From contig JAADEH010000010.1 of assembly GCA_013153495.1 (NCBI GenBank), positions 26,379-90,378 of the forward strand: a stretch of DNA of 64,000 nt. The letters are read 5' to 3'. Below, piece after piece: positions 1 through 64,000 of the stretch. This DNA comes from Aquificota bacterium (GTDB lineage: Bacteria; Aquificota; Aquificia; Aquificales; Aquificaceae). Each line of letters starts with the position of its first letter. Positions within the stretch are counted from its first letter, which is position 1. Below the pieces are notes generated by a model that made no database searches, had not been told where the DNA came from, and saw only the letters and a list, made by a program, of their open reading frames with translations. The position numbers were made by a program, and so were the translations under genes.

Positions 1-1
1 G

Positions 2-577
2 CTCTACGCTCTGGGCGGAATATTCATGTTCCTCATAGGTGGTCTGACAGGTATTCCCAACGCTATGGTTGCTATAGACCTCGGAATATCCGATTCTCTC
101 TTCATAGTTGGACACTTCCACTATGTTCTCGGAATGGCTGTTACCCTCGGAGTTCTGGGGGCAATAATCTACTGGTTCCCCAAGATGACCGGAAAGATGT
201 ATCCCGAGGGATACGGAAAGCTCTCCTTCTGGCTCGTGTTCATAGGAGCAAATCTGTTCTACTTCTTCCAGATGGTTGTTGGAATGCTCGGCAATCCCAG
301 AAGGTATCCCGACTATCCTCCCATACCTGAGTGGCACACCCTACACCAGATACAGACCGTGGGAGCTGTGATACTCGGAATAGGAATACTCATCTTCACC
401 ATAGGTGTTATAAAGGGACTCCTCAGCGGAGAAAAAGCTCCCGATAACCCCTGGCAGTCCCAGTCCCTCGAGTGGAGAATAGCCTCCCCCGCACCTGTTG
501 ACAACTTCGGGGATGAACATCCCAAGGTAGAACCCGATTACCATCCCTATAAATACGGTGCACCTCCCGTGTTTTAG
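2..577 (+). CDS. coxA: Heme-copper oxidase subunit I, A-family (C-terminal part; gene starts before the window)
   Basis: The frame is open from base 2 (LYALGGIFMF...). It carries GGLTG, the VGHFHY heme-ligand motif, GxPRRYPDY and a C-terminal NPWxSxxLEW, all typical of A-type subunit I. Confidence 0.9.
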   Translation, partial: LYALGGIFMFLIGGLTGIPNAMVAIDLGISDSLFIVGHFHYVLGMAVTLGVLGAIIYWFPKMTGKMYPEGYGKLSFWLVFIGANLFYFFQMVVGMLGNPRRYPDYPPIPEWHTLHQIQTVGAVILGIGILIFTIGVIKGLLSGEKAPDNPWQSQSLEWRIASPAPVDNFGDEHPKVEPDYHPYKYGAPPVF

Positions 578-607
578 AACTTGAGCAACCTCCTGAGCCG
601 TTCCTTT

Positions 608-638
608 TGAGGGGCGTAAAGCCCCTCACCTTCTTTTT
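608..638 (+). terminator. Rho-independent terminator after the A-type oxidase gene
   Basis: Perfect 8-bp stem TGAGGGGC-GTAAA-GCCCCTCA (608-628) followed by CCTTCTTTTT. Confidence 0.75.
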
Positions 639-664
639 AAAAAACTAAAAAGAGATTTTGAAAC

Positions 665-676
665 CATTAATTAATG
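665..676. promoter_or_regulatory. Palindromic candidate operator upstream of the ba3 promoter
   Basis: Perfect 12-bp palindrome CATTAATTAATG ending 10 bp upstream of the -35 hexamer. Confidence 0.35.
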
Positions 677-686
677 TTTTAAAGAC

Positions 687-715
687 TTGACTAAACTCGA
701 GACTCTGCCTATAAT
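687..715 (+). promoter_or_regulatory. Sigma70 promoter of the ba3 oxidase operon
   Basis: TTGACT (687-692), 17-nt spacer, TATAAT (710-715). Confidence 0.8.
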
Positions 716-760
716 TCAAAACGGATAGGTTAGGTATTACTAACTAACGGAGGTTCCGTC

Positions 761-880
761 ATGGATGACAGAGAGGAGTTTTTTCCTATCGGAGCCGTAA
801 GCTTTTTCGGATTTTTGGTCGGCTTTTACGTGTTTCTGTGGATACTCGTTTATCTGTTACTTCTTTCCTTTGCGGACTGA
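761..880 (+). CDS. cbaD: Cytochrome ba3 oxidase subunit IIa (39-aa single-helix subunit; not in the ORF track)
   Basis: Hand translation gives MDDREEFFPIGAVSFFGFLVGFYVFLWILVYLLLLSFAD. It has a GGAGG RBS and one TM helix with the P.G...F....FW..VY pattern, and lies directly upstream of subunit II. Confidence 0.85.
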   Translation: MDDREEFFPIGAVSFFGFLVGFYVFLWILVYLLLLSFAD

Positions 881-892
881 GGAGGTGGAACG

Positions 893-1342
893 ATGGATAG
901 GGCTGAAAAGAGAGCCTTAATAACAGCGCTCGCTCTACTGCTGTTCTTCTTCGTTCTGATAGTGTATGCGGCAAAGGGGCTTAAAATCGACCTCCCTACC
1001 TGTATAACCGACGTTCAGCCCTTTAAGGAAGGAAGGCTTATCCAGCACGCTCCCGACAGATACGAGCTACAGGTCGTAGCCAAGATGTGGTTCTTTGACT
1101 TTAACCAGGGGCAGACCGAGATAGAGATACCTGCCGGCTCTGTGGTTGACATATACCTTACCTCCGCTGATGTGGTTCACGGTATGCACATCAACGGCAC
1201 AACTGTAAACCTGATGGCTATACCCGGAACGGTGAATTACGCAAGGTATAAGTTTGACAAGCCCGGCGTTTATCACGTCGTCTGCCACGAGTTCTGCGGT
1301 GTTGGACACCATGCCATGATGGGAAAAATCGTGGTCAAGTGA
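893..1342 (+). CDS. cbaB: Cytochrome ba3 oxidase subunit II (CuA)
   Basis: Single N-terminal TM helix; DVVHG and CHEFCGVGHHAM CuA ligands. Confidence 0.92.
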   Translation: MDRAEKRALITALALLLFFFVLIVYAAKGLKIDLPTCITDVQPFKEGRLIQHAPDRYELQVVAKMWFFDFNQGQTEIEIPAGSVVDIYLTSADVVHGMHINGTTVNLMAIPGTVNYARYKFDKPGVYHVVCHEFCGVGHHAMMGKIVVK

Positions 1343-1354
1343 GGAGGTTCAAAG

Positions 1355-3106
1355 ATGAGAGTTGAAGGTGGAATTAAGTTCATACTCTTGAGCGAGATAG
1401 TGTTCCCCATACTTCTACTGATATTCGGTGTCTATCACGGCGTAATGCAGGTTCTGTATAGGGCGGGTGTTCTGAAGGCAGATTCCTTCTTGGGTATCGA
1501 TTACTATCAAGGTCTTACGCTACACGGGGTTATAAACGCTATAGTGTTTACAACCTTCTTTGCTGTGGCTTTCGGTAATGCCATATCCCTCTACCTTCTC
1601 AAAAAACCCCTTAGACCTGCGGTTCAGTGGATTTCCTGGATTTTGATGGTGGGCGGAACCCTGATGGCTGCCTGGGCGATGTTCACCAAGAGGGCAACTC
1701 TCCTCTACACCTTCTATCCACCCCTGATAGGGCATTGGACCTTTTACATAGGAACCGTTCTCCTCGTAGTAGGTTCTCTGTTGCCTTTCTTCTTCGACTG
1801 GATACCCAGTGCAATAGCTTGGAAGAGGGAAAATCCTGACAAGAAGCTACCCCTTGCTGTTTTCGGCGTTTTCGTAAACCACATTCTTTGGACCATAATG
1901 ATAGTTCCCGTTGCGGTTGAAATTCTGTTCCAGCTCTTCCCCCTTTCCATAGGTCTCGTGGAAGACATAAATCCTCTGCTTGCAAGGACGCTCTTCTGGT
2001 TCTTCGGACACCCGGTAGTTTACTTCTGGCTTCTGCCTGCTTACGTGATGCTTTACACTATGCTCCCTAAGATAGTCTCCGATAAAGGAAAACTTTACTC
2101 TGACCCTGCGGGAAGGCTCGCTTTTATTCTCTTTCTGCTATTTTCTCTTCCCGTCGGTCTTCACCACCAGTTCACGGAACCCGGCATAACCAACGCTTGG
2201 AAGTTGATACATGCCATATTTACCTTCTTCGTGGCTCTTCCCAGTCTTATAACCGCTTTCACCGTTGCGGCGTCCCTTGAATACTCCGCAAAGGCTGAGG
2301 ACCCCAGCGTCAAGAATTCCAGGTTTTACTGGTGGACCAGACTTCCCTACCTCAGACTCGAAGGAGATAAGTGGCTCTTCTCCTATTTCTTTGCAGGTCT
2401 GGTTCTGTTCTTCTTCGGAGGGATAACGGGAATAGTTAACGCTTCCTACAACTTAAACCTTGCGGTTCACAATACCGCTTATGTTCCCGGACACTTCCAC
2501 ACCACCGTAGGTGGTCTCGTTCTGCTCGCTTTCTTAGGAATGTCCCTCTACATGGTGGCGAAGATAAGGGGAACGGAGGTCAAGTTTAAGGGGCTTGCCG
2601 CACTCGCTCCCTACTTCTGGATGCAGGGGATGTTTATGTTCTCCTACGCTATGATGGTCGGGGGTGCTCTCGAAGGCTTCCCCAGAAGAACCAACTCCGG
2701 ACTTACCTACCTGAACCCCGACTCTCCCCTATACAGACCCGAGTGGGTGGGATACGCTCAGCTCTCGGTAGTCGGAGGAGCGCTTCTCGGAATAGGCTTT
2801 ATCCTTTTCCTGATAGCCTTCTTCGGAACCCTGCTGGCACCTAAGATTAGGGAATCGGTGGTGGAATTCCCCATAGCGGACGCTTATCACGATGCACCCA
2901 CACCGGTGCTTAACAACCTCAAGGGTTGGACCGTTGCGGCGGTTCTGCTGGCGGTTCTCTCTTACATACCTCCCCTATACGACGTAACCCAGAGGGGTGT
3001 TTTCCACAATTCTCCCGCTTATAACGAAAAATACCCCATACCTATAAAACAGCTTCAGCAGACCGAGGCTCAAAGCAAAGAGGTTTCCTTAAAGGAGGAG
3101 AAGTGA
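1355..3106 (+). CDS. cbaA: Cytochrome ba3 oxidase subunit I (B-family heme-copper oxidase)
   Basis: Polytopic membrane protein with YYQGLTLHG, FWFFGHPVVYF, GLHHQF and PGHFH ligand motifs. Confidence 0.93.
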   Translation: MRVEGGIKFILLSEIVFPILLLIFGVYHGVMQVLYRAGVLKADSFLGIDYYQGLTLHGVINAIVFTTFFAVAFGNAISLYLLKKPLRPAVQWISWILMVGGTLMAAWAMFTKRATLLYTFYPPLIGHWTFYIGTVLLVVGSLLPFFFDWIPSAIAWKRENPDKKLPLAVFGVFVNHILWTIMIVPVAVEILFQLFPLSIGLVEDINPLLARTLFWFFGHPVVYFWLLPAYVMLYTMLPKIVSDKGKLYSDPAGRLAFILFLLFSLPVGLHHQFTEPGITNAWKLIHAIFTFFVALPSLITAFTVAASLEYSAKAEDPSVKNSRFYWWTRLPYLRLEGDKWLFSYFFAGLVLFFFGGITGIVNASYNLNLAVHNTAYVPGHFHTTVGGLVLLAFLGMSLYMVAKIRGTEVKFKGLAALAPYFWMQGMFMFSYAMMVGGALEGFPRRTNSGLTYLNPDSPLYRPEWVGYAQLSVVGGALLGIGFILFLIAFFGTLLAPKIRESVVEFPIADAYHDAPTPVLNNLKGWTVAAVLLAVLSYIPPLYDVTQRGVFHNSPAYNEKYPIPIKQLQQTEAQSKEVSLKEEK

Positions 3107-3107
3107 T

Positions 3108-3827
3108 ATGCGTTTTCCGGCTCCCCTCGTCCCCCTTTTCCTCCTTTTTTTAATCTCCTTAGTTGGTGCTCAAACCTCAGGCACAGGCATACCTCCTAAC
3201 GAAAGCAGAACCTTGGGTAAGGAAGTTCCCGATGTGGTTTTAATAGACTCCTACGGAAATAAGTTCAACCTCCACGACCTTAGGGGAAAACCTGTAATAC
3301 TGAGTCCCATATACACCCACTGCACCTCTGCCTGTCCTATAATCACCCAAAGCCTGCAAAAAACTATCCCCCTTATGGGAACTCCCGGAGAGGATTTCTA
3401 CATACTCAGCCTGACCTTTGACCCCAAGGATGCGGTTGAAGACCTCAAGAAGTTTCGTAAAAAGCACAACATAAACTCAGAGGGTTGGAAGGTAGTTCTG
3501 GTGGAGAACAAGTCCGACCTCTTTAAGCTCTTAGATGCAATAGATTTTCGCTTTGCGACCCTACCCAACAGGGAATTCGTTCATCCCAACCTTATAGTGT
3601 TTTTAGACAAGGATATGGTCATAAGGAAGTATCTCTACGGGGTTGCCTTTGACAAGCTCGAGTTTGCCAACGCTCTGAGAATTGCCAAAGGGGAGATTGC
3701 GCTTCCCGAAAAGTTCAGAGGACACCTTTTTCTGGTCGGCATGCTCGGTTTCGTTAGCACGGTTATATTTCTGGTTGTGAGATTGTCCAGAAAGCGTATC
3801 CGAAGTGAAGAAAATCCTGCGGTTTAA
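3108..3827 (+). CDS. sco: SCO/SenC family copper chaperone
   Basis: CTSAC (CxxxC) motif, a downstream His (FVHPN), an N-terminal signal and a C-terminal TM; follows cbaA. Confidence 0.85.
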   Translation: MRFPAPLVPLFLLFLISLVGAQTSGTGIPPNESRTLGKEVPDVVLIDSYGNKFNLHDLRGKPVILSPIYTHCTSACPIITQSLQKTIPLMGTPGEDFYILSLTFDPKDAVEDLKKFRKKHNINSEGWKVVLVENKSDLFKLLDAIDFRFATLPNREFVHPNLIVFLDKDMVIRKYLYGVAFDKLEFANALRIAKGEIALPEKFRGHLFLVGMLGFVSTVIFLVVRLSRKRIRSEENPAV

Positions 3828-3831
3828 ATGT

Positions 3832-3858
3832 ATGTTAATATTCGCACATAATTAACAT
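3832..3858. promoter_or_regulatory. Inverted repeat in the AT-rich region upstream of the 663-aa gene
   Basis: ATGTTAAT-N11-ATTAACAT. Confidence 0.35.
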
Positions 3859-3937
3859 TTATGTATAAATAAGTATATCGATTTGAATTATCACATAAAA
3901 TCAGGCTAAACTCTTTAAAAATCTGTCTAAGGGGGAG

Positions 3938-5929
3938 ATGGAAATGGGAAATCTTATTACTCTAATGTGGAGTATTACACTAACCTTAGCCTTAACTTAC
4001 TCACTAACCTTCGGGATAGGGTTCAACCCTAAAAGCTTTACTAAGTGGGGATTCGAATTCTTCGGTGTAACGGATATTATGAAGGACTTATTCCAGTGTT
4101 TTATGCCTACTTGTAACATGATTTATCCTTACGATTTCACCGTTTATACCTATAATTCCAATCGAAATGATGAGCAAAAGAAATTTGTCGTTGCAGCAGG
4201 TGGGCTTGGAGACCCAGATGTGGAAACAGGATACGGTGTGCTTCTTTACTCGCCCGATGGATTTAGGTGGTATCCCATACTCGATGAGTATTACGACCCA
4301 CAAAATATAAGATTTTTTGAGCGTAAGCTGTGGGCTGTAGCTTCTGGACAAACATCTCAGGGTAATAAAACGAATATAGTAGTTGCTGTAGGAGATGAAG
4401 GAGATGTTGTAATAGCTGCCTACAATGCTGAAAAAGGAAGGTGGGATTCTTATAGAAGTGGAAAGAAATGTGGAGACGATATGCTCGACATAACTTATGT
4501 AGATAATACGAATTCCTTTGTTGCTGTTGGTGATAACGGTAGGGTGTGCGTTATAAAAGTTGGCAGTGTAGCCTTCGATAATGACCCTGTGGAACAAGAC
4601 CTTATGGGCGAACTTTCCGTGAATTTTGAAAGTGTGGAAAAGTTTACTCTCAGAGATGGAAATGGTAAAAAGATAAACTTGTTTCTATACGGCGTCGAAT
4701 ATTACGACAACGATTTGATAATCGTGGGTGATTTAGGGGGGATATTTAAAATTGAAAATGTAAGCAGTGATACATCCAGCTGGGAAGCTGTAAGACTCAA
4801 GGTAGGTTTAAATCCAAAGCAAAAGGATGCAGACAATTCTCAAAGTGGAAATAACTCTTCATGTAAGGACAACAAGGGTAATAAGCCGTCCACACCGGAG
4901 GCAAAAATTTATGACCCTATATATGATGTAGTATCTCTTGGAGATAAAGGAGAATTCTTGGCGGTAGGTAAAAACGGTCTTATTATCCATATATCAAATA
5001 ATTATTGTGACTACAATGCGGGACTTATAAGACTTAACCTCATAGAGGAAGTGGATTTGGGAACATCAGACTACGGTTGGGTTTCCGCCATGTTTCCTAC
5101 TTTAAAAGGTATATCGGTTAATAGATTTGGCTATGGTAGTGATAAGTATACCGTTTACGCTATGGTAAGCCGTGAAGGGCTAATTTTCTTAACCGATGAC
5201 TTTAAAAAGGGATGGGCAGTCATAGCTCCCGACCCTGCTTACAGAATTTCGCTAAACGGAATAACGGGCTTTGGTTCGGGCTTTGTTTCTGGTTCTCTCG
5301 GATTAGTTTTCTCGGTAATACAGAAACCTGTGCTTACTGCTTATCCTTCTCAAATAGTTGTTCCTCTTGTTCTTGATGGGTCCATATCTTACATTAGGGT
5401 AAATACGAAAAACAATACGTTTTTGCCTGTGATGGTTGACGCTATAAGAGTATATAACTATGCGGATTATAAGAAAAATTGTTTAGATGGCGTCTTTCTT
5501 TCTGATGATACCACTTTAAAAGGAGAACCTATAACATGCAAAGGAATGTCTTCTGTAGATGTAAACATAGTAGATGTAAACTGCGGTGAGAACACTTCTT
5601 TATATGTGGATAGTGCTCTCGTGAATCCCGGTGAGACCTGTGAGGTTTTAATTAGGATACAGCCTTCAACTGATATAACCTCTTTTAATGAAAATTACTT
5701 CATCTTGGAATATGAAACGGAGAATCCGATGACGAAAATGCTCATTCCCCTCGCTTCTGTGGGAATACAACTAAATGTCCTCGATAAGGAACAGGCAGTC
5801 AGTGAAGCACAGGCATTAGGTGGGTGTAGCATGGGAAATAGGTTTAATACTGACTTTATTTTGGTTCTTGTGCTTGCGGTAAGTATGTTCCTTTTAAGGA
5901 GATTTTATATGAGGAAAACCCCCGCATAA
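3938..5929 (+). CDS. Predicted exported beta-propeller protein (Ycf48/BNR-like blades) with a C-terminal GGC-TM-RR tail
   Basis: Hydrophobic N-terminus. Repeated VAVGDxG-type blades (VVAVGDEG, FVAVGDNG, IIVGDLG, FLAVGKNG) and Asp-box-like SPDGFRW and TDDFKKGW. Ends ALGGCSMG...ILVLVLAVSMFLLRR. Markedly AT-rich. Confidence 0.6.
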   Translation: MEMGNLITLMWSITLTLALTYSLTFGIGFNPKSFTKWGFEFFGVTDIMKDLFQCFMPTCNMIYPYDFTVYTYNSNRNDEQKKFVVAAGGLGDPDVETGYGVLLYSPDGFRWYPILDEYYDPQNIRFFERKLWAVASGQTSQGNKTNIVVAVGDEGDVVIAAYNAEKGRWDSYRSGKKCGDDMLDITYVDNTNSFVAVGDNGRVCVIKVGSVAFDNDPVEQDLMGELSVNFESVEKFTLRDGNGKKINLFLYGVEYYDNDLIIVGDLGGIFKIENVSSDTSSWEAVRLKVGLNPKQKDADNSQSGNNSSCKDNKGNKPSTPEAKIYDPIYDVVSLGDKGEFLAVGKNGLIIHISNNYCDYNAGLIRLNLIEEVDLGTSDYGWVSAMFPTLKGISVNRFGYGSDKYTVYAMVSREGLIFLTDDFKKGWAVIAPDPAYRISLNGITGFGSGFVSGSLGLVFSVIQKPVLTAYPSQIVVPLVLDGSISYIRVNTKNNTFLPVMVDAIRVYNYADYKKNCLDGVFLSDDTTLKGEPITCKGMSSVDVNIVDVNCGENTSLYVDSALVNPGETCEVLIRIQPSTDITSFNENYFILEYETENPMTKMLIPLASVGIQLNVLDKEQAVSEAQALGGCSMGNRFNTDFILVLVLAVSMFLLRRFYMRKTPA

Positions 5930-6675
5930 AGGAGAGCGACCGCTATGCGGTAAACCCCGAAGAGGGTAAAACCGTGGGAGTTTAGGAAACGCAGAAAGAG
6001 TTTAACCGTGAAGAGAGCGGTAAAGAAAGCGGTTATAAAACCCACACCCAGAAGCTCCCACTGCCCCCCCTCGAACTGTCCACCGCTCTTGTATAGGTCG
6101 TAGGCAGTAGCGGTAAACATGGTAGGAACCGCAAGAATAAAGGAAAATTCCGCAGCGCTCTTTCTGGAAAGCCCCATCAGCATACCGCCTATAATAGTTG
6201 CCCCGGACCTCGACACCCCCGGCACCACCGCAAGGGACTGGAAAAGCCCCACCGCAAAAGCCTTCTTCAGAGGCATATCGTCTATGTCCTTCAAGTAGCA
6301 AAACCTCTCACAATACCTGTCCGCCAGAATAAGCACCACACCGCCCAAAAATAGGTTCACCACCACCACGAGTTCGTTCCCCAGCAAATACCCCTTTATA
6401 ACCTTGTAAAGGAGAAATCCCACGATCCCTGTGGGAATAAAGGCAACCAGAACCCTCTTCCAGGTCTCAAAATCCTTCAAAAACCTTTCCCAGTAAAGGA
6501 AGAGAACCGCAAGTATGGAGCCGAGCTGAATAGCTATCTCAAAGCTCTTGGTAAACTCGTCGTGGGGAACACCGAGCATGTGAGCGGTTAAAATTAAGTG
6601 TCCCGTAGAGGACACGGGCAAAAACTCCGTCAGCCCCTCGACCACCCCCAAAATGAAAGCTTCCTTCACCGTCAT
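5905..6675 (-). CDS. uppP: Undecaprenyl-diphosphate phosphatase
   Basis: GVVEGLTEFLPVSSTGH and PGVSRSGATI motifs. Start reassigned to the ATG at 6675 (MTVKEAFILG). Confidence 0.93.
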   Translation of the reverse strand: MTVKEAFILGVVEGLTEFLPVSSTGHLILTAHMLGVPHDEFTKSFEIAIQLGSILAVLFLYWERFLKDFETWKRVLVAFIPTGIVGFLLYKVIKGYLLGNELVVVVNLFLGGVVLILADRYCERFCYLKDIDDMPLKKAFAVGLFQSLAVVPGVSRSGATIIGGMLMGLSRKSAAEFSFILAVPTMFTATAYDLYKSGGQFEGGQWELLGVGFITAFFTALFTVKLFLRFLNSHGFTLFGVYRIAVALLYAGVFLI

Positions 6676-6695
6676 GGAGAGATAATTATAAAGCT

Positions 6696-7838
6696 GTGAA
6701 GTTCGACGTCGTAGTTGTAGGTGCAGGACCCGCAGGTGCAAAAACCGCCTACGAGCTTGCCCGCAAAGGTGCAAAAGTCCTGATAATAGAAAAGCACAAA
6801 CTTCCCCGCTTCAAACTCTGCGGTGGATGCCTCTCCGCCAGAACCGCAGCCCTTTTACCCGAAGGCTGGCAAGGACAGGTCCTCAACGAAATAAAGAAGG
6901 GAATACTCGGATTTAAAGGAAAAGAGTTTATAGAAAAGACCGCCCTTCGGGCGGTGGCTTACATAATAGACAGAACATCCTTTGACCACTTCCTCACCCA
7001 AAAGGCTATCGAGGCAGGTGCCCAGCTCTGGGAAGAGGCACCCCTGACTCACTTCACCGTGGAAAATACCGTGAAAATTTCAACTCCCAAAGGAACGGTG
7101 AAGGCAGACTTCCTGGTGGGATCGGACGGCTTTTACACCAAAGTGGGAAAAATCCTCGGATACCAGAAGAAAAACTTCTTCCGCTCGGTAGAGTTCTGGA
7201 CCGAAGGCAACCTTCAGGATAGCGTCGTAATAGACCTCGGAATAGTATCCCGTGGCTACGCCTGGATTTTTCCGAAGGGAAACATGCTCAGCATAGGTGT
7301 TGCCACTACGGGAAGGGAAAACCTGAAAGATGTTCTCGAAAGGTATGTCAGAGACCATAAACTCCTCGAAAACATTACCGTAAAAGGTCTCAAGGGCTGG
7401 ATGATACCCTACCTAACCAAACCCGAAGACGCCCATCTGGGAAGGGGAAGAATTCTCCTTGTGGGAGATTCCGCAAATCTGGTGGACCCCCTGTTGGGAG
7501 AGGGCATATACTATGCGCTCAAAAGCGCCGAGCTTTGCGCCCAATCCATACTCAGCTCCCCTGAAAACCCGCTGCCCCAATACAGAAACTCCCTTCTGCG
7601 GGAAGTTATTCCCGAACTCGTATCCGCAGGAAAGATTGCCAACCTCGCCTATCGCTTTCAGAGGGTAGCCTACCGAATGGGTGCGGGATTTTCCCTCGAG
7701 AGGTTCTTCAAACTCTTGGAGGGGGAAGAGACCTACGAAAGCCTGTATCGCAAGGGAATGCCTGAATTTATTATGTCTCTCTTGCATATTGAAAATTTTT
7801 TGCATATAATAATAGATAAAATCTTAAGGAGGAGGTAA
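6696..7838 (+). CDS. Geranylgeranyl-reductase-family FAD oxidoreductase
   Basis: VVGAGPAG FAD motif, PRFKLCGG, GYAWIFP, and LVGDSANLVDPLLGEGIYYA. Confidence 0.8.
   Translation: MKFDVVVVGAGPAGAKTAYELARKGAKVLIIEKHKLPRFKLCGGCLSARTAALLPEGWQGQVLNEIKKGILGFKGKEFIEKTALRAVAYIIDRTSFDHFLTQKAIEAGAQLWEEAPLTHFTVENTVKISTPKGTVKADFLVGSDGFYTKVGKILGYQKKNFFRSVEFWTEGNLQDSVVIDLGIVSRGYAWIFPKGNMLSIGVATTGRENLKDVLERYVRDHKLLENITVKGLKGWMIPYLTKPEDAHLGRGRILLVGDSANLVDPLLGEGIYYALKSAELCAQSILSSPENPLPQYRNSLLREVIPELVSAGKIANLAYRFQRVAYRMGAGFSLERFFKLLEGEETYESLYRKGMPEFIMSLLHIENFLHIIIDKILRRR
7782..7810 (+). promoter_or_regulatory. Sigma70 promoter for the rubrerythrin operon, embedded in the 3' end of the upstream CDS
   Basis: TTGCAT (7782-7787), 17-nt spacer, TATAAT (7805-7810), in an abruptly AT-rich patch. 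Confidence 0.6.
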
Positions 7839-7843
7839 GAACC

Positions 7844-8281
7844 ATGAGCAAAAGCCTTTCAGGAACAAAAACCCTCGAGAACCTAAAGGCAGCCTTTGCT
7901 GGGGAGTCTCAGGCTAACAGAAGGTATCTCTACTTTGCAAGAGAGGCTGACATACAAGGTTATCCCGATGTTGCCAACATATTCAGGGAGACCGCAGAGG
8001 GAGAGACCGGGCACGCCTTCGGACACCTCGACATGATGAGGAAATACGGTGGTGTTGACCCCGCAACCGACAAAACCATAAACTCCCTCGAGGAAATGCT
8101 CGAGTCCGCCATAGCGGGAGAGACCTACGAATACACTGAGATGTATCCCGGCTTCGCTAAGGTAGCGAGGGAAGAAGGCTTTGACGAGATAGCAGAGTGG
8201 TTCGAGACCCTCGCAAGAGCTGAGAAGTCCCACGCCGGAAGGTTCCAGAAAGCTCTCGAGCAGTATAAGGCTTCCGCCTAA
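7844..8281 (+). CDS. rbr: Rubrerythrin, short form without a rubredoxin domain (sulerythrin/ferriperoxin-like)
   Basis: [42 protein letters not shown] and EKSHA di-iron ligands. Confidence 0.9.
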
Positions 8282-8290
8282 ACCCTTCGG

Positions 8291-8304
8291 GGGGCTTTTG
8301 CCCC
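8291..8304 (+). other. Intercistronic hairpin after rubrerythrin
   Basis: GGGGC-TTTT-GCCCC, overlapping CCC-TTCG-GGG; no long U tract follows. Confidence 0.4.
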
Positions 8305-8331
8305 TCAATAAAAAACTAACGGAGAAAACAA

Positions 8332-9624
8332 ATGTATGAATCCAGCATAGGTGGAGTAAAGGAGTTTAACTTTGACATAAAGGACCCCAACTTTTACAAC
8401 GAAGAAGCCCTCTGGGAAGAGGCAAAGAGGGTCTATTCCAAATGTAAGGACTGCAGGATGTGCGTTAGCTTCTGTCCGTCGTTCCCCGCCCTCTTCGATG
8501 CGGTTGATGCCAAAGACGACGACATAGAAAAACTTACAAAGGAAGAGCTTGCCAAACCCCTCGAACTGTGCTTTCACTGCAAGCAGTGCTACTTCAGGTG
8601 TCCCTATACACCACCCCACGAGTGGAGGCTCGACTTCCCTCACCTGTCGCTCAGGTATAAGGCTTGGAAGTTTAAAAATCAAGGTGCTAAACTCACCGAC
8701 AAGCTGATGGTCAACACCGACCTCAACGGTAAACTCAACGTGGGACCCCAGGCAAACCTCGTAAACAAACTTATGGAAGTAAAACCCGTCAGGGTCCTTT
8801 TAGAAAACTTTATGGGAATAGACCAGAGGGCAAAGCTCCCCAAATTTAACACCCAGAGTTTTGAAAGCTGGTTTAGAAAAAATAGAAGGGTCGTAAAGGG
8901 TGAGAACGGTAAGGTAGCCCTCTTCTCCACCTGTTTGCTGGATTACAACTTCCTCGAAAAGGGAATAGCCTTAGTGCGTGTTCTCGAGAAGAACGACATA
9001 TACATTGAGCTTGCCCAGCACGAGTGTTGCGGAATTCCCTACTTTGACATAGGAGATTTGGACTCCGCAATAGAGAAAGCAAAAAGGAACGTTCAGAGGC
9101 TAAAACCTTATGTGGATGCAGGTTTTGACATAATAGTGCCCATACCTACCTGTGCCTTACAGCTCAAATACGAGTATCCCCTTCTCCTTCCCGATGACCC
9201 CGATGCCAAAGCCCTATCGGAGAGGGTCTATGACGTTCACGAGTATCTGTGGAAACTGAACGAGGAAGGAAAGTTCAACAAGGACTTTAAGGTATCCATG
9301 GGGAACATAGCCTACCACATACCCTGCCACCTCAAATCTCTGAATGTTGGATACAAAGGAGTTGCTCTGCTCAGGCTTATCCCCGGCACCAAGGTTCGCA
9401 TAGTGGACAGGTGTTCCGGACACGACGGAACCTTTGGAGTGAAGAAGGAGACCTTCGACTATGCTTACAAGGTAGGCTCGAGGCTCTTTGACGACCTCAA
9501 AGCTCAGGATGCTGACCTGTATGTGTCCGACTGTCCCTTAGCTTCCAACATGATAGAACTCGGGACCGGAAAGAGACCCCTGCACCCCCTCGAGGTTCTA
9601 TACAGAGCCTACGGTGGAGATTAA
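8332..9624 (+). CDS. Fe-S oxidoreductase (GlpC/HdrB-like; ferredoxin plus CCG domains)
   Basis: CKDCRMCVSFCP and CFHCKQCYFRCP 4Fe-4S motifs; ECCGIP, HIPCH, RCSGHDG and SDCP CCG-domain motifs. Confidence 0.85.
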   Translation: MYESSIGGVKEFNFDIKDPNFYNEEALWEEAKRVYSKCKDCRMCVSFCPSFPALFDAVDAKDDDIEKLTKEELAKPLELCFHCKQCYFRCPYTPPHEWRLDFPHLSLRYKAWKFKNQGAKLTDKLMVNTDLNGKLNVGPQANLVNKLMEVKPVRVLLENFMGIDQRAKLPKFNTQSFESWFRKNRRVVKGENGKVALFSTCLLDYNFLEKGIALVRVLEKNDIYIELAQHECCGIPYFDIGDLDSAIEKAKRNVQRLKPYVDAGFDIIVPIPTCALQLKYEYPLLLPDDPDAKALSERVYDVHEYLWKLNEEGKFNKDFKVSMGNIAYHIPCHLKSLNVGYKGVALLRLIPGTKVRIVDRCSGHDGTFGVKKETFDYAYKVGSRLFDDLKAQDADLYVSDCPLASNMIELGTGKRPLHPLEVLYRAYGGD

Positions 9625-9635
9625 CGGAGGGAACT

Positions 9636-10226
9636 GTGATGCGTAAGGTAAGCATGAAGGACATTCTTAACCTTTACGAATACGAAAAGGTCAGGGACCA
9701 GAAGATTAAGGAAATAGCCCAAAAGAAGAAAAAGAGAAGAGTTCACGTGGGAGACAAGGTAACCCTCGTATTCGAGAACTTTGACACCGTTTGGTTTCAA
9801 ATTCAGGAGATGATAAGAGCGGAGAGAATGGTCAAAGATGAAGACATTCAGTTTGAGATAGATACCTACAACGAACTTATACCCGAGAAAAACCAGCTCT
9901 CCGCAACCATGTTCATAGAGATACCAGACCAGAAGGAGAGGAGAGAAACGCTCCCCAAACTCGTGGGAATACACGATGCGGTTTACATGCACATAGGGAA
10001 TAAATACACCGTAAAAGCCCGTGCGGACGAAAAGAGCCAGATGGATTACGAGGAAGGAAAGGCATCGGTGGTTCACTTCCTAAAGTGGGACCTCACTCCC
10101 GAGCAGGTGGAAGCCTTCAAGAAGGAACCTGTCAGGATTGAGATAAACCACGAAAACTACAAAGCTATGACCGAAATCCCCCCCGAAGTGAAAGAGGAGC
10201 TTGTAAAGGACTTAGAGAGCGACTGA
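9636..10226 (+). CDS. DUF3501 family protein
   Basis: YEKVR..., RRVHVGD.VTLVFEN, QIQEMIRAE and EIDTYNELIP; third gene of the rubrerythrin/Fe-S oxidoreductase triad. Confidence 0.8.
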   Translation: MMRKVSMKDILNLYEYEKVRDQKIKEIAQKKKKRRVHVGDKVTLVFENFDTVWFQIQEMIRAERMVKDEDIQFEIDTYNELIPEKNQLSATMFIEIPDQKERRETLPKLVGIHDAVYMHIGNKYTVKARADEKSQMDYEEGKASVVHFLKWDLTPEQVEAFKKEPVRIEINHENYKAMTEIPPEVKEELVKDLESD

Positions 10227-10234
10227 ACTCCCCT

Positions 10235-10588
10235 ATGCACAAGCTCTTCGTTTATGGAACCCTGAAGAAGGGTTTTAGCAACCACCACTTCCTCAAGGGT
10301 GCGAAGTTTTTAGGGAAAGCTATCACCAAGCACAAGTATGCCCTATACGAAACCTCAATCCCCTACGCCTATCCTTACGAGAAGGTAAGCCCCATAAGGG
10401 GAGAGCTATACGAGGTGGACACCCAAACTATCAGGAAAATAGACCTACTCGAAGGTCATCCCCACGCATACAGGAGGGAAGAGGTGCCGGTTCTTTTAGA
10501 AAACGGGGAGGAAGTCTTCGCATGGATATACTTTTATCCCAGGAAGAGGGGGAAGTTAAACCCCTCGGGGGAGTTCCAGCCCCGTTAA
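10235..10588 (+). CDS. Gamma-glutamylcyclotransferase (AIG2-like) family protein
   Basis: LFVYGTLKKG and IDLLEG...YRR motifs. Confidence 0.85.
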   Translation: MHKLFVYGTLKKGFSNHHFLKGAKFLGKAITKHKYALYETSIPYAYPYEKVSPIRGELYEVDTQTIRKIDLLEGHPHAYRREEVPVLLENGEEVFAWIYFYPRKRGKLNPSGEFQPR

Positions 10589-10597
10589 AATGGAGCT

Positions 10598-11332
10598 ATG
10601 CTCGTTCGACTCAATCGATACCTATCTATGTGCGGGGTATCTTCACGCAGGAAAGCGGACCAGCTCATAAAAGAGGGAAGGGTTAAGGTAAACGGACAAG
10701 TGGTGAGAGACTTGGGAGTCAAAATAGACCCCGAGCTTGACAGGGTAGAGGTCGATGGCAAAGAAGTCAGACCCCTCAGAAAGCGATACATAATCCTCAA
10801 CAAACCCTGCTGTTATCTGACCCAGCTCGGCAAGTCCCAGAGCGGTAAGAAAACCATAGAGGAACTCATAAAGGACATTCCCGAAAGGGTTTTCCCAGTG
10901 GGAAGACTCGACTACAACACCGAAGGTCTTTTGATCCTGACCAACGACGGAGAGCTGGCAAACCGAGTTCTTCACCCACGCTACAAATTACCAAAGGTAT
11001 ATTTAGCCCTCGTAAAGGGAAAGGTCTCCAAGAACACTTTAAGAAAGATGAAGAGAGGCATAGAGCTGGAGGACGGCTTCGCCGTGCCGGACGATGTCCG
11101 TATAGTCAGATACGAGGGAGACAACACCCTCTTGGAGATAACCTTTCACGAGGGGAGAAAACACATAGTAAAGAGGTTTCTCGCTTCCTTTGGACATCCC
11201 GTTATAAAACTCAAAAGGATAGCCATAGGACCTCTCACCCTCGGTAAACTCCCGCCTGGGAAATGGAGGGATTTGTCGGAGAGGGAACTCAGACAGCTCT
11301 TTTCCGCCGTTGGTTTAAAATATTCTCCCTGA
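10598..11332 (+). CDS. rluB: rRNA pseudouridine synthase with S4 domain (RluB/RsuA family)
   Basis: N-terminal S4 domain (RLNRYLSMCGVSSRRKAD); catalytic GRLDYNTEGLLILTNDG. Confidence 0.85.
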   Translation: MLVRLNRYLSMCGVSSRRKADQLIKEGRVKVNGQVVRDLGVKIDPELDRVEVDGKEVRPLRKRYIILNKPCCYLTQLGKSQSGKKTIEELIKDIPERVFPVGRLDYNTEGLLILTNDGELANRVLHPRYKLPKVYLALVKGKVSKNTLRKMKRGIELEDGFAVPDDVRIVRYEGDNTLLEITFHEGRKHIVKRFLASFGHPVIKLKRIAIGPLTLGKLPPGKWRDLSERELRQLFSAVGLKYSP

Positions 11333-11333
11333 G

Positions 11334-11708
11334 ATGGAACTGCTCAAGGTGTTCCTCATAGCCCTCGCAGGTGTTATAACCCTGATGTTTTTGCTTCAGC
11401 TCTTCGCAAGGTGGAAGGCAGGCAGGTCTGTGGGGAAGGAGTTTACCAAATTCGGCAGGGACGTAGTTCTATACTTTTACTCCCCGAGCTGTGGAGCTTG
11501 CCAGAGAATGAACCCCGTAATAGATAAGCTCTCGAAAAAGGTCAGAGTTAAGAAGATAGACGTTTCCAAAAAGGAAGGTCTCTGGGTGGCAAAGGAGTTG
11601 GGAATACTCGGGACGCCCACCACGGTGATAATAGAGAAGGGAAAGGTGGCAAAAGTTCTTTTCGGAATTCAGAAGGAGGATAAATTATTGAAGGAGGTAG
11701 GAAAATGA
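11334..11708 (+). CDS. Membrane-anchored thioredoxin-family protein
   Basis: N-terminal TM helix; CGAC (CxxC) and cis-Pro GTPT. Confidence 0.75.
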
Positions 11709-12358
11709 AGTTCTTCCTCGACACCGCTGACATAGAGCAGATTAGAACCGCAAACAGCTGGGGGATACTCGACGGTGTAACCACTAACCCGACCCTAATA
11801 TCCAAAACGGGAAGACCCTTTAAGGAGGTAGTTAAGGAGATACTTGAGGAGGTAGAGGGACCCGTCAGTCTCGAGACCGTTTCCCTCGATGCGGAGGGAA
11901 TGATAAGGGAAGGTCGTCAGCTCGCAGAGCTTGGGGACAACGTGGTTGTAAAAATACCCATGACTCCCGAGGGGATGAAAGCAGTTCAAACCCTCGAGGC
12001 GGAGGGCATACCCACCAACGTAACCCTCGTATTCTCTCCCGTACAGGCACTCATAGCGGCTAAGGCAGGGGCTTCCTACGTGTCCCCCTTCGTAGGCAGG
12101 ATAGATGACATATCTGGAGAAGGAATGAAGCTCATAAGGGAGATAAAAGAAATCTTTTACAACTACGAGGTGGATACGGAGATAATAGTGGCGAGCGTCC
12201 GTCATCCCATGCACGTCCTCGAGTCCGCCCTCATAGGAGCTGACATATGCACCATGCCCTTTGGAGTTATGGAGAAACTCTTTAAGCATCCTCTGACGGA
12301 TATAGGTATAGAGCGCTTCCTCAAAGACTGGGAAAAGGTGCCGGAAAAACCTTTCTAA
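11705..12358 (+). CDS. tal: Transaldolase / fructose-6-phosphate aldolase (short family)
   Basis: FFLDTA, GVTTNP, the VVKIP Schiff-base Lys, and YVSPFVGR. Confidence 0.92.
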
Positions 12359-12370
12359 ATTCGAAAGTTC

Positions 12371-12398
12371 TTGACAGTCTTAGAGGTTGGTCTAAATT
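12371..12398 (+). promoter_or_regulatory. Candidate sigma70 promoter of dnaG
   Basis: TTGACA (12371-12376), 16-nt spacer, TAAATT (12393-12398). Confidence 0.45.
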
Positions 12399-12409
12399 CT
12401 CAAAAGGTA

Positions 12410-14008
12410 ATGCCCTCGGATATAGATGACCTCAGAAGGGAATTAGACATAGTTGATGTTATATCCGAGTATATAAATCTTCAGAGGGTAGGGAGCAACT
12501 ACCGAGCCAACTGTCCCTTTCACCCGGACAGAACACCTTCCTTTTACGTCTCACCCTCGAGGCAGATATTCAAATGCTTCGGTTGCGGCGTTGGTGGGGA
12601 TGCCATAAAGTTCGTTTCCCTTTACGAAAACCTCTCTTACATCGAGGCAGCTAAACACCTCGCACGCAGATACGGTATAAGCCTTCGCATAAAGGGTGAA
12701 AAGGAGGGACCGAAGGAAGTTTACGATGCATTGGAAGCGGTTTCCCAGTTCTATCACAAAAAGCTAAAGGAAAGCAGAGAACCGTTGGAATACTTAAAGT
12801 CCAGAGGGATAGATAACTCTTCCGTTCGCAGATTTAACTTGGGATACTCACCTTCCTCTCAGGAACTCGTAGAGTTTCTTAAAAGGCTCGGACTCCTGAA
12901 AGACTATGAGAAAACCGGAAACCTCGTTCGTTTCTCTGACGGTGCATACAGGGACCTCTTCAGAAACAGGCTAATAATACCCATAAGGGATGCAAGAGGA
13001 AGGGTGGTGGGCTTCGGCGGTAGGATTCTACAGGGAGAGGGACCCAAATACGTAAACTCACCCGACAGCGACATTTTCAAGAAAAGAGAGCTTCTTTTCG
13101 GTCTATACGAAGGTCTGGCATACCTGAAGGACCTGAAAACAGCCATCGTGGTGGAGGGATACTTTGACGTTATAGCTCTTCATCAGGAAGGTTTCAGGAA
13201 TGCGGTTGCAACGCTGGGGACTTCCTTCGGACGAGACCACGCTCTTCAACTTTCAAAGTTCGTAGAAAAGGTATTCCTCGTCTTCGACGGGGACTCCGCA
13301 GGAAGAAAGGCTCTCAGGCTTGCTGTTCCCCACCTCTTAAAAGCGGGTTTAGAGGTATATCCTCTTTACCTTCCCGAAGGCACTGACCCCCACGACTTTA
13401 TATTCTCTCGGGGAAAGGAAGCCTTTAGACGGCTACTGGACAATTCGCGGAGCCTCTTTGAACAACTCCTTTACAGAATCAGGGAGGGTGTAAACCCGGA
13501 GGAAGCCATAAGGGACTTTACCTACTTCGTTTCCTTCCTGAAGGACGAGGTGGAGGCATACTCCCTTCTCGCACAGCTGAGCAAGCTTACCAAAATACCC
13601 GTTGATGTTCTCGCCTCAAAGATGTATAGGAGGGAGGAACCTTCGGTTGAAGAAGAGGACCCGAGGGTGAGCTTTACGGAGAAGCTGTTTCTTAAAGGTC
13701 TGTTCGAACTCAGACCTGAGATAAACATAGAAGAACTTAACCTTTCCTCGAAAGCTTACGAGCTTGCAAAGAGTATATTGGCTGAGGAGTATTATCACAT
13801 TCCCGAGGAAATACTGAACCTTAAAGTTGATGACTTAGAGACCGCCTTCTGGTCCAGCGTCGATAAGCTCAGGATAGACATTCCCGAAGAAGAACTGAAG
13901 GCTCAAACAGCCAGCGTAAGGGAATTCGTCAGGGAAGCTATGAGAAACCATAGAGGTGGTATAAAACCCGCTTCCGCACGCAGGTGGAGGGGGAAACTTG
14001 AAAGCTGA
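12410..14008 (+). CDS. dnaG: DNA primase
   Basis: CPFH...FKCFGC zinc-binding domain, PKYVNSP, VVEGYFDV, and the FDGD TOPRIM motif. The ATG at 12410 is preferred over the TTG at 12371. Confidence 0.95.
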   Translation: MPSDIDDLRRELDIVDVISEYINLQRVGSNYRANCPFHPDRTPSFYVSPSRQIFKCFGCGVGGDAIKFVSLYENLSYIEAAKHLARRYGISLRIKGEKEGPKEVYDALEAVSQFYHKKLKESREPLEYLKSRGIDNSSVRRFNLGYSPSSQELVEFLKRLGLLKDYEKTGNLVRFSDGAYRDLFRNRLIIPIRDARGRVVGFGGRILQGEGPKYVNSPDSDIFKKRELLFGLYEGLAYLKDLKTAIVVEGYFDVIALHQEGFRNAVATLGTSFGRDHALQLSKFVEKVFLVFDGDSAGRKALRLAVPHLLKAGLEVYPLYLPEGTDPHDFIFSRGKEAFRRLLDNSRSLFEQLLYRIREGVNPEEAIRDFTYFVSFLKDEVEAYSLLAQLSKLTKIPVDVLASKMYRREEPSVEEEDPRVSFTEKLFLKGLFELRPEINIEELNLSSKAYELAKSILAEEYYHIPEEILNLKVDDLETAFWSSVDKLRIDIPEEELKAQTASVREFVREAMRNHRGGIKPASARRWRGKLES

Positions 14009-14051
14009 GCTATCTATCCTACTTTTAATAAATTTGGTCAGGAGGTAGAGA

Positions 14052-15767
14052 ATGATAGACAGGGAAAGCCTCAGGCACCTCGTTGAGATTGGTAAGGAAA
14101 AGGGCTTCGTTACCTACGATGAGATTAACGAGGTAATCGAAGAGGACTTCGTCTCTTCCGACAGCTTCGAAGAGCTGATAGACACCCTTGCCAACTTTAA
14201 CATCCAGGTTGTGGAGAGCGAAGAGGAATACGAGGAGAAGGAACACCTCGATGAGCTTGTGGTATCCACCGAGTCCTTCACCGTTATGGGCAGGGACGGG
14301 GACCCGGTCAAACTCTACCTCAAGGAAATGGGAAAAATTCCCCTTCTGACCAGAGAGCAGGAAATTCATTACGCCAAGCAGATAGAGATAGGCAGGAAGA
14401 TAATGAGGAGAGGATTGCTCAGAAGCTCCTTCCTCGTGGAAAAGCTCCTTCAGGATTGGGGAAAGCTCTGCAACGGTAAACTCAAGATAGGAGACATAAT
14501 GGACCTCATAGACGAAGACCCCAACAGCGACTGCTACGAGGAAAACTGCGAAAAACACGAAAAGTTCTTCATGGAAAAGGGACTTGAGCTGGCAAAAGCG
14601 TATAAGGAACTACTCCAGGCACGTCAGAAATACATAGAGAATCCGACTCCCGAAAACAAGAGAGAGTATCTCTTCAAGCACGCTCACATGAACAGGATAG
14701 TTCACCAGATGAGGATAAAGTATTCCAAGTTCGAGCGCATAGCGGACGAACTCCTCAAGCTCTATCAGAAATACATACGCAAAAAGAGGGACTTCGAATC
14801 CAGGAAGAAGAAGCTCCAGTCCATACACCCCAATATAGATGAACTTATAAATAACTATCTCGGCGACAGGGAGCTTCAGGAGAAGATAAAGAATGCGGGA
14901 TACACCTTCGACAAGTTCAACTCCCTCGTAAGCGAATACGTCTCCTTAAAGCGTGAGGTAGAGAGGCTCAGAAACGAGATAGGCATAATTCCCGAGGAGA
15001 TAAAGAGAGTTATGGAGATTATCGAACAGGGAAGGAAGAAGGTGGTAAAAGCAAAGCAGGTAATGATACAGTCCAACCTCAGACTCGTGGTCTCCATAGC
15101 CAAGAAATACGTAAACAGAGGACTGCACTTCTTGGACCTCATACAGGAAGGAAACATAGGTCTCATGAAGGCGGTTGATAAATACGACTACCGTAAAGGT
15201 TACAAGTTCTCTACTTACGCAACCTGGTGGATAAGGCAGGCTATAACGAGGGCGATAGCGGACCAGGCGAGAACCATAAGGATACCCGTCCACATGATAG
15301 AGACGATAAACAGGATAATAAAGGCTTCTAAAAAGCTCTTCCAGGACCTCGGAAGGGAACCCACCCCCGAGGAGATAGCAAAGCACCTTGGAATGACACC
15401 CGACAAAGTGAGAAAGGTTCTCCGTTCCGCTCAGGAGCCTATATCCCTTGAGACTCCTATCGGAGACGATGAGGACACCTTCCTCAAGGACTTCATAGAG
15501 GACAAGTCCATACCCAACCCCGAGGAGTATGTGTCCAGAAAGCTCCTCAGAGAACAGCTCGAGAAGGTTCTTGAGACCCTATCGGAGAAGGAAAGGGAGA
15601 TACTAAGATACCGCTACGGACTGGTGGACGGAACAGAATACACCCTCGAGCAGGTAGGCAAAATGTTCAACGTAACCAGGGAGCGCATAAGGCAGATAGA
15701 GTCCAAAGCCATAAGGAAACTCAGACACCCCTCAAGAGCTAAGTATTTAAAAGACTTTGAACTCTAA
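14052..15767 (+). CDS. rpoD: Primary sigma factor sigma70
   Basis: [46 protein letters not shown], and TRERIRQIE. Confidence 0.97.
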
Positions 15768-16648
15768 GGGGAGTTCTTCTCCCCTCTCTCCTTTATCAAC
15801 TTATAAACTGCGGAAAAGTCCAAGTCCCCAAATCCCAAGCTCCTCGCAAGTCCGTAGGTTTCCTTAACCGCTGAAGCGGTAAAAGAAAAAAGCCCCAACT
15901 CCTTTATCAGGTCTTGAGCGTAATGAAGGTCCTTGTATATGAGGTTTACCGAAAAGTGAGTTGAGAAGTCCTCTTCGAGAAGCTTTTTCTTCTTCACGTC
16001 AAGTATGTAAGACTTCCCCGCTCCGGTGTTTAGTATCTCTATGAGCTGTTCCTTCTCTATCCCTGCCTTCTCCCCTATGGCTATAGCTTCCGCAAGAACG
16101 TCCATGATACCACCGAGGACTATGTTGTTTACGAGCTTTACCTTAGTAGCCTTACCTGCCTCTCCCACGTAGAATATGTTTTTGCAGAACTTCTTGAATA
16201 TTGGCTCGTTCTCCCGGAACTTCTCCTCGTCTCCACCCACCACTATGGTCAGCTCTCCCTTTTGAGCCGGAATAACGCTCCCTAAGACGGGAGCGTCCAG
16301 GTAGTAAGAACCGTATTTTTTCAATTCTTGATAAGCGAGCTTTGCGTAATTGAAGTGGTTGGTGGTCATGTCTATAACTGTCTTTCCCTTTATGTCTCCA
16401 CGAACGAGACCTTTCTCCCCAAATATCACCTGCTCCGACGCTTGAGAGTCGAAGACTATAACGAAAACCCTTTCTACCTGAGAGATGAGGTCAGCGGGAC
16501 TGTCCGCTACCTGAGCACCTGTCTCTTTTGCAAACTCACGAGCCTTATCGAGGCTCCTGTTCCAGACTACAAGCTCCTCTCCCTGCTCTATCAGCCTCTT
16601 GGCTATCGCTCTTCCTAAGTGTCCGAGACCTATAAAACCGAGCTTCAT
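15764..16648 (-). CDS. NAD(P)-dependent beta-hydroxyacid dehydrogenase (3-hydroxyisobutyrate/6-phosphogluconate dehydrogenase family)
   Basis: GFIGLGHLG Rossmann motif, DAPVLGS and KLVNN. Start reassigned to the ATG at 16648. Confidence 0.85.
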
Positions 16649-17058
16649 TACTTCTCTCCCGATTTGTTTTTTGCACACTTTATAACATCGTCGTCAAATG
16701 ACACAACTCTGTATGTAGAACTGTATGCACATAGTATGCAATCTACAAAATCAAGGTTCTTATTGCCAAATATATTTAGGGCATCAATCAAAATGCTTTT
16801 ATCCTGAACATTAACACCTTCCATGTTTAGAAACTCAGTGAGAACCTGGGCTATCTCCCGTCTGCTGACTTTATAAAGTTTTTGAAGCACATACACAACT
16901 TCGGCTAAAACAGCTTGTATTATTACCACTTGTTTTCTGCCAAAGAATACATCACTAAATAGACTTTCTGACCTGGTGTATAGCTCTTCATCGTCTTTGA
17001 GAAGATATCTAAGTATAACATTGGCATCAATCATTAATATGTTTTTCTGAGAGGGCAT
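16648..17058 (-). CDS. vapC: PIN-domain toxin (VapC-like)
   Basis: IDANVILRYL, LAEVV, DFVDCIL and SFD acidic PIN residues; the ATG at 17058 has a GAGG RBS. Confidence 0.8.
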   Translation of the reverse strand: MPSQKNILMIDANVILRYLLKDDEELYTRSESLFSDVFFGRKQVVIIQAVLAEVVYVLQKLYKVSRREIAQVLTEFLNMEGVNVQDKSILIDALNIFGNKNLDFVDCILCAYSSTYRVVSFDDDVIKCAKNKSGEK

Positions 17059-17278
17059 TTCCAATTACCTCTTTTTCTTCCCTAATTATATCTCTTATAG
17101 GTTTATTTTTTATCGCATATTTATGAAGTGCTCCTCCGAGTTTTCTTACAGGCTTTATAATAAGCTTATCATCTTCCATAACGATCTCTACAATGTCTGT
17201 TCCCAACTTTTTTCTATATTCTGCAGGAATGGTTATCTGTCCTTTATGAGTAATCTTGGCTATAGGCACTTTATCCAC
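17027..17278 (-). CDS. vapB: AbrB/MazE-type antitoxin (VapB-like)
   Basis: AKITHKGQITIP...RKKLG...LIIKP; overlaps the PIN gene. The true start may be the GTG at 17269. Confidence 0.8.
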   Translation of the reverse strand: MDKVPIAKITHKGQITIPAEYRKKLGTDIVEIVMEDDKLIIKPVRKLGGALHKYAIKNKPIRDIIREEKEVIGNALSEKHIND

Positions 17279-17325
17279 CTCTTACTTATAGTAAAAGATA
17301 GGCTCTTGCGGATTCTCCGAAAGTC

Positions 17326-19038
17326 TCACTTTTTATCCTCAGCTATCATCTCCTTAACTTTGTCTATCACTTCTTCTATGGGAATGTCCCAGCGCTCTCC
17401 CGTTGCCCTCTTCTGAAGCTCTACCTTGCCTTCCTTCACCTTTTTGCCCACCACTATGCGGTAGGGAAAGCCCACCAAATCCGCATCTGCAAATTTGAAA
17501 CCTGCGCTCTCTTCCCTGTCGTCGTATATGACCTCTATTCCCTTCTCCTCCGCTTCTATGTATAGCTTCTCTGCGGTTTGAGTAAGTTCTGGGTCGGACA
17601 TGTTGAGGCAGAGAATTGCAAGCTCAAAGGGTGCCACAGGCGTGGGCCACTTTATTCCCTTCTCGTCGTGATACTGCTCAACTATCGCAGCCATTATGCG
17701 GGATATGCCTATCCCGTAGCATCCCATTATTATGGGTTTCTCCTCACCCGAAGGGTCCGTAAAGTATGCTTTCATTGGCTCTGAATACCTGGTTCCGAGA
17801 AGGAATATGTGTCCGAGTTCTAAGCCCGTTTGCACCTTAAGGGGGGAGCCACACTTGGGGCAGGGGTCTCCTTCCTCCACCTGTGCAATATCTACAAACT
17901 CACCGTATTGGAAGTCCCTTTCGGGATTGACATTTATGTAATGCCAGTCGGGCTGATTGAGAGCTACCACGAGGTTCTTAACTCCGTAGAGGGAGTTATC
18001 CCAGAGGACTTTAATGTTTTCGGGAAGGTTGAAAATCCCTATAAATCCTTTGCTCGTTCCGAGGAGATTTTGCACCTCTTCGTCGGTGGCGAGCCTGAAG
18101 TCCTCCGTTCCCAGCACAGCCTCCAACTTATTTTCGTCTATCTCCCTGTCCCCCCTAATGAGAACGAGAACGGGCTGGGAGTCCTTTACCATGTAAAGAA
18201 CAGCCTTCATTATCTTTGAAGGAGGGACCTTCAAAAACTCGGAGAGTTCCTCTATGGTCTTGACCTTGGGGGTATGAACCTTTTCCATAGGTTTCTCTTC
18301 TTCCTCTTCTTCCTTGGGTTTTTGAAGAGGTATTATCTCCGCATTTGCGGCGTATCCGCAGTTTTCGCAGTAGCCTACCTTTGCCTCTCCGTAAGGGGTG
18401 AAGGCTATAAACTCATGGGACTGGGTGCCTCCTATCTGTCCGACGCTTGCCTCAGCCATTATCACCTTCAAGCGGAGCTTCTTGAAAATCCTGTCGTAGG
18501 CGAACTTCATATTCTCGTAAGACATCGTTGCGGAAAACTCGTCCGCATCGAAAGAGTAGGCATCCTTCATTATGAACTCCCTACCCCTTATGAGACCAAA
18601 GCGGGGTCTCTTTTCGTCCCTGAACTTGACCTGTATCTGGTAGAGGGTAACGGGGAGCTGGCGGTAGGAGTTTATAACTTTGCGAACGAGGTCCGTTATC
18701 TCTTCCTCGTGGGTGGGTCCTAAGCAGTATTCTCTTCCGTTTCTGTCCTTTAATCTAAAGAGTTCGCTCCCGTATGTGTCCCACCTTCCGGTCTCCTTCC
18801 AAAGCTCCGCAGGGTTGAGAACTGTCAGGAGTAACTCCTGGGCACCGCTTCGGTCCATCTCCTTACGGACTATGTTTTCTATTTTCCTGAGCACCCTCCA
18901 GCCTGCGGGCAGGACCTCGTATATTCCTGCGGACACCTGCTTTATGAAACCCGCTTTCAGAAGAAGTTTATGGGAAGGTGCCTGAGCTTCAGCCGGGTCT
19001 TCCTTGAGGGTGTATAAAAAGTATCTGCTCCACCTCAT
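17326..19038 (-). CDS. proS: Prolyl-tRNA ligase (with editing insertion)
   Basis: LGPTHEE, FRDEKRPRFGLIRGREFIMKDAYSF, and MGCYGIG. Confidence 0.97.
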   Translation of the reverse strand: MRWSRYFLYTLKEDPAEAQAPSHKLLLKAGFIKQVSAGIYEVLPAGWRVLRKIENIVRKEMDRSGAQELLLTVLNPAELWKETGRWDTYGSELFRLKDRNGREYCLGPTHEEEITDLVRKVINSYRQLPVTLYQIQVKFRDEKRPRFGLIRGREFIMKDAYSFDADEFSATMSYENMKFAYDRIFKKLRLKVIMAEASVGQIGGTQSHEFIAFTPYGEAKVGYCENCGYAANAEIIPLQKPKEEEEEEKPMEKVHTPKVKTIEELSEFLKVPPSKIMKAVLYMVKDSQPVLVLIRGDREIDENKLEAVLGTEDFRLATDEEVQNLLGTSKGFIGIFNLPENIKVLWDNSLYGVKNLVVALNQPDWHYINVNPERDFQYGEFVDIAQVEEGDPCPKCGSPLKVQTGLELGHIFLLGTRYSEPMKAYFTDPSGEEKPIIMGCYGIGISRIMAAIVEQYHDEKGIKWPTPVAPFELAILCLNMSDPELTQTAEKLYIEAEEKGIEVIYDDREESAGFKFADADLVGFPYRIVVGKKVKEGKVELQKRATGERWDIPIEEVIDKVKEMIAEDKK

Positions 19039-19053
19039 AGGGGATATTTTAAG

Positions 19054-19356
19054 TTACATATTTGTCAAAGCGGGTGCTAAAGCACATATAAGGGCAAAGC
19101 AAGAACCCCAGAAGAGAACCATTCCGACAATCATGGCTATTAGAGCCTTGTGCTTTGGATTATCAACACGAAAAACTCTGAAGTAGGCGTAGGACACGAG
19201 AAATCCCAGACCTAAAGCGATAACTTCTGCGAGCATTAACAAATCCTGCAGGGGTGGAAATGCAGGTATGAGACCAAAGAAAATGAGAGGGTGCACCAGG
19301 AAAGCCAAGAAAGAAGCCACTACCATGTGAACGGCGAAAGCTAAGCGAGAAAGCAT
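19054..19356 (-). CDS. Small integral membrane protein of unknown function
   Basis: 100 aa with three hydrophobic segments; overlaps the 3' end of the DUF62 gene by 16 nt. Confidence 0.55.
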   Translation of the reverse strand: MLSRLAFAVHMVVASFLAFLVHPLIFFGLIPAFPPLQDLLMLAEVIALGLGFLVSYAYFRVFRVDNPKHKALIAMIVGMVLFWGSCFALICALAPALTNM

Positions 19357-20096
19357 ACCTCCTCTCCTTCCTTCAGTTTAAACTTCTCCCTTGCGCTCTC
19401 CGTGGGAACGAACAGCTCCATAAACCCGAAGCTCCCGCAGACCGCATTGAGCTTTTCTTTATCTCCTGCCTGAAAGTAAGGTGCAATCTTCAGCTTCTCT
19501 CCTCTGAACTCCGCATGGGAGTATTCCCCGCAGGGGATATTTGTTATAGCGTTTCCGAAGCGGTCAAAGTGAATTATCTGCCCAATAAGGCACTCCTTTT
19601 CCCTCCTCACCTCGGGGAAGTTGAGCCTGCATTTATACTCAATACTTCTTCCAAACTCCTCAAGGGGAACTCCTCTGCTTATGTAGGCTCCTGCAGGAGC
19701 GAAGATGTCCCTCCCGTGGAAGGTGTTGTTAGGTTTTGGGAGCTGAAGTTTTTTATTTTCTAAAATCACCACCGAAGGTGGTCCTTCAAATTCTCTAACT
19801 ACCAAATCGAAAATCCCGTTGTCGGGTCCCACGAAGAAGTATTCACCGAGTCTCATAGCTATGGGCTTTCTCTCCGAACCAACTCCTGGGTCCACCACCG
19901 CTACGAAGACCGTTCCCGGGGGGAAGTATCTGTAGTGAGCTTTTAAAAGGAGGGCACCCTCAGGAACATTAAAGGGCTGGACCTCGTGGGAGAGGTCTAT
20001 TACGGGCACTCCGGGGTTTATGCTCTGGATAACTCCCTTCATGGCTCCTACAAAGCCGTCCTGCGTTCCGAAGTCGGTCAGGAGAGCTATCGTCAT
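19341..20096 (-). CDS. SAM hydroxide adenosyltransferase / SAM-dependent chlorinase-fluorinase family (DUF62)
   Basis: IALLTDFG..DGFVGAMKG, VAVVDPGVG, TFHGRDIFAP, and IIHFDRFGN. Confidence 0.9.
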   Translation of the reverse strand: MTIALLTDFGTQDGFVGAMKGVIQSINPGVPVIDLSHEVQPFNVPEGALLLKAHYRYFPPGTVFVAVVDPGVGSERKPIAMRLGEYFFVGPDNGIFDLVVREFEGPPSVVILENKKLQLPKPNNTFHGRDIFAPAGAYISRGVPLEEFGRSIEYKCRLNFPEVRREKECLIGQIIHFDRFGNAITNIPCGEYSHAEFRGEKLKIAPYFQAGDKEKLNAVCGSFGFMELFVPTESAREKFKLKEGEEVCFLA

Positions 20097-20143
20097 AAGA
20101 TTTATGTTAAAATGTTTGCTCCGAGTTTAAGGAGGTGATGTAG

Positions 20144-20347
20144 TTGGCGGTAGTTATAGTGCACGAAGGAGAGCCACCCGAGAAGGTTTTAAAGAGGTTC
20201 AAGAGGCTCGTTGACCAGGAGCAAATACTCACTGAAGTCAAGAGAAGGGAATACTACGAAAAGCCCAGCGAGCGCAAGAAAAAGCGTGAGAGGGCGAGAA
20301 GAAAGAGGATACTGAAGGCTCTCAAAAAACAGCAACAGCTTATGTAA
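20144..20347 (+). CDS. rpsU: 30S ribosomal protein S21
   Basis: LKRFKR...RREYYEKPSERKK; TTG start with a GGAGG RBS. Confidence 0.93.
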   Translation: MAVVIVHEGEPPEKVLKRFKRLVDQEQILTEVKRREYYEKPSERKKKRERARRKRILKALKKQQQLM

Positions 20348-21308
20348 GCTTAATCTCCTGTGCATACTTCCTTGCGAGCTTGAAAAGCTTGCTCGCTTTA
20401 TCCTTTGCCTTTGCTTTCTCCTCTTCGGATACATGGGGGTCGTCCAAAAGAAAGCTCGTAACCTTTCCCCTCACGTAGGCTCTGTAGCACTTGAAGAAGG
20501 GTAGAAAGGTCCCGAACTCGGGGTCTTGGGTTATTTTCAGATACTCCTCTTCGTATGCCTTTGCGAGCTTCTCTTTTCCGAAAAAGTCCAGTTCCATGGA
20601 GAGGAAGCACATGTCGTTGAGCACGTCTCCGTATCGGAAGCGGTCGTTGAACTCTATGCAGTCGAAGATGCATACACCCTCCTCTAAGAAGGCTACGTGC
20701 TCTATCCTTATGTCCCCGTGTCCGTCCCTTATGCGTCCCTCCTTCATTCTCTTGTAAAAAAGCTTTTCGTGAACTTCGTAGAACCTGTTTGTTTTTTCCC
20801 TTATAAACTCGAAGTCCTCCTTTGAGATGGTTATTCCTACATACTTCTCTGTCTGCTGGAAGTTCTCGTCCGTGTTGAACTTCATAACTTCAGGTTTCCC
20901 GAACTCGTCCACCCTCTCAGCTCTGGAGTGAAAATCTGCCACCACCTTTGCAACCTTTCTTATGTCCTCCTCGGACACCTCCTCCAGCCTGTTGGAGAGT
21001 ATGCACCCGTCGGGTATCCTCCTCATCTTGACCGCATACTCCACCACGTTGGAGTCATTCTCTAAGACCCACTCTCCCTCTATCTCACTTATGGGAACTA
21101 CCCCTATATACACCCAGGGGCAGAGCCTGCGGTTGAGGATAACTTCCTTCTCGCAATTCTCCTTTCTCTTCTCAAGGGTTGAGTAGTCTAAAAAGCCGAA
21201 GTTGACGGGTTTCTTTATCTTATATACCACCTCGTCGAGGAGTATCACCCAGGAGGTGTGGGTCTGAACAAGCTCCCCACCGAGCTGACGTGCAAGCTTT
21301 TCCACCAT
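20340..21308 (-). CDS. Aminoglycoside-phosphotransferase-like kinase-fold protein (N-terminal half of the APH+AAA_33 family)
   Basis: [41 protein letters not shown] and YRAYVR; no P-loop domain follows. Confidence 0.7.
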
Positions 21309-21381
21309 TCAAAGTATTATAGCGAGGCGTGGCATTGGCTGTCCGCAAGCCTATAATATATCTCTTAGGAGGTCTGGAGTA

Positions 21382-23757
21382 TTGGAAAAGAAGCGGGTTC
21401 AGGACGTAGCTAAGGAGCTTGGTATCAAAACCAAGAAGCTTATTGAATTTCTCGAGGAGTGGGCACCGAGGGACGACGAAAAGAAGTGGACCAACTTTCA
21501 CATCCTCGACGATGAACATATCGAGATGATTTACCAGGAGTTCGGAGAGCCTCAAAGTGAGAAAAAAGAGACCGCTGTCGCGGTGGAGGAGAAGAAGGAA
21601 GAAAAAGAGGAAAAGAAAGCCGAGGTAAGCGAGGAGGAAGAGGAGATAAAGGTAGAGGAAAAACCCATAGAAGAAGTAGTCGCGGAGGTTCTCGGCAAGG
21701 AGGTCAGAGAAGAAAAACCCAAGGAGGAAACCAGACCTCCCAAGCCCGAACGCAGACCCAGACCGGAAAGGAGAAGACCTGTAAGGGAGTTTAGAAAGCC
21801 ACCCAAGGGAGAGGTAAAACCCAAAGAACCCCCCAAACCTGTGGAACAGAAGAAGGAGGAGAAAAAACCACAGCCCAAGGAGGAAAAGAAAAAGGAGAAG
21901 CTCTCCAAAGAGGAACAGCAGATACTGAAGAAACTCCAACAGCAAATGGAGCGTGAAAAGAAAAAGGAAGAGAGAAGACAGCAGGAGAAAAAGAAGGAGG
22001 ACGAGATAAAGATAATCGAGATATACGAGGGCATAACGGTTCGGGAGCTGGCGGACTTACTCGGAGTTCCTGCCAACAAGGTCATCGGAGAGCTTATGAA
22101 GAGGGGAATACTCGCTACCATAAACCAGGCTGTTCCCACCGATGTTGCGATTGAGGTTGCGGAGAGTTTCGGATTTTTAGCGGAGGCTAAGAAAGAAGAG
22201 GAGGAGGAAACCCTCATAGAGGAAATTCCCGACAAACCCGAAGACCTCAAACCCAGACCCCCGATAGTGGTGGTTATGGGACACGTTGACCACGGCAAAA
22301 CTACCCTTCTGGATACTATAAGGAAGACCAACGTAGCGGAGCGGGAAAAGGGAGGTATTACTCAGCACATAGGTGCTTATCAGGTAAAGCTCCCCGACGG
22401 AAGGATAATCACTTTCCTCGATACACCCGGACACGAAGCCTTCACCACCCTCAGAGCGAGGGGTGCTCAAATTACGGACATTGCGGTTCTCGTGGTTGCG
22501 GCGGACGACGGCGTCATGCCCCAGACCATAGAAGCTATAAACCACGCAAAAGCCTTCAACGTTCCCATAATAGTCGCGGTTAACAAGATAGATAAACCCG
22601 GTGCTGATCCCATGAAGGTCAGAAGGGAGCTTTCCGAGCACGGACTCATACCCGAAGAGTGGGGCGGAGACACGATATTCGTTGACGTTTCCGCAAAGAC
22701 CGGTCAAAACGTAGAACAGCTCTTGGAGATGATAAATCTCTTGGCGGACATCCTCGAACTCAAAGCTAACCCCAACAAGAGAGCTAAGGGGGTCATAATA
22801 GAGACCAAACTCGACAGGAAAAAGGGACCCACCGCAACCGTCATAATTCAGGAAGGAACGCTTCGCGTTGGAGACACATTCGTTGCTGGTATAACCCACG
22901 GAAGGGTCCGTGCCATGTTTGACGACAAAGGTAGGCAGGTAAAAGAGGCGACCCCCTCAACACCCGTCGAGGTTCTCGGATTTGAAGACCTTCCCGAGGC
23001 GGGGGACACCCTCGTGGTGGTCGATAGTGAGCGCAAGGCGAGGGAGATAGCGGAGAAGATACGGGAAAAGAGGGAAAAGGAGGAGAAACTTGCCCAGAGC
23101 GTCAGGCTCGAAGACATATACAAGAAAATACAGTCGGGAGAGACTAAGGAGCTTCTTCTCATAATAAAGGCGGACACGATGGGTTCTCTGGAAGCCCTGA
23201 AAAAGTCCCTCGAGGAGCTTTCCACCGATAAGGTTGCGGTTCGGGTCATACACGGTGCGGTGGGAGGAATAACCGAGAACGACGTTATGCTCGCAAAGGC
23301 ATCGGGAGCGATAATCATAGGCTTCAACACCAGACCGGACCCCAAGGCGAGGGAGCTTATAGAAAAGGAAAAGGTAGATGCCCGTATGTATGGAATAATC
23401 TACCAGGTTATAGACGACGTAAAGAAAGCCCTTCAGGGTCTCCTCGAGCCTGTGGAGAGGGAGGAGGTTCTCGGTTCTGCGGAGGTAAGAGCTACCTTCA
23501 AGGTGAAGAAGGTGGGAACCGTCGCGGGATGTTACGTTCTGGAAGGTAAGATGGTTAGGGGAGCCAAGGCGAGACTCATACGGGAAGGTGTTGTGGTTTA
23601 CGACGGGGAGATAGAAAACCTCAAAAGGTTCAAAGAGGACGTTCAGGAAGTAGCCAAGGGATACGAATGCGGTATAAAGCTCAAAGACTTCAACGACGTG
23701 AAAGTAGGGGACATAATAGAATGTTACGAGATAAAGTTAGAGCAACCAACGCTCTGA
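21382..23757 (+). CDS. infB: Translation initiation factor IF-2
   Basis: [29 protein letters not shown] and NKID; E/K/P-rich N-terminus; TTG start. Confidence 0.97.
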
Positions 23758-24377
23758 GCGTTAACGAAATATACAGCTCTATCCAAGGGGAGGGACTTCT
23801 TGTCGGGACACCTTCCCTCTTCATAAGACTTCAGGGATGCAACTTAAGGTGCCCCTGGTGCGACCAGCCCGAAGCCCTATCCTTCTCAAAATCCGAAGTT
23901 CCCTTGGAAGACGTCCTACGGCAGGCTCAGGAAAGCCCCTTCAGACATGCGGTTATAACGGGCGGAGAGCCTATGGCTCACGAGGGACTGCCTGCCCTCG
24001 TTAAAGCTCTTTTGGAAGAAGGCTTCAGCGTTCAGATAGAGACCAACGGCACCCTTTGGCAGGAAGCCCTCGAAGAGAAAGCGAAGGAAATACACATAAC
24101 CTGTTCTCCCAAAGCGGTGGCGGGTTTCTTCGTCCACCCCAAGGTTCTGAAGTATGCCAAGGAGCTTAAGTTCGTCGTCGATGAGGAACTTACCGCTGAA
24201 ATCCTGCTCAGGCAAGAGTTCAAGCGCTTTTTGGAGGGAGGACTCGTCGTTTTGCAACCGGAAAGCAACAGAAAGGATATGTTCGAGAAAGCCCTACGCA
24301 TTCAGGAGGATATGGCTGAAAAAGGTTATAGAGTCAGGATAATTCCCCAGATTCACAAATTCCTTGGAATTCGCTGA
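23721..24377 (+). CDS. queE: 7-carboxy-7-deazaguanine synthase (radical SAM)
   Basis: [30 protein letters not shown], and IPQIHK. The start is uncertain; the ATG at 23721 overlaps the infB end. Confidence 0.85.
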
Positions 24378-24396
24378 GTATTTATGCCCTTTATAC

Positions 24397-24424
24397 TTGC
24401 AATAAGAAGCGCTTATACTATAAT
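24397..24424 (+). promoter_or_regulatory. LysR gene promoter containing a T-N11-A operator
   Basis: TTGCAA (24397-24402), 16 nt, TATAAT (24419-24424). The dyad ATAAG-N5-CTTAT (24402-24416) lies in the spacer. Confidence 0.65.
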
Positions 24425-24435
24425 TAAAGTTTGAT

Positions 24436-25350
24436 ATGATTGACATTTCTAAACTTAAAACCTTTGTTACAGTAGCAGACCTCGGGAGCTTCTCCAAGGC
24501 TTCCGAAATCCTATACATAACCCAGCCCGCAGTTACCCAGCAGATAAAAGCCCTCGAGAAAACCATAGGAGCGAAGCTCTTTCAGAGACAGGGCGGTAAG
24601 ATGTGCCTGACCGAAGAGGGAAAACGCATATATGAAATAGCCAAGATACTACTCGGAAGCTACGAAGGTCTTATGGAGGAAATAGCCAAGATAAAGAAGG
24701 ACCTTAAAGACACCCTCTTTCTCGGCGTCAGCGCAACCCTCAGCGAATACATAATTCCCTCACTCATTGCGGAGTTTCACAGGGAATTTCCCAGTGCAAC
24801 GGTAAAGATATTTACCGGAAACTCCCACGACGTAGAAGAGGGGTTGCTGTCGGGAGTGCTCAACCTCGGGATAATAGAGAGGGAACCTTCCAACAAGTTC
24901 GTCAGCGTCCCCTGGCTCGAGGACGAAATAATATTCTTCACATACCCCCAGAACCCCATAGCGAATGCGGGAGAGATAGACCCGGAGGACCTATACAACG
25001 TTGACCTCGTTATGAGGGAGATGAACTCCGGAACCCGTAAGATAGTCAGAGAAGCCTTAGAAAAACTCGGCGTCGTGTTCGAGAGGCTGAACATAAAGAT
25101 AGAGGCGAACAACAGCAGAACCATAATGCACATAGTCAAGAACGGATACGGAGCTTCTTTCCTTTCCAAGGGACTCATAATAAGGGAGATAGAGAGGGGA
25201 ACGATAGTTCCCGTAAAGATAAAAGGCTTTAAGGTTAAGAGGAGGTTCAACATAATTTATCCCAAAACTTCCAACGTTACCTTCCTTGCCAGCAATTTCG
25301 TTAAATTCGTTCTTTCCAAAACCCAGGAGAGCGTTCCCGAAAGGGTGTGA
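24436..25350 (+). CDS. LysR-family transcriptional regulator
   Basis: LKTFVTVADLGSFSKASEILYITQPAVTQQIKALE HTH, followed by a substrate-binding domain (CysL-like style). Confidence 0.92.
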   Translation: MIDISKLKTFVTVADLGSFSKASEILYITQPAVTQQIKALEKTIGAKLFQRQGGKMCLTEEGKRIYEIAKILLGSYEGLMEEIAKIKKDLKDTLFLGVSATLSEYIIPSLIAEFHREFPSATVKIFTGNSHDVEEGLLSGVLNLGIIEREPSNKFVSVPWLEDEIIFFTYPQNPIANAGEIDPEDLYNVDLVMREMNSGTRKIVREALEKLGVVFERLNIKIEANNSRTIMHIVKNGYGASFLSKGLIIREIERGTIVPVKIKGFKVKRRFNIIYPKTSNVTFLASNFVKFVLSKTQESVPERV

Positions 25351-25351
25351 A

Positions 25352-26053
25352 ATGAAAGCTGTTATCTTCGACGTTGACGGCGTTATAGTGGACGTGCGGG
25401 AGAGCTATCATTACGCTATAAAGGAGACCGCTGAGCACTTTCTCGGTCGTGAAGTTCCTCTCAAGACGGTAAAGGAAATAAAGTTTTCCAAAGCCATAAA
25501 CAACGATTGGGACGTAACCTACGAAGTCATAAAGCATTACGGTGGAGAGGCAGACTACGAGGAACTTGTGGAAAAGTTCACGGAGATTTACGAAAGGTTA
25601 AAAGACAGAGAGAGACAAATACTGTCGGCAGACTTCTTCAGAAGGCTCAAAGAAGCGGGAATACCTCTCGGTATAGTTACCGGAAGACCGAAGAGGGACC
25701 TCGATTACGTTCTCGACAGGTTCAAGATAAGGGAGTTTTTTGACGTAACGGTGGACGAGGACGACATAGTGGATAAAAACCTCAGAAAGCCACACCCTTT
25801 CCCCCTCCACCTGTGCATGGAAAGTCTCGGTGCACATGAGGGTATCTACGTGGGAGACAACAATGCGGATTACGAGATGGTGCACTTTTACAGGAAGATA
25901 TACTCAAAACCTGTTAAGTTCGTCCACTTCAACAAGGTGGTTGACCTTAAAATCCCCTCCGACTTTACCACAGATAGGGAAGAGGAACTTACGAATTACC
26001 TTCTTCGAGAGGCTTCCCCGAGTCGGGAAGGAGAACGGGTATCCCCTCTTTAA
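25352..26053 (+). CDS. HAD-superfamily hydrolase
   Basis: FDVDGV, VTGR, KPHP and YVGD motifs. Start reassigned to the ATG at 25352. Confidence 0.85.
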   Translation: MKAVIFDVDGVIVDVRESYHYAIKETAEHFLGREVPLKTVKEIKFSKAINNDWDVTYEVIKHYGGEADYEELVEKFTEIYERLKDRERQILSADFFRRLKEAGIPLGIVTGRPKRDLDYVLDRFKIREFFDVTVDEDDIVDKNLRKPHPFPLHLCMESLGAHEGIYVGDNNADYEMVHFYRKIYSKPVKFVHFNKVVDLKIPSDFTTDREEELTNYLLREASPSREGERVSPL

Positions 26054-26168
26054 CTTCGTAATAAACCCTACAGTTTCTGCACACGAGGATTTCCTTCTCG
26101 GAGTTGTATTCAAGCTCTCCCTTGCATACGGGACAGGCAAGCACTTCCAAAAGCTTATCGTCGAGCAT
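25989..26168 (-). CDS. Trm112/YcaR-like protein
   Basis: LLEVLACPVCKGEL...LVC..C...Y.VKEGIPVLL; the ATG at 26168 overlaps the stop of the upstream gene. Confidence 0.85.
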   Translation of the reverse strand: MLDDKLLEVLACPVCKGELEYNSEKEILVCRNCRVYYEVKEGIPVLLPDSGKPLEEGNS

Positions 26169-26581
26169 CAGCTTATCTCCTTCACATACTCCCAAAGCTC
26201 TTTCATAAACCTCTTGAACTCGGAGAGTTTCTTACTGTCAAGCTTTTTAGATAGTTTCCTTTCATCGAAGGTAAGCTCTCCGCTCACCGGTGCGTAGTCT
26301 ATGTATTGCAGGTCGGAGATGTTTAGGTCAAATACGCACATGTATTGCTGAGCTTCCTTCTTGAACAGAACGAACTCAGCTTCATAGGGTTGGGACACCT
26401 TCGTATCCCACTGAAAACTACCCCCGAAGGGATTGAGCCAGAACTGTTCGTTATCAGCCATACAAAACTCTGCTCTCTTTACGGACATCAAATCCAGCAT
26501 AAGCTCCCCATCGGGCATCATAACCGCCCAAACCTTATCTCCCTTAAGAGGGTTTAGTAAAAAAGTAACGGTATTTTCCAT
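26168..26581 (-). CDS. Hypothetical protein (137 aa)
   Basis: Coding-like ORF translationally coupled to the Trm112-like gene; no motif recognised. Confidence 0.6.
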   Translation of the reverse strand: MENTVTFLLNPLKGDKVWAVMMPDGELMLDLMSVKRAEFCMADNEQFWLNPFGGSFQWDTKVSQPYEAEFVLFKKEAQQYMCVFDLNISDLQYIDYAPVSGELTFDERKLSKKLDSKKLSEFKRFMKELWEYVKEIS

Positions 26582-26614
26582 TATTTGTCCCCCTTTGGTA
26601 ATATTATAAGGGAC

Positions 26615-26884
26615 ATGCGCCTGCGTATTTTTGTATCGGGAGTGGTGCAGGGAGTAGGATTTAGAGCATACACCCAGAGGGTCGCAGAAAGTTACGGACT
26701 TTCAGGATGGGTAAGGAACCTTCCCGACGGGAGAGTTGAAATCCTCGCAGAAGGAGACGAAGAAGTTTTATGTCATTTCGTAAAAGAGGTATGGAAGGGA
26801 CCGAGGCTTGCGAGGGTTGACAAGCTGGAGATTATAAAGGAGGAGTCCGATGAACCTCTTCGTGGTTTTGATATTAAGTATTAG
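26615..26884 (+). CDS. acyP: Acylphosphatase
   Basis: VSGVVQGVGFR and GWVRNLPDGRVE. Start reassigned to the ATG at 26615. Confidence 0.92.
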   Translation: MRLRIFVSGVVQGVGFRAYTQRVAESYGLSGWVRNLPDGRVEILAEGDEEVLCHFVKEVWKGPRLARVDKLEIIKEESDEPLRGFDIKY

Positions 26885-27848
26885 TTTTTTTATAGGAACC
26901 GCTGAAGCGGTTAAATGCAGAACCTACTACAAAGTCAGACCGGGGGACAGCCCGTGGAAAATAGCCAAAAAATACAACCTCTCCGTAAAGGACATAGAAA
27001 AAGCCAATCCCCGCCTCAAGCGTGAGAGGTTCCTCAAAGTTGGTCAGAGAATATGCATACCCTACAAAAAGAAAACCAAAAGGGTGAAAAGGAAGAAGAG
27101 AACAGAATACATAACATACACTGTAAGACCCGGGGACAGCCTTCAAAAGATAGCCAAAAGGTTCGGTGTGAGCTGGAAAGAAATAAAAAGAATAAACGGA
27201 CTCAGGAGCAATACAATTCGTGTGGGTCAAAAGCTCAAAATACCCAAAAGGGTTTCCGTGGCAAAGAGAAAGGTCAGGAAAACCAGAACTTACAGGAAGA
27301 GGAATGTAGTTTATATAAAGTATAGAGTTCGCAAGGGGGACAGCCTTCAGAAAATAGCCAAAAAGTTCGGTGTAAGTTGGAAAGAAATAAAGAGAGCCAA
27401 CAGGCTCAGAAGCAACCTCATAAGAGTCGGACAGATACTTAAAATTCCCGTTCCGAGAAGGTCCTTTGAAAGGAGATTTGTCAGCAAACCTAAAATCAGG
27501 CTTGCCTTTCTTCCCGTGGACGGTAAGGTTAAAAAAAGCACGAGGGGTGTTGACATATACGCTTCCTGCGGTGATAAGGTTAGAGCGGTGGATAGCGGGA
27601 GGGTTATATACAGCGGGGACGACCTGACCAGCTACGGCAATACCATAATAGTCGAGCATCCGGGATACCTGTCCGTTTATGCCTATAACATGCAGAACCT
27701 TGTGGACAGAGGGGATAAGGTTTCCAAGGGTGAAATCATAGGTAAAGTAGGACTGAAGCCCGGTTCCGGTAAGTGTGCCCTTCACTTCGAAATAAGGTCC
27801 AAGGACGGCTCCGTTCTCAACCCCCTTGAATATCTCGGTAAGAAGTAA
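26850..27848 (+). CDS. Triple-LysM / M23 (LytM) protein, NlpD-like
   Basis: Signal peptide; three Y.VR.GDS...IAKK LysM repeats; C-terminal GVDI...YGNTIIVEH...LHFEIR. Confidence 0.85.
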   Translation: MNLFVVLILSISFFIGTAEAVKCRTYYKVRPGDSPWKIAKKYNLSVKDIEKANPRLKRERFLKVGQRICIPYKKKTKRVKRKKRTEYITYTVRPGDSLQKIAKRFGVSWKEIKRINGLRSNTIRVGQKLKIPKRVSVAKRKVRKTRTYRKRNVVYIKYRVRKGDSLQKIAKKFGVSWKEIKRANRLRSNLIRVGQILKIPVPRRSFERRFVSKPKIRLAFLPVDGKVKKSTRGVDIYASCGDKVRAVDSGRVIYSGDDLTSYGNTIIVEHPGYLSVYAYNMQNLVDRGDKVSKGEIIGKVGLKPGSGKCALHFEIRSKDGSVLNPLEYLGKK

Positions 27849-27854
27849 TACAAT
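27826..27854 (+). promoter_or_regulatory. Sigma70 promoter of rplM-rpsI
   Basis: TTGAAT (27826-27831), 17 nt, TACAAT (27849-27854). Confidence 0.6.
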
Positions 27855-27879
27855 ATTGGTTTCCTGAAAGGAGAGTGAG

Positions 27880-28314
27880 ATGAAGACATACAGGGTAAAG
27901 CCTCAAGAAGTGGAAAGAAAGTGGTTCGTGGTAGATGCGGAAGGCAAGGTCTTGGGAAGGCTCGCCAGCGAGATAGCCAAGATACTCAGGGGAAAGCACA
28001 AGCCTTACTATCAACCCGACGTTGACTGCGGGGACTTCGTGGTAGTTATAAATGCGGAGAAGATAAGGGTAACCGGTAAGAAGCTGGACCAGAAGAAGTA
28101 TTACAGACACTCCAACTATCCCGGAGGTCTAAAAGAAAGAACTCTCAGATGGATGCTGGAGAACAAGCCCGAAGAAGTCATAAGGCTTGCGGTAAAGCGC
28201 ATGCTCCCTAAAAACAGGCTCGGACACAGGATGCTCAAAAAGCTAAAGGTATATAGAGGTCCCGAACATCCCCACCAAGCTCAAAAGCCCCAACCCCTGG
28301 AGGTTAAGGCATGA
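27880..28314 (+). CDS. rplM: 50S ribosomal protein L13
   Basis: [24 protein letters not shown] and YRHSNYPGG. Confidence 0.97.
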
Positions 28315-28751
28315 ACAAGCTAAAGGATTTCAGGATAACCCCTGAAAATTCTCACTACGGAACTGGAAGGCGTAAGGAAGCCATAGCGAGGGTGTGGATA
28401 CTGAAAGACAACACCGACAAGTTCATCGTAAAGGTTAAAGAAACCGGCAAGGAGTATGACCTCAGAGACTACGTCCAAAGGGAAACCCTCTATCAGAAGG
28501 TAATGCTACCCTTTAAGGTTACCGGAACGGAAGGAAAGTTCGGTATATTTGCTACCGTCGAAGGAGGCGGTATATCCGGTCAGGCGGAAGCCATAATGTA
28601 TGGCATTGCAAAAGCTCTCCTGGGATACAACCCCGACTTCAGACCTTCCCTTAAAAAGGCAGGACTGCTCACGAGGGACGCAAGGGAGAAGGAGAGGAAG
28701 AAATACGCTCAGATGGGTGCAAGGGCTAAATACAGGTGGAGCAAACGTTAA
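28311..28751 (+). CDS. rpsI: 30S ribosomal protein S9
   Basis: [23 protein letters not shown], and [13 protein letters not shown]...SKR. Confidence 0.97.
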
Positions 28752-29755
28752 GGGTCTCCGTCTTCGGTGCTACCGGATACACAGCTTCCGAGCTTATCCG
28801 GGTTCTAACCTCACACCCTTATGCAGAAATAACTAATCTTATCTCCTCTTCCACCGCAGGCAAAGCGGTTTCGGAAGTTCTACCTCACATGACCCACTCC
28901 ATCGGGGATAAGAGATTGCTTACCGAACCGGAGGAGGATTACGACCTTGCCTTTCTATGTCTCCCCCACGAAGCCTCTATGGAACTGGTCCCAAAACTTT
29001 TAAAGCAGGGCAAGAAGGTAATAGACCTGTCGGGTGCATACAGGATAAGAAACCCCCAAGCTTACGAGGAATTCTACGGCTTTGAACATTCTTACAAAGG
29101 ATTGCTCCAGGAAGCGGTCTATGGGCTTCCGGAACTATTCAGGAAAGAGATAAGAAAAGCTAACCTCGTAGCCAACCCCGGATGTTATCCCACCGCAACC
29201 CTGCTGGCGTTATATCCGTTTGTGAAAGAAAGTATTGAATTTGAAAGCGTTATAATCCACGCCCTGTCGGGCGTATCGGGTGCAGGAAGGAAGACGAGGC
29301 AACACTTCCACTACCCGGAAATGACCGAAAACTTTTTCTCTTACTCCGTGGAGAAGCACAGACACACTCCAGAGATGGAGGACATTATAAAGAGATTAAC
29401 AGGCAAAGACATAAAACTGCGCTTTACGCCGACGGTGGTTCCATCATCGAGGGGAATGCTATCTACCGTCTATATAAGAACATCAGAGCTTAATCTCCGA
29501 GAGCTGTATATGGAAACTTACAGGTTTGAACCTTTCGTCAGGGTTGTAGATACACCCCCCATGACCAAGTGGACCTTAGGGACAAACAGCTGCTACATCT
29601 ACCCCACCTATGATGAGAGAACCTCAACTGCGGTGATAATATCAGCCATAGACAACCTCGGTAAGGGAGCATCCCTGCAGGCTGTTCAAAACATGAACCT
29701 GATGATAGGCTTTGAGGAAGAGCTGGGACTACCTAAACACCCCCTATATCCATAA
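28736..29755 (+). CDS. argC: N-acetyl-gamma-glutamyl-phosphate reductase
   Basis: FGATGY, DLSGAYR, NPGCYPT, SGVSGAG, and DNLGKGA. Confidence 0.93.
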   Translation: MEQTLRVSVFGATGYTASELIRVLTSHPYAEITNLISSSTAGKAVSEVLPHMTHSIGDKRLLTEPEEDYDLAFLCLPHEASMELVPKLLKQGKKVIDLSGAYRIRNPQAYEEFYGFEHSYKGLLQEAVYGLPELFRKEIRKANLVANPGCYPTATLLALYPFVKESIEFESVIIHALSGVSGAGRKTRQHFHYPEMTENFFSYSVEKHRHTPEMEDIIKRLTGKDIKLRFTPTVVPSSRGMLSTVYIRTSELNLRELYMETYRFEPFVRVVDTPPMTKWTLGTNSCYIYPTYDERTSTAVIISAIDNLGKGASLQAVQNMNLMIGFEEELGLPKHPLYP

Positions 29756-29779
29756 GGAAATTTGTATATGCGAATTATT

Positions 29780-29819
29780 TTAAATTAGACTTATTTATCA
29801 GAACATAAGTAAGATTTAA
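29780..29819. promoter_or_regulatory. Paired inverted T-N11-A operator upstream of the sox cluster
   Basis: TTAAATTAGACTTAT-N10-ATAAGTAAGATTTAA; the arms are 12/15 complementary and each arm is a T-N11-A box. Confidence 0.55.
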
Positions 29820-29858
29820 GAAAATTTCCAAAACCTATCCTCTAAATTATTTACTGCA

Positions 29859-30275
29859 ATGCTGGCGTTTTTGGCGCTTCTAATTATTGGAATATCAGCA
29901 TTTTCTTATTCTCAAACCGAAGGGTGGGTAACGGACTTTGACAGAGGTGTTGAGCTTGCGAAGAGCCAAAATAAGGAGGTTTTAATTTACTTTTACGGTG
30001 AACACTGCCCATACTGCTTACAGATGGAGGAATTCGTCTTAGGAGACCCGGAAGTTGACAGTTATATAAGAGAAAGATTTGTAGTTGTAAGTTTGAATAT
30101 AAGTGAAGTTCATGAACTTGATAAAAAATTTGGTGTAATAGGAACTCCCTACTTCGTCGTTTATGACCCTAAAAGGGATAAAATAGTTTTGAGAATATTT
30201 GGAAGTAGGGAGAGGGAAGACTTTTTGAACTTGCTAATTAAGGCTTGTAAGAAATCCAATCTAAGGAGGTGTTAG
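29859..30275 (+). CDS. soxW: SoxW-like periplasmic thioredoxin
   Basis: Signal peptide; CPYC and GTPY motifs; first gene of the sox cluster. Confidence 0.7.
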   Translation: MLAFLALLIIGISAFSYSQTEGWVTDFDRGVELAKSQNKEVLIYFYGEHCPYCLQMEEFVLGDPEVDSYIRERFVVVSLNISEVHELDKKFGVIGTPYFVVYDPKRDKIVLRIFGSREREDFLNLLIKACKKSNLRRC

Positions 30276-30277
30276 AT

Positions 30278-30736
30278 ATGATTACAAGAAGGGACCTTTT
30301 CAAGGTCGCAGGAGTGGGAGCGGTGGCATTAGCCGTGGCTCCCGGAGCGGTCAAGCCTTCCTTTGGGGCACCCAAGAAGATATCCATCGAGGACTCCCTC
30401 AAGGAGCATTTGGGAGTAGGTCTTTCGGCTCTCAAGGAGAGCAACCTCATTCACATCAAGGCTCCCACGATAGCCGAGTCCGGCGCAAACGTTCCGGTCC
30501 AGGTCAAGGCGAACATACCCGTTGACCAGGTTCAGGCTCTTTACATATTTGCGGATGCAAACTTCAATCCCTGGGTAACTACAGTCGAGTTCTCTCCCAT
30601 GAACGGTGAGGTTTTCTTTGCAACCAGAATAAAGCTCGCTAAGACTTCTCCCGTCAGAGCTGTAATAAAGATGAAGGACGGAAGCCTGCTGGCTGCTGCT
30701 AAGGAAGTTAAGGTTACGGTCGGCGGTTGCGGCTGA
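30278..30736 (+). CDS. soxY: Sulfur carrier SoxY
   Basis: Tat signal RRDLF; APTIAESGANVP; C-terminal VTVGGCG swinging arm. Confidence 0.95.
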   Translation: MITRRDLFKVAGVGAVALAVAPGAVKPSFGAPKKISIEDSLKEHLGVGLSALKESNLIHIKAPTIAESGANVPVQVKANIPVDQVQALYIFADANFNPWVTTVEFSPMNGEVFFATRIKLAKTSPVRAVIKMKDGSLLAAAKEVKVTVGGCG

Positions 30737-30772
30737 TAAAACTCTTTAAAAAACCTTAAAGGGAGGTAGAAG

Positions 30773-31105
30773 ATGTCAAGACTTGGAAGAGCTATCGTAA
30801 GAGTGCCCAGAAGAATAAGCAAGGGGCAAGTTTTCAAAGTTCAGATGGTTATAACTCACCCCATGGAAACCGGTCTCAGGAAGGACAAGAAGACCGGTAA
30901 GGTCATACCTGCTCACTACATAACCAAGGTTGAGTTTCTCTTCAACGGTCAGAAAGTTACTACCCTTCACACCGGACCGGGTGTGAGTAAGAACCCTTAC
31001 TTTGCCATAATGATGAAGGCTACCGAGTCCGGAACGCTCACCATAAAGTATGAGGACAACAAAGGAGGCAAGTGGGAAAAGAGCGTCAAGATTAACGTCT
31101 CTTAA
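30773..31105 (+). CDS. soxZ: SoxZ
   Basis: ITHPMETGLRKD...IPAHYI and VSKNPY. Confidence 0.95.
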   Translation: MSRLGRAIVRVPRRISKGQVFKVQMVITHPMETGLRKDKKTGKVIPAHYITKVEFLFNGQKVTTLHTGPGVSKNPYFAIMMKATESGTLTIKYEDNKGGKWEKSVKINVS

Positions 31106-31123
31106 TTTTAAGGAGGGGTTGGT

Positions 31124-31951
31124 ATGAAGAAGAGAACGCTTTTTGCTTCCGCTTTGCTGGCAGGAGGGGCAATTTTAGGAACAGCGGCGGTAGCGCAGGA
31201 GCAACTCCCCACCCACCTGAAGGAGCTTCTCGAGCTGGGTATGCATCCCGGACACTCCTTCGTGGACGAAGGTAGGGAGATGTTCCACAAGCCCGGACCC
31301 AACGGCAAATCCTGTGCAACCTGCCACGGTCAGGACGGTGTTAAGTTAGAGGGTGCTTATGCAAAGATGCCCAGATACTACAAGGACATAGGCAAAGTTG
31401 CGGATATAGACCTGAGAATACTTGCCTGTATGACAAAATACATGGGATACGACAAGAACGATAAGAAGTTCATGAAGAAGTTCAACAAGTGGAGCGGACC
31501 TTACAGGGTTCCCCTCGCATCCTATGTGGCATCTCTCTCTAACGGTCAGGAGATAAACGTTCAGCTCAATCATCCGGAAGAGAAGAGAATGTATAAGCTC
31601 GGTGAGGAACTCTGGTTTATGAGGGTTGGTGCAAGGGACTTCTCCTGCGGAATTTGCCACACCGTGCTGGCAGGTAAGAGGATAAGACTTCAGGGATTGC
31701 CCGACCCGGTTAAACAGAAGGTTTATACCCACTGGCCCGCATACAGGTTCGGTTCCGACAGAATGTGGACCATGGAAGACAGAGTCAGGAGCTGTTGGAA
31801 GGCATACTTCCTATATGTAAAACAGTGGAATGAGAAGAAGGATTGGGTCAAGAAGCCCCCACCTTACTCCGAGTGGGTCATAGCCTTGGAGCTTTACATG
31901 AAGAAAGCAGCCAACGGTGGAACCATAGAGGTTCCCGGACTCTTGAGGTAA
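31124..31951 (+). CDS. soxA: SoxA diheme cytochrome c
   Basis: Signal peptide; CATCH and CGICH; RILAC and RVRSC Cys ligands; WPAYR. Confidence 0.9.
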   Translation: MKKRTLFASALLAGGAILGTAAVAQEQLPTHLKELLELGMHPGHSFVDEGREMFHKPGPNGKSCATCHGQDGVKLEGAYAKMPRYYKDIGKVADIDLRILACMTKYMGYDKNDKKFMKKFNKWSGPYRVPLASYVASLSNGQEINVQLNHPEEKRMYKLGEELWFMRVGARDFSCGICHTVLAGKRIRLQGLPDPVKQKVYTHWPAYRFGSDRMWTMEDRVRSCWKAYFLYVKQWNEKKDWVKKPPPYSEWVIALELYMKKAANGGTIEVPGLLR

Positions 31952-31969
31952 TTTGAAGGAGGGGCAAAG

Positions 31970-32560
31970 ATGAAAAAGATAGTTATAGCTGGTGCGGTAG
32001 CTGGACTCGGACTTTTGGTTGCCTGCCAGCCGGCGGCACAGCAGACAGAAGCTCCTAAGAAGGAGGTAACCGCTCAGAAGAAGAAGCTCTCCAAGCACGA
32101 GAAGTTCAAGATAGCACTTGAAAATCAGGATAAATACCAGAAGGCATGTTCAAATCCCGTTCAGCTCGTTCCCGAGGGAATAGACATAGAGACCTTTAAG
32201 AAGGAAATGCTCGCAACAGTTAAGTTCCCCGAGGGAGGAGTTGTAGGAAAGAACATAGCCAGAGGAGAGAAGCTCTTCGGAGACCCGAAGAAGGGCGGAA
32301 AGAGCAGAAGGGGTAACTGCTACGCTTGCCACTGTGGAGACCCGCAGATAATAGCCTGCGGAAATATAGGACCTTCCCTTAGGGGTTACGGAAAGAGAGG
32401 CATAGACCCTAAGGAAACCTACATAAGGATATACAACTCCTGGGCTGTTAACCCCTGTTCCGTCATGCCGAGACTCGGATACCACGGCGTCCTATCCCCC
32501 GAGGAGATTGCTGATATTGTTGCCTACATGCACGACCCTAACTCTCCCCTTAACAAGTGA
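31970..32560 (+). CDS. soxX: SoxX cytochrome c (lipoprotein)
   Basis: LLVAC lipobox; GNCYACH; GNIGPSL; SVMPRLG. Confidence 0.9.
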   Translation: MKKIVIAGAVAGLGLLVACQPAAQQTEAPKKEVTAQKKKLSKHEKFKIALENQDKYQKACSNPVQLVPEGIDIETFKKEMLATVKFPEGGVVGKNIARGEKLFGDPKKGGKSRRGNCYACHCGDPQIIACGNIGPSLRGYGKRGIDPKETYIRIYNSWAVNPCSVMPRLGYHGVLSPEEIADIVAYMHDPNSPLNK

Positions 32561-32569
32561 TGTCTATCA

Positions 32570-32588
32570 AGGGGGCGCTTTGCCCCCT
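32570..32588 (+). terminator. Hairpin between soxX and soxB (terminator or mRNA stabiliser)
   Basis: AGGGGGC-GCTTT-GCCCCCT; no immediate U tract. Confidence 0.45.
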
Positions 32589-32655
32589 GATGTTCAACAT
32601 AGACTTGTCCGAATGTGTTATTTCTTTTTTTTATGTTTAGAGGAGGTGACGGCAG

Positions 32656-34410
32656 ATGCATTTAACTCGTAGGGACTTTCTGGAACTGGCAATAGTTACG
32701 GGAGCCTTTATGACCGCTAATCCCGTAGCTACGCTCGCTAAGATGACTTACGACGACATTATGAGCTTCAAATCGGTGGGGAACGTAACCCTGCTCTTTA
32801 CCACCGACATGCACGCACACCTTGACCCGCTATACTTTGCGGAACCCATGAACCTCGTAGCTCCCAAGAAGCTCATGGGAACACCCGGCTACATCACGGG
32901 AATGGAATTCCTCAAGTTCTACAAGATAGCTCCGGGAACGCTCGAAGCCTACTTCACGAGCTGTGTTGACTTTCCGAAACTCGCTCACAAGTTCGGTAAG
33001 ATGGGTGGTGCCGCACACATAACCACCATAATCAAGCATGTCATAGCGGAGAGAGGAAGGGACAAAGTCCTCGTAATGGACGGAGGAGATACCTGGACCA
33101 CCACAGCCATAGGAACTTTCACGGAAGGAAAATCCGTGGTCGAGTGGATGAACTATACGGGATACGACCTTTTCGTTGCTCACTGGGACTTCACCTTCGG
33201 TAAAGAGACCTTTCTCAAGAGGATAGAGGAACTTGAAAAGGGTGGTTGCGAGTTCATAACCCACAATGTAGTTGACGAAATGTGGGGAGACCTCGTCTTC
33301 AAACCCTACACCATAAAAGAGGTTGGAGGAGTAAAGCTCGGGATAATAGGAAGCTCTTTCCCCTTCACTCCCTTGGCAAACCCCAGACAGTTTGTGGAAG
33401 GCTGGAGCTTCGGAATTAGGGAAGACCAGCTTCAGCAGTTCGTTAACGAACTCAGGGAACAGCACAAGGTAGATGCGGTTATATTCCTCACCCACAACGG
33501 TTTCCCTCTGGACCAGAAAATAGCTCGTGTGGTTCAGGGAATTGATGTGATAATTTCCGGGCACACCCACGACGTTACCCCCAGAGCTATCAAGGTGGGT
33601 AAGACTATCGTCGTCATAGCGGGTTCCCACGGTAAGTTCGTAGGAAGACTCGACCTCGACATAAAGAACGGAAGGATAAGGGATTACAGGTTCAAGCTCT
33701 ATCCCGTGGCGTCCAACCTCGTTCCTGCGGATAAGGGCGCTCAAAAGATTGTTGATAAATGGAAGAAGGAGGTTACCAAGACCCACAAGCTGGAAGAAGA
33801 GATAGGCGTTGCTGAGGTTATGCTCTACAAGAGGGATACCTTCTTCTCCACCTGGGATTGGCTCGTAGGAGAGGCTATAAACGACTACTACGGCGGAGAC
33901 CTTGACGTGGTAACCTCTCCCGGATACAGATGGGGAACGGTAGTTCTACCCGGGCAGAAGATAACGAGGGACCACGTCTATGACTACACCGCTATAACCT
34001 ATCCCAACGTCTATGTTCTCAAGAGGACAGGAAAGCAACTCCTCGAGGTCTGGGAGGATGTGGCGGACAACGTCTTCAACCCTGACCCCTTCTATCAGCA
34101 GGGGGGAGACATGTCCAGGCTCTGGAATGTGGAATACGAGATAGAGGTGAACGGACCCCAGTATAACCGTATAAGGAATGTCCGCATAGGTGGCAAACCT
34201 CTCAAGGAGAACAAGGAATACCTCATGGCGGTTTACGGAGGACCACCCCCACCCGAGGATGCCATACATCCCGATTACAAACCCGTTCCCGTATATGACA
34301 TACTCATCGACTACATTAAGAAGAAGAAGAACATAAAGGTCAGAACCAAGCCTAACGTGAAGGTTCTGGACGCTCCTTATAAAACCTACGAGGAGTGTTT
34401 CGGGACATGA
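32656..34410 (+). CDS. soxB: Thiosulfohydrolase SoxB
   Basis: Tat signal RRDFL; TDMHAH, DGGDT, HWDF, LTHNG and SGHTHD (5'-nucleotidase fold). Confidence 0.95.
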   Translation: MHLTRRDFLELAIVTGAFMTANPVATLAKMTYDDIMSFKSVGNVTLLFTTDMHAHLDPLYFAEPMNLVAPKKLMGTPGYITGMEFLKFYKIAPGTLEAYFTSCVDFPKLAHKFGKMGGAAHITTIIKHVIAERGRDKVLVMDGGDTWTTTAIGTFTEGKSVVEWMNYTGYDLFVAHWDFTFGKETFLKRIEELEKGGCEFITHNVVDEMWGDLVFKPYTIKEVGGVKLGIIGSSFPFTPLANPRQFVEGWSFGIREDQLQQFVNELREQHKVDAVIFLTHNGFPLDQKIARVVQGIDVIISGHTHDVTPRAIKVGKTIVVIAGSHGKFVGRLDLDIKNGRIRDYRFKLYPVASNLVPADKGAQKIVDKWKKEVTKTHKLEEEIGVAEVMLYKRDTFFSTWDWLVGEAINDYYGGDLDVVTSPGYRWGTVVLPGQKITRDHVYDYTAITYPNVYVLKRTGKQLLEVWEDVADNVFNPDPFYQQGGDMSRLWNVEYEIEVNGPQYNRIRNVRIGGKPLKENKEYLMAVYGGPPPPEDAIHPDYKPVPVYDILIDYIKKKKNIKVRTKPNVKVLDAPYKTYEECFGT

Positions 34411-34904
34411 AGGCGATACTCTTTCTGCTGGGCGGCGTTCTTGCCGTCCTTGCCTTTATGTTTTACGTCCGAACCCAGCTCATAACTCCCGAAAACATGT
34501 TCTTTTTCACCATGGAGGTTAAGAATAAAGAACACCAGCAGGTAGTTCAGGAACTCGTTCAAAAACTGAACGAAAAGGGACTAAAAGTTATAAGAACCCT
34601 TCCCATGTCCAAGGTCATTCATGAGAGGGGCATAAGGGACTTTCCCAATTACACCACCATACTTGCCTGCGACATAGAGGAGAAGAAGGAACTCCTCAGA
34701 AAGGTCCCCTTCATGAGTGTCCTTATACCCTGCAGTGTGGCGGTTTACGAAAAGGAGGGTAAAGTTTACATAACCTCTATGAAGGAGATACTCCTCGTAA
34801 AGGATTACTCGGAGGAGCTTGGAGACAGATACATACAGCTTATAGCGGATACATACCAACAGCTCAGGATAGCCATAGCGGAGGTGGCGGAGGAAAGAGA
34901 ATGA
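34407..34904 (+). CDS. DUF302-like protein (membrane-anchored)
   Basis: N-terminal TM; TILAC and LIPCSVAVYE motifs. Confidence 0.7.
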   Translation: MKAILFLLGGVLAVLAFMFYVRTQLITPENMFFFTMEVKNKEHQQVVQELVQKLNEKGLKVIRTLPMSKVIHERGIRDFPNYTTILACDIEEKKELLRKVPFMSVLIPCSVAVYEKEGKVYITSMKEILLVKDYSEELGDRYIQLIADTYQQLRIAIAEVAEERE

Positions 34905-35350
34905 GAACCTTGCTTCTGATACCTATACTCCTGATAACCTTTGCTTTTACTCAGGAACAGAAGAAACACCCCATGCAGTATGAAGAGGTTATAGAGGGGT
35001 TGGACTTTGAAGATGTGAAACTGCTTCTGAAAACTGCTCTTGACGGGAGGAATATGAACGTTCTGGGTGTTATAGATGTTGCCACCGACAAGCCGAGGTT
35101 TTCCTACTTCCTGGTCTGTAACCTCTCCTATGCGGAAAAGATATTCAGGGAAATGCCTCAGCTTGGGGTTATGGCTCCCTGCAGGATATACCTATACGAG
35201 AGGGAAGACGGCTCTGTGGTGATTGGCTTTGTAAATGTAAAGACCTTGCTCAGGGTCTTCGGGGATAAACTCTCCAAGCAATCCCAAGAGCTTTTTTTAA
35301 AGGCGGACAAGGACATAAAGTCTGCCATACAGGAAGTTAGAGGAGAGTGA
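34901..35350 (+). CDS. DUF302-like protein (exported)
   Basis: Signal peptide; FLVCN and MAPCRIYLYE motifs. Confidence 0.7.
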   Translation: MRTLLLIPILLITFAFTQEQKKHPMQYEEVIEGLDFEDVKLLLKTALDGRNMNVLGVIDVATDKPRFSYFLVCNLSYAEKIFREMPQLGVMAPCRIYLYEREDGSVVIGFVNVKTLLRVFGDKLSKQSQELFLKADKDIKSAIQEVRGE

Positions 35351-36327
35351 TGCTTCCTCTGGCTAAATTCTTCTTACTCTTTCTGCTCGGAGTTGTTGTT
35401 GCAGGTGAATACCCTAAACACGTTAAGGAAACCTTGAGGAAGGTTGCGGAGGGGGTTTACGGAGTCTTCGGGGTTTACGAACAGGTCAGTTACGAGAACA
35501 GAGGTTTTATCTCAAATGCTTACTTTGTAATGACCGACGACGGCGTTCTGGTGGTGGACGCTCTGACTACCTACAAACTCGGTAGGGAACTCGTGGAGGC
35601 TGTAAGGAGCTTGACCGACAAACCTATAAGGTTCACCGTAATAACCCACTACCATACGGACCACTTTTATGGGGTGGGTGCTCTGAAGGAAGCGGGTTCG
35701 GTAATAATAGCTCACGAGTGGGCTTTCGATTACGTTTCCCAGCCTTCGAGCTGGAACTTTTACGAGGCGAGGAAGAAAATTTTAAAGGAACACATGGATG
35801 GAACCGACATGGTTCCCCCGGACATAACCCTCACGAAGGACCTCGATATTCACTTGGGCAAACACAGGTTTGAGGTTAGGCACTTCTGCAAGGCACACAC
35901 TCCGGGAGATATTGTAGTCTGGATACCCGATAAAAAGGTTCTCTTCAGCGGGGACATAGTTTTCGACGGAAGGCTTCCCTTTTTGGGTTCCGGCAACTCG
36001 AGGGGCTGGCTCAAGTGCCTCGACAAGATAATGGAGCTTGACCCGAATATACTCCTTCCCGGGCACGGAAACCCCATGCTTACAAAGGATAAGATAAGGG
36101 ACAGGGTTCTGTGGACCCGCAAATACATAGCGGACCTGAGAAACACCATAAGGAAGATGATAGAGGAGGGGCAGGACATAGATTATGTGAGAGAGCACAT
36201 AAACGAGGCTATGTTGGAGATAGACCCTTCCTACGCTCAGGTTCCCGTTTTCTTCGACGTTAATCCTGTAAACGCTTATTACGTTTACTTTGAGATAGAG
36301 AACGAAATGCTCGAGGAGGAAGAGTAA
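35347..36327 (+). CDS. soxH: Exported metallo-beta-lactamase-fold protein (SoxH-like)
   Basis: Signal peptide; THYHTDH, AHTPGD, FSGD and PGHG; last gene of the sox cluster. Confidence 0.7.
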   Translation: MMLPLAKFFLLFLLGVVVAGEYPKHVKETLRKVAEGVYGVFGVYEQVSYENRGFISNAYFVMTDDGVLVVDALTTYKLGRELVEAVRSLTDKPIRFTVITHYHTDHFYGVGALKEAGSVIIAHEWAFDYVSQPSSWNFYEARKKILKEHMDGTDMVPPDITLTKDLDIHLGKHRFEVRHFCKAHTPGDIVVWIPDKKVLFSGDIVFDGRLPFLGSGNSRGWLKCLDKIMELDPNILLPGHGNPMLTKDKIRDRVLWTRKYIADLRNTIRKMIEEGQDIDYVREHINEAMLEIDPSYAQVPVFFDVNPVNAYYVYFEIENEMLEEEE

Positions 36328-37692
36328 TCAATTTACCCATCTCCTTCCGTTCCTCTCTATAAGCTCGAAAGCGGATTCGGGACCGTAGGTTCCCTCTTTG
36401 TAGGTTTCTATGTCTTTGGTTTCTTCCCAGCTGTCGAGTATGGGCTGGACTATTTCCCAAGCTGCTTCCACCTCGTCTCCCCTTACAAATAGAGTTCTGT
36501 CTCCGGAGATTATGTCCTCTATGAGTGTCTCGTAGGCACTGGGAATTTCACCAAGCTCACGAACTAAGTCGAGTTCCATGCTTCCTTCGAGGGGGCATGC
36601 CTCGAGCTTTTGGGGTGAAATCATGTTTATAGAGAGTTTGAGCCTGTTCCCGGGAGCTATCTCCACGGTGAGCATGTTCTGAGGGGGGGCGCAGCCGAGG
36701 AAACTCCTGAAGTTTCCGGGGACTTTCTTGAAGACAACGACCGCAAGGGTTTTCTTCTCCTTAAGCCTTTTACCGGTTCTCAGATAGAAGGGGACATCCT
36801 GCCACCTGAAGTTGTCTATGTAAAGCTTCAGGGCTACGAAGGTTTCCGTGTTCGAAACTCTGCCTACTTCTTGCGAGTATCCTTCGTATTGGGCTTTTAC
36901 GACCTGCCGGGAGACCTCTTCCGGGGAGAGTTTCCTTAAGGACTTTAGAACCTTTACCTTTTCGTCCCTTATACTTTCCGTTTCCACCACCGAAGGTGGT
37001 TCCATAGCTATAAAGGAAAGTATTTGAAGGAGATGGTTTTGCACCATATCCCGCAAGGCACCAACGCTGTCGTAGTATCCCACCCTTCCCTCAACACCTT
37101 CCTCTTCTAAGGCTGATATTTGAATGTGGTCTATGAAGTTCTTGTTCCACACACCTTCGAATATGTAGTTGGAAAAGCGCAGGGCAAAGATGTTCTGAAC
37201 AGGAACCTTTCCGAGAAAGTGGTCTATGCGGTATATCTCCTCTTCGGAAAAGTATTTTTCCAAAAGGAAGTTGAGCTTTTTCGCTGAACTCAAATCCAAC
37301 CCGAAGGGTTTTTCTATTACCAGCTTCCTCGGGTTAGTGAAATCTCTGAGCAGGGCACCGAGGTTGACGACAGCCTGTTCGAAAAGCTGTGGGGGTAGGG
37401 CAAGGTAAAATATCAGCTCCTTTCCGGATAGAGTGGATACGGCTTCGCTCAGTCTTTTGTAGCTTTTTCTGTCCGTAAGGTCGAACTCTACGAACTCGAA
37501 TATCCTTTTGAAGACTGGGTCTGCCTTCGCTAAGGTTTCCTCGAGCTTTTCCCTTTTCCTTCCGAGGGCAAATATCTTTGATAAGTTCTTTAGTTTTCCT
37601 TTGCGAAGCATACTCTGGATTGCGGGGTAAAGCTTTCTCCTCGCAAGGTCTCCCGTTCCACCGAGTATAAAAAAGACGACAGGTCTATCCAT
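36328..37692 (-). CDS. zwf: Glucose-6-phosphate 1-dehydrogenase
   Basis: GGTGDLARRKLYP, IEKPFG, and YRIDHFLGK. Confidence 0.95.
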   Translation of the reverse strand: MDRPVVFFILGGTGDLARRKLYPAIQSMLRKGKLKNLSKIFALGRKREKLEETLAKADPVFKRIFEFVEFDLTDRKSYKRLSEAVSTLSGKELIFYLALPPQLFEQAVVNLGALLRDFTNPRKLVIEKPFGLDLSSAKKLNFLLEKYFSEEEIYRIDHFLGKVPVQNIFALRFSNYIFEGVWNKNFIDHIQISALEEEGVEGRVGYYDSVGALRDMVQNHLLQILSFIAMEPPSVVETESIRDEKVKVLKSLRKLSPEEVSRQVVKAQYEGYSQEVGRVSNTETFVALKLYIDNFRWQDVPFYLRTGKRLKEKKTLAVVVFKKVPGNFRSFLGCAPPQNMLTVEIAPGNRLKLSINMISPQKLEACPLEGSMELDLVRELGEIPSAYETLIEDIISGDRTLFVRGDEVEAAWEIVQPILDSWEETKDIETYKEGTYGPESAFELIERNGRRWVN

Positions 37693-38590
37693 CTTTTTTC
37701 TTTATGGGATGTCTTCCGAATTCGTATCTGAGGGCAGAGAGGAGTCTGTCCCTGAAGGAGTTGCCTTGCTGAGACCTAAAGCGGGCAAAGAGAGAGTCGG
37801 ATATTACCCAGAGAGGAACTCCGAGCCTGACCGCAGTTTGAACTACCCACCTACCCTCTCCCGAATCCGCAACGAAAGGTTCAAGTTCTTCCAAGTCTCC
37901 GAAGTCCTCCAAAGCCTTTTCGGTCAACTCCATAAGGTGAGACCTGATTATGCTACCTCGGGAGTAAAGCCTTGCAACCTCCTTAAGGTCAAAGTCGTAG
38001 TTGCTCTCCTTTAAAAGCTCAAAACCCTCCCCTATCGCTTCCATGAAAGCATACTCTATCCCGTTGTGAACCATCTTGGCAAAGTGTCCCGATCCTGAAG
38101 GTCCAAGGTAGGCATAGCCTTCCCCCTCGTAGGCTAAATCTTTGAACAGGTCTTCCACCTCCCGAAAGGTTTTCTCCTCACCACCGACCATAAGGCAGTA
38201 GCCGTTCCTCTCTCCCAACACTCCACCGCTCACACCCACATCGAGGAAGCTGACACCCATACGGGAAAGCTCGTTGAACCTCCTTACCGAGTCCTCGTAG
38301 TAAGAGTTCCCACCGTCTATGACTATGTCTCCCTCTACAAGCTCAGCTTTCAGTTCCCGAATTACGCTTTCCACCGCACCGTGGGGAACCATTATCCATA
38401 CAATCCTCCTGTCGGAGAAGGACCCCAACATAAAACTCAGGTCATCGAAGACCTCTATACCTTCCTCCTCCGCTCGGGAGAGAGCGGTTTCCCTCTTGTC
38501 GTGTCCATAGACGGTCCAACCTTTGCTCAGCAATCTTCTGCCTATTCCCAGACCCATCCTTCCGAGACCGATTATTCCTATTTCCTTCAT
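37685..38590 (-). CDS. gnd: 6-phosphogluconate dehydrogenase, short decarboxylating type
   Basis: IGLGRMG, DGGNS, GVSGG, GHFAKMVHNGIEY, and DSGEGRW. Confidence 0.92.
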   Translation of the reverse strand: MKEIGIIGLGRMGLGIGRRLLSKGWTVYGHDKRETALSRAEEEGIEVFDDLSFMLGSFSDRRIVWIMVPHGAVESVIRELKAELVEGDIVIDGGNSYYEDSVRRFNELSRMGVSFLDVGVSGGVLGERNGYCLMVGGEEKTFREVEDLFKDLAYEGEGYAYLGPSGSGHFAKMVHNGIEYAFMEAIGEGFELLKESNYDFDLKEVARLYSRGSIIRSHLMELTEKALEDFGDLEELEPFVADSGEGRWVVQTAVRLGVPLWVISDSLFARFRSQQGNSFRDRLLSALRYEFGRHPIKKKDG

Positions 38591-38606
38591 AGCTTAAAAT
38601 TTTAAT

Positions 38607-39653
38607 GTGGTCGAAAGAGGATGCTCTCAAAGTCTCGGATGCAGGTCCCTGCTCACCATAAAGCGTTCACACATAGAGCACAACATAAAGGAGCTTTACC
38701 GCTTTTCGGGAAAGAAAATAATAGCGGTCATAAAATCAGATGCCTACGGAATGGGGGTAAACCAGATTGCCCCCATACTCAGAGAGCTGGAAGAGGTGGA
38801 CTCCTTTGCGGTAGCCTGCGCTCAAGAGGGAGTGCTCCTGCGGGAGATGGGCATAAGGAGGGAGATACTTATCTTAGGAGGAATACTTCCCGAAGAGCTT
38901 CCCGTGGTGATGGACTACTCCCTCACACCCGTCGTGTCCGACATAGAACACCTTAAGGTCATCGGCAAGGAGAATGTCCGCTTCCACGTCAAATACGACA
39001 CGGGTATGGGAAGGCTTGGCTTTTTAGATGAGGTTTTAAAGGACCCCCGCATAGCGGGGGTTATGAGTCATCTCTCTACCCCTGCGGACCGTGAGTTTTC
39101 TCTCCTGCAGATAAAACGCTTCGGTGAAATAGTAAAGGAATACGGAAAGGACATAAAGGTTCACATAGAAAGCTCAGCGGGTGTCATATACAAGGTTCCC
39201 TTTGCGACCCACATAAGGGTGGGACTTGCCATATACGGAGAAAAGCCTCTCAAAGATTACCCTTTGAACCTCAAACCTGCGGTGAGCGTTCGAGCGAGGG
39301 TCCTCTCGGTAAAGGAGGTTCCTGCAGGACACCCTATATCCTACGGAAGGACCTTCGTAGCTCCCAAGAGGATGAAGGTGGGGGTCGTAGCCTTCGGGTA
39401 TGCGGACGGACTCATGAAGAGCCTCTCAAACAGGGGATACCTTCTCTACGACGGTGTCAAGCTTCCCATACTCGGGAACATAACCATGGACATGACGGTG
39501 GTTGACCTCTCCGACACGGACGTTAAGGTGGGAGACTGGATTACGGTAGTTGACGAAAAAAGGACTTTTGGAGACCTCGCAAGGGAGGCAGGAACCATCC
39601 CTTACGAGATTATGTGCAACATATCGAGCAGGGTAAAGAGGGAAGTTATTTGA
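38607..39653 (+). CDS. alr: Alanine racemase
   Basis: AVIKSDAYG PLP lysine, KYDTGMGRLG, GYADG, and GTIPYE. Start codon uncertain. Confidence 0.93.
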   Translation: MVERGCSQSLGCRSLLTIKRSHIEHNIKELYRFSGKKIIAVIKSDAYGMGVNQIAPILRELEEVDSFAVACAQEGVLLREMGIRREILILGGILPEELPVVMDYSLTPVVSDIEHLKVIGKENVRFHVKYDTGMGRLGFLDEVLKDPRIAGVMSHLSTPADREFSLLQIKRFGEIVKEYGKDIKVHIESSAGVIYKVPFATHIRVGLAIYGEKPLKDYPLNLKPAVSVRARVLSVKEVPAGHPISYGRTFVAPKRMKVGVVAFGYADGLMKSLSNRGYLLYDGVKLPILGNITMDMTVVDLSDTDVKVGDWITVVDEKRTFGDLAREAGTIPYEIMCNISSRVKREVI

Positions 39654-40266
39654 TGTTAAGTATCCACTCTGCTAAGACCTTTGCCTCCTGCTCACTTACA
39701 GGTTGGGGAGCCATAGGTATGGAGCCCCACTTGCCCATGCTTCCTTTCACTATGCTCTTAACAAGTTCGTCAACCGCACTCTCTTTTCCCGCATACCTCT
39801 TAGCAACTTCCGTGTATGCGGGTCCTACCTTCTTCTTGTCTATACCGTGGCAGGAGAAGCACCCCTTCTTTTCAGCGAGGGCTTTGGCATCTACCGCAGG
39901 TGCGGCTTCCTGCTGAGCTTGAGCCTGCTCGGTTCCCTGAATTTTATCCTTGATTTCCTGAACCTTGTCTTGAACTTGATCCTTTACCTCTTCTACCTTT
40001 TCCTGGGCTTGCTGAACCTGTTCCTTAACGGCTTCTTTTACCTGTTCCTGAGCCTGCTGAACTTCCTGCTGGACGGCTTCCTTAACCTCCTTTACCTCTT
40101 CCTTTACCTGGGGTTGAGCTGGAGGTTGGGCTTCCTGGGGTTTGACCTCCTGAGCTTTCTGCTCTTGAGCGGGTTGAGGTTCCTGGGTTTGCTTCTGCTG
40201 TTCGCAGGATAGCGAACCTATTCCGACCGCAAAAACTGCGCTTGCAAGTAGGAGCTTTATCCTCAT
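39646..40266 (-). CDS. Lipoprotein cytochrome c (c551/c552 class) with a long Q/E-rich tether
   Basis: SLSC lipobox; about 100-aa low-complexity linker; CFSCH...VGP...WGSIPMAP. Confidence 0.85.
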   Translation of the reverse strand: MRIKLLLASAVFAVGIGSLSCEQQKQTQEPQPAQEQKAQEVKPQEAQPPAQPQVKEEVKEVKEAVQQEVQQAQEQVKEAVKEQVQQAQEKVEEVKDQVQDKVQEIKDKIQGTEQAQAQQEAAPAVDAKALAEKKGCFSCHGIDKKKVGPAYTEVAKRYAGKESAVDELVKSIVKGSMGKWGSIPMAPQPVSEQEAKVLAEWILNIK

Positions 40267-40279
40267 CCGAATCCCTCCT

Positions 40280-44281
<4,002 letters not shown>

Positions 44282-44284
<3 letters not shown>

Positions 44285-44290
44285 TATAAT
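44282..44290 (+). promoter_or_regulatory. Extended -10 promoter of rpsP
   Basis: TG-A-TATAAT at the ffh stop codon; GGAGG RBS downstream. Confidence 0.5.
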
Positions 44291-44320
44291 AAACAGCTCA
44301 GGTTTTCAGGAGGACGGAGA

Positions 44321-44647
44321 ATGGCTGTAAGGATAAGGCTTGCCAAGTTCGGGAGAAGACATCACCCCATATACAGGATAGTGGTTATGGACTCCAAATC
44401 TCCCAGAGAGGGCAACTACATAGACATACTCGGAACCTACGACCCGAAGAGGAAGGTTTTGATAGACATAAAACCTGAAAAGGTTAAGGAGTGGATTTTG
44501 AAGGGCGTTGAGATTGCCGGCAGAGCTAAGGCTATATTTGAAAGTGCGGGCATACTGAAAGACCTGGTCCCGGAAGGGTGTGAGCTGAGAAGGTCAGGTG
44601 ATTACTGGGTTCTGAGGAAGAAAACCACCAAGGAGGTAAGCCAATGA
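44321..44647 (+). CDS. rpsP: 30S ribosomal protein S16
   Basis: [11 protein letters not shown]...[14 protein letters not shown]...LGTYDP. Confidence 0.95.
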
Positions 44648-44883
44648 GCGCAATGAAGGAGATAGTGGAAACCACCGCTAAGGCTCTCGTAGATAACACC
44701 GACAAGGTGCAGGTTACCGAGATAGAGGGTGAGAAGACTATAGTTATCGAGCTGAGGGTTGACCCTCAGGAACTCGGTAAAGTTATAGGCAAGCAGGGTA
44801 GGATTGCAAGGGCACTCAGGACATTACTCTCCGCAATGGGGAGGAAGACGGGCAAGAGGGTCGTGTTGGAGATATTAGAGTAA
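44644..44883 (+). CDS. khpA: KH-domain RNA-binding protein
   Basis: [17 protein letters not shown]; follows rpsP. Confidence 0.9.
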
Positions 44884-45216
44884 GTCCATACCTACGTTTT
44901 CATGGTGCTCTAAGCTGTTCCCGAGTATAACTATAAGGTCTATACGGAAGGGGGTATCCCACCCCCTCTCTTCCATAAATCTGTAAGCGCATTCTAAAAT
45001 TCGGTTCAGCTTTTTGGGGGTTAATCTCTCCGCAGGGTGTCCGAACTCCTCGTTTACGCTTCCCTTGACCTCAACAAAAACCAGAATATCCCCGTCGTGA
45101 GCTATTACGTCAATTTCTCCTATACCGCAGTGAAAGTTTCTCTCTATTATTCGGTATCCTTTTCGGGTCAGGTATTGGACCGCAAGGTCTTCGTAATTAT
45201 GTCCCCTTCTCCTCAA
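44875..45216 (-). CDS. YraN family (UPF0102) endonuclease-fold protein
   Basis: G...[16 protein letters not shown]...GEIDVI...LVFVEVK. Confidence 0.88.
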
Positions 45217-46147
45217 GCTCCCTCAGAACCTCCTCCGGTGTTACGCTTGCGGTCCCGAACTCCCCGACCACTATTCCCGCACATATGTTCGCAAGTTCGC
45301 ATGCCTCCTCCCAGCCGGCTCCTCCGAGATAGAAGGCTGTCAGTGTAGCCACCACCGTGTCCCCCGCTCCCGTAACGTCATAAACTTCCTTGGCACGGGC
45401 AGGGAAGCTCTGAACTTTGTCGGTAAAGAGAGTCATACCTCTCGAACCCCTCGTTACCACGAGGGTATCTATGTCGAGTTCCTTCTTCAAAACCTTTCCT
45501 AAAACCTCAATCTCTTCCTTTCCGAGAGGGTCCGTCATCTCCCTGAGTTCCTTCTCGTTGGGGGTTATCAGGTTTGCTCCCGTGTATAGGGTTTTATTTA
45601 TTGGTCTGGGGTCAACGGAGAAAAAAGCCTCCTTGTCCTTGACCGCTTCCATAACTTTGTGGGTTATGACACCTTTGGCATAGTCCGATATTATTATCCC
45701 GTCGTATTCGCCCTCCAGTATGGCTTCCCGTATGTGTTTGAGCGCCTGTCCGCTTACTTTGTTTCTGTCTTCCCTGTCTATCCTCAGAAGTTGTTGGGAC
45801 ATGGAAACTACCCTCGTCTTCTCCGTAGTGGGTCTCGAGTCGGTAGCCACGAGAGAGTTTATGCTCTTTTCCTTTAAAAGCTCTAAGGTTTTCTCTCCGG
45901 AAGGGTCCTCTCCGACCACACCCGTGAGGAAGGTCTGAACACCCAGAGAGACGAGGTTGCTCGCCACATTACCCGCTCCGCCGAGCCTTACCTCCTCCCT
46001 TTCCACTTCCACCACCGGAACCGGAGCTTCCGGGGATATTCTCTCTACCTTTCCGTATAGGTATCGGTCCAAGATAATGTCGCCTACGACGAGTATCTTC
46101 AGATTTTTCAATCGTTCCAAAAGCTCCCTGGCACGCTTTATATCCAT
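45197..46147 (-). CDS. rfaE1: D-glycero-D-manno-heptose-7-phosphate kinase (RfaE domain I, PfkB family)
   Basis: VVGDIILDRY, RISPEAPVPV, LGGAGNVA, SDYAKG, and DVTGAGDT. Confidence 0.9.
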   Translation of the reverse strand: MDIKRARELLERLKNLKILVVGDIILDRYLYGKVERISPEAPVPVVEVEREEVRLGGAGNVASNLVSLGVQTFLTGVVGEDPSGEKTLELLKEKSINSLVATDSRPTTEKTRVVSMSQQLLRIDREDRNKVSGQALKHIREAILEGEYDGIIISDYAKGVITHKVMEAVKDKEAFFSVDPRPINKTLYTGANLITPNEKELREMTDPLGKEEIEVLGKVLKKELDIDTLVVTRGSRGMTLFTDKVQSFPARAKEVYDVTGAGDTVVATLTAFYLGGAGWEEACELANICAGIVVGEFGTASVTPEEVLRELEEKGT

Positions 46148-46148
46148 A

Positions 46149-47384
46149 CTACTCGCTCTCTATCTTTATCTCCTCTCCGTCTTCTATGAAGGCTTCGTGA
46201 AGCTCTCTAACGGCAAGTTCCGCATACTTTTCGTCTATTAGACAGGAAATCTTTATCTCCGAGGTGGATATAGCCATTATGTTTATGTTGTTTTTGGACA
46301 GAACGTCAAACATCTTTGCCGCCGTTCCGTAGGAGCTTCTCATTCCCAGACCTACTATGGAAACCTTCGCCACCCTGTCGTCCCTAACTACATCCTTGGC
46401 TCCGATTTCGGAAGCTACTTTGCGCACTATCTCTTCCGCCTTGGGAGCGTCAGTTTTGCTCACCGTAAAGGACATGTCCGTGTAGCCTTCGTGGGAGACG
46501 TTCTGAACTATCATGTCAACCACTATGTGAGCCTCTCCGAGAGCCTTGAAGAGCTTAGCCGCTATTCCCGGCTGGTCCGGAACGCGAACCACGGTAATCC
46601 TCGACTCCTTGGTATCGACAGTAATACCCCTTACCGCTACCTTTTCCATGATTTCTTCCTCCGGAACTATCCAGGTTCCCTCTTCCTCCTCAAAGGAACT
46701 TCTCACGTGAATTCTCACCTTATACTTCGCCGCAAACTCCACGCTCCTTATCTGCATCACCTTTGCACCGAGGGAAGCAAGCTCGAGCATCTCCTCGTAG
46801 GATATGTAGGGAATTTTCTTAGCGTTGGGAACTATACGCGGGTCCGCGGTGAAAACACCCGTAACGTCCGTGTATATCTCACAGTCCGCACCCAAAGCCG
46901 CGGCAAGCGCCACCGCAGTCGTGTCCGAGCCACCCCTTCCGAGAGTGGTAATCTCCCAATCCTCCGTTATGCCCTGAAAGCCCGCCACCACAGGTATGTA
47001 TCCTTCGTTCAACAGGTTCCTGAGCCTCTGAGTTCCTATCTTGCGAATGCGTGCCTTTGTGTGAACCTCGTCAGTTATTATGGGAACCTGCCAACCGCAC
47101 AGGCTAACGCCTGGATAACCTAACTTCCTGAGCGTCATAGCAAAGAGGGATATAGCTTTCTGCTCCCCCGTTGCCAGAAGCATGTCCATCTCCCGCTCGT
47201 TGGGGAAGTCGCTTATCTGTTTGGCAAGACTTATCAGCCCATCCGTCTCCCCAGCCATAGCGGAAGAGACCACCACGACCTTTTTACCCTCTCTGACCGC
47301 TGATATAACGCGCCTTGCCGCGTTCTCTATCCTCTCTACACTGCCGACCGAGGTTCCGCCGAACTTTTGAACCACTATACCCAT
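46149..47384 (-). CDS. lysC: Aspartate kinase
   Basis: [18 protein letters not shown], and two C-terminal ACT domains. Confidence 0.96.
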
Positions 47385-47419
47385 GATTCTAAGGTTGAAA
47401 ATTATAACACCTGAGAAAA

Positions 47420-49147
47420 GTGCCGATAAAACCTCTCAGGGACATGTTCGTAAATTTAGAACTACTTCAGGCAAAAGCTTCCTCGCTCGGAGTTGACTTG
47501 GGGGAGCTGCTGGAGAACCCCCACTTATCCTTTGAGGAAGTCCTCACCTTGATAATGTCCTCCCTCCCGAAAGCGAACCATGTCCCCGCTGAAAAAGCCG
47601 AACCCTTAGGTGATGAAAACTCTTCCCAATCAAATCCCGAACCGGAAACTCAACAAGCCTGCACAAGTAGGAAAGCCCCTTGCCTTCAAATACAAGAAAT
47701 CCCAAAACCCCTGCAACTTTTCACGGAAAAACCTCCCTCGGAGGAACAGAGTAGGATAGTGCGAACCCAAGAAAGAGATGCTCCTGAGAAAACAAAAATC
47801 TTTCCCCCACGCCTTATCTCAAACGCACCTGCACCCCACCCTTTTACCCAGGAAACCGTATCCCCGGACAACCCGCCTCAGCCCGACACCGACCCCAATT
47901 TGAACCTCCGGACGAGCCAGCTCCCGCCTATCGAACACACGGGGACTAAATCTAAACTAACGCAACCTGAGTCGGAAAACAGTTCTAACACCTACGAAAA
48001 ACCTAAGCCTCTTCCAAGCGCCGGGGAACGCGGAAAACTCTTCCCTGCGGAGACACAAGCCCCCCGAAAATCCGCAGTAAAAACCGAACCTTTGAAACAC
48101 CTGCGAGAACCTATAAAAACTTTCACCCACGAACAGCGATACGCCGAAGAACAGAAGGATAAAGAAGATTTCTTATTAGTTAAAAAGACCGCTGACGCGG
48201 TGAAAAAAGAACCTTTAAACCTCCCGGAGAAAAAAGAGATAAAAATTCCCCGTAGAATCGAGACCAATCCCGATACCCACCCGAAACCCACCAAGCCCTT
48301 GCTCGGGAAAAAGCCAACGAAGTCCACCACCGTGCATGTTCAAGAAGTAAGCTCAGCTGAATTTGAACCCAAAAGGCACGCCACCGACGCTCAAACCGAC
48401 CTCCAAAGGGAAACTTCCCCACAGCCATCTCAAGAAAAACCTCCTCAGAGGCAACCCGAACCCTTACGAACCTCCCCAGCCACCGCTGAAAATACTCAGG
48501 CAAAGACCCGAGAGAACGCTCCCTCCGAGCGACTGTCTCAAAACCCCGACAAAACCGAGCTAACACCCCGAACGGAACTCACCCCCGAAGATGGAGAAAT
48601 CTTTTTGGACAAACAACCCAACCAGCCTATCCGCCCCGAGGAAGTTTCCAGACCCGTCCCGAAGCGAGAACTCACCGAAAATACTAAAGCCCAAGCTCCG
48701 AAGCCTGAAAACGGAGAGCACCGTCCCGAGCTAAACCTCAAGCCCAAGGATACCGTTTTCGAGGAAACCCCTCAAACTCAAGAAACTTACCAGAGGGAAG
48801 CAACCCTACCTCCAAAGCAGGAAGTAAAGCACATAAGGCTCAGATTTGAGGACGCCCACATAAGGTTCCGCTTCCAGAGCGCAAATGTTCAGGTGGAAGT
48901 AAACCTCAAGGAAGACCTGCAGAGGCACCTCACTTACCTGGACATTCAAAGGCTCACCAAAAGCCTCGAGAACCTCGGACTTTCCTTGGAAGGTTTTAAG
49001 GTAAACGGCATGGAACTCGTAGGCAGAAACTCGAGGGGACCGAAGCGTGAAGATAAAGAGAGGTTTAATATAAAGGATAGAGATGAAATTCCTGAGAAAG
49101 CTAACGGTAGCACTTCTTATAGTCCTGATTTCAACCTACTCCTTTAA
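47420..49147 (+). CDS. Flagellar hook-length control protein FliK-like
   Basis: About 450 aa of P/E/T/K-rich disordered sequence, then a compact C-terminal beta-beta-beta-alpha-beta region ([29 protein letters not shown]); heads a flagellar block. Confidence 0.55.
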
Positions 49148-50891
49148 CGCCTCCCAGACCAAGGACCCCGACCTGTCGGAAAATTACTTCCGTAAAGGTT
49201 TGGAAAGCCTCAAAGTTCTGAACTACCTCGATGCGCTCATGTATTTTTCGAAGGCATACTCCGCAGACCCCACCTCCTATTACGGGGAGCTTTCCTACCT
49301 ATACATAGGCAAAAGCTACGCCCTATACTCCTACGCCTTCGGAAGCAGGAAGGGCATTTTAGCCTCCATAGGATACCTGAACCAGTATCCCTTCTACTAC
49401 AAAGTTCCCCGCTTCATACACACCCAGAGGGAGTTCGTAGGGGACTCTTACCTGCTTCTGCAGTGGTATCAGACCGCAAAGAACATCTACGCCAACCTCT
49501 ACGGAGAGACCAACAGAACCGAATACATGATTAAGTTCGGATACGCCTCCTCCCTGGACGGAAGCGTGGAGGGATACAACTACCTAACCAAGCTGGACCA
49601 AAAGGGAGTCCCCAAAGACTATCTCGACGTCTATTACATGACCATAGGCTTTTACAACTTCAACCTCGGCAGGTATTCCCTATCGATAGAATACATGTCC
49701 TATGCGGTCAACCTAAACCCCTACCTGAGAGAAGACCCCCACCTGCTCTTCAGAATGGGAGTTTCCCACTACAAGCTCGGAGACTGGAGAAAGGCACTCC
49801 TCTACTTAGAACTCACCGCCCGCAGGGACCCCCTGCAAATATACACGGACAAAACCAGCTTCTACCTGGCAACTATAAACCTCGAAACCAAGAACTTCAG
49901 GGAAGCCTTCCAGAACCTGAACCGACTTATCGGAGAGGACAGACTCTTTTACAGCAAGCTCGCCCAGATACTATACTCTTCCCTCTGGTATTACGACGAG
50001 TTCCTAAAGGTTTACGGGGACAAACTTGGCAACTACAGGGAGAACCTTCTCAAAATTGCCTGGCTAAATGTAGAGGACATCTACGGGGAGCTACCGACCC
50101 TCGGCATATACTACCTGTCCCTAAAGAGCAAGAACCTCACCCCCGAAGAGACCCAGCTTCTCAAAGTAAAGAAGCTCACCCTAAGAGATTTCATCTACGG
50201 TGCGGACCTCTTTACCTTTGACAAATACCTCGAAAAAGCCAACGCCCCCCTCGAGCAGTTTACCTTCTACAAGAGAGAAGATGCCGAGTTTTTGAAGGAC
50301 CTCTTCGAGGTGAATAAAAAGAACTACCTTAAGGTATTCGGAAACACGAAAGGTATCGAACTCCTCGCCAGGAGTCTCGTGTATCTCGGAGACCAAAAAG
50401 CGAAGGAAGTCGTGTCCCTCGTTCAAGACACAGCCCTCAAGAACTTTCTCCTCGCAAAACTCTCACTTCTGGAAGGAGACCTAAAGAGTGCAATAAACCT
50501 TCTCAAAGAGTCAGAAAAGGACCTAAAGGGAAAGGACAAAACGGAAGCGACCCTGCTGATAGCATACTTGGAAGGGGACTCGGACAAGCTCCTTTCCGTG
50601 GTATCCGAGGCTGACTTTGAAGACGAAAGACTCAGACCCTACGCCCCCCTCATGCTCGCAAAGGTGGGAGACCTTCTATTTGAAGAAGGGAAACTCAAGG
50701 AAGCCTTAGAGTATTACAAGCAGGCTATTAGCTTCGGGTCCGAGGGGGATATATTCTGGTGGTCCCTCTTCAGGATAGCTGTCATAAGCGATAAGCTCGG
50801 AGACCCCCAAACCCTAAAATGGGTTGTAAATAAGTCGAAAGAGGAAGATAATATATGGAGCAGAGCTATTCGCACCCTTTGGGAGGGCTGA
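49083..50891 (+). CDS. Exported tetratricopeptide-repeat protein
   Basis: Signal peptide; repeated A..YF.KAY, LFRMGVSHYKLGDW and AKVGDLLFEEG TPR-like helices. Confidence 0.65.
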   Translation: MKFLRKLTVALLIVLISTYSFNASQTKDPDLSENYFRKGLESLKVLNYLDALMYFSKAYSADPTSYYGELSYLYIGKSYALYSYAFGSRKGILASIGYLNQYPFYYKVPRFIHTQREFVGDSYLLLQWYQTAKNIYANLYGETNRTEYMIKFGYASSLDGSVEGYNYLTKLDQKGVPKDYLDVYYMTIGFYNFNLGRYSLSIEYMSYAVNLNPYLREDPHLLFRMGVSHYKLGDWRKALLYLELTARRDPLQIYTDKTSFYLATINLETKNFREAFQNLNRLIGEDRLFYSKLAQILYSSLWYYDEFLKVYGDKLGNYRENLLKIAWLNVEDIYGELPTLGIYYLSLKSKNLTPEETQLLKVKKLTLRDFIYGADLFTFDKYLEKANAPLEQFTFYKREDAEFLKDLFEVNKKNYLKVFGNTKGIELLARSLVYLGDQKAKEVVSLVQDTALKNFLLAKLSLLEGDLKSAINLLKESEKDLKGKDKTEATLLIAYLEGDSDKLLSVVSEADFEDERLRPYAPLMLAKVGDLLFEEGKLKEALEYYKQAISFGSEGDIFWWSLFRIAVISDKLGDPQTLKWVVNKSKEEDNIWSRAIRTLWEG

Positions 50892-50892
50892 G

Positions 50893-51267
50893 TTGGATTT
50901 GTTCAAAGGGATAAAGAGGTTAGAGCCACGCTTAGACTATACCTGGAAGAGACACAAGGTAATACTCAGCAACATAGCCAACGCAGACACCCCCAACTAT
51001 AAAGCCAAAGATGTAACCTTTCGGGAGAACTTAAGCACCTTCAGGCTCAAGACCACCAGACCCAAGCACATACAGCCCTCGGAAAGCCTTACCTTCAAGG
51101 TTGTGGAGGTTAAAAAGAACCTCGTGGGGAACGATAGAAACAACGTCAGCATAGAGGAAGAAATGGCAAAACTCACCCAGAACAGGATAGCCTACGAAGT
51201 ATATATGAGGATGGTTTCGGGAAGCATAGATAAGCTCAACAATGTTATAAAAGGTGGTAGGAGATGA
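50893..51267 (+). CDS. flgB: Flagellar basal-body rod protein FlgB
   Basis: RHKVILSNIANADTPNYKAKD and GNDRNNVSIEEEM; TTG start. Confidence 0.93.
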   Translation: MDLFKGIKRLEPRLDYTWKRHKVILSNIANADTPNYKAKDVTFRENLSTFRLKTTRPKHIQPSESLTFKVVEVKKNLVGNDRNNVSIEEEMAKLTQNRIAYEVYMRMVSGSIDKLNNVIKGGRR

Positions 51268-51677
51268 ATGACCTGTTCAGAGCTTTTGAGATAAGCGCTT
51301 CGGGAATGTATGCCCAGCGTATAAGGATGAACACCGTAGCGTCCAACCTCGCTAACTACGAAGCATACAAGCAAACGGGTGAACCCTTCCGAAAACTCGA
51401 GGTAGTTTTTCAAGCTATATACGACCCGGAGAGGGTCAAAAGGGGAGAAATACCCGTTATGGTCAAAGCCATAAGGGAGTCGGACGCACCCTTTAAGGTT
51501 ATTTTCGACCCGGACCACCCGAGAGCTGATGAAAACGGTTACGTCAGGCTTCCCAACGTTGACCTCGTCAGGGAGATGGCAGACATGATTTCCGCCATAA
51601 GGAGCTACGAAGCAAACCTGAACGCCTTTAACATGACCAAGGAGATGGCAAACAGGACCATAGAGCTATGGAGATAG
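51264..51677 (+). CDS. flgC: Flagellar basal-body rod protein FlgC
   Basis: ISASGMYAQRIRMNTVASNLAN, DPDHPRADENGYV..PNVD, and RSYEAN. Confidence 0.95.
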   Translation: MNDLFRAFEISASGMYAQRIRMNTVASNLANYEAYKQTGEPFRKLEVVFQAIYDPERVKRGEIPVMVKAIRESDAPFKVIFDPDHPRADENGYVRLPNVDLVREMADMISAIRSYEANLNAFNMTKEMANRTIELWR

Positions 51678-51961
51678 GTGGAATAAATCCCAAAGCTTTT
51701 GAAACTTTCTTGAAGGAAAGGGGGAAAGAGGTAAAAAGCCCCGAGGACTTCACCCAAGCTCTGAAGGAGTTTATAGAGTGGGTAAACTCCCAGCAGGAAA
51801 ACGCAAAGCAGATAAAGGAAGCGGTTCTCAGGGGAGAGGATGTTCCCCTTCACCGGATGATTGTGGAGTTTCAGAAAGCGGGGGTAGCTCTCAACCTGAT
51901 GATAGAGGTCCGAAACAGGCTCCTCGAGGGTTATCAGGAGCTACTCAGGATGCAGGTATAG
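51668..51961 (+). CDS. fliE: Flagellar hook-basal body protein FliE
   Basis: DVPLHRMIVEFQKA..LNLMIEVRNRLLEGYQELLRMQV. Confidence 0.92.
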   Translation: MEIGGINPKAFETFLKERGKEVKSPEDFTQALKEFIEWVNSQQENAKQIKEAVLRGEDVPLHRMIVEFQKAGVALNLMIEVRNRLLEGYQELLRMQV

Positions 51962-51962
51962 T

Positions 51963-53474
51963 ATGGCTGACGTCAAGGAAAGCCTGAAAAATTTTCAGGA
52001 ACGTTTTTCCTCCCTCCCCCTACATCAGAAGCTCTTAGCTGTTGGTATTCCTGCGGTCGTTTTTTCGCTCCTCGTTACGGTTCTCATCTACTCCCTCAAG
52101 CCCGATTATTCGGTTCTATACAGCAACCTCAACCCGGAGGACATGAATGCTGTTCTGACGGAGCTTGATAAGGAGGGAGTCAAGTATAAGATAGGACCTG
52201 ACGGTAGAACCATACTCGTTCCCGAGGACAAGGTTCGTGATGTGAGGCTCAAGCTTGCTGCCAAGGGAATTCCCAACAAAGGTGTCATAGGCTACGAACT
52301 CTTTGACAAAAGCTCCATAGGTATATCGGAATTTCAACAGAGGGTAAATTTCAAGAGAGCTATAGAGGGTGAGCTTGTAAGGACAATTCTCAGGTTTAAG
52401 AACATAGAGGACGCCCGAGTTCACATAGCCCTGCCGGAAAAATCTATATTCCTGAGAGACGAAAAGGAGCCGAGCGCTTCCGTCTTCATAAAGCTCAAGC
52501 CCGGCACAACTATAACTCCCGAGCAGGTAAAAGCCATAAGAAACCTCGTTGCGGCAAGTGTGGAAGACCTCAGACCAGAAAAGGTCGTGGTTATAGACGA
52601 CAAGGGGAGAAACCTGACTGCTATGCTCGACGACGAGGAAGGGGAAGTATCCAACAAACAGCTCAAGATAAAGAGGGAGTTCGAGAAGGAAATAGAGAAA
52701 AAGGTTCAGACAGCCCTCGAGGAGGCTCTCGGATACGGAAATGTAAAGGTCAGGGTCTCGGTCGAGCTTGACTTTTCAAAGGTTCAGAGGAGGGAAGAAA
52801 TATACGACCCGGACATGACCGCAATAGTTAGCGAGCAGAAGAAGAAGGAGAAAACCGTAGGTGCCCCCACGGGAGGAGTCCCGGGGACCGCTTCAAACGT
52901 CCCCCCAGCCACCGGAGCGGTAACGGGACAGCAGGGAACCATAACTGAAAGGAAGGAAACCACGACCAATTACGAGGTGAGTAAAAAGGAGATAGTCTCC
53001 GTTGACCCGACACTGAAGATAAAAAGGCTCAGCATAGGTGTCATAGTGAATAAGGACTTGAAGGATGTGGACATAAAGAGCATAGAGAAGATAGTTTCCG
53101 CTTCCGCAGGACTCGACCCGAAAAGGGGAGATACCCTTTCGGTGGTAGCAGTTCCCTTCAAAAAGCCCGTCGAGGTGGAGGAGGAAGCTGTTCAGGTTCC
53201 CCTGTGGAAAAAAGTTCTCATACCTGCGATAGCAGGTCTTGTAATAGCTCTCCTCATTCTGTTCGGACTTCTTAAGTTCCTGCGCAAGAAGGAGGCTCCC
53301 GTTCCCGCCCCTGCAGGTGCACCCACCGCTGAAGAGATAGCCACCATAAGCGGAGCGGAAGCTCTTAGGGAAACAGCCCGTGAACTTGAGATAGTGAAAA
53401 CTATAACGGAAGTTGCAAAGAGGGAACCGAAAAAGGTCGCAGCGCTTCTCAAGTTGTGGCTGAGAGAAGAGTAA
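51963..53474 (+). CDS. fliF: Flagellar M-ring protein FliF
   Basis: Two TMs; GYELFD, RAIEGELVRTI, ARVHIALP, and GLDPKRGD. Confidence 0.95.
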   Translation: MADVKESLKNFQERFSSLPLHQKLLAVGIPAVVFSLLVTVLIYSLKPDYSVLYSNLNPEDMNAVLTELDKEGVKYKIGPDGRTILVPEDKVRDVRLKLAAKGIPNKGVIGYELFDKSSIGISEFQQRVNFKRAIEGELVRTILRFKNIEDARVHIALPEKSIFLRDEKEPSASVFIKLKPGTTITPEQVKAIRNLVAASVEDLRPEKVVVIDDKGRNLTAMLDDEEGEVSNKQLKIKREFEKEIEKKVQTALEEALGYGNVKVRVSVELDFSKVQRREEIYDPDMTAIVSEQKKKEKTVGAPTGGVPGTASNVPPATGAVTGQQGTITERKETTTNYEVSKKEIVSVDPTLKIKRLSIGVIVNKDLKDVDIKSIEKIVSASAGLDPKRGDTLSVVAVPFKKPVEVEEEAVQVPLWKKVLIPAIAGLVIALLILFGLLKFLRKKEAPVPAPAGAPTAEEIATISGAEALRETARELEIVKTITEVAKREPKKVAALLKLWLREE

Positions 53475-54875
53475 TCAGTCCCTGTTCCTGTTTATGGCTA
53501 CCCTGCTAACATCTATGGGGTATTTGTTGCTGAAGCAGGCATCGCAGAAGTTTTCCCGGTCCGAGACACAGCTCCTTAGACCTTCCAGGGAGAGATACTT
53601 CAGAGAGTCAACCCCTATGAAGCTCCTTATGTCCTCCAAGCTCATGCGGTTGGCTATAAGCTCCTCTTTCGTAGGGGTATCTATGCCGTAGTAGCAGGGT
53701 CCGACCACGGGAGGAGACGCTATCCTCATGTGTATCTCCTTAACCCCCGCCCTGCGGAGCATGTTAACTATCCTCTTGGAGGTCGTTCCCCTTACCAAGG
53801 AGTCGTCTATGACCACCACCCTTTTGTCTTTCAGAACCGCCCTGTTTGGACTTAACTTCATAAGGACCCTCAGGTTTCTCAATTCCTGGGAGGGTTCTAT
53901 AAAGCTCCTTCCCACGTAGTGGTTTCTTATCAGCCCCATCTCAAAGGGAAGACCCCTCTCCTGAGCGTATCCCAGAGCGGGAACCACTCCCGAGTCCGGC
54001 ACGGGAACTACCACATCCGCTTCCACGTCATCTTCCCTCGCCAGCTGTCTTCCTAAGTTCTTCCTGACCTCGTAAGCCCACTCTCCGAACAGGTAGCTGT
54101 CGGGACGGGAGAAGTAAACAAACTCGAATATGCACATGGCTTTCTTGGGAGCGTCGAGAACCCTGTAGCTTCTTATCCCCGCATTATCTATTACCATAAG
54201 CTCACCGGGATTTACCTCTCTCCAGAACTCCCCCTCGAGTATGTCGAACGCACAGCTTTCGGAGGCAAAGAGTAAGGTCTTGCCCTTCCTTCCCACGCTG
54301 AGAGGTCTGAACCCGTAAGGGTCTCTTCCCGCTACGAGCTTATCTCCCAAAATCATTAAAAAGCTGTAAGCCCCTTCCAGCCTGCTCAGGGTGTATAGGA
54401 TTTTAGGAAGGACTTCCCTATCTCTGGGATGTATCTCCAGCCCTTCCGGTATAAACTCTTCTCCCGTGTCGAGCAGAGCCAAAAATAGCTCCGTATCGGA
54501 GCTGTATTCAAATTCTATCCCCCTCTCCTCAAGCTCCCTTCTCAGGCTCACATAATTTACTATGTTCCCGTTGTGAACCACAGCAACCTGACCCAGGGAA
54601 GTTTCCCTCACGAGAGGTTGTGCGTTCGTGGCTCCCGAGTCTCCCGCTGTAGAATACCTGACGTGAGCTATCGCCATGTTGCCCTCGAGCTTATCTAAGT
54701 CCGACTGGGTTATAGCCTCAAGAACCCTACCGGGTCTTTTAACGGTTTTTATGGTCTTCCCATCCGAGGAGCTTATGCCCACGCTTTCCTGTCCCCTGTG
54801 CTGAAGGGAGTATATTTGCAGGAAAGCATACTGAGAAGCGTAAGGACTGTTAAAAACACCCGCTATCCCGCACAT
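53475..54875 (-). CDS. purF: Amidophosphoribosyltransferase
   Basis: N-terminal MCG, LQHRGQES, HVRYST, DDSLVRGTT, and the PCYYGID/CDAC Fe-S cysteines. Confidence 0.96.
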   Translation of the reverse strand: MCGIAGVFNSPYASQYAFLQIYSLQHRGQESVGISSSDGKTIKTVKRPGRVLEAITQSDLDKLEGNMAIAHVRYSTAGDSGATNAQPLVRETSLGQVAVVHNGNIVNYVSLRRELEERGIEFEYSSDTELFLALLDTGEEFIPEGLEIHPRDREVLPKILYTLSRLEGAYSFLMILGDKLVAGRDPYGFRPLSVGRKGKTLLFASESCAFDILEGEFWREVNPGELMVIDNAGIRSYRVLDAPKKAMCIFEFVYFSRPDSYLFGEWAYEVRKNLGRQLAREDDVEADVVVPVPDSGVVPALGYAQERGLPFEMGLIRNHYVGRSFIEPSQELRNLRVLMKLSPNRAVLKDKRVVVIDDSLVRGTTSKRIVNMLRRAGVKEIHMRIASPPVVGPCYYGIDTPTKEELIANRMSLEDIRSFIGVDSLKYLSLEGLRSCVSDRENFCDACFSNKYPIDVSRVAINRNRD

Positions 54876-54903
54876 AACTTTAACAGAATAAATATATTAC
54901 GAA

Positions 54904-55548
54904 CTACCTGACATGAACAGAAATACTGCTCAATTTCCCCCTGACTATAACCCTACCTAAATCCCCCTTGAAGAGAGCGTCTATCTCCGACTCAGCAGGG
55001 TTTTCCCTGTTCACCTTTATGGTTCCACCGCCTTTGAGGGTCATTCCCATGGCTTTAATGACTCCCTCGAACTTTTCCCCCGTGAACTTAAGCTCTGCAG
55101 ACTCAACTTCCACACCCTGCGCCATTATTCCTTTCAGGTTCAGCGTTCCGAATATACCATTCCTTATTGCAACCTCTCCGCTCAGCTCTCCTACCCGCTC
55201 TATGCAGGAAAATTTGTCAAAGCTAAGCTTGAGGTTTCTCCTGTAGCTTATAAAGCCTTCGAGTCTCCCCTCACCGCAGGTGCCCTTCAGCTTCAACCCC
55301 GAAAGGGTGAGGGATAGATTGAGTTTATCCAGATGAGCAATCTCGGAATTACCTTTGAAGATGCGCACACCTTCCATTATTACTTTTCTGAAGTTTTCTT
55401 CTACCCTTCGGGTGAGTATGTGAATGTCCGCCTCACCGAGAAGCTTGTCTAAGAGAACCGCCTTGGGTAGGGAAACGACCGAGGCAACGCCCCCCACCGT
55501 GAGGAACACGCAGAGTGGAATAAGGAAATTAATAAAAATCTTCCTCAT
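54904..55548 (-). CDS. Type II secretion GspN-like protein
   Basis: N-terminal anchor and a beta-rich body; overlaps the gspD stop. Assignment rests mostly on context. Confidence 0.45.
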   Translation of the reverse strand: MRKIFINFLIPLCVFLTVGGVASVVSLPKAVLLDKLLGEADIHILTRRVEENFRKVIMEGVRIFKGNSEIAHLDKLNLSLTLSGLKLKGTCGEGRLEGFISYRRNLKLSFDKFSCIERVGELSGEVAIRNGIFGTLNLKGIMAQGVEVESAELKFTGEKFEGVIKAMGMTLKGGGTIKVNRENPAESEIDALFKGDLGRVIVRGKLSSISVHVR

Positions 55549-57532
55549 CCTCTTCCTGTTCCTCTTGTTTCTTCTTCTCTTCCAATCTCTTCCTTATTTC
55601 TTCCGACAGTTTCCTGTGCTCTTCCGTAATCTTCGCCAGCTCTTCCGGGGATGATATTACGTAGGGAGTTATGAATATAAACAAGGTCGTTTTGTCCTCC
55701 TGACGGACGTCCCTTCTGAAGAGCCTTCCCACTATGGGAACCTTCCAGAGTCCGGGGACGCCCTCGATAGCCTTCAGGGTTTTGGTGCTCACCAACCCTC
55801 CCAGGATTATGGTCTGCCCATTTTCCACGACCACGTCCGAGTTAACTTCCCTGTTCGACGTTACCGGAACCGTATAGCTGGTAGTTCCTATCTGATTAGT
55901 TACGAAGTCAATAATCTCTTCGAGGTTCAGGCTTATGGTCAGTCTAAGATTGTTACCCGAGACCCTCGGTGTAACGTTAAGCTCGAGTCCTACCTCCTTG
56001 TAGTCGTAAGTGATTATAGGTTGTCCGTTTATGTCAAACTTGACACCTTCCGCATAGGGTATTACCTGCCCCACCTTTATGACCGCCGGCTGGTTGTCGA
56101 GGGTTAAGACCTTGGGGTTAGAAACTATGTTAAAGCCCGAACCCGTCTCCAGCAGGGAGAAAAGGAGCACCAGGTCGGGGAAGAAGAAGTTAGTCCCGCT
56201 TATTGTAATAGTTCTTCCTGCGTCGGAAAAGGCTCCTATGAGGAAGTTCCCTGAAAGAAATGAGCTGTATATGTCGGTGAGAGAGCTTCCCCTAAAGGAG
56301 GCACCACCCCTCTTGCCGAGTATCTGCCACCTGATACCTATGTCGAGTAAGCTCTTGGTGGAGGCTTCCACCACCGTTGCCGCTATCAGAACCTGTTTTC
56401 TCCTGACGTCAAGCTTGGATATAAGCTCTTTAATGCTCTCGTATTCGCTCCTGGTTGCGTATAGTATTACGGAGTTCGTTCCCCTGTCAAAGCCTATCTT
56501 CATTCCCTCTTTTGTGGTTATGAAGCTTATGGGTTGGGGTTGAAGTGGTTGGGTTTGTCTTTGGGGTCTGACCCGCCTTCCACGATTGCTGGTTTGCGCT
56601 GTAGTCTGTGGTCTTTGTGTTTGCTGTCTTTGGGGATAAATCCTGGTCGGGGGTGAGGTTTTCCTTCCTGTCATAAGGTTTTGGAGAGTTTGAGCAAGCT
56701 CCTCTGCGGATATAAAGCTCAGGGGTATTATGTAAAAGCTCCTTTGCTCGGAAAGGACATTTTCCGTATCTACTTTGGAGATTATTTCGCTAACTATGCT
56801 GTGTCCTTCCTTCGTGGTGAACACCACGAGTGCGTTAGCCTCTTGGGAGGAAGCTACCACCATAGGTGAGCCGAACCTTTTAGAAAAAGCGGTATTCAGT
56901 GGAGAGATTAGCCGAACCGCATCCTTGACGGACAGGTATTTGAGTTTATAAATCCTGACCTCTCCTTCCGCTTCGCTTCTGTCTAACCTTGAAAGTATCT
57001 TTCTCGCCTTCCTGATGTTTTCACCTACATCCGCAATTATTATGGAGTTTGATGGGGTGTGAACCGATACCCGTGCGAAGGAGGATAGGAAGGGTCTTAT
57101 GGAGTTCATTACCGTTTGAGCTTCCGTGTGTTTTAGGTTAAAAACCAGAACAGCCAGCTCACCCTTTGCGGGTTTTCCCTTAACCTGAGCTACGGAAACC
57201 GCCTCGTTCAGAGGCAGTATCTTTACCACCTTGTCGTCTTCCACAACGCCGTATCCCTGCATAAACAGGGCTGAGGTGAACACATCCCACGCTTCTCTTA
57301 TCTTCAGAGGTTTTGAGAAAACGAGGCTCATCTTACCCCGCACAGCGGGGTCAACTACTATGTTTTTGTTTAAAAGCTCTCCCATAAACTGAGCAAGTTC
57401 GTTTATGTCCGCATTCTGAAAGTTTAAGATGACCTCACCTCTGGCTTTCGCTTCCGCTACCAAATCTTCCCAAATTTCTTGTGCAAAAAGGCTCGATACC
57501 ACAAGCAAAATTATGAGAACCGCTCTCTTCAT
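55529..57532 (-). CDS. gspD: Type II secretion system secretin GspD
   Basis: LNFQNADI, N1-N3 domains, [27 protein letters not shown], and [14 protein letters not shown]. Confidence 0.88.
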
Positions 57533-57563
57533 ATTTCCACAGAGTTATTATAATTTTTCCTGT

Positions 57564-59087
57564 ATGAACCCAAAACTCGAATTGGAGACCCTTTACGAGA
57601 TAAGCAAACTGCTTTCAAGCTCTTTAAATATCGAAGCAACCGTTCCCTACATATTCAGGCTCTTAAAGAAATACATGGGCTTTGAGAGGATTACCCTAAC
57701 CCTATACGACCCCTCTACGGACCAGATAGTGGTAAAAGCCACCTCCTCGGGAAAGTTCCCCAAGGAAGGCTTCAGGAAAGGGGAAGGTATAACGGGCAAG
57801 GTCTGGAAGCACGGTGTCCCGATAGTTATTCCCGACATATCCAAAGAACCCGAGTTCTTGAACAAGCTCTGGAAGAGAAAGAACATCAAAGGTAAAAAGA
57901 TAGCCTTCATAGCGGTGCCGATAAAAATCGGAGGTGAGGTGATAGGGGTCCTGAGTGCGGATAAGGAGATGTCCGGTAGGGAGTCCCTCGACGAGCTTAC
58001 CCGCTTCCTGAACATGATAGCGACCCTCATAGCCAACAGCTTTTCCCTCGAGAGGAAGGTAGAGGAGGAGAGAAAGGGTCTCGAGATAGAGAAAAAAGCT
58101 CTCGAGATGGAGCTTAAGAGGATATACAAAGACCTTAAGGTAGAGGGGATAGTAGGCAGGAGCAGGCAGATACTCGAGGTCCTGGACCTCGTTCACAGGG
58201 TAGCACCTACAAATGCTACGGTTCTGCTAAGGGGTGAGAGCGGTGTTGGTAAGGAGGTTTTTGCAAGAGCCATACACTTCTTGAGTCCGAGAGCGGACAA
58301 ACCCTTCGTAACGGTCAACTGTGCCGCAATACCTGAGACCCTGCTCGAGGCTGAACTCTTCGGATACGAGAAGGGAGCCTTTACGGGAGCCTACGGAACC
58401 AAAAAGGGCAAATTTGAGCTTGCCAGCGGAGGGACCATATTCCTCGACGAGATAGGGGACATGCCTCTCTTCTTGCAGGTAAAACTTCTCAGAGTTCTTC
58501 AGGAGAAGGAAATAGAGAGGTTGGGAGGAAGCAAACCCATAAAGGTTGACGTTAGGGTGATTGCGGCAACCAACAGAAACTTGGAACAGCTTATGAAGGA
58601 AGGTAAGTTCAGGGAAGACCTCTACTACCGCCTGAATGTCTTTCCCATATTCATCCCGCCTCTGAGGGAGAGGAGAGAGGACATTCCTATCCTCGTTCAG
58701 CATTTTGTAGAGACCTTCGGTAGGGAATACGGAAAGGAGGTGAAGGTGTCCCCGGAAGTTATGGACCTCTTTATGGCTTACGACTGGCCCGGAAACGTGA
58801 GAGAGCTTCAGAATGTGGTGGAGAGAATGATTATCCTCGATACCGACGGTGTTTTAACGGTGGAGGAGCTTCCCTCGGAACTCAAAAGTAGCGTTGAGAA
58901 ACCCAAAACTACACCTCCACCCCAACCTTCGGAGGGGGAGTCTATATGGGACATAGAGAGAAAACTGATAGAGCAGGCTCTCAGGGAGTCCGGATACGTC
59001 ATCAAGGAAGCGGCAAAGAAGCTCGGCATGACACCACGGCAGGTTAGCTACCGAATACAAAAATACGGTATAAAATTACCCCGATGA
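57564..59087 (+). CDS. GAF-AAA-HTH sigma54 activator (NifA-like)
   Basis: GAF (GEGITGKV); [20 protein letters not shown] and [10 protein letters not shown]; C-terminal HTH. Start reassigned to the ATG at 57564. Confidence 0.92.
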
Positions 59088-59863
59088 GGGAGAAAGCCTA
59101 CCTTTCGAAGATACTCATATATCCCTTCAAAGGTCTCGACCCCGTGGAGGTTGAGGAAGCGGTAATAGGTGATAAAGGTTCTCTTGTGCACGATAGGGAG
59201 TTCGCTCTTCTCGACGAAGAGGACAGGGTGGTAAGCGCAAAGAGGGAGAAAAAGCTACACCGCATAAGAAGTAGCATATATTTTGACACTCAGGTTATGA
59301 AGTTTTCCTACGAGGGGAGGGTTTACGAATTCACCTTTGAGGAGACGAAGGCAATAGAAGACTTCTTTTCGGAAGTTCTCGGATACAAGGTCTTTCTGAA
59401 GAGGTTTCCCGAGGGAGGTATGCCGGACGACAGAAAGGCTCACGGACCCACGGTGGTAAGCACCGCAACCCTAAAAGAGGTAGGAAGCTGGTTTGGACTA
59501 CCGGAGGAAGAGATAAGGCTTCGCTTCAGAGCTAACCTCGAAATAGACGGAGTTCCACCCTTTTGGGAGGACAAGCTCGTGGGAGAGGACTATCCCAAAA
59601 AGTTCACCGTAGGTGAGGTTCTCTTCGAAGGGCACGGCATATCCAAAAGATGTCCCGTTCCCACGAGGAACCCATATACGGGTAAGGAGCTTAAGGGTTT
59701 TGCAAAAACTTTTATAGAGAAGAGAAGAGAAACGCTCCCCCCCTGGTCCCCGAAGGGGAGATTTTCCGACACCTTTTACCGTCTATGTGTCAATACCGTC
59801 GTTCCTGAGAGCGAGCTGGGAAAGGTTATTAAGGTCGGAGACGAGGTTCATCTCAAGACCTAA
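59084..59863 (+). CDS. MOSC domain protein
   Basis: IYPFKG, HDREFAL, RFRANL, and RCPVP motifs. Confidence 0.8.
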
Positions 59864-60553
59864 ACTGACCACCTCACCCACTACCATCACCGCAGGAGTT
59901 CTAACTTCAGGTGGGTTGAGAGCTACCTCTTCCAGCGAAGAGAAAATAACCCTCTGCTCGGGAGTAGTAGCTTTCTCTACGAAGGCTACCGGTTCTTTGG
60001 GGTCCCTACCTGTCTTTATAAGGTCCCTCGCTATTTCCTGCCTTCTCTTTACACCCATAAGTATCACCAGTGTGTCTATCTTTGCGAATGCGGACCAGTC
60101 TATACCCCTGTTGGGGTGTCCCGTTACCACAGCAAACGAAGAGGATACTCCTCTGTGGGTCAAGGGGATTAGAGCGGAGGAGGGTGCAGCGACAGCGGAG
60201 GTTATACCGGGAACTACCTCTACCTCTATACCTTTTTCTTTTAGGTAAGTAAGTTCCTCTCCGCCCCTTCCAAAGACGAAGGGGTCTCCCCCCTTTAACC
60301 TGACTACAATTTTGTCCTGTCTTGCAAATTTGTAAATCAGCTCGTTTATTTCCTCTTGGGGCAAGGAGTGTCGCCCGTCCCGTTTACCAACGTATATCTT
60401 CAGACAATCCAATTTTGTAATCGTCAGTATGTCTTTACTCACGAGAGCGTCGTATAGAACCACATCTGCGGATTTTAGAACCTTGTAAGCCTTTATAGTT
60501 AAAAGCTCGGGGTCGCCGGGACCCCCACCTACGAGATAAACCTTACCCATCAT
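59783..60553 (-). CDS. cobA: Uroporphyrinogen-III C-methyltransferase
   Basis: LVGGGPGDPELLT, VRLKGGDPFVFGRGGEE, and VPGITSA. Confidence 0.93.
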   Translation of the reverse strand: MMGKVYLVGGGPGDPELLTIKAYKVLKSADVVLYDALVSKDILTITKLDCLKIYVGKRDGRHSLPQEEINELIYKFARQDKIVVRLKGGDPFVFGRGGEELTYLKEKGIEVEVVPGITSAVAAPSSALIPLTHRGVSSSFAVVTGHPNRGIDWSAFAKIDTLVILMGVKRRQEIARDLIKTGRDPKEPVAFVEKATTPEQRVIFSSLEEVALNPPEVRTPAVMVVGEVVSLGLEMNLVSDLNNLSQLALRNDGIDT

Positions 60554-61380
60554 GCAGCCTCTTTTACCACCTGAGCCTCAACCTCTTCCTTCTTCCTGTG
60601 GGTCAGATAAAGTCCCATACCTGTGAAGGTGAACCCTGCTACGAGGTTTCCGAGGGTTACGGGAATTTGGTTCCAGAACCACCAGTCCCACAGGGTTATG
60701 TCCGCTCCGAAGAGCATTCCCGTGGGCATCAGGAACATGTTAACGACAGCGTGCTCGAACCCGAGAGCGAAGAAGGTCAGTATGGGAAGCCACATAGCCG
60801 CTATCTTGCCTATAACGTGCTGGGCTACCATAGCCATAACAGCTCCGAGGGTAACCATCCAGTTGCAGAGGATAGCCTTTACGAAGGCTACGGTCCAGCC
60901 GTCCACGAAACCCAGCTTTGCGTATCCGAGGGTGTTTGCCTCTGCTACTTTGGCAATCATCTTTCCCACGGTGGGTTCGGGGACATTTCCCATCTTAGTG
61001 GCTGCTATGTAGAAGAGAAGTCCGTAAAAGAAGGTTCCACCCAAGTGTCCTATATACACCCAGAACCAGTTGTAAAGCATACGACCGAAGGTCGTTTTTC
61101 TTTCAAGAACCGCTAAGGGTATCAGCGCAAAGTTGCCGGTTACGAGTTCGAGACCGAGAAGGACTATCATCACGAAGCCGAGGGGAAAGACCAGGGACCC
61201 TACTATCCTCATGTCGGTCTGAGAGATAGCTGAGAAGGCAACGGTAACCGCATACCCTAAGAGCGCACCCGCTAAAAATCCCCTTATCAGAAGGTGCTTT
61301 GCGGAAAGACCCGCTTTGTAGGCTCCCGCTTGAATCATCTGCTCGACCACAGCCTCCGGCTTGACGTATCCCATCTTCAA
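60550..61380 (-). CDS. Formate/nitrite transporter family channel
   Basis: GLELVTGN, AILCNWMV, and GFEHAVVNMF motifs. The true start may be the ATG at 61374. Confidence 0.92.
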   Translation of the reverse strand: MKMGYVKPEAVVEQMIQAGAYKAGLSAKHLLIRGFLAGALLGYAVTVAFSAISQTDMRIVGSLVFPLGFVMIVLLGLELVTGNFALIPLAVLERKTTFGRMLYNWFWVYIGHLGGTFFYGLLFYIAATKMGNVPEPTVGKMIAKVAEANTLGYAKLGFVDGWTVAFVKAILCNWMVTLGAVMAMVAQHVIGKIAAMWLPILTFFALGFEHAVVNMFLMPTGMLFGADITLWDWWFWNQIPVTLGNLVAGFTFTGMGLYLTHRKKEEVEAQVVKEAA

Positions 61381-61437
61381 CCTCCTCTATAAGATTTGAG
61401 ATTGTTAGCTTCTTCGGGAGCCGTTCGCACGAAAAGT

Positions 61438-61453
61438 TGCAATAAGCATGCCA
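61438..61453 (-). promoter_or_regulatory. Sigma54 (-24/-12) promoter of the FNT-cobA operon
   Basis: The minus strand reads TGGCATGCTTATTGCA (GG-N10-GC), 58 nt upstream of the FNT start. Confidence 0.8.
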
Positions 61454-61459
61454 CTATGA

Positions 61460-61475
61460 CGAAAATCAGTTTTCG
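61460..61475. promoter_or_regulatory. Palindromic operator between the divergent FNT and sulP genes
   Basis: CGAAAA-TCAG-TTTTCG, 6 bp upstream of the -24 element. Confidence 0.45.
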
Positions 61476-61492
61476 GATTAAATTCTCTTTTA

Positions 61493-63580
61493 ATGGTGGA
61501 GAGGGTTTTTCCCTTTCTGGGGTGGCTCAGAAACTACAACAAGGAATCCGCAGTCAGGGACTTCATAGCGGGTCTTACGGTTGCCGTCGTTCTCGTTCCC
61601 CAATCCATGGCATACGCTATGCTTGCGGGTCTTCCCCCTGTAGTCGGTCTTTACGCTTCCGCTTTTGCACCTGCTATTGCGGCTCTGTGGGGTAGCTCTC
61701 CTCAGCTCCAAACGGGTCCCGTTGCGATAGTAAGCTTGCTCGTTTTTACCTCCCTGCTTCCCATAGCGGAGCCTGAAAGTGAGAAGTTCGTTCAGCTTGC
61801 GGCACTTTTGGCTCTTCTGGTAGGTGTGTTTCAACTGGCTCTGGGTGTGTTCAGGCTCGGATTTATTATGAACTTCGTTTCCCATGCGGTCGTGGTGGGC
61901 TTTTCCAACGCTGCGGCTATCATAATAGCTTCCACTCAGGTTCCTCACCTGCTCGGCATAGAGATTGAAAAGCACGAGTTCGTCTTTAAGAACTTCATCG
62001 AGATAGCGAAAAATATAGACGAAACCCACCTATACACCGCAATAATAGGCTTTTCCGCTACGGCTTTTATACTCCTCTCGAGAAAGATACATCCCCTCTT
62101 TCCCGGGGCGCTGGTGGTGGTGGTGGTTTCAACCCTGTCCGCTTACTACTTGGGGCTGGAAAAACTCGGTGTGAAGGTGGTGGGGCACATACCCTCCGGG
62201 CTTCCTACTCCCTCCCTGCCGGATATAGACCTGGACATGGTGGACGAGCTTATGGGTCAGGCTATAGTGATAGCGATAATCGGTTTTATGGAAGCATACG
62301 CAATAGCCAAAACTATGGCGGCTCAGACCAAGCACAAGCTCGATGTGGACCAGGAACTTATTGGGCAAGGGCTTGCCAACCTCGTTAACTCCTTCGTGAG
62401 AGGATATCCCGTTAGCGGTTCCTTCTCAAGGAGTGCGGTCAACTTCTTGGCGGGAGCCAAGACGGGAATGTCGAGCGTCTTTACGAGCCTCTTCGTTATT
62501 TTTACCCTGTTTTTCTTAGCACCGCTTCTTTACAACCTTCCCAAGGCGGCACTCGCTGCGGTGGTCATAGTGGCGGTTCTCGGAATAGTCAAGCCGAAGG
62601 CTTTTTTAGAACTATACAGGACAAACCCCCAGGACGGCGTGGTTGCAGGGATTACCTTCATATCCGCTTTCATAATGAAGCCTGACTACGCAATATTCAT
62701 AGGAATTTTGCTTTCCCTGATACTCTTCCTCTGGAGAAGCATGCATCCCAGGATAGTGGTTCTTACGAGGGATTCCAAGACGAGAACCTTCATGAACGCT
62801 GAGCTTTTTGGGCTTCCCGAGTGTCCCCAGATGCTCTTCATCAGACCCGACGCTTCCCTCTACTTTGCTAATGTTGAGCACATAATAGAGGAGATAGACC
62901 ACCTCGTAGAGAAGCACCGAAGGTCCCTAAAACATCTCGTGATAGATGCGGAGTCCATAAACTACGTTGACGCAACCGCAATAGACGTTTTGAAGGAGTA
63001 TGTGGAAGACCTTGAGAAGAAAGGTATAAAACTTCACTTCGTGAACCTGAAGACTCCTGTGAGGAACGCTCTCGAGAGGGCGGGGCTTTTTGAAAAGATA
63101 GGTGAGGATAGGATACTTCCCTCCAAGGGAACAGCTGTGTCCAAGCTCTTTGCCTCCATAGACCACAACTTTTGCAGGTCCGAGTGTCCCTATGCGGTAT
63201 TCGACGAGTGTTACGAAGTAAAGGAATTCTTGAAGTTCAGGCAAGGAGACCAGGACCTTATCAGGAAGTTTTACACCCTCCTCAACTCTCGTGAAGTTAA
63301 AGTCTTCATAGGAAACAGGGACAGGACTTTGCTAATTCAAGAGGGTAGAAACACCTTTGAGTTTGACGCAGGAGATTTCCTCGTGGACGAGAGGGGAAGG
63401 ATTTTTCTCGTTCCCTCGAAGGTGATAACTACGAACGGCAAGGTCGTAAGTGCGGGGAAGCTGGGTTCACAGTTGGGACTTGAAAAGGTAAACGGTAATA
63501 TTCTTTTGGGGTCCTTTCACGAAGAGGCGGTGGAAAACCTACTCAAGCTCGTGAGATCTTCTCTCGAAACCACTCGATAG
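61493..63580 (+). CDS. sulP: SulP/SLC26 anion transporter with STAS domain and a C-terminal extension
   Basis: [33 protein letters not shown] and SFSRSAVN; STAS ([14 protein letters not shown]). Confidence 0.92.
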
Positions 63581-63998
63581 TTCTTTTCAAACCTTCCCTG
63601 ACGCTCACCTTGGGTTCCCAGCCTAAGATTTCCTTTGCTTTGGTTATGTCCGGTCTTCTTCGGTCCGGGTCGTCTTCGGGTCTTTCTTTAAAGACTATCT
63701 TTGAACTGCTACCGGAAAGCTCGATTATAAGCTGTGCCAGTTCCAGTATGGTGTATTCTTCCGGGTTTCCGAGGTTGAAAACCTCTCCCTCGAGACCTTC
63801 CTGCGTGGCGAGTTTGTAAATACCCTCTATCAGGTCATCCACATAGCAGAAGCTTCTGGTTTGGGAGCCGTCCCCGTGCACGGTTATGGGTTGGTTGTTC
63901 AGAGCTTGATATATAAAGTTCGGGATAACCCTCCCGTCGTTCATCCTCATTCTGGGACCGTAGGTGTTGAAAATCCTCGCAATTCTGACGTCTATGCC
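63543..63998 (-). CDS. UDP-glucuronic acid decarboxylase-like NAD-dependent epimerase/dehydratase (C-terminal part; runs off the window)
   Basis: [14 protein letters not shown]...[22 protein letters not shown], and [11 protein letters not shown]. Confidence 0.88.
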
Positions 63999-64000
63999 GT

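Follow-up and report, generated by a model that had tools for sequence, protein, structure and literature searches.

The window, the whole 64-kb stretch of Aquificaceae DNA analysed here, contains an open reading frame at 3938-5929 on the forward strand. Its translation is 663 aa long, as the initial annotation had stated. The true start is likely the ATG at 3944, which would give a protein of 661 aa; we favour it over 3938 because of the Shine-Dalgarno spacing and the comparison with a homolog. On the left lies a SCO1/SenC gene (3108-3827, forward strand). On the right is a convergent gene for undecaprenyl-diphosphatase (BacA/UppP; 5905-6774, reverse strand). The region just upstream of the open reading frame (3823-3937, forward strand) is AT-rich. 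It contains the Shine-Dalgarno sequence AGGGGGAG (3930-3937, forward strand) and a block, AAAAnCTGnnTAAGGGGG, common to the upstream region of the homolog. A promoter-like TTTAAA-18-CATAAT at 3823-3852 is a consensus match only and does not exceed shuffle expectation.

We found that the gene itself is AT-rich, with a GC content of 0.393 and a GC3 of 0.354. The corresponding values for window genes are 0.491±0.023 and 0.575±0.049 (47 genes of at least 150 aa, the gene under study included), placing it at z = -4.3 for GC and -4.5 for GC3. The initial annotation was thus right about the gene (39% GC) and overstated the contrast: the flanks, put there at 57-63% GC, measured 47-52%, a gap of about 10 points and not of 20 or more.

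We found that the gene is a presence/absence polymorphism in natural populations, which is new here. An assembly-graph bubble in metagenome runs X2 and X3 delimits a strain-variable cassette of 2121 nt (3793-5913, forward strand; GC 0.386). It takes in the upstream region and all but the very end of the gene, and carries no other gene. In the empty allele, 19 nt (GAGGTATAGGCTACGCTAA) replace 3793-5913 and join 3792 to 5914. The depth of this joint was 33.1 in X2 and 29.8 in X3, compared with 9.7 and 6.4 for the path through the gene, and the empty allele was found in most genomes of two of the three metagenome runs. Where present, the gene was approximately 99% identical and free of indels in three independent runs. 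A search of JGI metagenomes for the exact empty-site junction did not find it.

Both alleles were reconstructed and translated, and each leaves the two overlapping neighbour genes intact. SCO1 is 239 aa long in both, with its last 11 codons differing between the filled and empty alleles. UppP ends in FLI in the filled allele and in FLA in the empty one. The last codons of the gene under study, (R)KTPA and the stop (5914-5929, forward strand), lie outside the cassette and overlap the 3' end of uppP; where the cassette is absent, these bases form the end of SCO1 (...RRGIGYAKKTPA, then the stop).

The homolog lies at an unrelated locus that has a gene-sized empty site of the same kind. There is no shared synteny between the two genes; the homolog has a GC3 of 0.41 in a region with an overall GC of about 0.50. 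Because the gene is present or absent among strains and the unrelated locus of the homolog also has an empty site, horizontal acquisition, which had been proposed initially, is strongly supported; the atypical GC3 and the lack of synteny agree with it. At both loci the stop codon is borrowed from the target site and the cassette ends a few codons past the Arg cluster of the protein (see below), which hints at a defined insertion mechanism. Neither cassette contains a recombinase gene. At the cassette ends, terminal repeats, whether inverted or direct, did not go beyond the 12-mers expected by chance. The locus offers a clear example from nature of an envelope protein that strains of hydrothermal-vent Aquificaceae gain and lose.

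The family is small. Only two other members, both from Aquificaceae MAGs, were found among 5.8 billion proteins (word-index search) and 1.84 billion proteins (exhaustive phmmer search), and no further homologs were found in a JGI metagenome scan or an IMG/VR viral scan. The homolog is 35% identical over 96% of the open reading frame (39% in a global alignment). Two of the three family sequences are 78% identical to each other, and statements on conservation rest on n=3. A 663-codon frame in 39% GC DNA together with this homolog excludes a chance open reading frame. The full-length protein had no match in Pfam or NCBIfam at E ≤ 10, and searches of these collections with the full protein, the homolog, the propeller region and the C-terminal domain gave only two sub-threshold matches. 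A sequence profile search of the PDB returned noise (E 0.33 or worse). There was no match in PADLOC and nothing meaningful in PHROGs, so nothing pointed to a defence protein or a phage protein.

The protein begins with a hydrophobic segment that, by inspection, looks like a signal peptide (residues 1-26; 3938-4015; this and all further protein features are on the forward strand), in line with the export claimed initially. The N-termini of the homologs have canonical MRLK or MRFK n-regions. Residues 31-60 (4028-4117) form an ultra-conserved segment, PKSFTKWGFEFFGVTDIMKDLFQCFMPTCN, which contains a conserved CxxxxC pair. This segment is 90% identical to the homolog, whereas the remaining 30-column blocks of the alignment range from 3 to 57%.

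Residues ~62-462 (4121-5323) appear to form a beta-propeller. Of the hhAVG(D)xG blade motifs, five are clear, beginning at residues 84, 148, 194, 260 and 340, and the homolog has five at matching positions. Two weaker, degenerate blades were seen by eye near residues 406 and 448. A non-conserved insert rich in N, S and K (residues 289-323; 4802-4906) interrupts the region. The AF2 models, built from alignments of two sequences, were poor (pLDDT 42 and 37), and residues 131-290 (pLDDT 65-85, all beta) were the sole confident part of the propeller in them. Every top Foldseek match to the AF2 model was a beta-propeller, with TM-scores of 0.3-0.59 (up to 0.59 on the target). The repeats and the partly confident model thus bear out the VAVGDxG blades of the initial annotation, and they support a predicted exported protein with a propeller of roughly seven blades. 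The protein may resemble the Asp-box (BNR) and Ycf48-like bacterial beta-propellers, going by its repeated hhAVGxxG strand motif, its propeller-only Foldseek matches and an Asp-box-like S-x-D-G(-G)-x-x-W in blade 1. It differs from them in that this is the sole clear Asp-box in the protein and in that no propeller or BNR model of Pfam or NCBIfam matched at E ≤ 10, and the AF2 model is too poor for a propeller class to be assigned.

The propeller is followed by a beta-rich C-terminal domain (residues ~463-615; 5324-5782) that contains a conserved P-G-x-x-C-E motif. AF2 predicted mostly strands here, with low confidence (pLDDT 37). The domain matched PF22544 (HYDIN/CFA65/VesB-like Ig-like) below threshold (E 0.051; 14.2 bits, cutoff 25.5). 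The region had been called probably Ig-like; with this weak match, we would say that it is possibly an Ig-like sandwich.

The C-terminal tail was present as first described. It consists of Gly-Gly-Cys (residues 628-630, encoded by ggt ggg tgt; 5819-5827), a polar spacer SMGNRFNTD with its Asp at +9 from the Cys (5828-5854), a hydrophobic segment of 14 aa, FILVLVLAVSMFLL (5855-5896), and a basic cluster RRFYMRK (5897-5917), so that the order is GGC-SMGNRFNTD-FILVLVLAVSMFLL-RRFYMRK-TPA. AF2 placed a helix over residues 635-659 (pLDDT ~70). GGC, including its Cys, is invariant in all three family members and sits in a linker that is otherwise unalignable between homologs. The hydrophobic segment and the RR are kept in both complete sequences, and the spacer is 7-9 aa long across the family. 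The total number of Cys is odd in the homologs compared (11 and 7). Since the other conserved Cys come in closely spaced, pairable twos, the tail Cys would be the one left over and unpaired. With a single Cys, GGC, a hydrophobic stretch and an Arg cluster at the extreme C-terminus, and a signal-like N-terminus by inspection, the predicted protein has the layout of a generic Cys-type tripartite C-terminal sorting signal (Haft 2023).

We compared the tail with curated sorting-signal models. The isolated tail matched JDVT-CTERM (NF033191) over 31 of 35 model positions, with 16.1 bits (E 0.008; cutoff 27). This was the only such model matched, and none reached its cutoff. The match was lost when the Cys was changed to Ser, when GGC was changed to AAA and when residues were shuffled within segments, and it fell from 16.1 to 13.6 bits when the Asp was changed to Ala. 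The full-length protein and the tail of the homolog did not match this model. The neighbouring SCO1 has a plain C-terminal anchor, a TM segment and basic residues without GGC, and its tail did not match either. The hydrophobic core is 12-14 aa in the homolog, compared with 19 aa in the SCO1 anchor. The short core, a JDVT match that needs both the Cys and the order of the residues, and the weak resemblance of the preceding domain to a VesB-type Ig-like domain make the tail look more like a signal than like a plain anchor.

A processed tail would call for a protease. Genes for a CPBP protease, a rhomboid or an exosortase were absent from the window (64 kb) and from the 10 kb on each side of the homolog; no neighbour of the homolog within 10 kb belonged to a CPBP/CAAX-protease Pfam family, and the window had no unassigned protein with at least four TM segments. 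There was no second protein with a GGC tail in the ~86 kb scanned (the window and the 22-kb L001 locus), a low-power scan that recovered only the window protein and its homolog. A type II secretion secretin of the GspD type, claimed in the initial annotation, is indeed encoded in the window (55529-57532, reverse strand). It scored 468.9 bits against TIGR02517 (cutoff 351.35) and has the Pfam architecture of an N0 domain, three Secretin_N stretches and Secretin. Its gene is 50 kb from the cassette and unlinked to it.

The proposal of an undescribed sorting system in Aquificae is supported only in part. In its favour are the GGC in all three members, the odd Cys and the Cys- and order-dependent, sub-threshold similarity to JDVT-CTERM. 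On the other side are the unmatched tail of the homolog, the missing DP motif and adjacent CPBP gene, and the lack of a second tail protein in the window or L001. We tentatively favour, at somewhat less than an even chance, a mobile accessory envelope protein carried on a cassette, with a putative Cys sorting tail like those of the JDVT and MYXO systems. We infer a route of five steps. The protein would be exported by Sec and would stay in the inner membrane by its tail, whose Arg cluster would face the cytoplasm. The lone Cys would then be modified, probably by lipidation. The hydrophobic segment would be removed by an intramembrane protease whose gene lies elsewhere in the genome, by analogy a CPBP/myxosortase-like enzyme or alternatively a rhomboid. 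The protein would reach the surface of the cell through the GspD type II secretion system, and might serve there as a variable protein that strains gain and lose. Since the cassette carries one gene only, a dedicated protease would have to pre-exist in the recipients. If the tail is processed, Cys-type sorting (MYXO, JDVT, Synerg, CGP-CTERM) would extend to a deep-branching thermophilic phylum, and such a signal would work on a mobile one-gene cassette without a protease of its own. Processing would also bear on which enzyme modifies the invariant Cys of such signals.

A bolder version, which we consider rather unlikely, is that the tail is a new, Aquificaceae-specific Cys-type sorting signal on a self-contained single-gene cassette, processed by enzymes of the recipient (Lgt-like lipidation, a generic CPBP protease or rhomboid, and the GspD type II secretion system). 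If so, a single 2-kb recombination could add or remove surface display.

A serious rival, and a quite possible one, is that the tail is a plain type-I inner-membrane anchor of a periplasmic propeller, without cleavage, in which GGC serves as a hinge, in an intermolecular disulfide or in ligand binding. An N-terminal signal and a C-terminus made of a hydrophobic stretch plus basic residues give the generic bitopic layout, and the adjacent SCO1 ends in a tail of this kind. No sorting-signal HMM scored above cutoff, the homolog tail was unmatched and neither neighbourhood contained a protease partner, all as expected of an anchor, and a single-gene mobile cassette is simplest if no dedicated host factor is needed. 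However, a core of 12-14 hydrophobic residues would be short if it had to anchor the protein stably in the membrane of a thermophile. GGC is the sole invariant element in the unalignable linker and its Cys appears unpaired. The JDVT-like score, moreover, is lost without the Cys or with residues out of order, and the anchor of SCO1 has no such score.

It is improbable that the tail is a GlyGly-CTERM-like signal, cut after Gly-Gly by a rhomboid or rhombosortase, with the Cys incidental. The tail does share Gly-Gly, a hydrophobic segment and basic residues with GlyGly-CTERM proteins such as VesB of Vibrio cholerae (PMC3237569, PMC6219818). Like VesB, the protein may have an Ig-like domain directly before the tail, going by the weak PF22544 match. 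GlyGly-CTERM cargo is reported to be T2SS-dependent (PMC6219818), and a GspD gene is present here. However, neither the Cys nor the model fits: Cys is not part of GlyGly-CTERM, TIGR03501 did not match at E ≤ 10, and the weak similarity that was found is to a Cys-type model and is gone when the Cys is changed to Ser. There is also no rhomboid gene in the window.

Less probable again is that the Cys of GGC acts as it does in SoxY, as a carrier at the end of a flexible arm in periplasmic sulfur chemistry. The organism carries soxYZ, and its SoxY, encoded in the window, ends in VKVTVGGCG, close to the VTVGGC of the homologs; the window protein, however, reads ALGGCS. SoxY has no hydrophobic segment past the motif, and most genomes in two populations do without the gene studied here. 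The C-terminal domain shows no sequence similarity to SoxY (E = 11), and we reject homology between the two. Finally, a non-functional gene, either a decaying foreign fragment or an annotation artefact, might account for the atypical composition, the lack of family matches and a search for RNA-seq runs that found none, and is scarcely credible given a 663-codon frame that is intact in AT-rich DNA, intact full-length homologs (35-39% identity) that keep the Cys pairs, the blades and the tail, and near-identity (~99%) without indels across three independent metagenome runs.

Among known systems, the putative sorting tail that we favour is closest in score to JDVT-CTERM and its protease MrtJ. Both have a single Cys after Gly, followed by a hydrophobic segment and then an Arg cluster, and the window protein also has an Asp nine residues past the Cys. 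A single cargo protein, as far as the ~86 kb scanned here goes, and a sporadic, HGT-like distribution are further likenesses; JDVT-CTERM has one cargo per genome. In contrast, the score is below cutoff and the homolog tail is unmatched. The near-invariant DP motif of JDVT-CTERM is also absent: the window protein has D at +9 and F at +10, and the homolog tail has P at +7 and no D. In JDVT loci a CPBP gene is adjacent in 16 of 17 cases, and MrtJ adjoins its cargo whereas MrtX never does (10.1101/2023.06.07.544157). No MrtJ (NF033192) gene adjoins the window gene, whose neighbours are SCO1 and UppP, and the hosts of JDVT-CTERM are Pseudomonadota, not Aquificaceae.

MYXO-CTERM differs in its frequent GCGC, compared with the single Cys here, and neither tail matched its model (TIGR03901) at E ≤ 10. 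It is restricted to Myxococcota, whose genomes encode dozens of cargo proteins, compared with one seen here in 86 kb. Cleavage of MYXO-CTERM by the myxosortase MrtX, a CPBP protease, needs the Cys, after which the T2SS moves the cargo (PMC11980579). The likenesses lie in the three-part tail, where an invariant Cys stands within a Gly-rich motif, in a protease that is not encoded beside its cargo, and in a known route of T2SS-dependent surface delivery, for which a GspD gene is present here.

We found that the propeller-protein gene is present in some genomes of its species and absent from others. Near-identical sequence occurred in four DNA runs of one study and in one epibiont metagenome; contigs from three of the four runs (X1-X3) and from the epibiont run were aligned to window 2500-7500. 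X2 and X3 each gave a clean assembly bubble, in which the left-flank contig stopped at 3792 and the right-flank contig started at 5914. The branch with the gene had a depth of 9.7 (X2) and 6.4 (X3), and the other branch, a 19-nt filler (GAGGTATAGGCTACGCTAA), a depth of 33.1 and 29.8, between flanks at ~43 and ~30, respectively. Therefore, approximately 4/5 of the genomes in these two samples are without the gene. In X1, depth along the gene path (~445) was near that of the flanks (490-580). The contigs were ~99% identical to the window, indicating that presence or absence of the gene is variation within one species.

The cassette spans 3793-5913 (GC 0.386). In the reconstructed empty allele, SCO1 and UppP are convergent with a 3' overlap (sites window 3792-3827 and 5905-5929), indicating that the cassette replaced 19 nt within the overlap of the two genes. 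SCO1 of the empty allele ends in RLSRRGIGYAKKTPA and stop, and this end is bases 5915-5929, which in the filled allele form the end of the propeller gene. Between the alleles, SCO1 exchanges its final 11 codons, RGIGYAKKTPA (empty) for KRIRSEENPAV (filled), at an unchanged length of 239 aa, and the end of UppP changes from FLA to FLI (last codon A to I); neither protein is truncated. SCO1 received its new 11-codon terminus from the cassette, which took over the old last codons and stop of SCO1.

The family of this protein is very small and lineage-restricted. Pfam and NCBIfam gave no match to the full-length protein at E<=10. Beyond the protein itself, a single relative, P0002 (628 aa; 35% identity across 96% of the query, 39% when aligned globally), was recovered both from 5.8 billion proteins by word-indexed search and from 1.84 billion cluster representatives by exhaustive phmmer. 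Among 185,579 species genomes scanned, P0002 was located in an Aquificaceae MAG, and a different Aquificaceae MAG carried a third copy with 78% identity to it. No member was found in JGI metagenomes or IMG/VR viral contigs. Residues 228-346 of P0002 (gene at 10001-11887 of its 22-kb locus, L001) weakly matched phrog_32339, of unknown function (E 7e-4, 20 bits); the window protein did not.

The P0002 gene, at an unrelated site between murE and tonB-exbD-exbB, shows the same presence/absence behaviour. A minor contig from vent metagenome X6 (depth 4.3 vs 112.5) connects L001 9859 with 11873 by way of 34 nt of filler; the missing 2013 nt (GC 0.406) are the P0002 gene plus 141 nt upstream, and tonB is intact. 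Both cassettes start ~141-151 nt upstream of the ATG, carry a AAAAnCTGnnTAAGGGGG block ahead of the start codon, have low GC3, and end 4-5 codons short of the stop codon (slash marks the end: RRFYM(R)/KTPA in the window, RRA/YSSL in P0002). We found no integrase or transposase, and the cassette ends have no meaningful terminal repeats. Horizontal acquisition, proposed in the initial annotation, is well supported by the low GC3 and by presence/absence at two unrelated sites.

The 663-aa ORF at 3938-5929 (+) is present as first annotated, and the gene is indeed AT-rich (GC 0.393, GC3 0.354). However, the contrast had been overstated, as flanks put at 57-63% GC measured 47-52%. The 47 window genes encoding 150 aa or more (this gene included) average GC 0.491±0.023 and GC3 0.575±0.049, giving z of -4.3 and -4.5. 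The true start is probably ATG 3944, because the Shine-Dalgarno sequence AGGGGGAG ends at 3937, its G-run lying 2 nt from the first ATG and 8 nt from ATG 3944, and P0002 has the same AAGGGGG at a spacing of 6 nt. Elsewhere in the window, a second low-GC islet (16648-17278 (-), GC 0.33-0.35) encodes a PIN-domain toxin and a MazE/AbrB-type antitoxin (Pfam). A minor X3 contig (depth 6.9 vs 25) joins 16649 to 17322, which makes the toxin-antitoxin pair a second presence/absence cassette in the window. A third low-GC gene (29859-30275 (+), GC 0.38), directly upstream of soxY-soxZ, encodes a thioredoxin/DsbD-C-like exported protein.

All three family members begin with a hydrophobic signal-like segment (n-regions of both homologs, MRLK and MRFK). 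Just past it, residues 31-60 (PKSFTKWGFEFFGVTDIMKDLFQCFMPTCN; window 4028-4117), with a CxxxxC pair, are 90% identical to P0002 and under much stronger constraint than any other part of the protein; all remaining 30-column alignment blocks are 3-57% identical (whole proteins, 35-39%). This segment may bind a partner or close the propeller. We accept that the protein is probably a beta-propeller. Five clear hhAVG(D)xG blade motifs (residues 84, 148, 194, 260 and 340) match in position in P0002, two more, degenerate, are located near residues 406 and 448, and blade 1 has one Asp-box-like S-x-D-G-G-x-x-W. The full-length AF2 model from a two-sequence alignment was poor (mean pLDDT 41.8), residues 131-290 were all beta at pLDDT 65-85, and beta-propellers were the sole fold returned by Foldseek. 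An N/S/K/D-rich low-complexity insert between blades (KVGLNPKQKDADNSQSGNNSSCKDNKGNKPSTPEAK; residues 289-323, window 4802-4906) is predicted to be disordered and is mostly missing from the homologs. The suggested Ig-like region is a weak lead: residues 463-615 gave a beta-rich, low-confidence model and, scanned alone against Pfam, a sub-threshold match to PF22544 (HYDIN/CFA65/VesB-like Ig-like; E 0.051, 14.2 bits vs 25.5).

The tail reads AQAL-GGC-SMGNRFNTD-FILVLVLAVSMFLL-RRFYMRK-TPA, with Gly-Gly-Cys at 5819-5827 (ggt ggg tgt) as reported. GGC is invariant in 3/3 members, including the third copy, whose contig stops exactly at VTVGGC, and in 2/2 complete sequences the hydrophobic segment is followed by RR; apart from GGC, the linker ahead of that segment cannot be aligned. 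The window protein has 11 Cys and P0002 has 7, both odd numbers, and the remaining conserved Cys occur two by two at short distances and could pair (54/59, 178/204, and 568 with 549 or 534). By this reading the tail Cys is predicted to be the leftover, unpaired one. The hydrophobic core spans no more than 12-14 residues; the adjoining SCO1 ends in an ordinary 19-residue anchor and basic residues without GGC. The isolated 49-aa tail matched JDVT-CTERM (NF033191) at 16.1 bits (E 0.008; model positions 4-34 of 35; cutoff 27 bits). The match was lost after C to S, GGC to AAA, and shuffling of the tail, whether complete or confined within the spacer and hydrophobic segments; D to A lowered it to 13.6 bits. 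The SCO1 anchor did not match, nor did the P0002 tail, scanned alone, match any sorting-signal model. These controls show that the likeness, though sub-threshold, depends on the Cys motif and the order of residues and does not arise from composition.

It is firmly established that this is a mobile, strain-variable single gene for a putatively exported, probable propeller protein, tethered by or sorted through a conserved Cys tail. A new sorting system is a reasonable hypothesis. The mechanism we prefer, at slightly under an even chance, is by analogy a MYXO/JDVT-like route. The protein would be exported by Sec and transiently anchored in the inner membrane through its tail, the Cys would be modified, a protease encoded elsewhere in the genome would cleave within the membrane, and the T2SS would deliver the propeller to the surface. 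An adhesin, lectin or S-layer role, suggested in the initial annotation, is a candidate function. Strain-level gain and loss would fit a surface-exposed protein under frequency-dependent selection. The main rival, a plain bitopic anchor holding the propeller in the periplasm, is a substantial if less than even possibility: the searches turned up no partner protease, the family has very few members, and a one-gene cassette needing a dedicated host enzyme is less parsimonious. A GlyGly/rhombosortase-type signal is unlikely. A SoxY-like carrier Cys is very unlikely; the window SoxY (30269-30736 (+)) ends in VKVTVGGCG and two homologs read VTVGGC before the hydrophobic segment (L001 ~11770-11794), but despite this striking common hexapeptide the domains are not detectably related. 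That the gene is a non-functional remnant is the least probable reading of all.

The window does encode a GspD secretin, as first annotated (55529-57532 (-); TIGR02517, 468.9 bits vs cutoff 351), with N0, three Secretin_N stretches and a secretin domain. A divergent sigma-54 activator (57429-59087 (+); NifA equivalog, 533.5 vs cutoff 528.85 bits) overlaps the gspD start region with its own start. Immediately downstream of gspD, a 214-aa ORF (54904-55548 (-)) with one N-terminal hydrophobic segment could be a secretin partner; neither it nor a 575-aa ORF (47420-49147 (+)) matched Pfam or NCBIfam.

JDVT-CTERM proteins have a single Cys with a near-invariant Asp-Pro nine residues on, usually occur as one cargo per strain, and adjoin the CPBP protease MrtJ in 16/17 loci (10.1101/2023.06.07.544157). 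In contrast, the Asp at +9 of the window protein precedes a Phe instead of Pro, and P0002 has neither Asp nor Pro at these positions. The suggested search for co-occurring CPBP, rhomboid or exosortase genes found none near either locus. Upstream of the window gene are coxII, coxI and SCO1; downstream lie uppP, in convergent orientation, and a geranylgeranyl-reductase-like gene. Membrane proteins in the window are Cox, UppP, FNT, SulP, FliF and a 100-aa three-TM ORF without a family match, too small for a CPBP or rhomboid protease. We therefore rejected JDVT-CTERM membership, given the missing Asp-Pro, the lack of a nearby CPBP gene and the score (16.1 against 27 bits). MYXO-CTERM is the better functional analogy: its protease MrtX never adjoins its cargo (10.1101/2023.06.07.544157), and cleavage requires the Cys, after which the T2SS carries cargo to the surface (PMC11980579). 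Its model, TIGR03901, matched neither tail. MYXO-CTERM genomes encode dozens of cargo proteins; here a low-power motif scan of the 64-kb window and 22-kb L001 found no second tail-bearing protein, leaving one per scanned locus. The tail is a new variant among Cys-type tripartite C-terminal tails, outside every curated family.

Follow-up and report, generated by a model that had tools for sequence, protein, structure and literature searches.

A LysR-type transcriptional regulator of the Aquificaceae probably binds dyads of the ATAAG-N5-CTTAT type and thereby controls both its own gene and the sox operon, with sulfite as the likely signal. Dyads at the same position and spacing before sox suggest that this control very probably operates in many related species. 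Both loci lie in the window, the whole 64,000-nucleotide stretch of DNA that was analysed.

The regulator gene and its promoter

The regulator gene (24436..25350, + strand) encodes a 304 aa protein with Pfam HTH_1 and LysR_substrate domains. Its NCBIfam matches, from best to third, are NF040786, PRK10837 and YeiE, all below cutoff. Residues T29-K38 of the recognition helix do not vary among 24 orthologues, and no second LysR-family gene was found within the 64-kb window. The host of the gene is a heat-loving sulfur-oxidising bacterium of the Aquificaceae.

A HAD-family hydrolase gene (25352..26053, + strand; Pfam HAD_2 and Hydrolase) begins with an ATG 1 nt past the LysR stop codon, and the two genes are therefore probably co-transcribed. 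Their adjacency is kept in every Aquificaceae locus with sequence available beyond LysR. This hydrolase, not sox, is the regulator's conserved neighbour in the genome; the closeness of the regulator to sox in the window is incidental synteny, inherited with unrelated housekeeping genes.

The LysR promoter (24397..24424, + strand) consists of a -35-like TTGCAA (24397-24402), a 16-nt spacer and a -10-like TATAAT (24419-24424). It is the best sigma-70-type match in 24000-30400, agrees at 10 of 12 positions, and is kept in orthologous loci. The LysR ATG follows the -10 by 11 nt with no Shine-Dalgarno sequence before it, which points to a probably leaderless mRNA. Between the -35 and -10 lies a perfect ATAAG-N5-CTTAT dyad with the T-N11-A motif, ATAAGAAGCGCTTAT (24402..24416), which is proposed to serve as the autoregulatory operator and has its centre at about -22, counted from the predicted transcription start. 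The dyad is found once in 64 kb (0.05 copies expected; present in 5 of 100 shuffles). About 24 of 27 orthologous promoters, whose proteins are 57-96% identical, keep the half-sites while the N5 is free to vary; a recognisable dyad is absent from three LysR promoters (L017, L025, L026). More distant orthologues also have tandem dyads at 21-22 bp in the LysR gene's own promoter (L007, L018, L019, L022, L023, L027 and L095). Occupancy of the dyad would repress the lysR-HAD operon, a case of classical autorepression.

Tandem dyads ahead of soxW

The sox operon (29859..36327, + strand; Pfam/NCBIfam) starts with the thioredoxin-like soxW (29859-30275), followed by soxY (30269-30736), soxZ (30773-31105), soxA (31124-31951), soxX (31970-32560) and soxB (32656-34410), each from soxY to soxB matched by Pfam and, above cutoff, by NCBIfam. 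Two genes with DUF302 matches (34395-35350) and a SoxH-like metallo-beta-lactamase-fold gene (35347-36327) complete the operon. The sox gene order is identical in L089-L094. Spacer alignment revealed an invariant block, TCTAAATTATTTACTGCAATG (29841..29861, + strand), containing a -10-like TAAATT (29843-29848) 10 nt before the soxW ATG; a -10-like hexamer also lies 6-13 nt ahead of this ATG in L090, L091, L093 and L094. The soxW promoter has no recognisable -35 and no Shine-Dalgarno sequence, and in the promoter scan the + strand of 29756-29858 lacked a complete sigma-70 match.

The first-pass annotation had placed two mirror-image boxes before soxW, TTAAA-N5-CTTAT, TTAAATTAGACTTAT (29780-29794), and ATAAG-N5-TTTAA, ATAAGTAAGATTTAA (29805-29819), with centres 25 bp apart. 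These two sequences and the LysR-promoter dyad are present at the positions given, and the second box is conserved in all nine aligned spacers, its CATAAG and TTAA being invariant. The first box had been read in the wrong register, since its CTTAT occurs only in the window and L001 among the nine spacers. The conserved register lies 4 bp downstream, ATTAG-N5-TTTAT (29784..29798), in which ATTAG and TTAT are invariant and the DNA between varies. The distal and proximal sox dyads are thus centred at 29791 and 29812, the latter 47 nt before the soxW ATG, and are 21 bp apart rather than 25. The overall pattern resembles a footprint: the invariant blocks ATTAG, TTAT, CATAAG and TTAA follow one another at intervals of about 10.5 bp, and the DNA that separates them varies.

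Relative to the predicted transcription start, the dyads would lie at about -64 and -43. In canonical LysR promoters the regulatory site is near -65 and the activation sites overlap the -35 (PMC11495319), a layout that the two predicted positions fit. A tetramer bound to both dyads would control transcription of soxW-YZAXB together with the DUF302 and SoxH-like genes further downstream. This control would most likely be activation, since the sox promoter carries a -10 without a -35.

Matrix scores and unlinked sox loci

A weight matrix for the dyad was built from LysR-gene promoters only. Over the 63,986 positions of the window the LysR gene's own operator ranks first (17.7 bits), and the distal (9.3 bits) and proximal (8.9 bits) sox dyads rank sixth and seventh; compared with the autoregulatory site, the sox dyads of the lineage to which the window belongs are degenerate. 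Both are within the top three matches in all nine syntenic sox spacers.

The strongest evidence for a shared operator comes from five Aquificaceae sox loci, L090 (Aquifex pyrophilus), L092 (Aquifex), L091 (Hydrogenobacter), L093 and L094, which have unrelated genes upstream of sox and no LysR gene within 10 kb on either side. In each of these 15-20 kb loci, the best match to the matrix is in the soxW promoter. Three of the five soxW promoters contain perfect ATAAG-N5-CTTAT dyads: L090 and L092 have ATAAGAACTTCTTAT centred 46 nt ahead of the soxW ATG, and L093 has ATAAGCTTTGCTTAT together with another dyad that lies 22 bp further downstream. In L091 the dyads score 16.6 and 9.8 bits and are spaced by 21 bp; L094 has a 16.0-bit dyad, its two sites being separated by 28 bp as against the usual 21-22. 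Both dyads are also kept in L087, despite an extra gene between argC and sox, and no LysR gene was found there within 10 kb upstream of soxY. L088 has a single moderate dyad (9.1 bits). Which sox dyad is stronger varies by lineage, the distal one in L093 and L089 and the proximal one in Aquifex and Hydrogenobacter. Across 598 kb of Aquificaceae DNA, 11 sites of at least 14 bits occur outside LysR promoters, and five of these are in the five unlinked sox promoters. The motif conservation upstream of sox and LysR orthologues that had been proposed as a check is thus favourable, and the idea that the LysR protein regulates sox via a shared operator is supported in silico by the matrix ranks, the unlinked loci and the tandem spacing.

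Could the boxes be chance words of AT-rich promoter DNA, resembling ATAAG or TTAT, and the LysR protein unrelated to sox? The relaxed criterion of one perfect half-site plus T-N11-A is weak: in one orientation it matches 26 places in the window and in the other 28. When the sox spacer is dinucleotide-shuffled, 10.5% of the shuffles contain one site equal to the proximal dyad, and either sox dyad taken by itself is at chance level (p≈0.1). The non-conserved CTTAT of the box as first described, and a proximity of LysR and sox that reflects only inherited synteny, point the same way. The pair behaves differently from the single box: equally good dyads 20-22 bp apart occur in just 5e-5 of the shuffles, or 0.0016 when 15-35 bp is allowed. 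Moreover, half-sites are conserved while spacers vary, and perfect or near-perfect dyads form the top match of five unlinked loci, at a constant distance ahead of the soxW ATG. Chance is already largely refuted and is a very improbable explanation.

Effector pocket, alternatives and known systems

PDB alignments and residue mapping placed a YeiE-like oxyanion pocket in the LysR protein, formed by S99, N129, S130, E148, R194, S198 and T200. Seven of the eight sulfite-contacting residues of YeiE are identical, including the equivalent of Glu145, which in YeiE selects sulfite over sulfate (PMC8931317). The pocket residues are kept in orthologues at ≥61% identity; the position of YeiE Ser97 is Ala or Thr, and the only Cys of the protein, C57, is not conserved among orthologues. 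The pocket looks like a YeiE-type sulfite pocket rather than an obvious thiosulfate or sulfide site, which corrects the earlier proposal of a sulfur or thiosulfate sensor. Sulfite serves the Sox system as a substrate and is also produced in the cytoplasm during sulfur oxidation. The match to a sulfite sensor makes sulfite the most likely effector, which the regulator possibly senses.

The signal could instead be a phosphorylated carbon metabolite, e.g. 2-phosphoglycolate, as for NdhR or CmpR; the regulator's main job would then be to control the co-transcribed HAD phosphatase, and any effect on sox would tie sulfur oxidation to carbon status instead of a sulfur compound. The best-scoring solved structure overall is indeed NdhR (5Y2V; 117 bits, full length), not YeiE, and the NdhR operator, ATAG-N8-CTAT, is of similar flavour (PMC13249358). 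In L022, an iron-sulfur oxidoreductase gene with a CCG domain (glycolate-oxidase GlcF- or HdrD-like) is divergent from LysR. The universally conserved partner of LysR is a HAD_2-type hydrolase, a family that includes phosphoglycolate phosphatases. This reading is nevertheless quite unlikely: only three of the seven NdhR ligands of 2-phosphoglycolate are identical, all three are also present in YeiE, and the discriminating positions are YeiE-like (Glu148, Ser130 and Asp163, as against Ser, His and Asn in NdhR). In the Aquificaceae, CO2 is fixed via the reductive TCA cycle, and RuBisCO, the usual source of 2-phosphoglycolate, is not known there, which also counts against this reading.

Two further readings accept the conserved sequences but assign them elsewhere. 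We infer the identity of the dyad-binding protein, and another factor, either a LysR-type paralogue or a global regulator, might bind the dyads, making lysR-HAD and sox its co-regulated targets. Coverage was 10-20 kb around each gene, leaving room for paralogues elsewhere, and the conserved neighbour of LysR, a HAD gene, has no obvious sulfur role. Such a factor is unlikely, as a T-N11-A dyad and tandem sites 21-22 bp apart are a LysR-type signature and LysR-type regulators usually bind their own promoters (PMC11495319), as in YeiE autorepression (PMC12880088). The dyad also tracks the orthologue's promoter family-wide alongside an invariant recognition helix, and the window holds no other LysR-family gene. 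Alternatively, the two boxes as first described are arms (22 nt, 77% complementary) of one imperfect palindrome, 29773-29794 and 29805-29826, which might act as RNA, as an argC terminator or an attenuator in the soxW leader. The spacer folds at -13.8 kcal/mol at 37 C, but 15 of 200 shuffles fold as well (z = -1.40), and the consensus fold of nine spacers lacks this hairpin (-0.17 kcal/mol, no helpful covariation). No T-run follows, the terminator scan was empty there, and no Rfam match was found. Furthermore, the dyads stay equally far from soxW where the genes upstream differ between loci, and an A+U-rich stem would be unstable at the growth temperatures of thermophilic Aquificaceae. An RNA role is thus hardly credible, and a LysR-type regulator acting on the DNA dyads remains the preferred reading.

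One of the closest known systems is YeiE, a LysR-type regulator that senses sulfite in Cronobacter sakazakii, E. coli and Salmonella (PDB 7ERP, 7ERQ, 7FDF, 8SBH; PMC8931317, PMC12880088). The two share LysR-type architecture and the sulfite contacts, including Glu145, which excludes sulfate, and YeiE binds and represses its own promoter (PMC12880088), as proposed here. However, the LysR protein is not an orthologue (155 bits against a cutoff of 480 with the NCBIfam YeiE model; PDB matches of ~95-109 bits), and YeiE Ser97 is replaced. YeiE targets the adjacent sulfite-stress gene yeiH and sulfite reduction genes, whereas the LysR gene here adjoins a HAD hydrolase gene and its product is predicted to act on the operon for periplasmic thiosulfate oxidation by Sox. 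Hden_0835 of Hyphomicrobium denitrificans, a YeiE-like regulator beside yeiH in a sulfur oxidiser, is also a proposed sulfite sensor and shows strong induction by thiosulfate that does not depend on SoxR or sHdrR (PMC12423496, PMC11582611). It is proposed to turn on the sulfite exporter gene, sox there being under ArsR-type repressors, whereas here the dyads are in the sox promoter itself. The Synechocystis regulator NdhR/CcmR (PDB 5Y2V), a sensor of 2-oxoglutarate and 2-phosphoglycolate, has a similar type of dyad operator but a Ser where YeiE and the LysR protein carry the selectivity Glu.

The classical LysR-type promoters of BenM, CbnR, DntR and OccR, described by the 'sliding dimer' model (PMC11495319), likewise have T-N11-A dyads, a pair of sites separated by two helical turns (~-64/-43 here), a target promoter without a -35 and an operator inside the regulator's own promoter. 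Here, by comparison, regulator gene and target are not arranged divergently and are often far apart, the stronger sox dyad varies by lineage, and no third site was identified. In Alphaproteobacteria sox and shdr genes are repressed by SoxR and sHdrR, sulfane-sulfur-responsive regulators of the ArsR type (PMC12423496). The suggestion that a LysR-type protein takes the place of SoxR agrees with the sox surroundings: the gene calls within 10 kb of sox in six genomes, the range checked, include no member of the ArsR family. The proposed role is the same, to make sox transcription follow the supply of sulfur compounds, but the means would differ: a LysR rather than an ArsR family protein, non-covalent oxyanion binding rather than cysteine persulfidation, and an expected LysR-type repression/activation rather than simple repression.

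The regulator gene, its partner and its promoter

The candidate regulator, a LysR-type protein of 304 aa, is encoded at 24436-25350. Upstream lie infB (21382-23757) and a queE-like radical-SAM gene (23667-24377), which as listed shares 91 nt with the 3' end of infB (23667-23757); its true start is probably an ATG further downstream. The ATG of a HAD hydrolase gene (25352) comes 1 nt after the LysR stop codon and is followed by a hypothetical gene (137 aa) on the opposite strand, by genes for an acylphosphatase and a LysM/M23 peptidase, and by rplM, rpsI and argC (28736-29755). The sox cluster, soxW-soxY-soxZ-soxA-soxX-soxB with two DUF302 genes and a SoxH-like metallo-hydrolase gene, occupies 29859-36327. 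The nearest genomes to the window are those of Aquificaceae; in Hydrogenivirga caldilitoris the LysR protein is 91% and SoxY 88% identical.

LysR and sox are ~5.4 kb apart only in those relatives where the whole infB-queE-LysR-HAD-...-rplM-rpsI-argC block is syntenic, and the LysR-HAD pair is located elsewhere in L007 and L015-L027 (L numbers denote the related loci compared). Because sox is near LysR only within this block, the proximity reflects synteny of unrelated housekeeping genes, and physical linkage was dropped as evidence. What is conserved beside the regulator is the HAD gene, a pairing kept much more strongly than any association with sox: a HAD_2-type hydrolase gene is found directly 3' of LysR in L001-L027, L089, L095, L096, L097 and the window (24436-26053). 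In Hydrogenobacter thermophilus (L095) the two genes overlap. Upstream of LysR, three Hydrogenobacter loci (L095, L018 and L019) carry a low-molecular-weight phosphatase gene (LMWPc), and the database lists one protein, P0195, as a 457-aa product that combines HTH_1, LMWPc and LysR_substrate domains and may be a LysR/LMWPc fusion.

The regulator's own promoter contains the dyad ATAAGAAGCGCTTAT (24402-24416) between TTGCAA (24397-24402) and TATAAT (24419-24424), the best sigma-70-type match of the region. The dyad follows the T-N11-A rule of LysR-type regulators and is a putative autoregulatory site; ATAAG-N5-CTTAT occurs once in the 64 kb, where 0.05 occurrences would be expected. Scanning genomes with the LysR protein yielded 28 Aquificaceae loci at 56-96% identity. 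Conservation of the motif before LysR orthologues, a check put forward in the first-pass annotation, is borne out: in ~24 of 27 promoters ATAAG and (C/G/T)TTAT persist as half-sites while the central five bases are free, and the half-sites also persist in H. thermophilus and in low-GC relatives of 50-57% identity. In seven loci (L007, L018, L019, L022, L023, L027 and L095) the LysR promoter has two tandem dyads spaced by 21-22 bp, and that of L023 carries the variant ATTAG, as does the sox promoter of the window. In L022 the two dyads sit in a spacer common to LysR, at 10001, and a divergent gene for a CCG-domain iron-sulfur oxidoreductase (GlcF- or HdrD-like; 8673-9968, minus strand).

A symmetrised weight matrix was built from 20 LysR-promoter operators and zero sox sequences. 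Among 63,986 positions in the window, the site at 24402 ranks first (17.7 bits). H. thermophilus also has a strong dyad, ATAAGAAGCGGTTAT (L095:6700-6714, 15.8 bits), within the coding sequence of its LysR gene (L095:6001-6909), ~200 bp short of the start of HAD; the matching stretch of the LysR gene in the window has no site with a comparable score.

Register and geometry of the sox promoter

The first-pass annotation had described the LysR-promoter dyad and two boxes before soxW, TTAAA-N5-CTTAT (29780-29794) and ATAAG-N5-TTTAA (29805-29819), with centres 25 bp apart. All three sequences are present exactly at these coordinates. Alignment of nine argC-soxW spacers reveals invariant blocks, namely TTTAAATTAG (29779-29788), TTAT (29795-29798), CATAAG (29804-29809), TTAA (29816-19) and TCTAAATTA-TT-ACTGC-AT (from 29841), separated by DNA that varies. 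Only the window and L001 have the CTTAT of box 1 (29790-29794); since it is not conserved, the register 29780-29794 was rejected and replaced by 29784-29798. Read in the conserved register, the promoter has ATTAG-N5-TTTAT (29784-29798) and then ATAAG-N5-TTTAA (29805-29819), with four half-sites ~10.5 bp apart and dyad centres separated by 21 bp rather than 25; the two boxes as originally drawn are arms of a single imperfect palindrome. The earlier observation is thus partly confirmed, its sequences being right and the register of box 1 and the spacing corrected. Dyad spacing of 21-22 bp is found in the sox promoters of the window, L086, L087, L089, L091 and L093.

Another conserved block, TTCTTATATGC, precedes the distal sox dyad by 31 bp (window 29761-29771; L003:11292, L006:13632, L012:5090). 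Its score in relatives is that of a weak third site (NNNNN-N5-CTTAT, 5-7 bits), and the window version is degenerate (TTGTATATGC). The block may be either an additional half-site or an unrelated element of the promoter.

In three lineages the conserved promoter and a 'ATGTTAAGG' start are followed by no soxW or by just a short remnant of it (L009:4880-5030, L086:2375-2620, L087:9800-10000), and SoxY comes next with its own Shine-Dalgarno sequence. Since promoter and both dyads are retained where soxW is lost or reduced, they serve the whole sox operon and not soxW alone.

In lysR and soxW alike, a -10-like hexamer stands 10-11 nt ahead of the ATG and a Shine-Dalgarno sequence is absent (window 24419-24438 and 29843-29861), an arrangement that suggests leaderless or near-leaderless mRNAs. 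The same arrangement precedes soxW in L090, L091, L093 and L094. Genes further downstream, such as soxY of L009, do carry GGAGG. The four sequencing runs that contain the region are all DNA (metagenome), none being RNA. If transcription starts ~7 nt after the -10-like box, the two sox dyads of the window and of L093 would be centred at about -64 and -43, those of L091 at about -66 and -45, and the one strong dyad of L090 at about -42. For the dyad in the LysR promoter the centre would be about -22, with a second at about -44 in distant orthologues. LysR-type regulators act as tetramers that bend DNA, their two sites at a target promoter are about two helical turns apart, and their footprint shifts on effector binding. 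In the canonical layout a regulatory site is found near -65, activation sites overlap the -35 region, and autorepression occurs at the regulator's own promoter (PMC11495319). The positions estimated here would fit this layout. A recognisable -35 element was not found in the sox promoter, as would be expected of an activator-dependent promoter, and at the dyad in its own promoter the regulator would autorepress.

Sox operons unlinked to the regulator and the weight of chance

Sox loci were compared at increasing distance. In L087 a mutL-like gene is inserted between argC and sox, and no LysR gene was found within 10 kb upstream of soxY; the sox promoter carries ATTAG-N5-GTTAT and, 21 bp on, ATAAG-N5-ATTAG. 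L088 (SoxY 60% identical) has one moderate dyad only. Upstream of sox in Aquifex pyrophilus (L090) is a divergent gene for a chorismate-binding enzyme, and in an Aquifex aeolicus-like MAG (L092) an inositol-phosphatase gene; both soxW promoters contain the perfect dyad ATAAGAACTTCTTAT (20.2 bits), centred 46 nt before the ATG. The H. thermophilus-like locus L091 has ATAGATATACCTTAT and ATAAGCAAAATTTAT (16.6 bits) 21 bp apart, the proximal one centred 45 nt before the ATG; the proximal dyad of the window is centred 47 nt before the soxW ATG. In L093, where lepA is upstream, a perfect ATAAGCTTTGCTTAT (20.1 bits) is followed by a second dyad 22 bp downstream, and L094 has ATAAGTAAAATTTAT (16.0 bits). 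In all five unlinked loci (L090-L094) the soxW-promoter site has the top score of the whole 15-20 kb. A second perfect dyad of A. pyrophilus, ATAAGGAAACCTTAT (L090:4566-4580, 19.0 bits), lies ~50 bp upstream of a TATAAT box before a 158-aa all-helical hypothetical ORF (4011-4487, minus strand), which has no informative Pfam match and no homologue in the Aquificaceae DNA compared; it may be another regulon member.

How far such dyads could arise by chance depends on what is counted. One half-site plus T-N11-A is indeed present in each box as first described, but as a criterion it is weak, with 26 and 28 matching places in the window. By the matrix, 29784 and 29805 rank sixth (9.3 bits) and seventh (8.9 bits) among the 63,986 positions and 29780 fourteenth, and both sox dyads are within the top three matches in 9/9 spacers. 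The first-pass annotation had named shuffled AT-rich intergenic DNA as one measure that could overturn its reading. Judged in this way a single box does poorly, a site as good as box 2 appearing in 10.5% of dinucleotide shuffles of the sox spacer; the pair fares well, a pair this good at 20-22 bp appearing in 5e-5 of shuffles, or 0.0016 if 15-35 bp is allowed. Other high-scoring matches in the window (34934, 29150, 34829, 29971 and others) fall inside coding sequence and, since related loci have no equivalent high-scoring site among their top matches, were not taken as sites. The second and fourth best, ATAACCTTTGCTTTT at 34934 and ATACATACAGCTTAT at 34829, lie within coding sequence on either side of the point where the two DUF302 genes meet (34829-34948) and are probably due to chance.

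The cross-lineage data from sox promoters largely refute chance resemblance. In 598 kb of Aquificaceae DNA only 11 sites outside LysR promoters reach at least 14 bits, and five of them are the sox-promoter sites of L090-L094 (L093:9492 included). Under the most conservative null, in which the top match may fall anywhere in an estimated 1.5-2 kb or so of intergenic DNA per locus, four independent lineages give roughly 1e-4 for the top match falling as seen. A role of the palindrome as an RNA hairpin is rejected (z = -1.4; no consensus structure, Rfam match or terminator). Binding of the shared dyad by a different factor, for example a paralogue encoded elsewhere, is a less likely rival. Control of sox by the LysR protein itself, as originally proposed, is supported in silico and sharpened; conservation before sox extends over nine spacers and the unlinked loci L090-L094, and would place the putative operators of one regulator at both promoters.

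The effector pocket and known systems of sox control

[quoted passage not shown] The best NCBIfam match is NF040786, a selenium-metabolism-associated LysR model (239.2 bits, below the 250 cutoff), followed by YeiE-type models; no gene of selenium metabolism was recognised among those neighbours that were annotated. The YeiE equivalog NF040889 gives 155 bits against a cutoff of 480, and for this reason the regulator is not filed as YeiE. Regulators of the YeiE/CysL type have yeiH as an adjacent target or control sulfite reductase genes. The gene context here is not of that kind: queE-like, LMWPc or other genes are upstream and the HAD hydrolase gene downstream, and no yeiH-like gene was called in L089, L095, L096 or L097. 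The proposal is limited to the pocket, which may work like that of YeiE.

Regulators of the YeiE/CysL type bind sulfite specifically at micromolar concentrations. Solved homologues of the regulator are NdhR (5Y2V) and YeiE (8SBF, 8SBH, 7ERP). YeiE is a sulfite-specific sensor with contacts at Ser96, Ser97, Asn126, Ser127, Glu145, Arg191, Ser195 and Thr197 (CsYeiE numbering), of which Glu145 excludes sulfate (PMC8931317). In a HMMER alignment, with the Glu column fixed by the E145S mutant chain 7FDF, these map to S99, A100, N129, S130, E148, R194, S198 and T200, seven of the eight being identical, and the pattern is kept in orthologues of at least 61% identity. NdhR binds 2-phosphoglycolate and has Ser at the Glu column (PMC13249358). 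Only three of its seven ligands (Thr101, Thr102, His130, Asn164, Arg195, Thr201, Arg267) are identical in the regulator (R194, T200, R269), all three also common to YeiE; changes include His to Ser, Asn to Asp and Thr101 to Ala, and the ligand set of NdhR/CmpR is not retained. Thiol-based sensing was rejected: most orthologues have Val in place of the only Cys (C57), a pattern that speaks against SoxR-like sensing of persulfide. From the YeiE-like pocket, the loss of most NdhR ligands and the non-conserved Cys, sulfite is proposed as the effector, at about an even chance. A less likely effector is a carbon metabolite connected with the HAD partner.

Taken with sulfite as signal, the reading is that Aquificaceae sox is under a YeiE-like sulfite-sensing LysR regulator, and not a sulfane-sulfur-sensing ArsR-type SoxR, and that this regulator also autoregulates the HAD-phosphatase operon; as a whole it is tentative, and we place it slightly on the doubtful side. 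It specifies a regulator-operator pair: a 15-bp motif, sites in the sox promoters of Hydrogenivirga, Aquifex and Hydrogenobacter, and sulfite as candidate effector. If true, an early-branching chemolithoautotroph lineage uses another regulator family and another signal molecule for the same pathway. Confirmation would carry the role of YeiE-type sulfite sensors, a recently recognised group, beyond sulfite detoxification to the control of lithotrophic energy metabolism and would provide a heat-stable sulfite-responsive regulator/promoter pair.

The regulator is of the LysR type, and the architecture of its putative sites is classical. A search of open-access papers and bioRxiv preprints found no LysR-type sox regulator and no account of sox control in Aquificae; the transcriptional control described there is proteobacterial, through the ArsR-type SoxR and sHdrR. 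Those mentions of LysR in sox papers that were followed up as possible precedents refer to CbbR-type RuBisCO regulators or unrelated genes. Gene calls within 10 kb of sox in L089-L094 gave no ArsR-family Pfam match. In Hyphomicrobium denitrificans thiosulfate strongly induces a YeiE-like regulator in a SoxR-independent manner, but the target assigned to it is the exporter gene yeiH and not sox (PMC12423496). SoxR is an ArsR/SmtB-family helix-turn-helix protein whose gene lies within the sox cluster or beside it, whereas the candidate regulator in Aquificaceae belongs to the LysR family.
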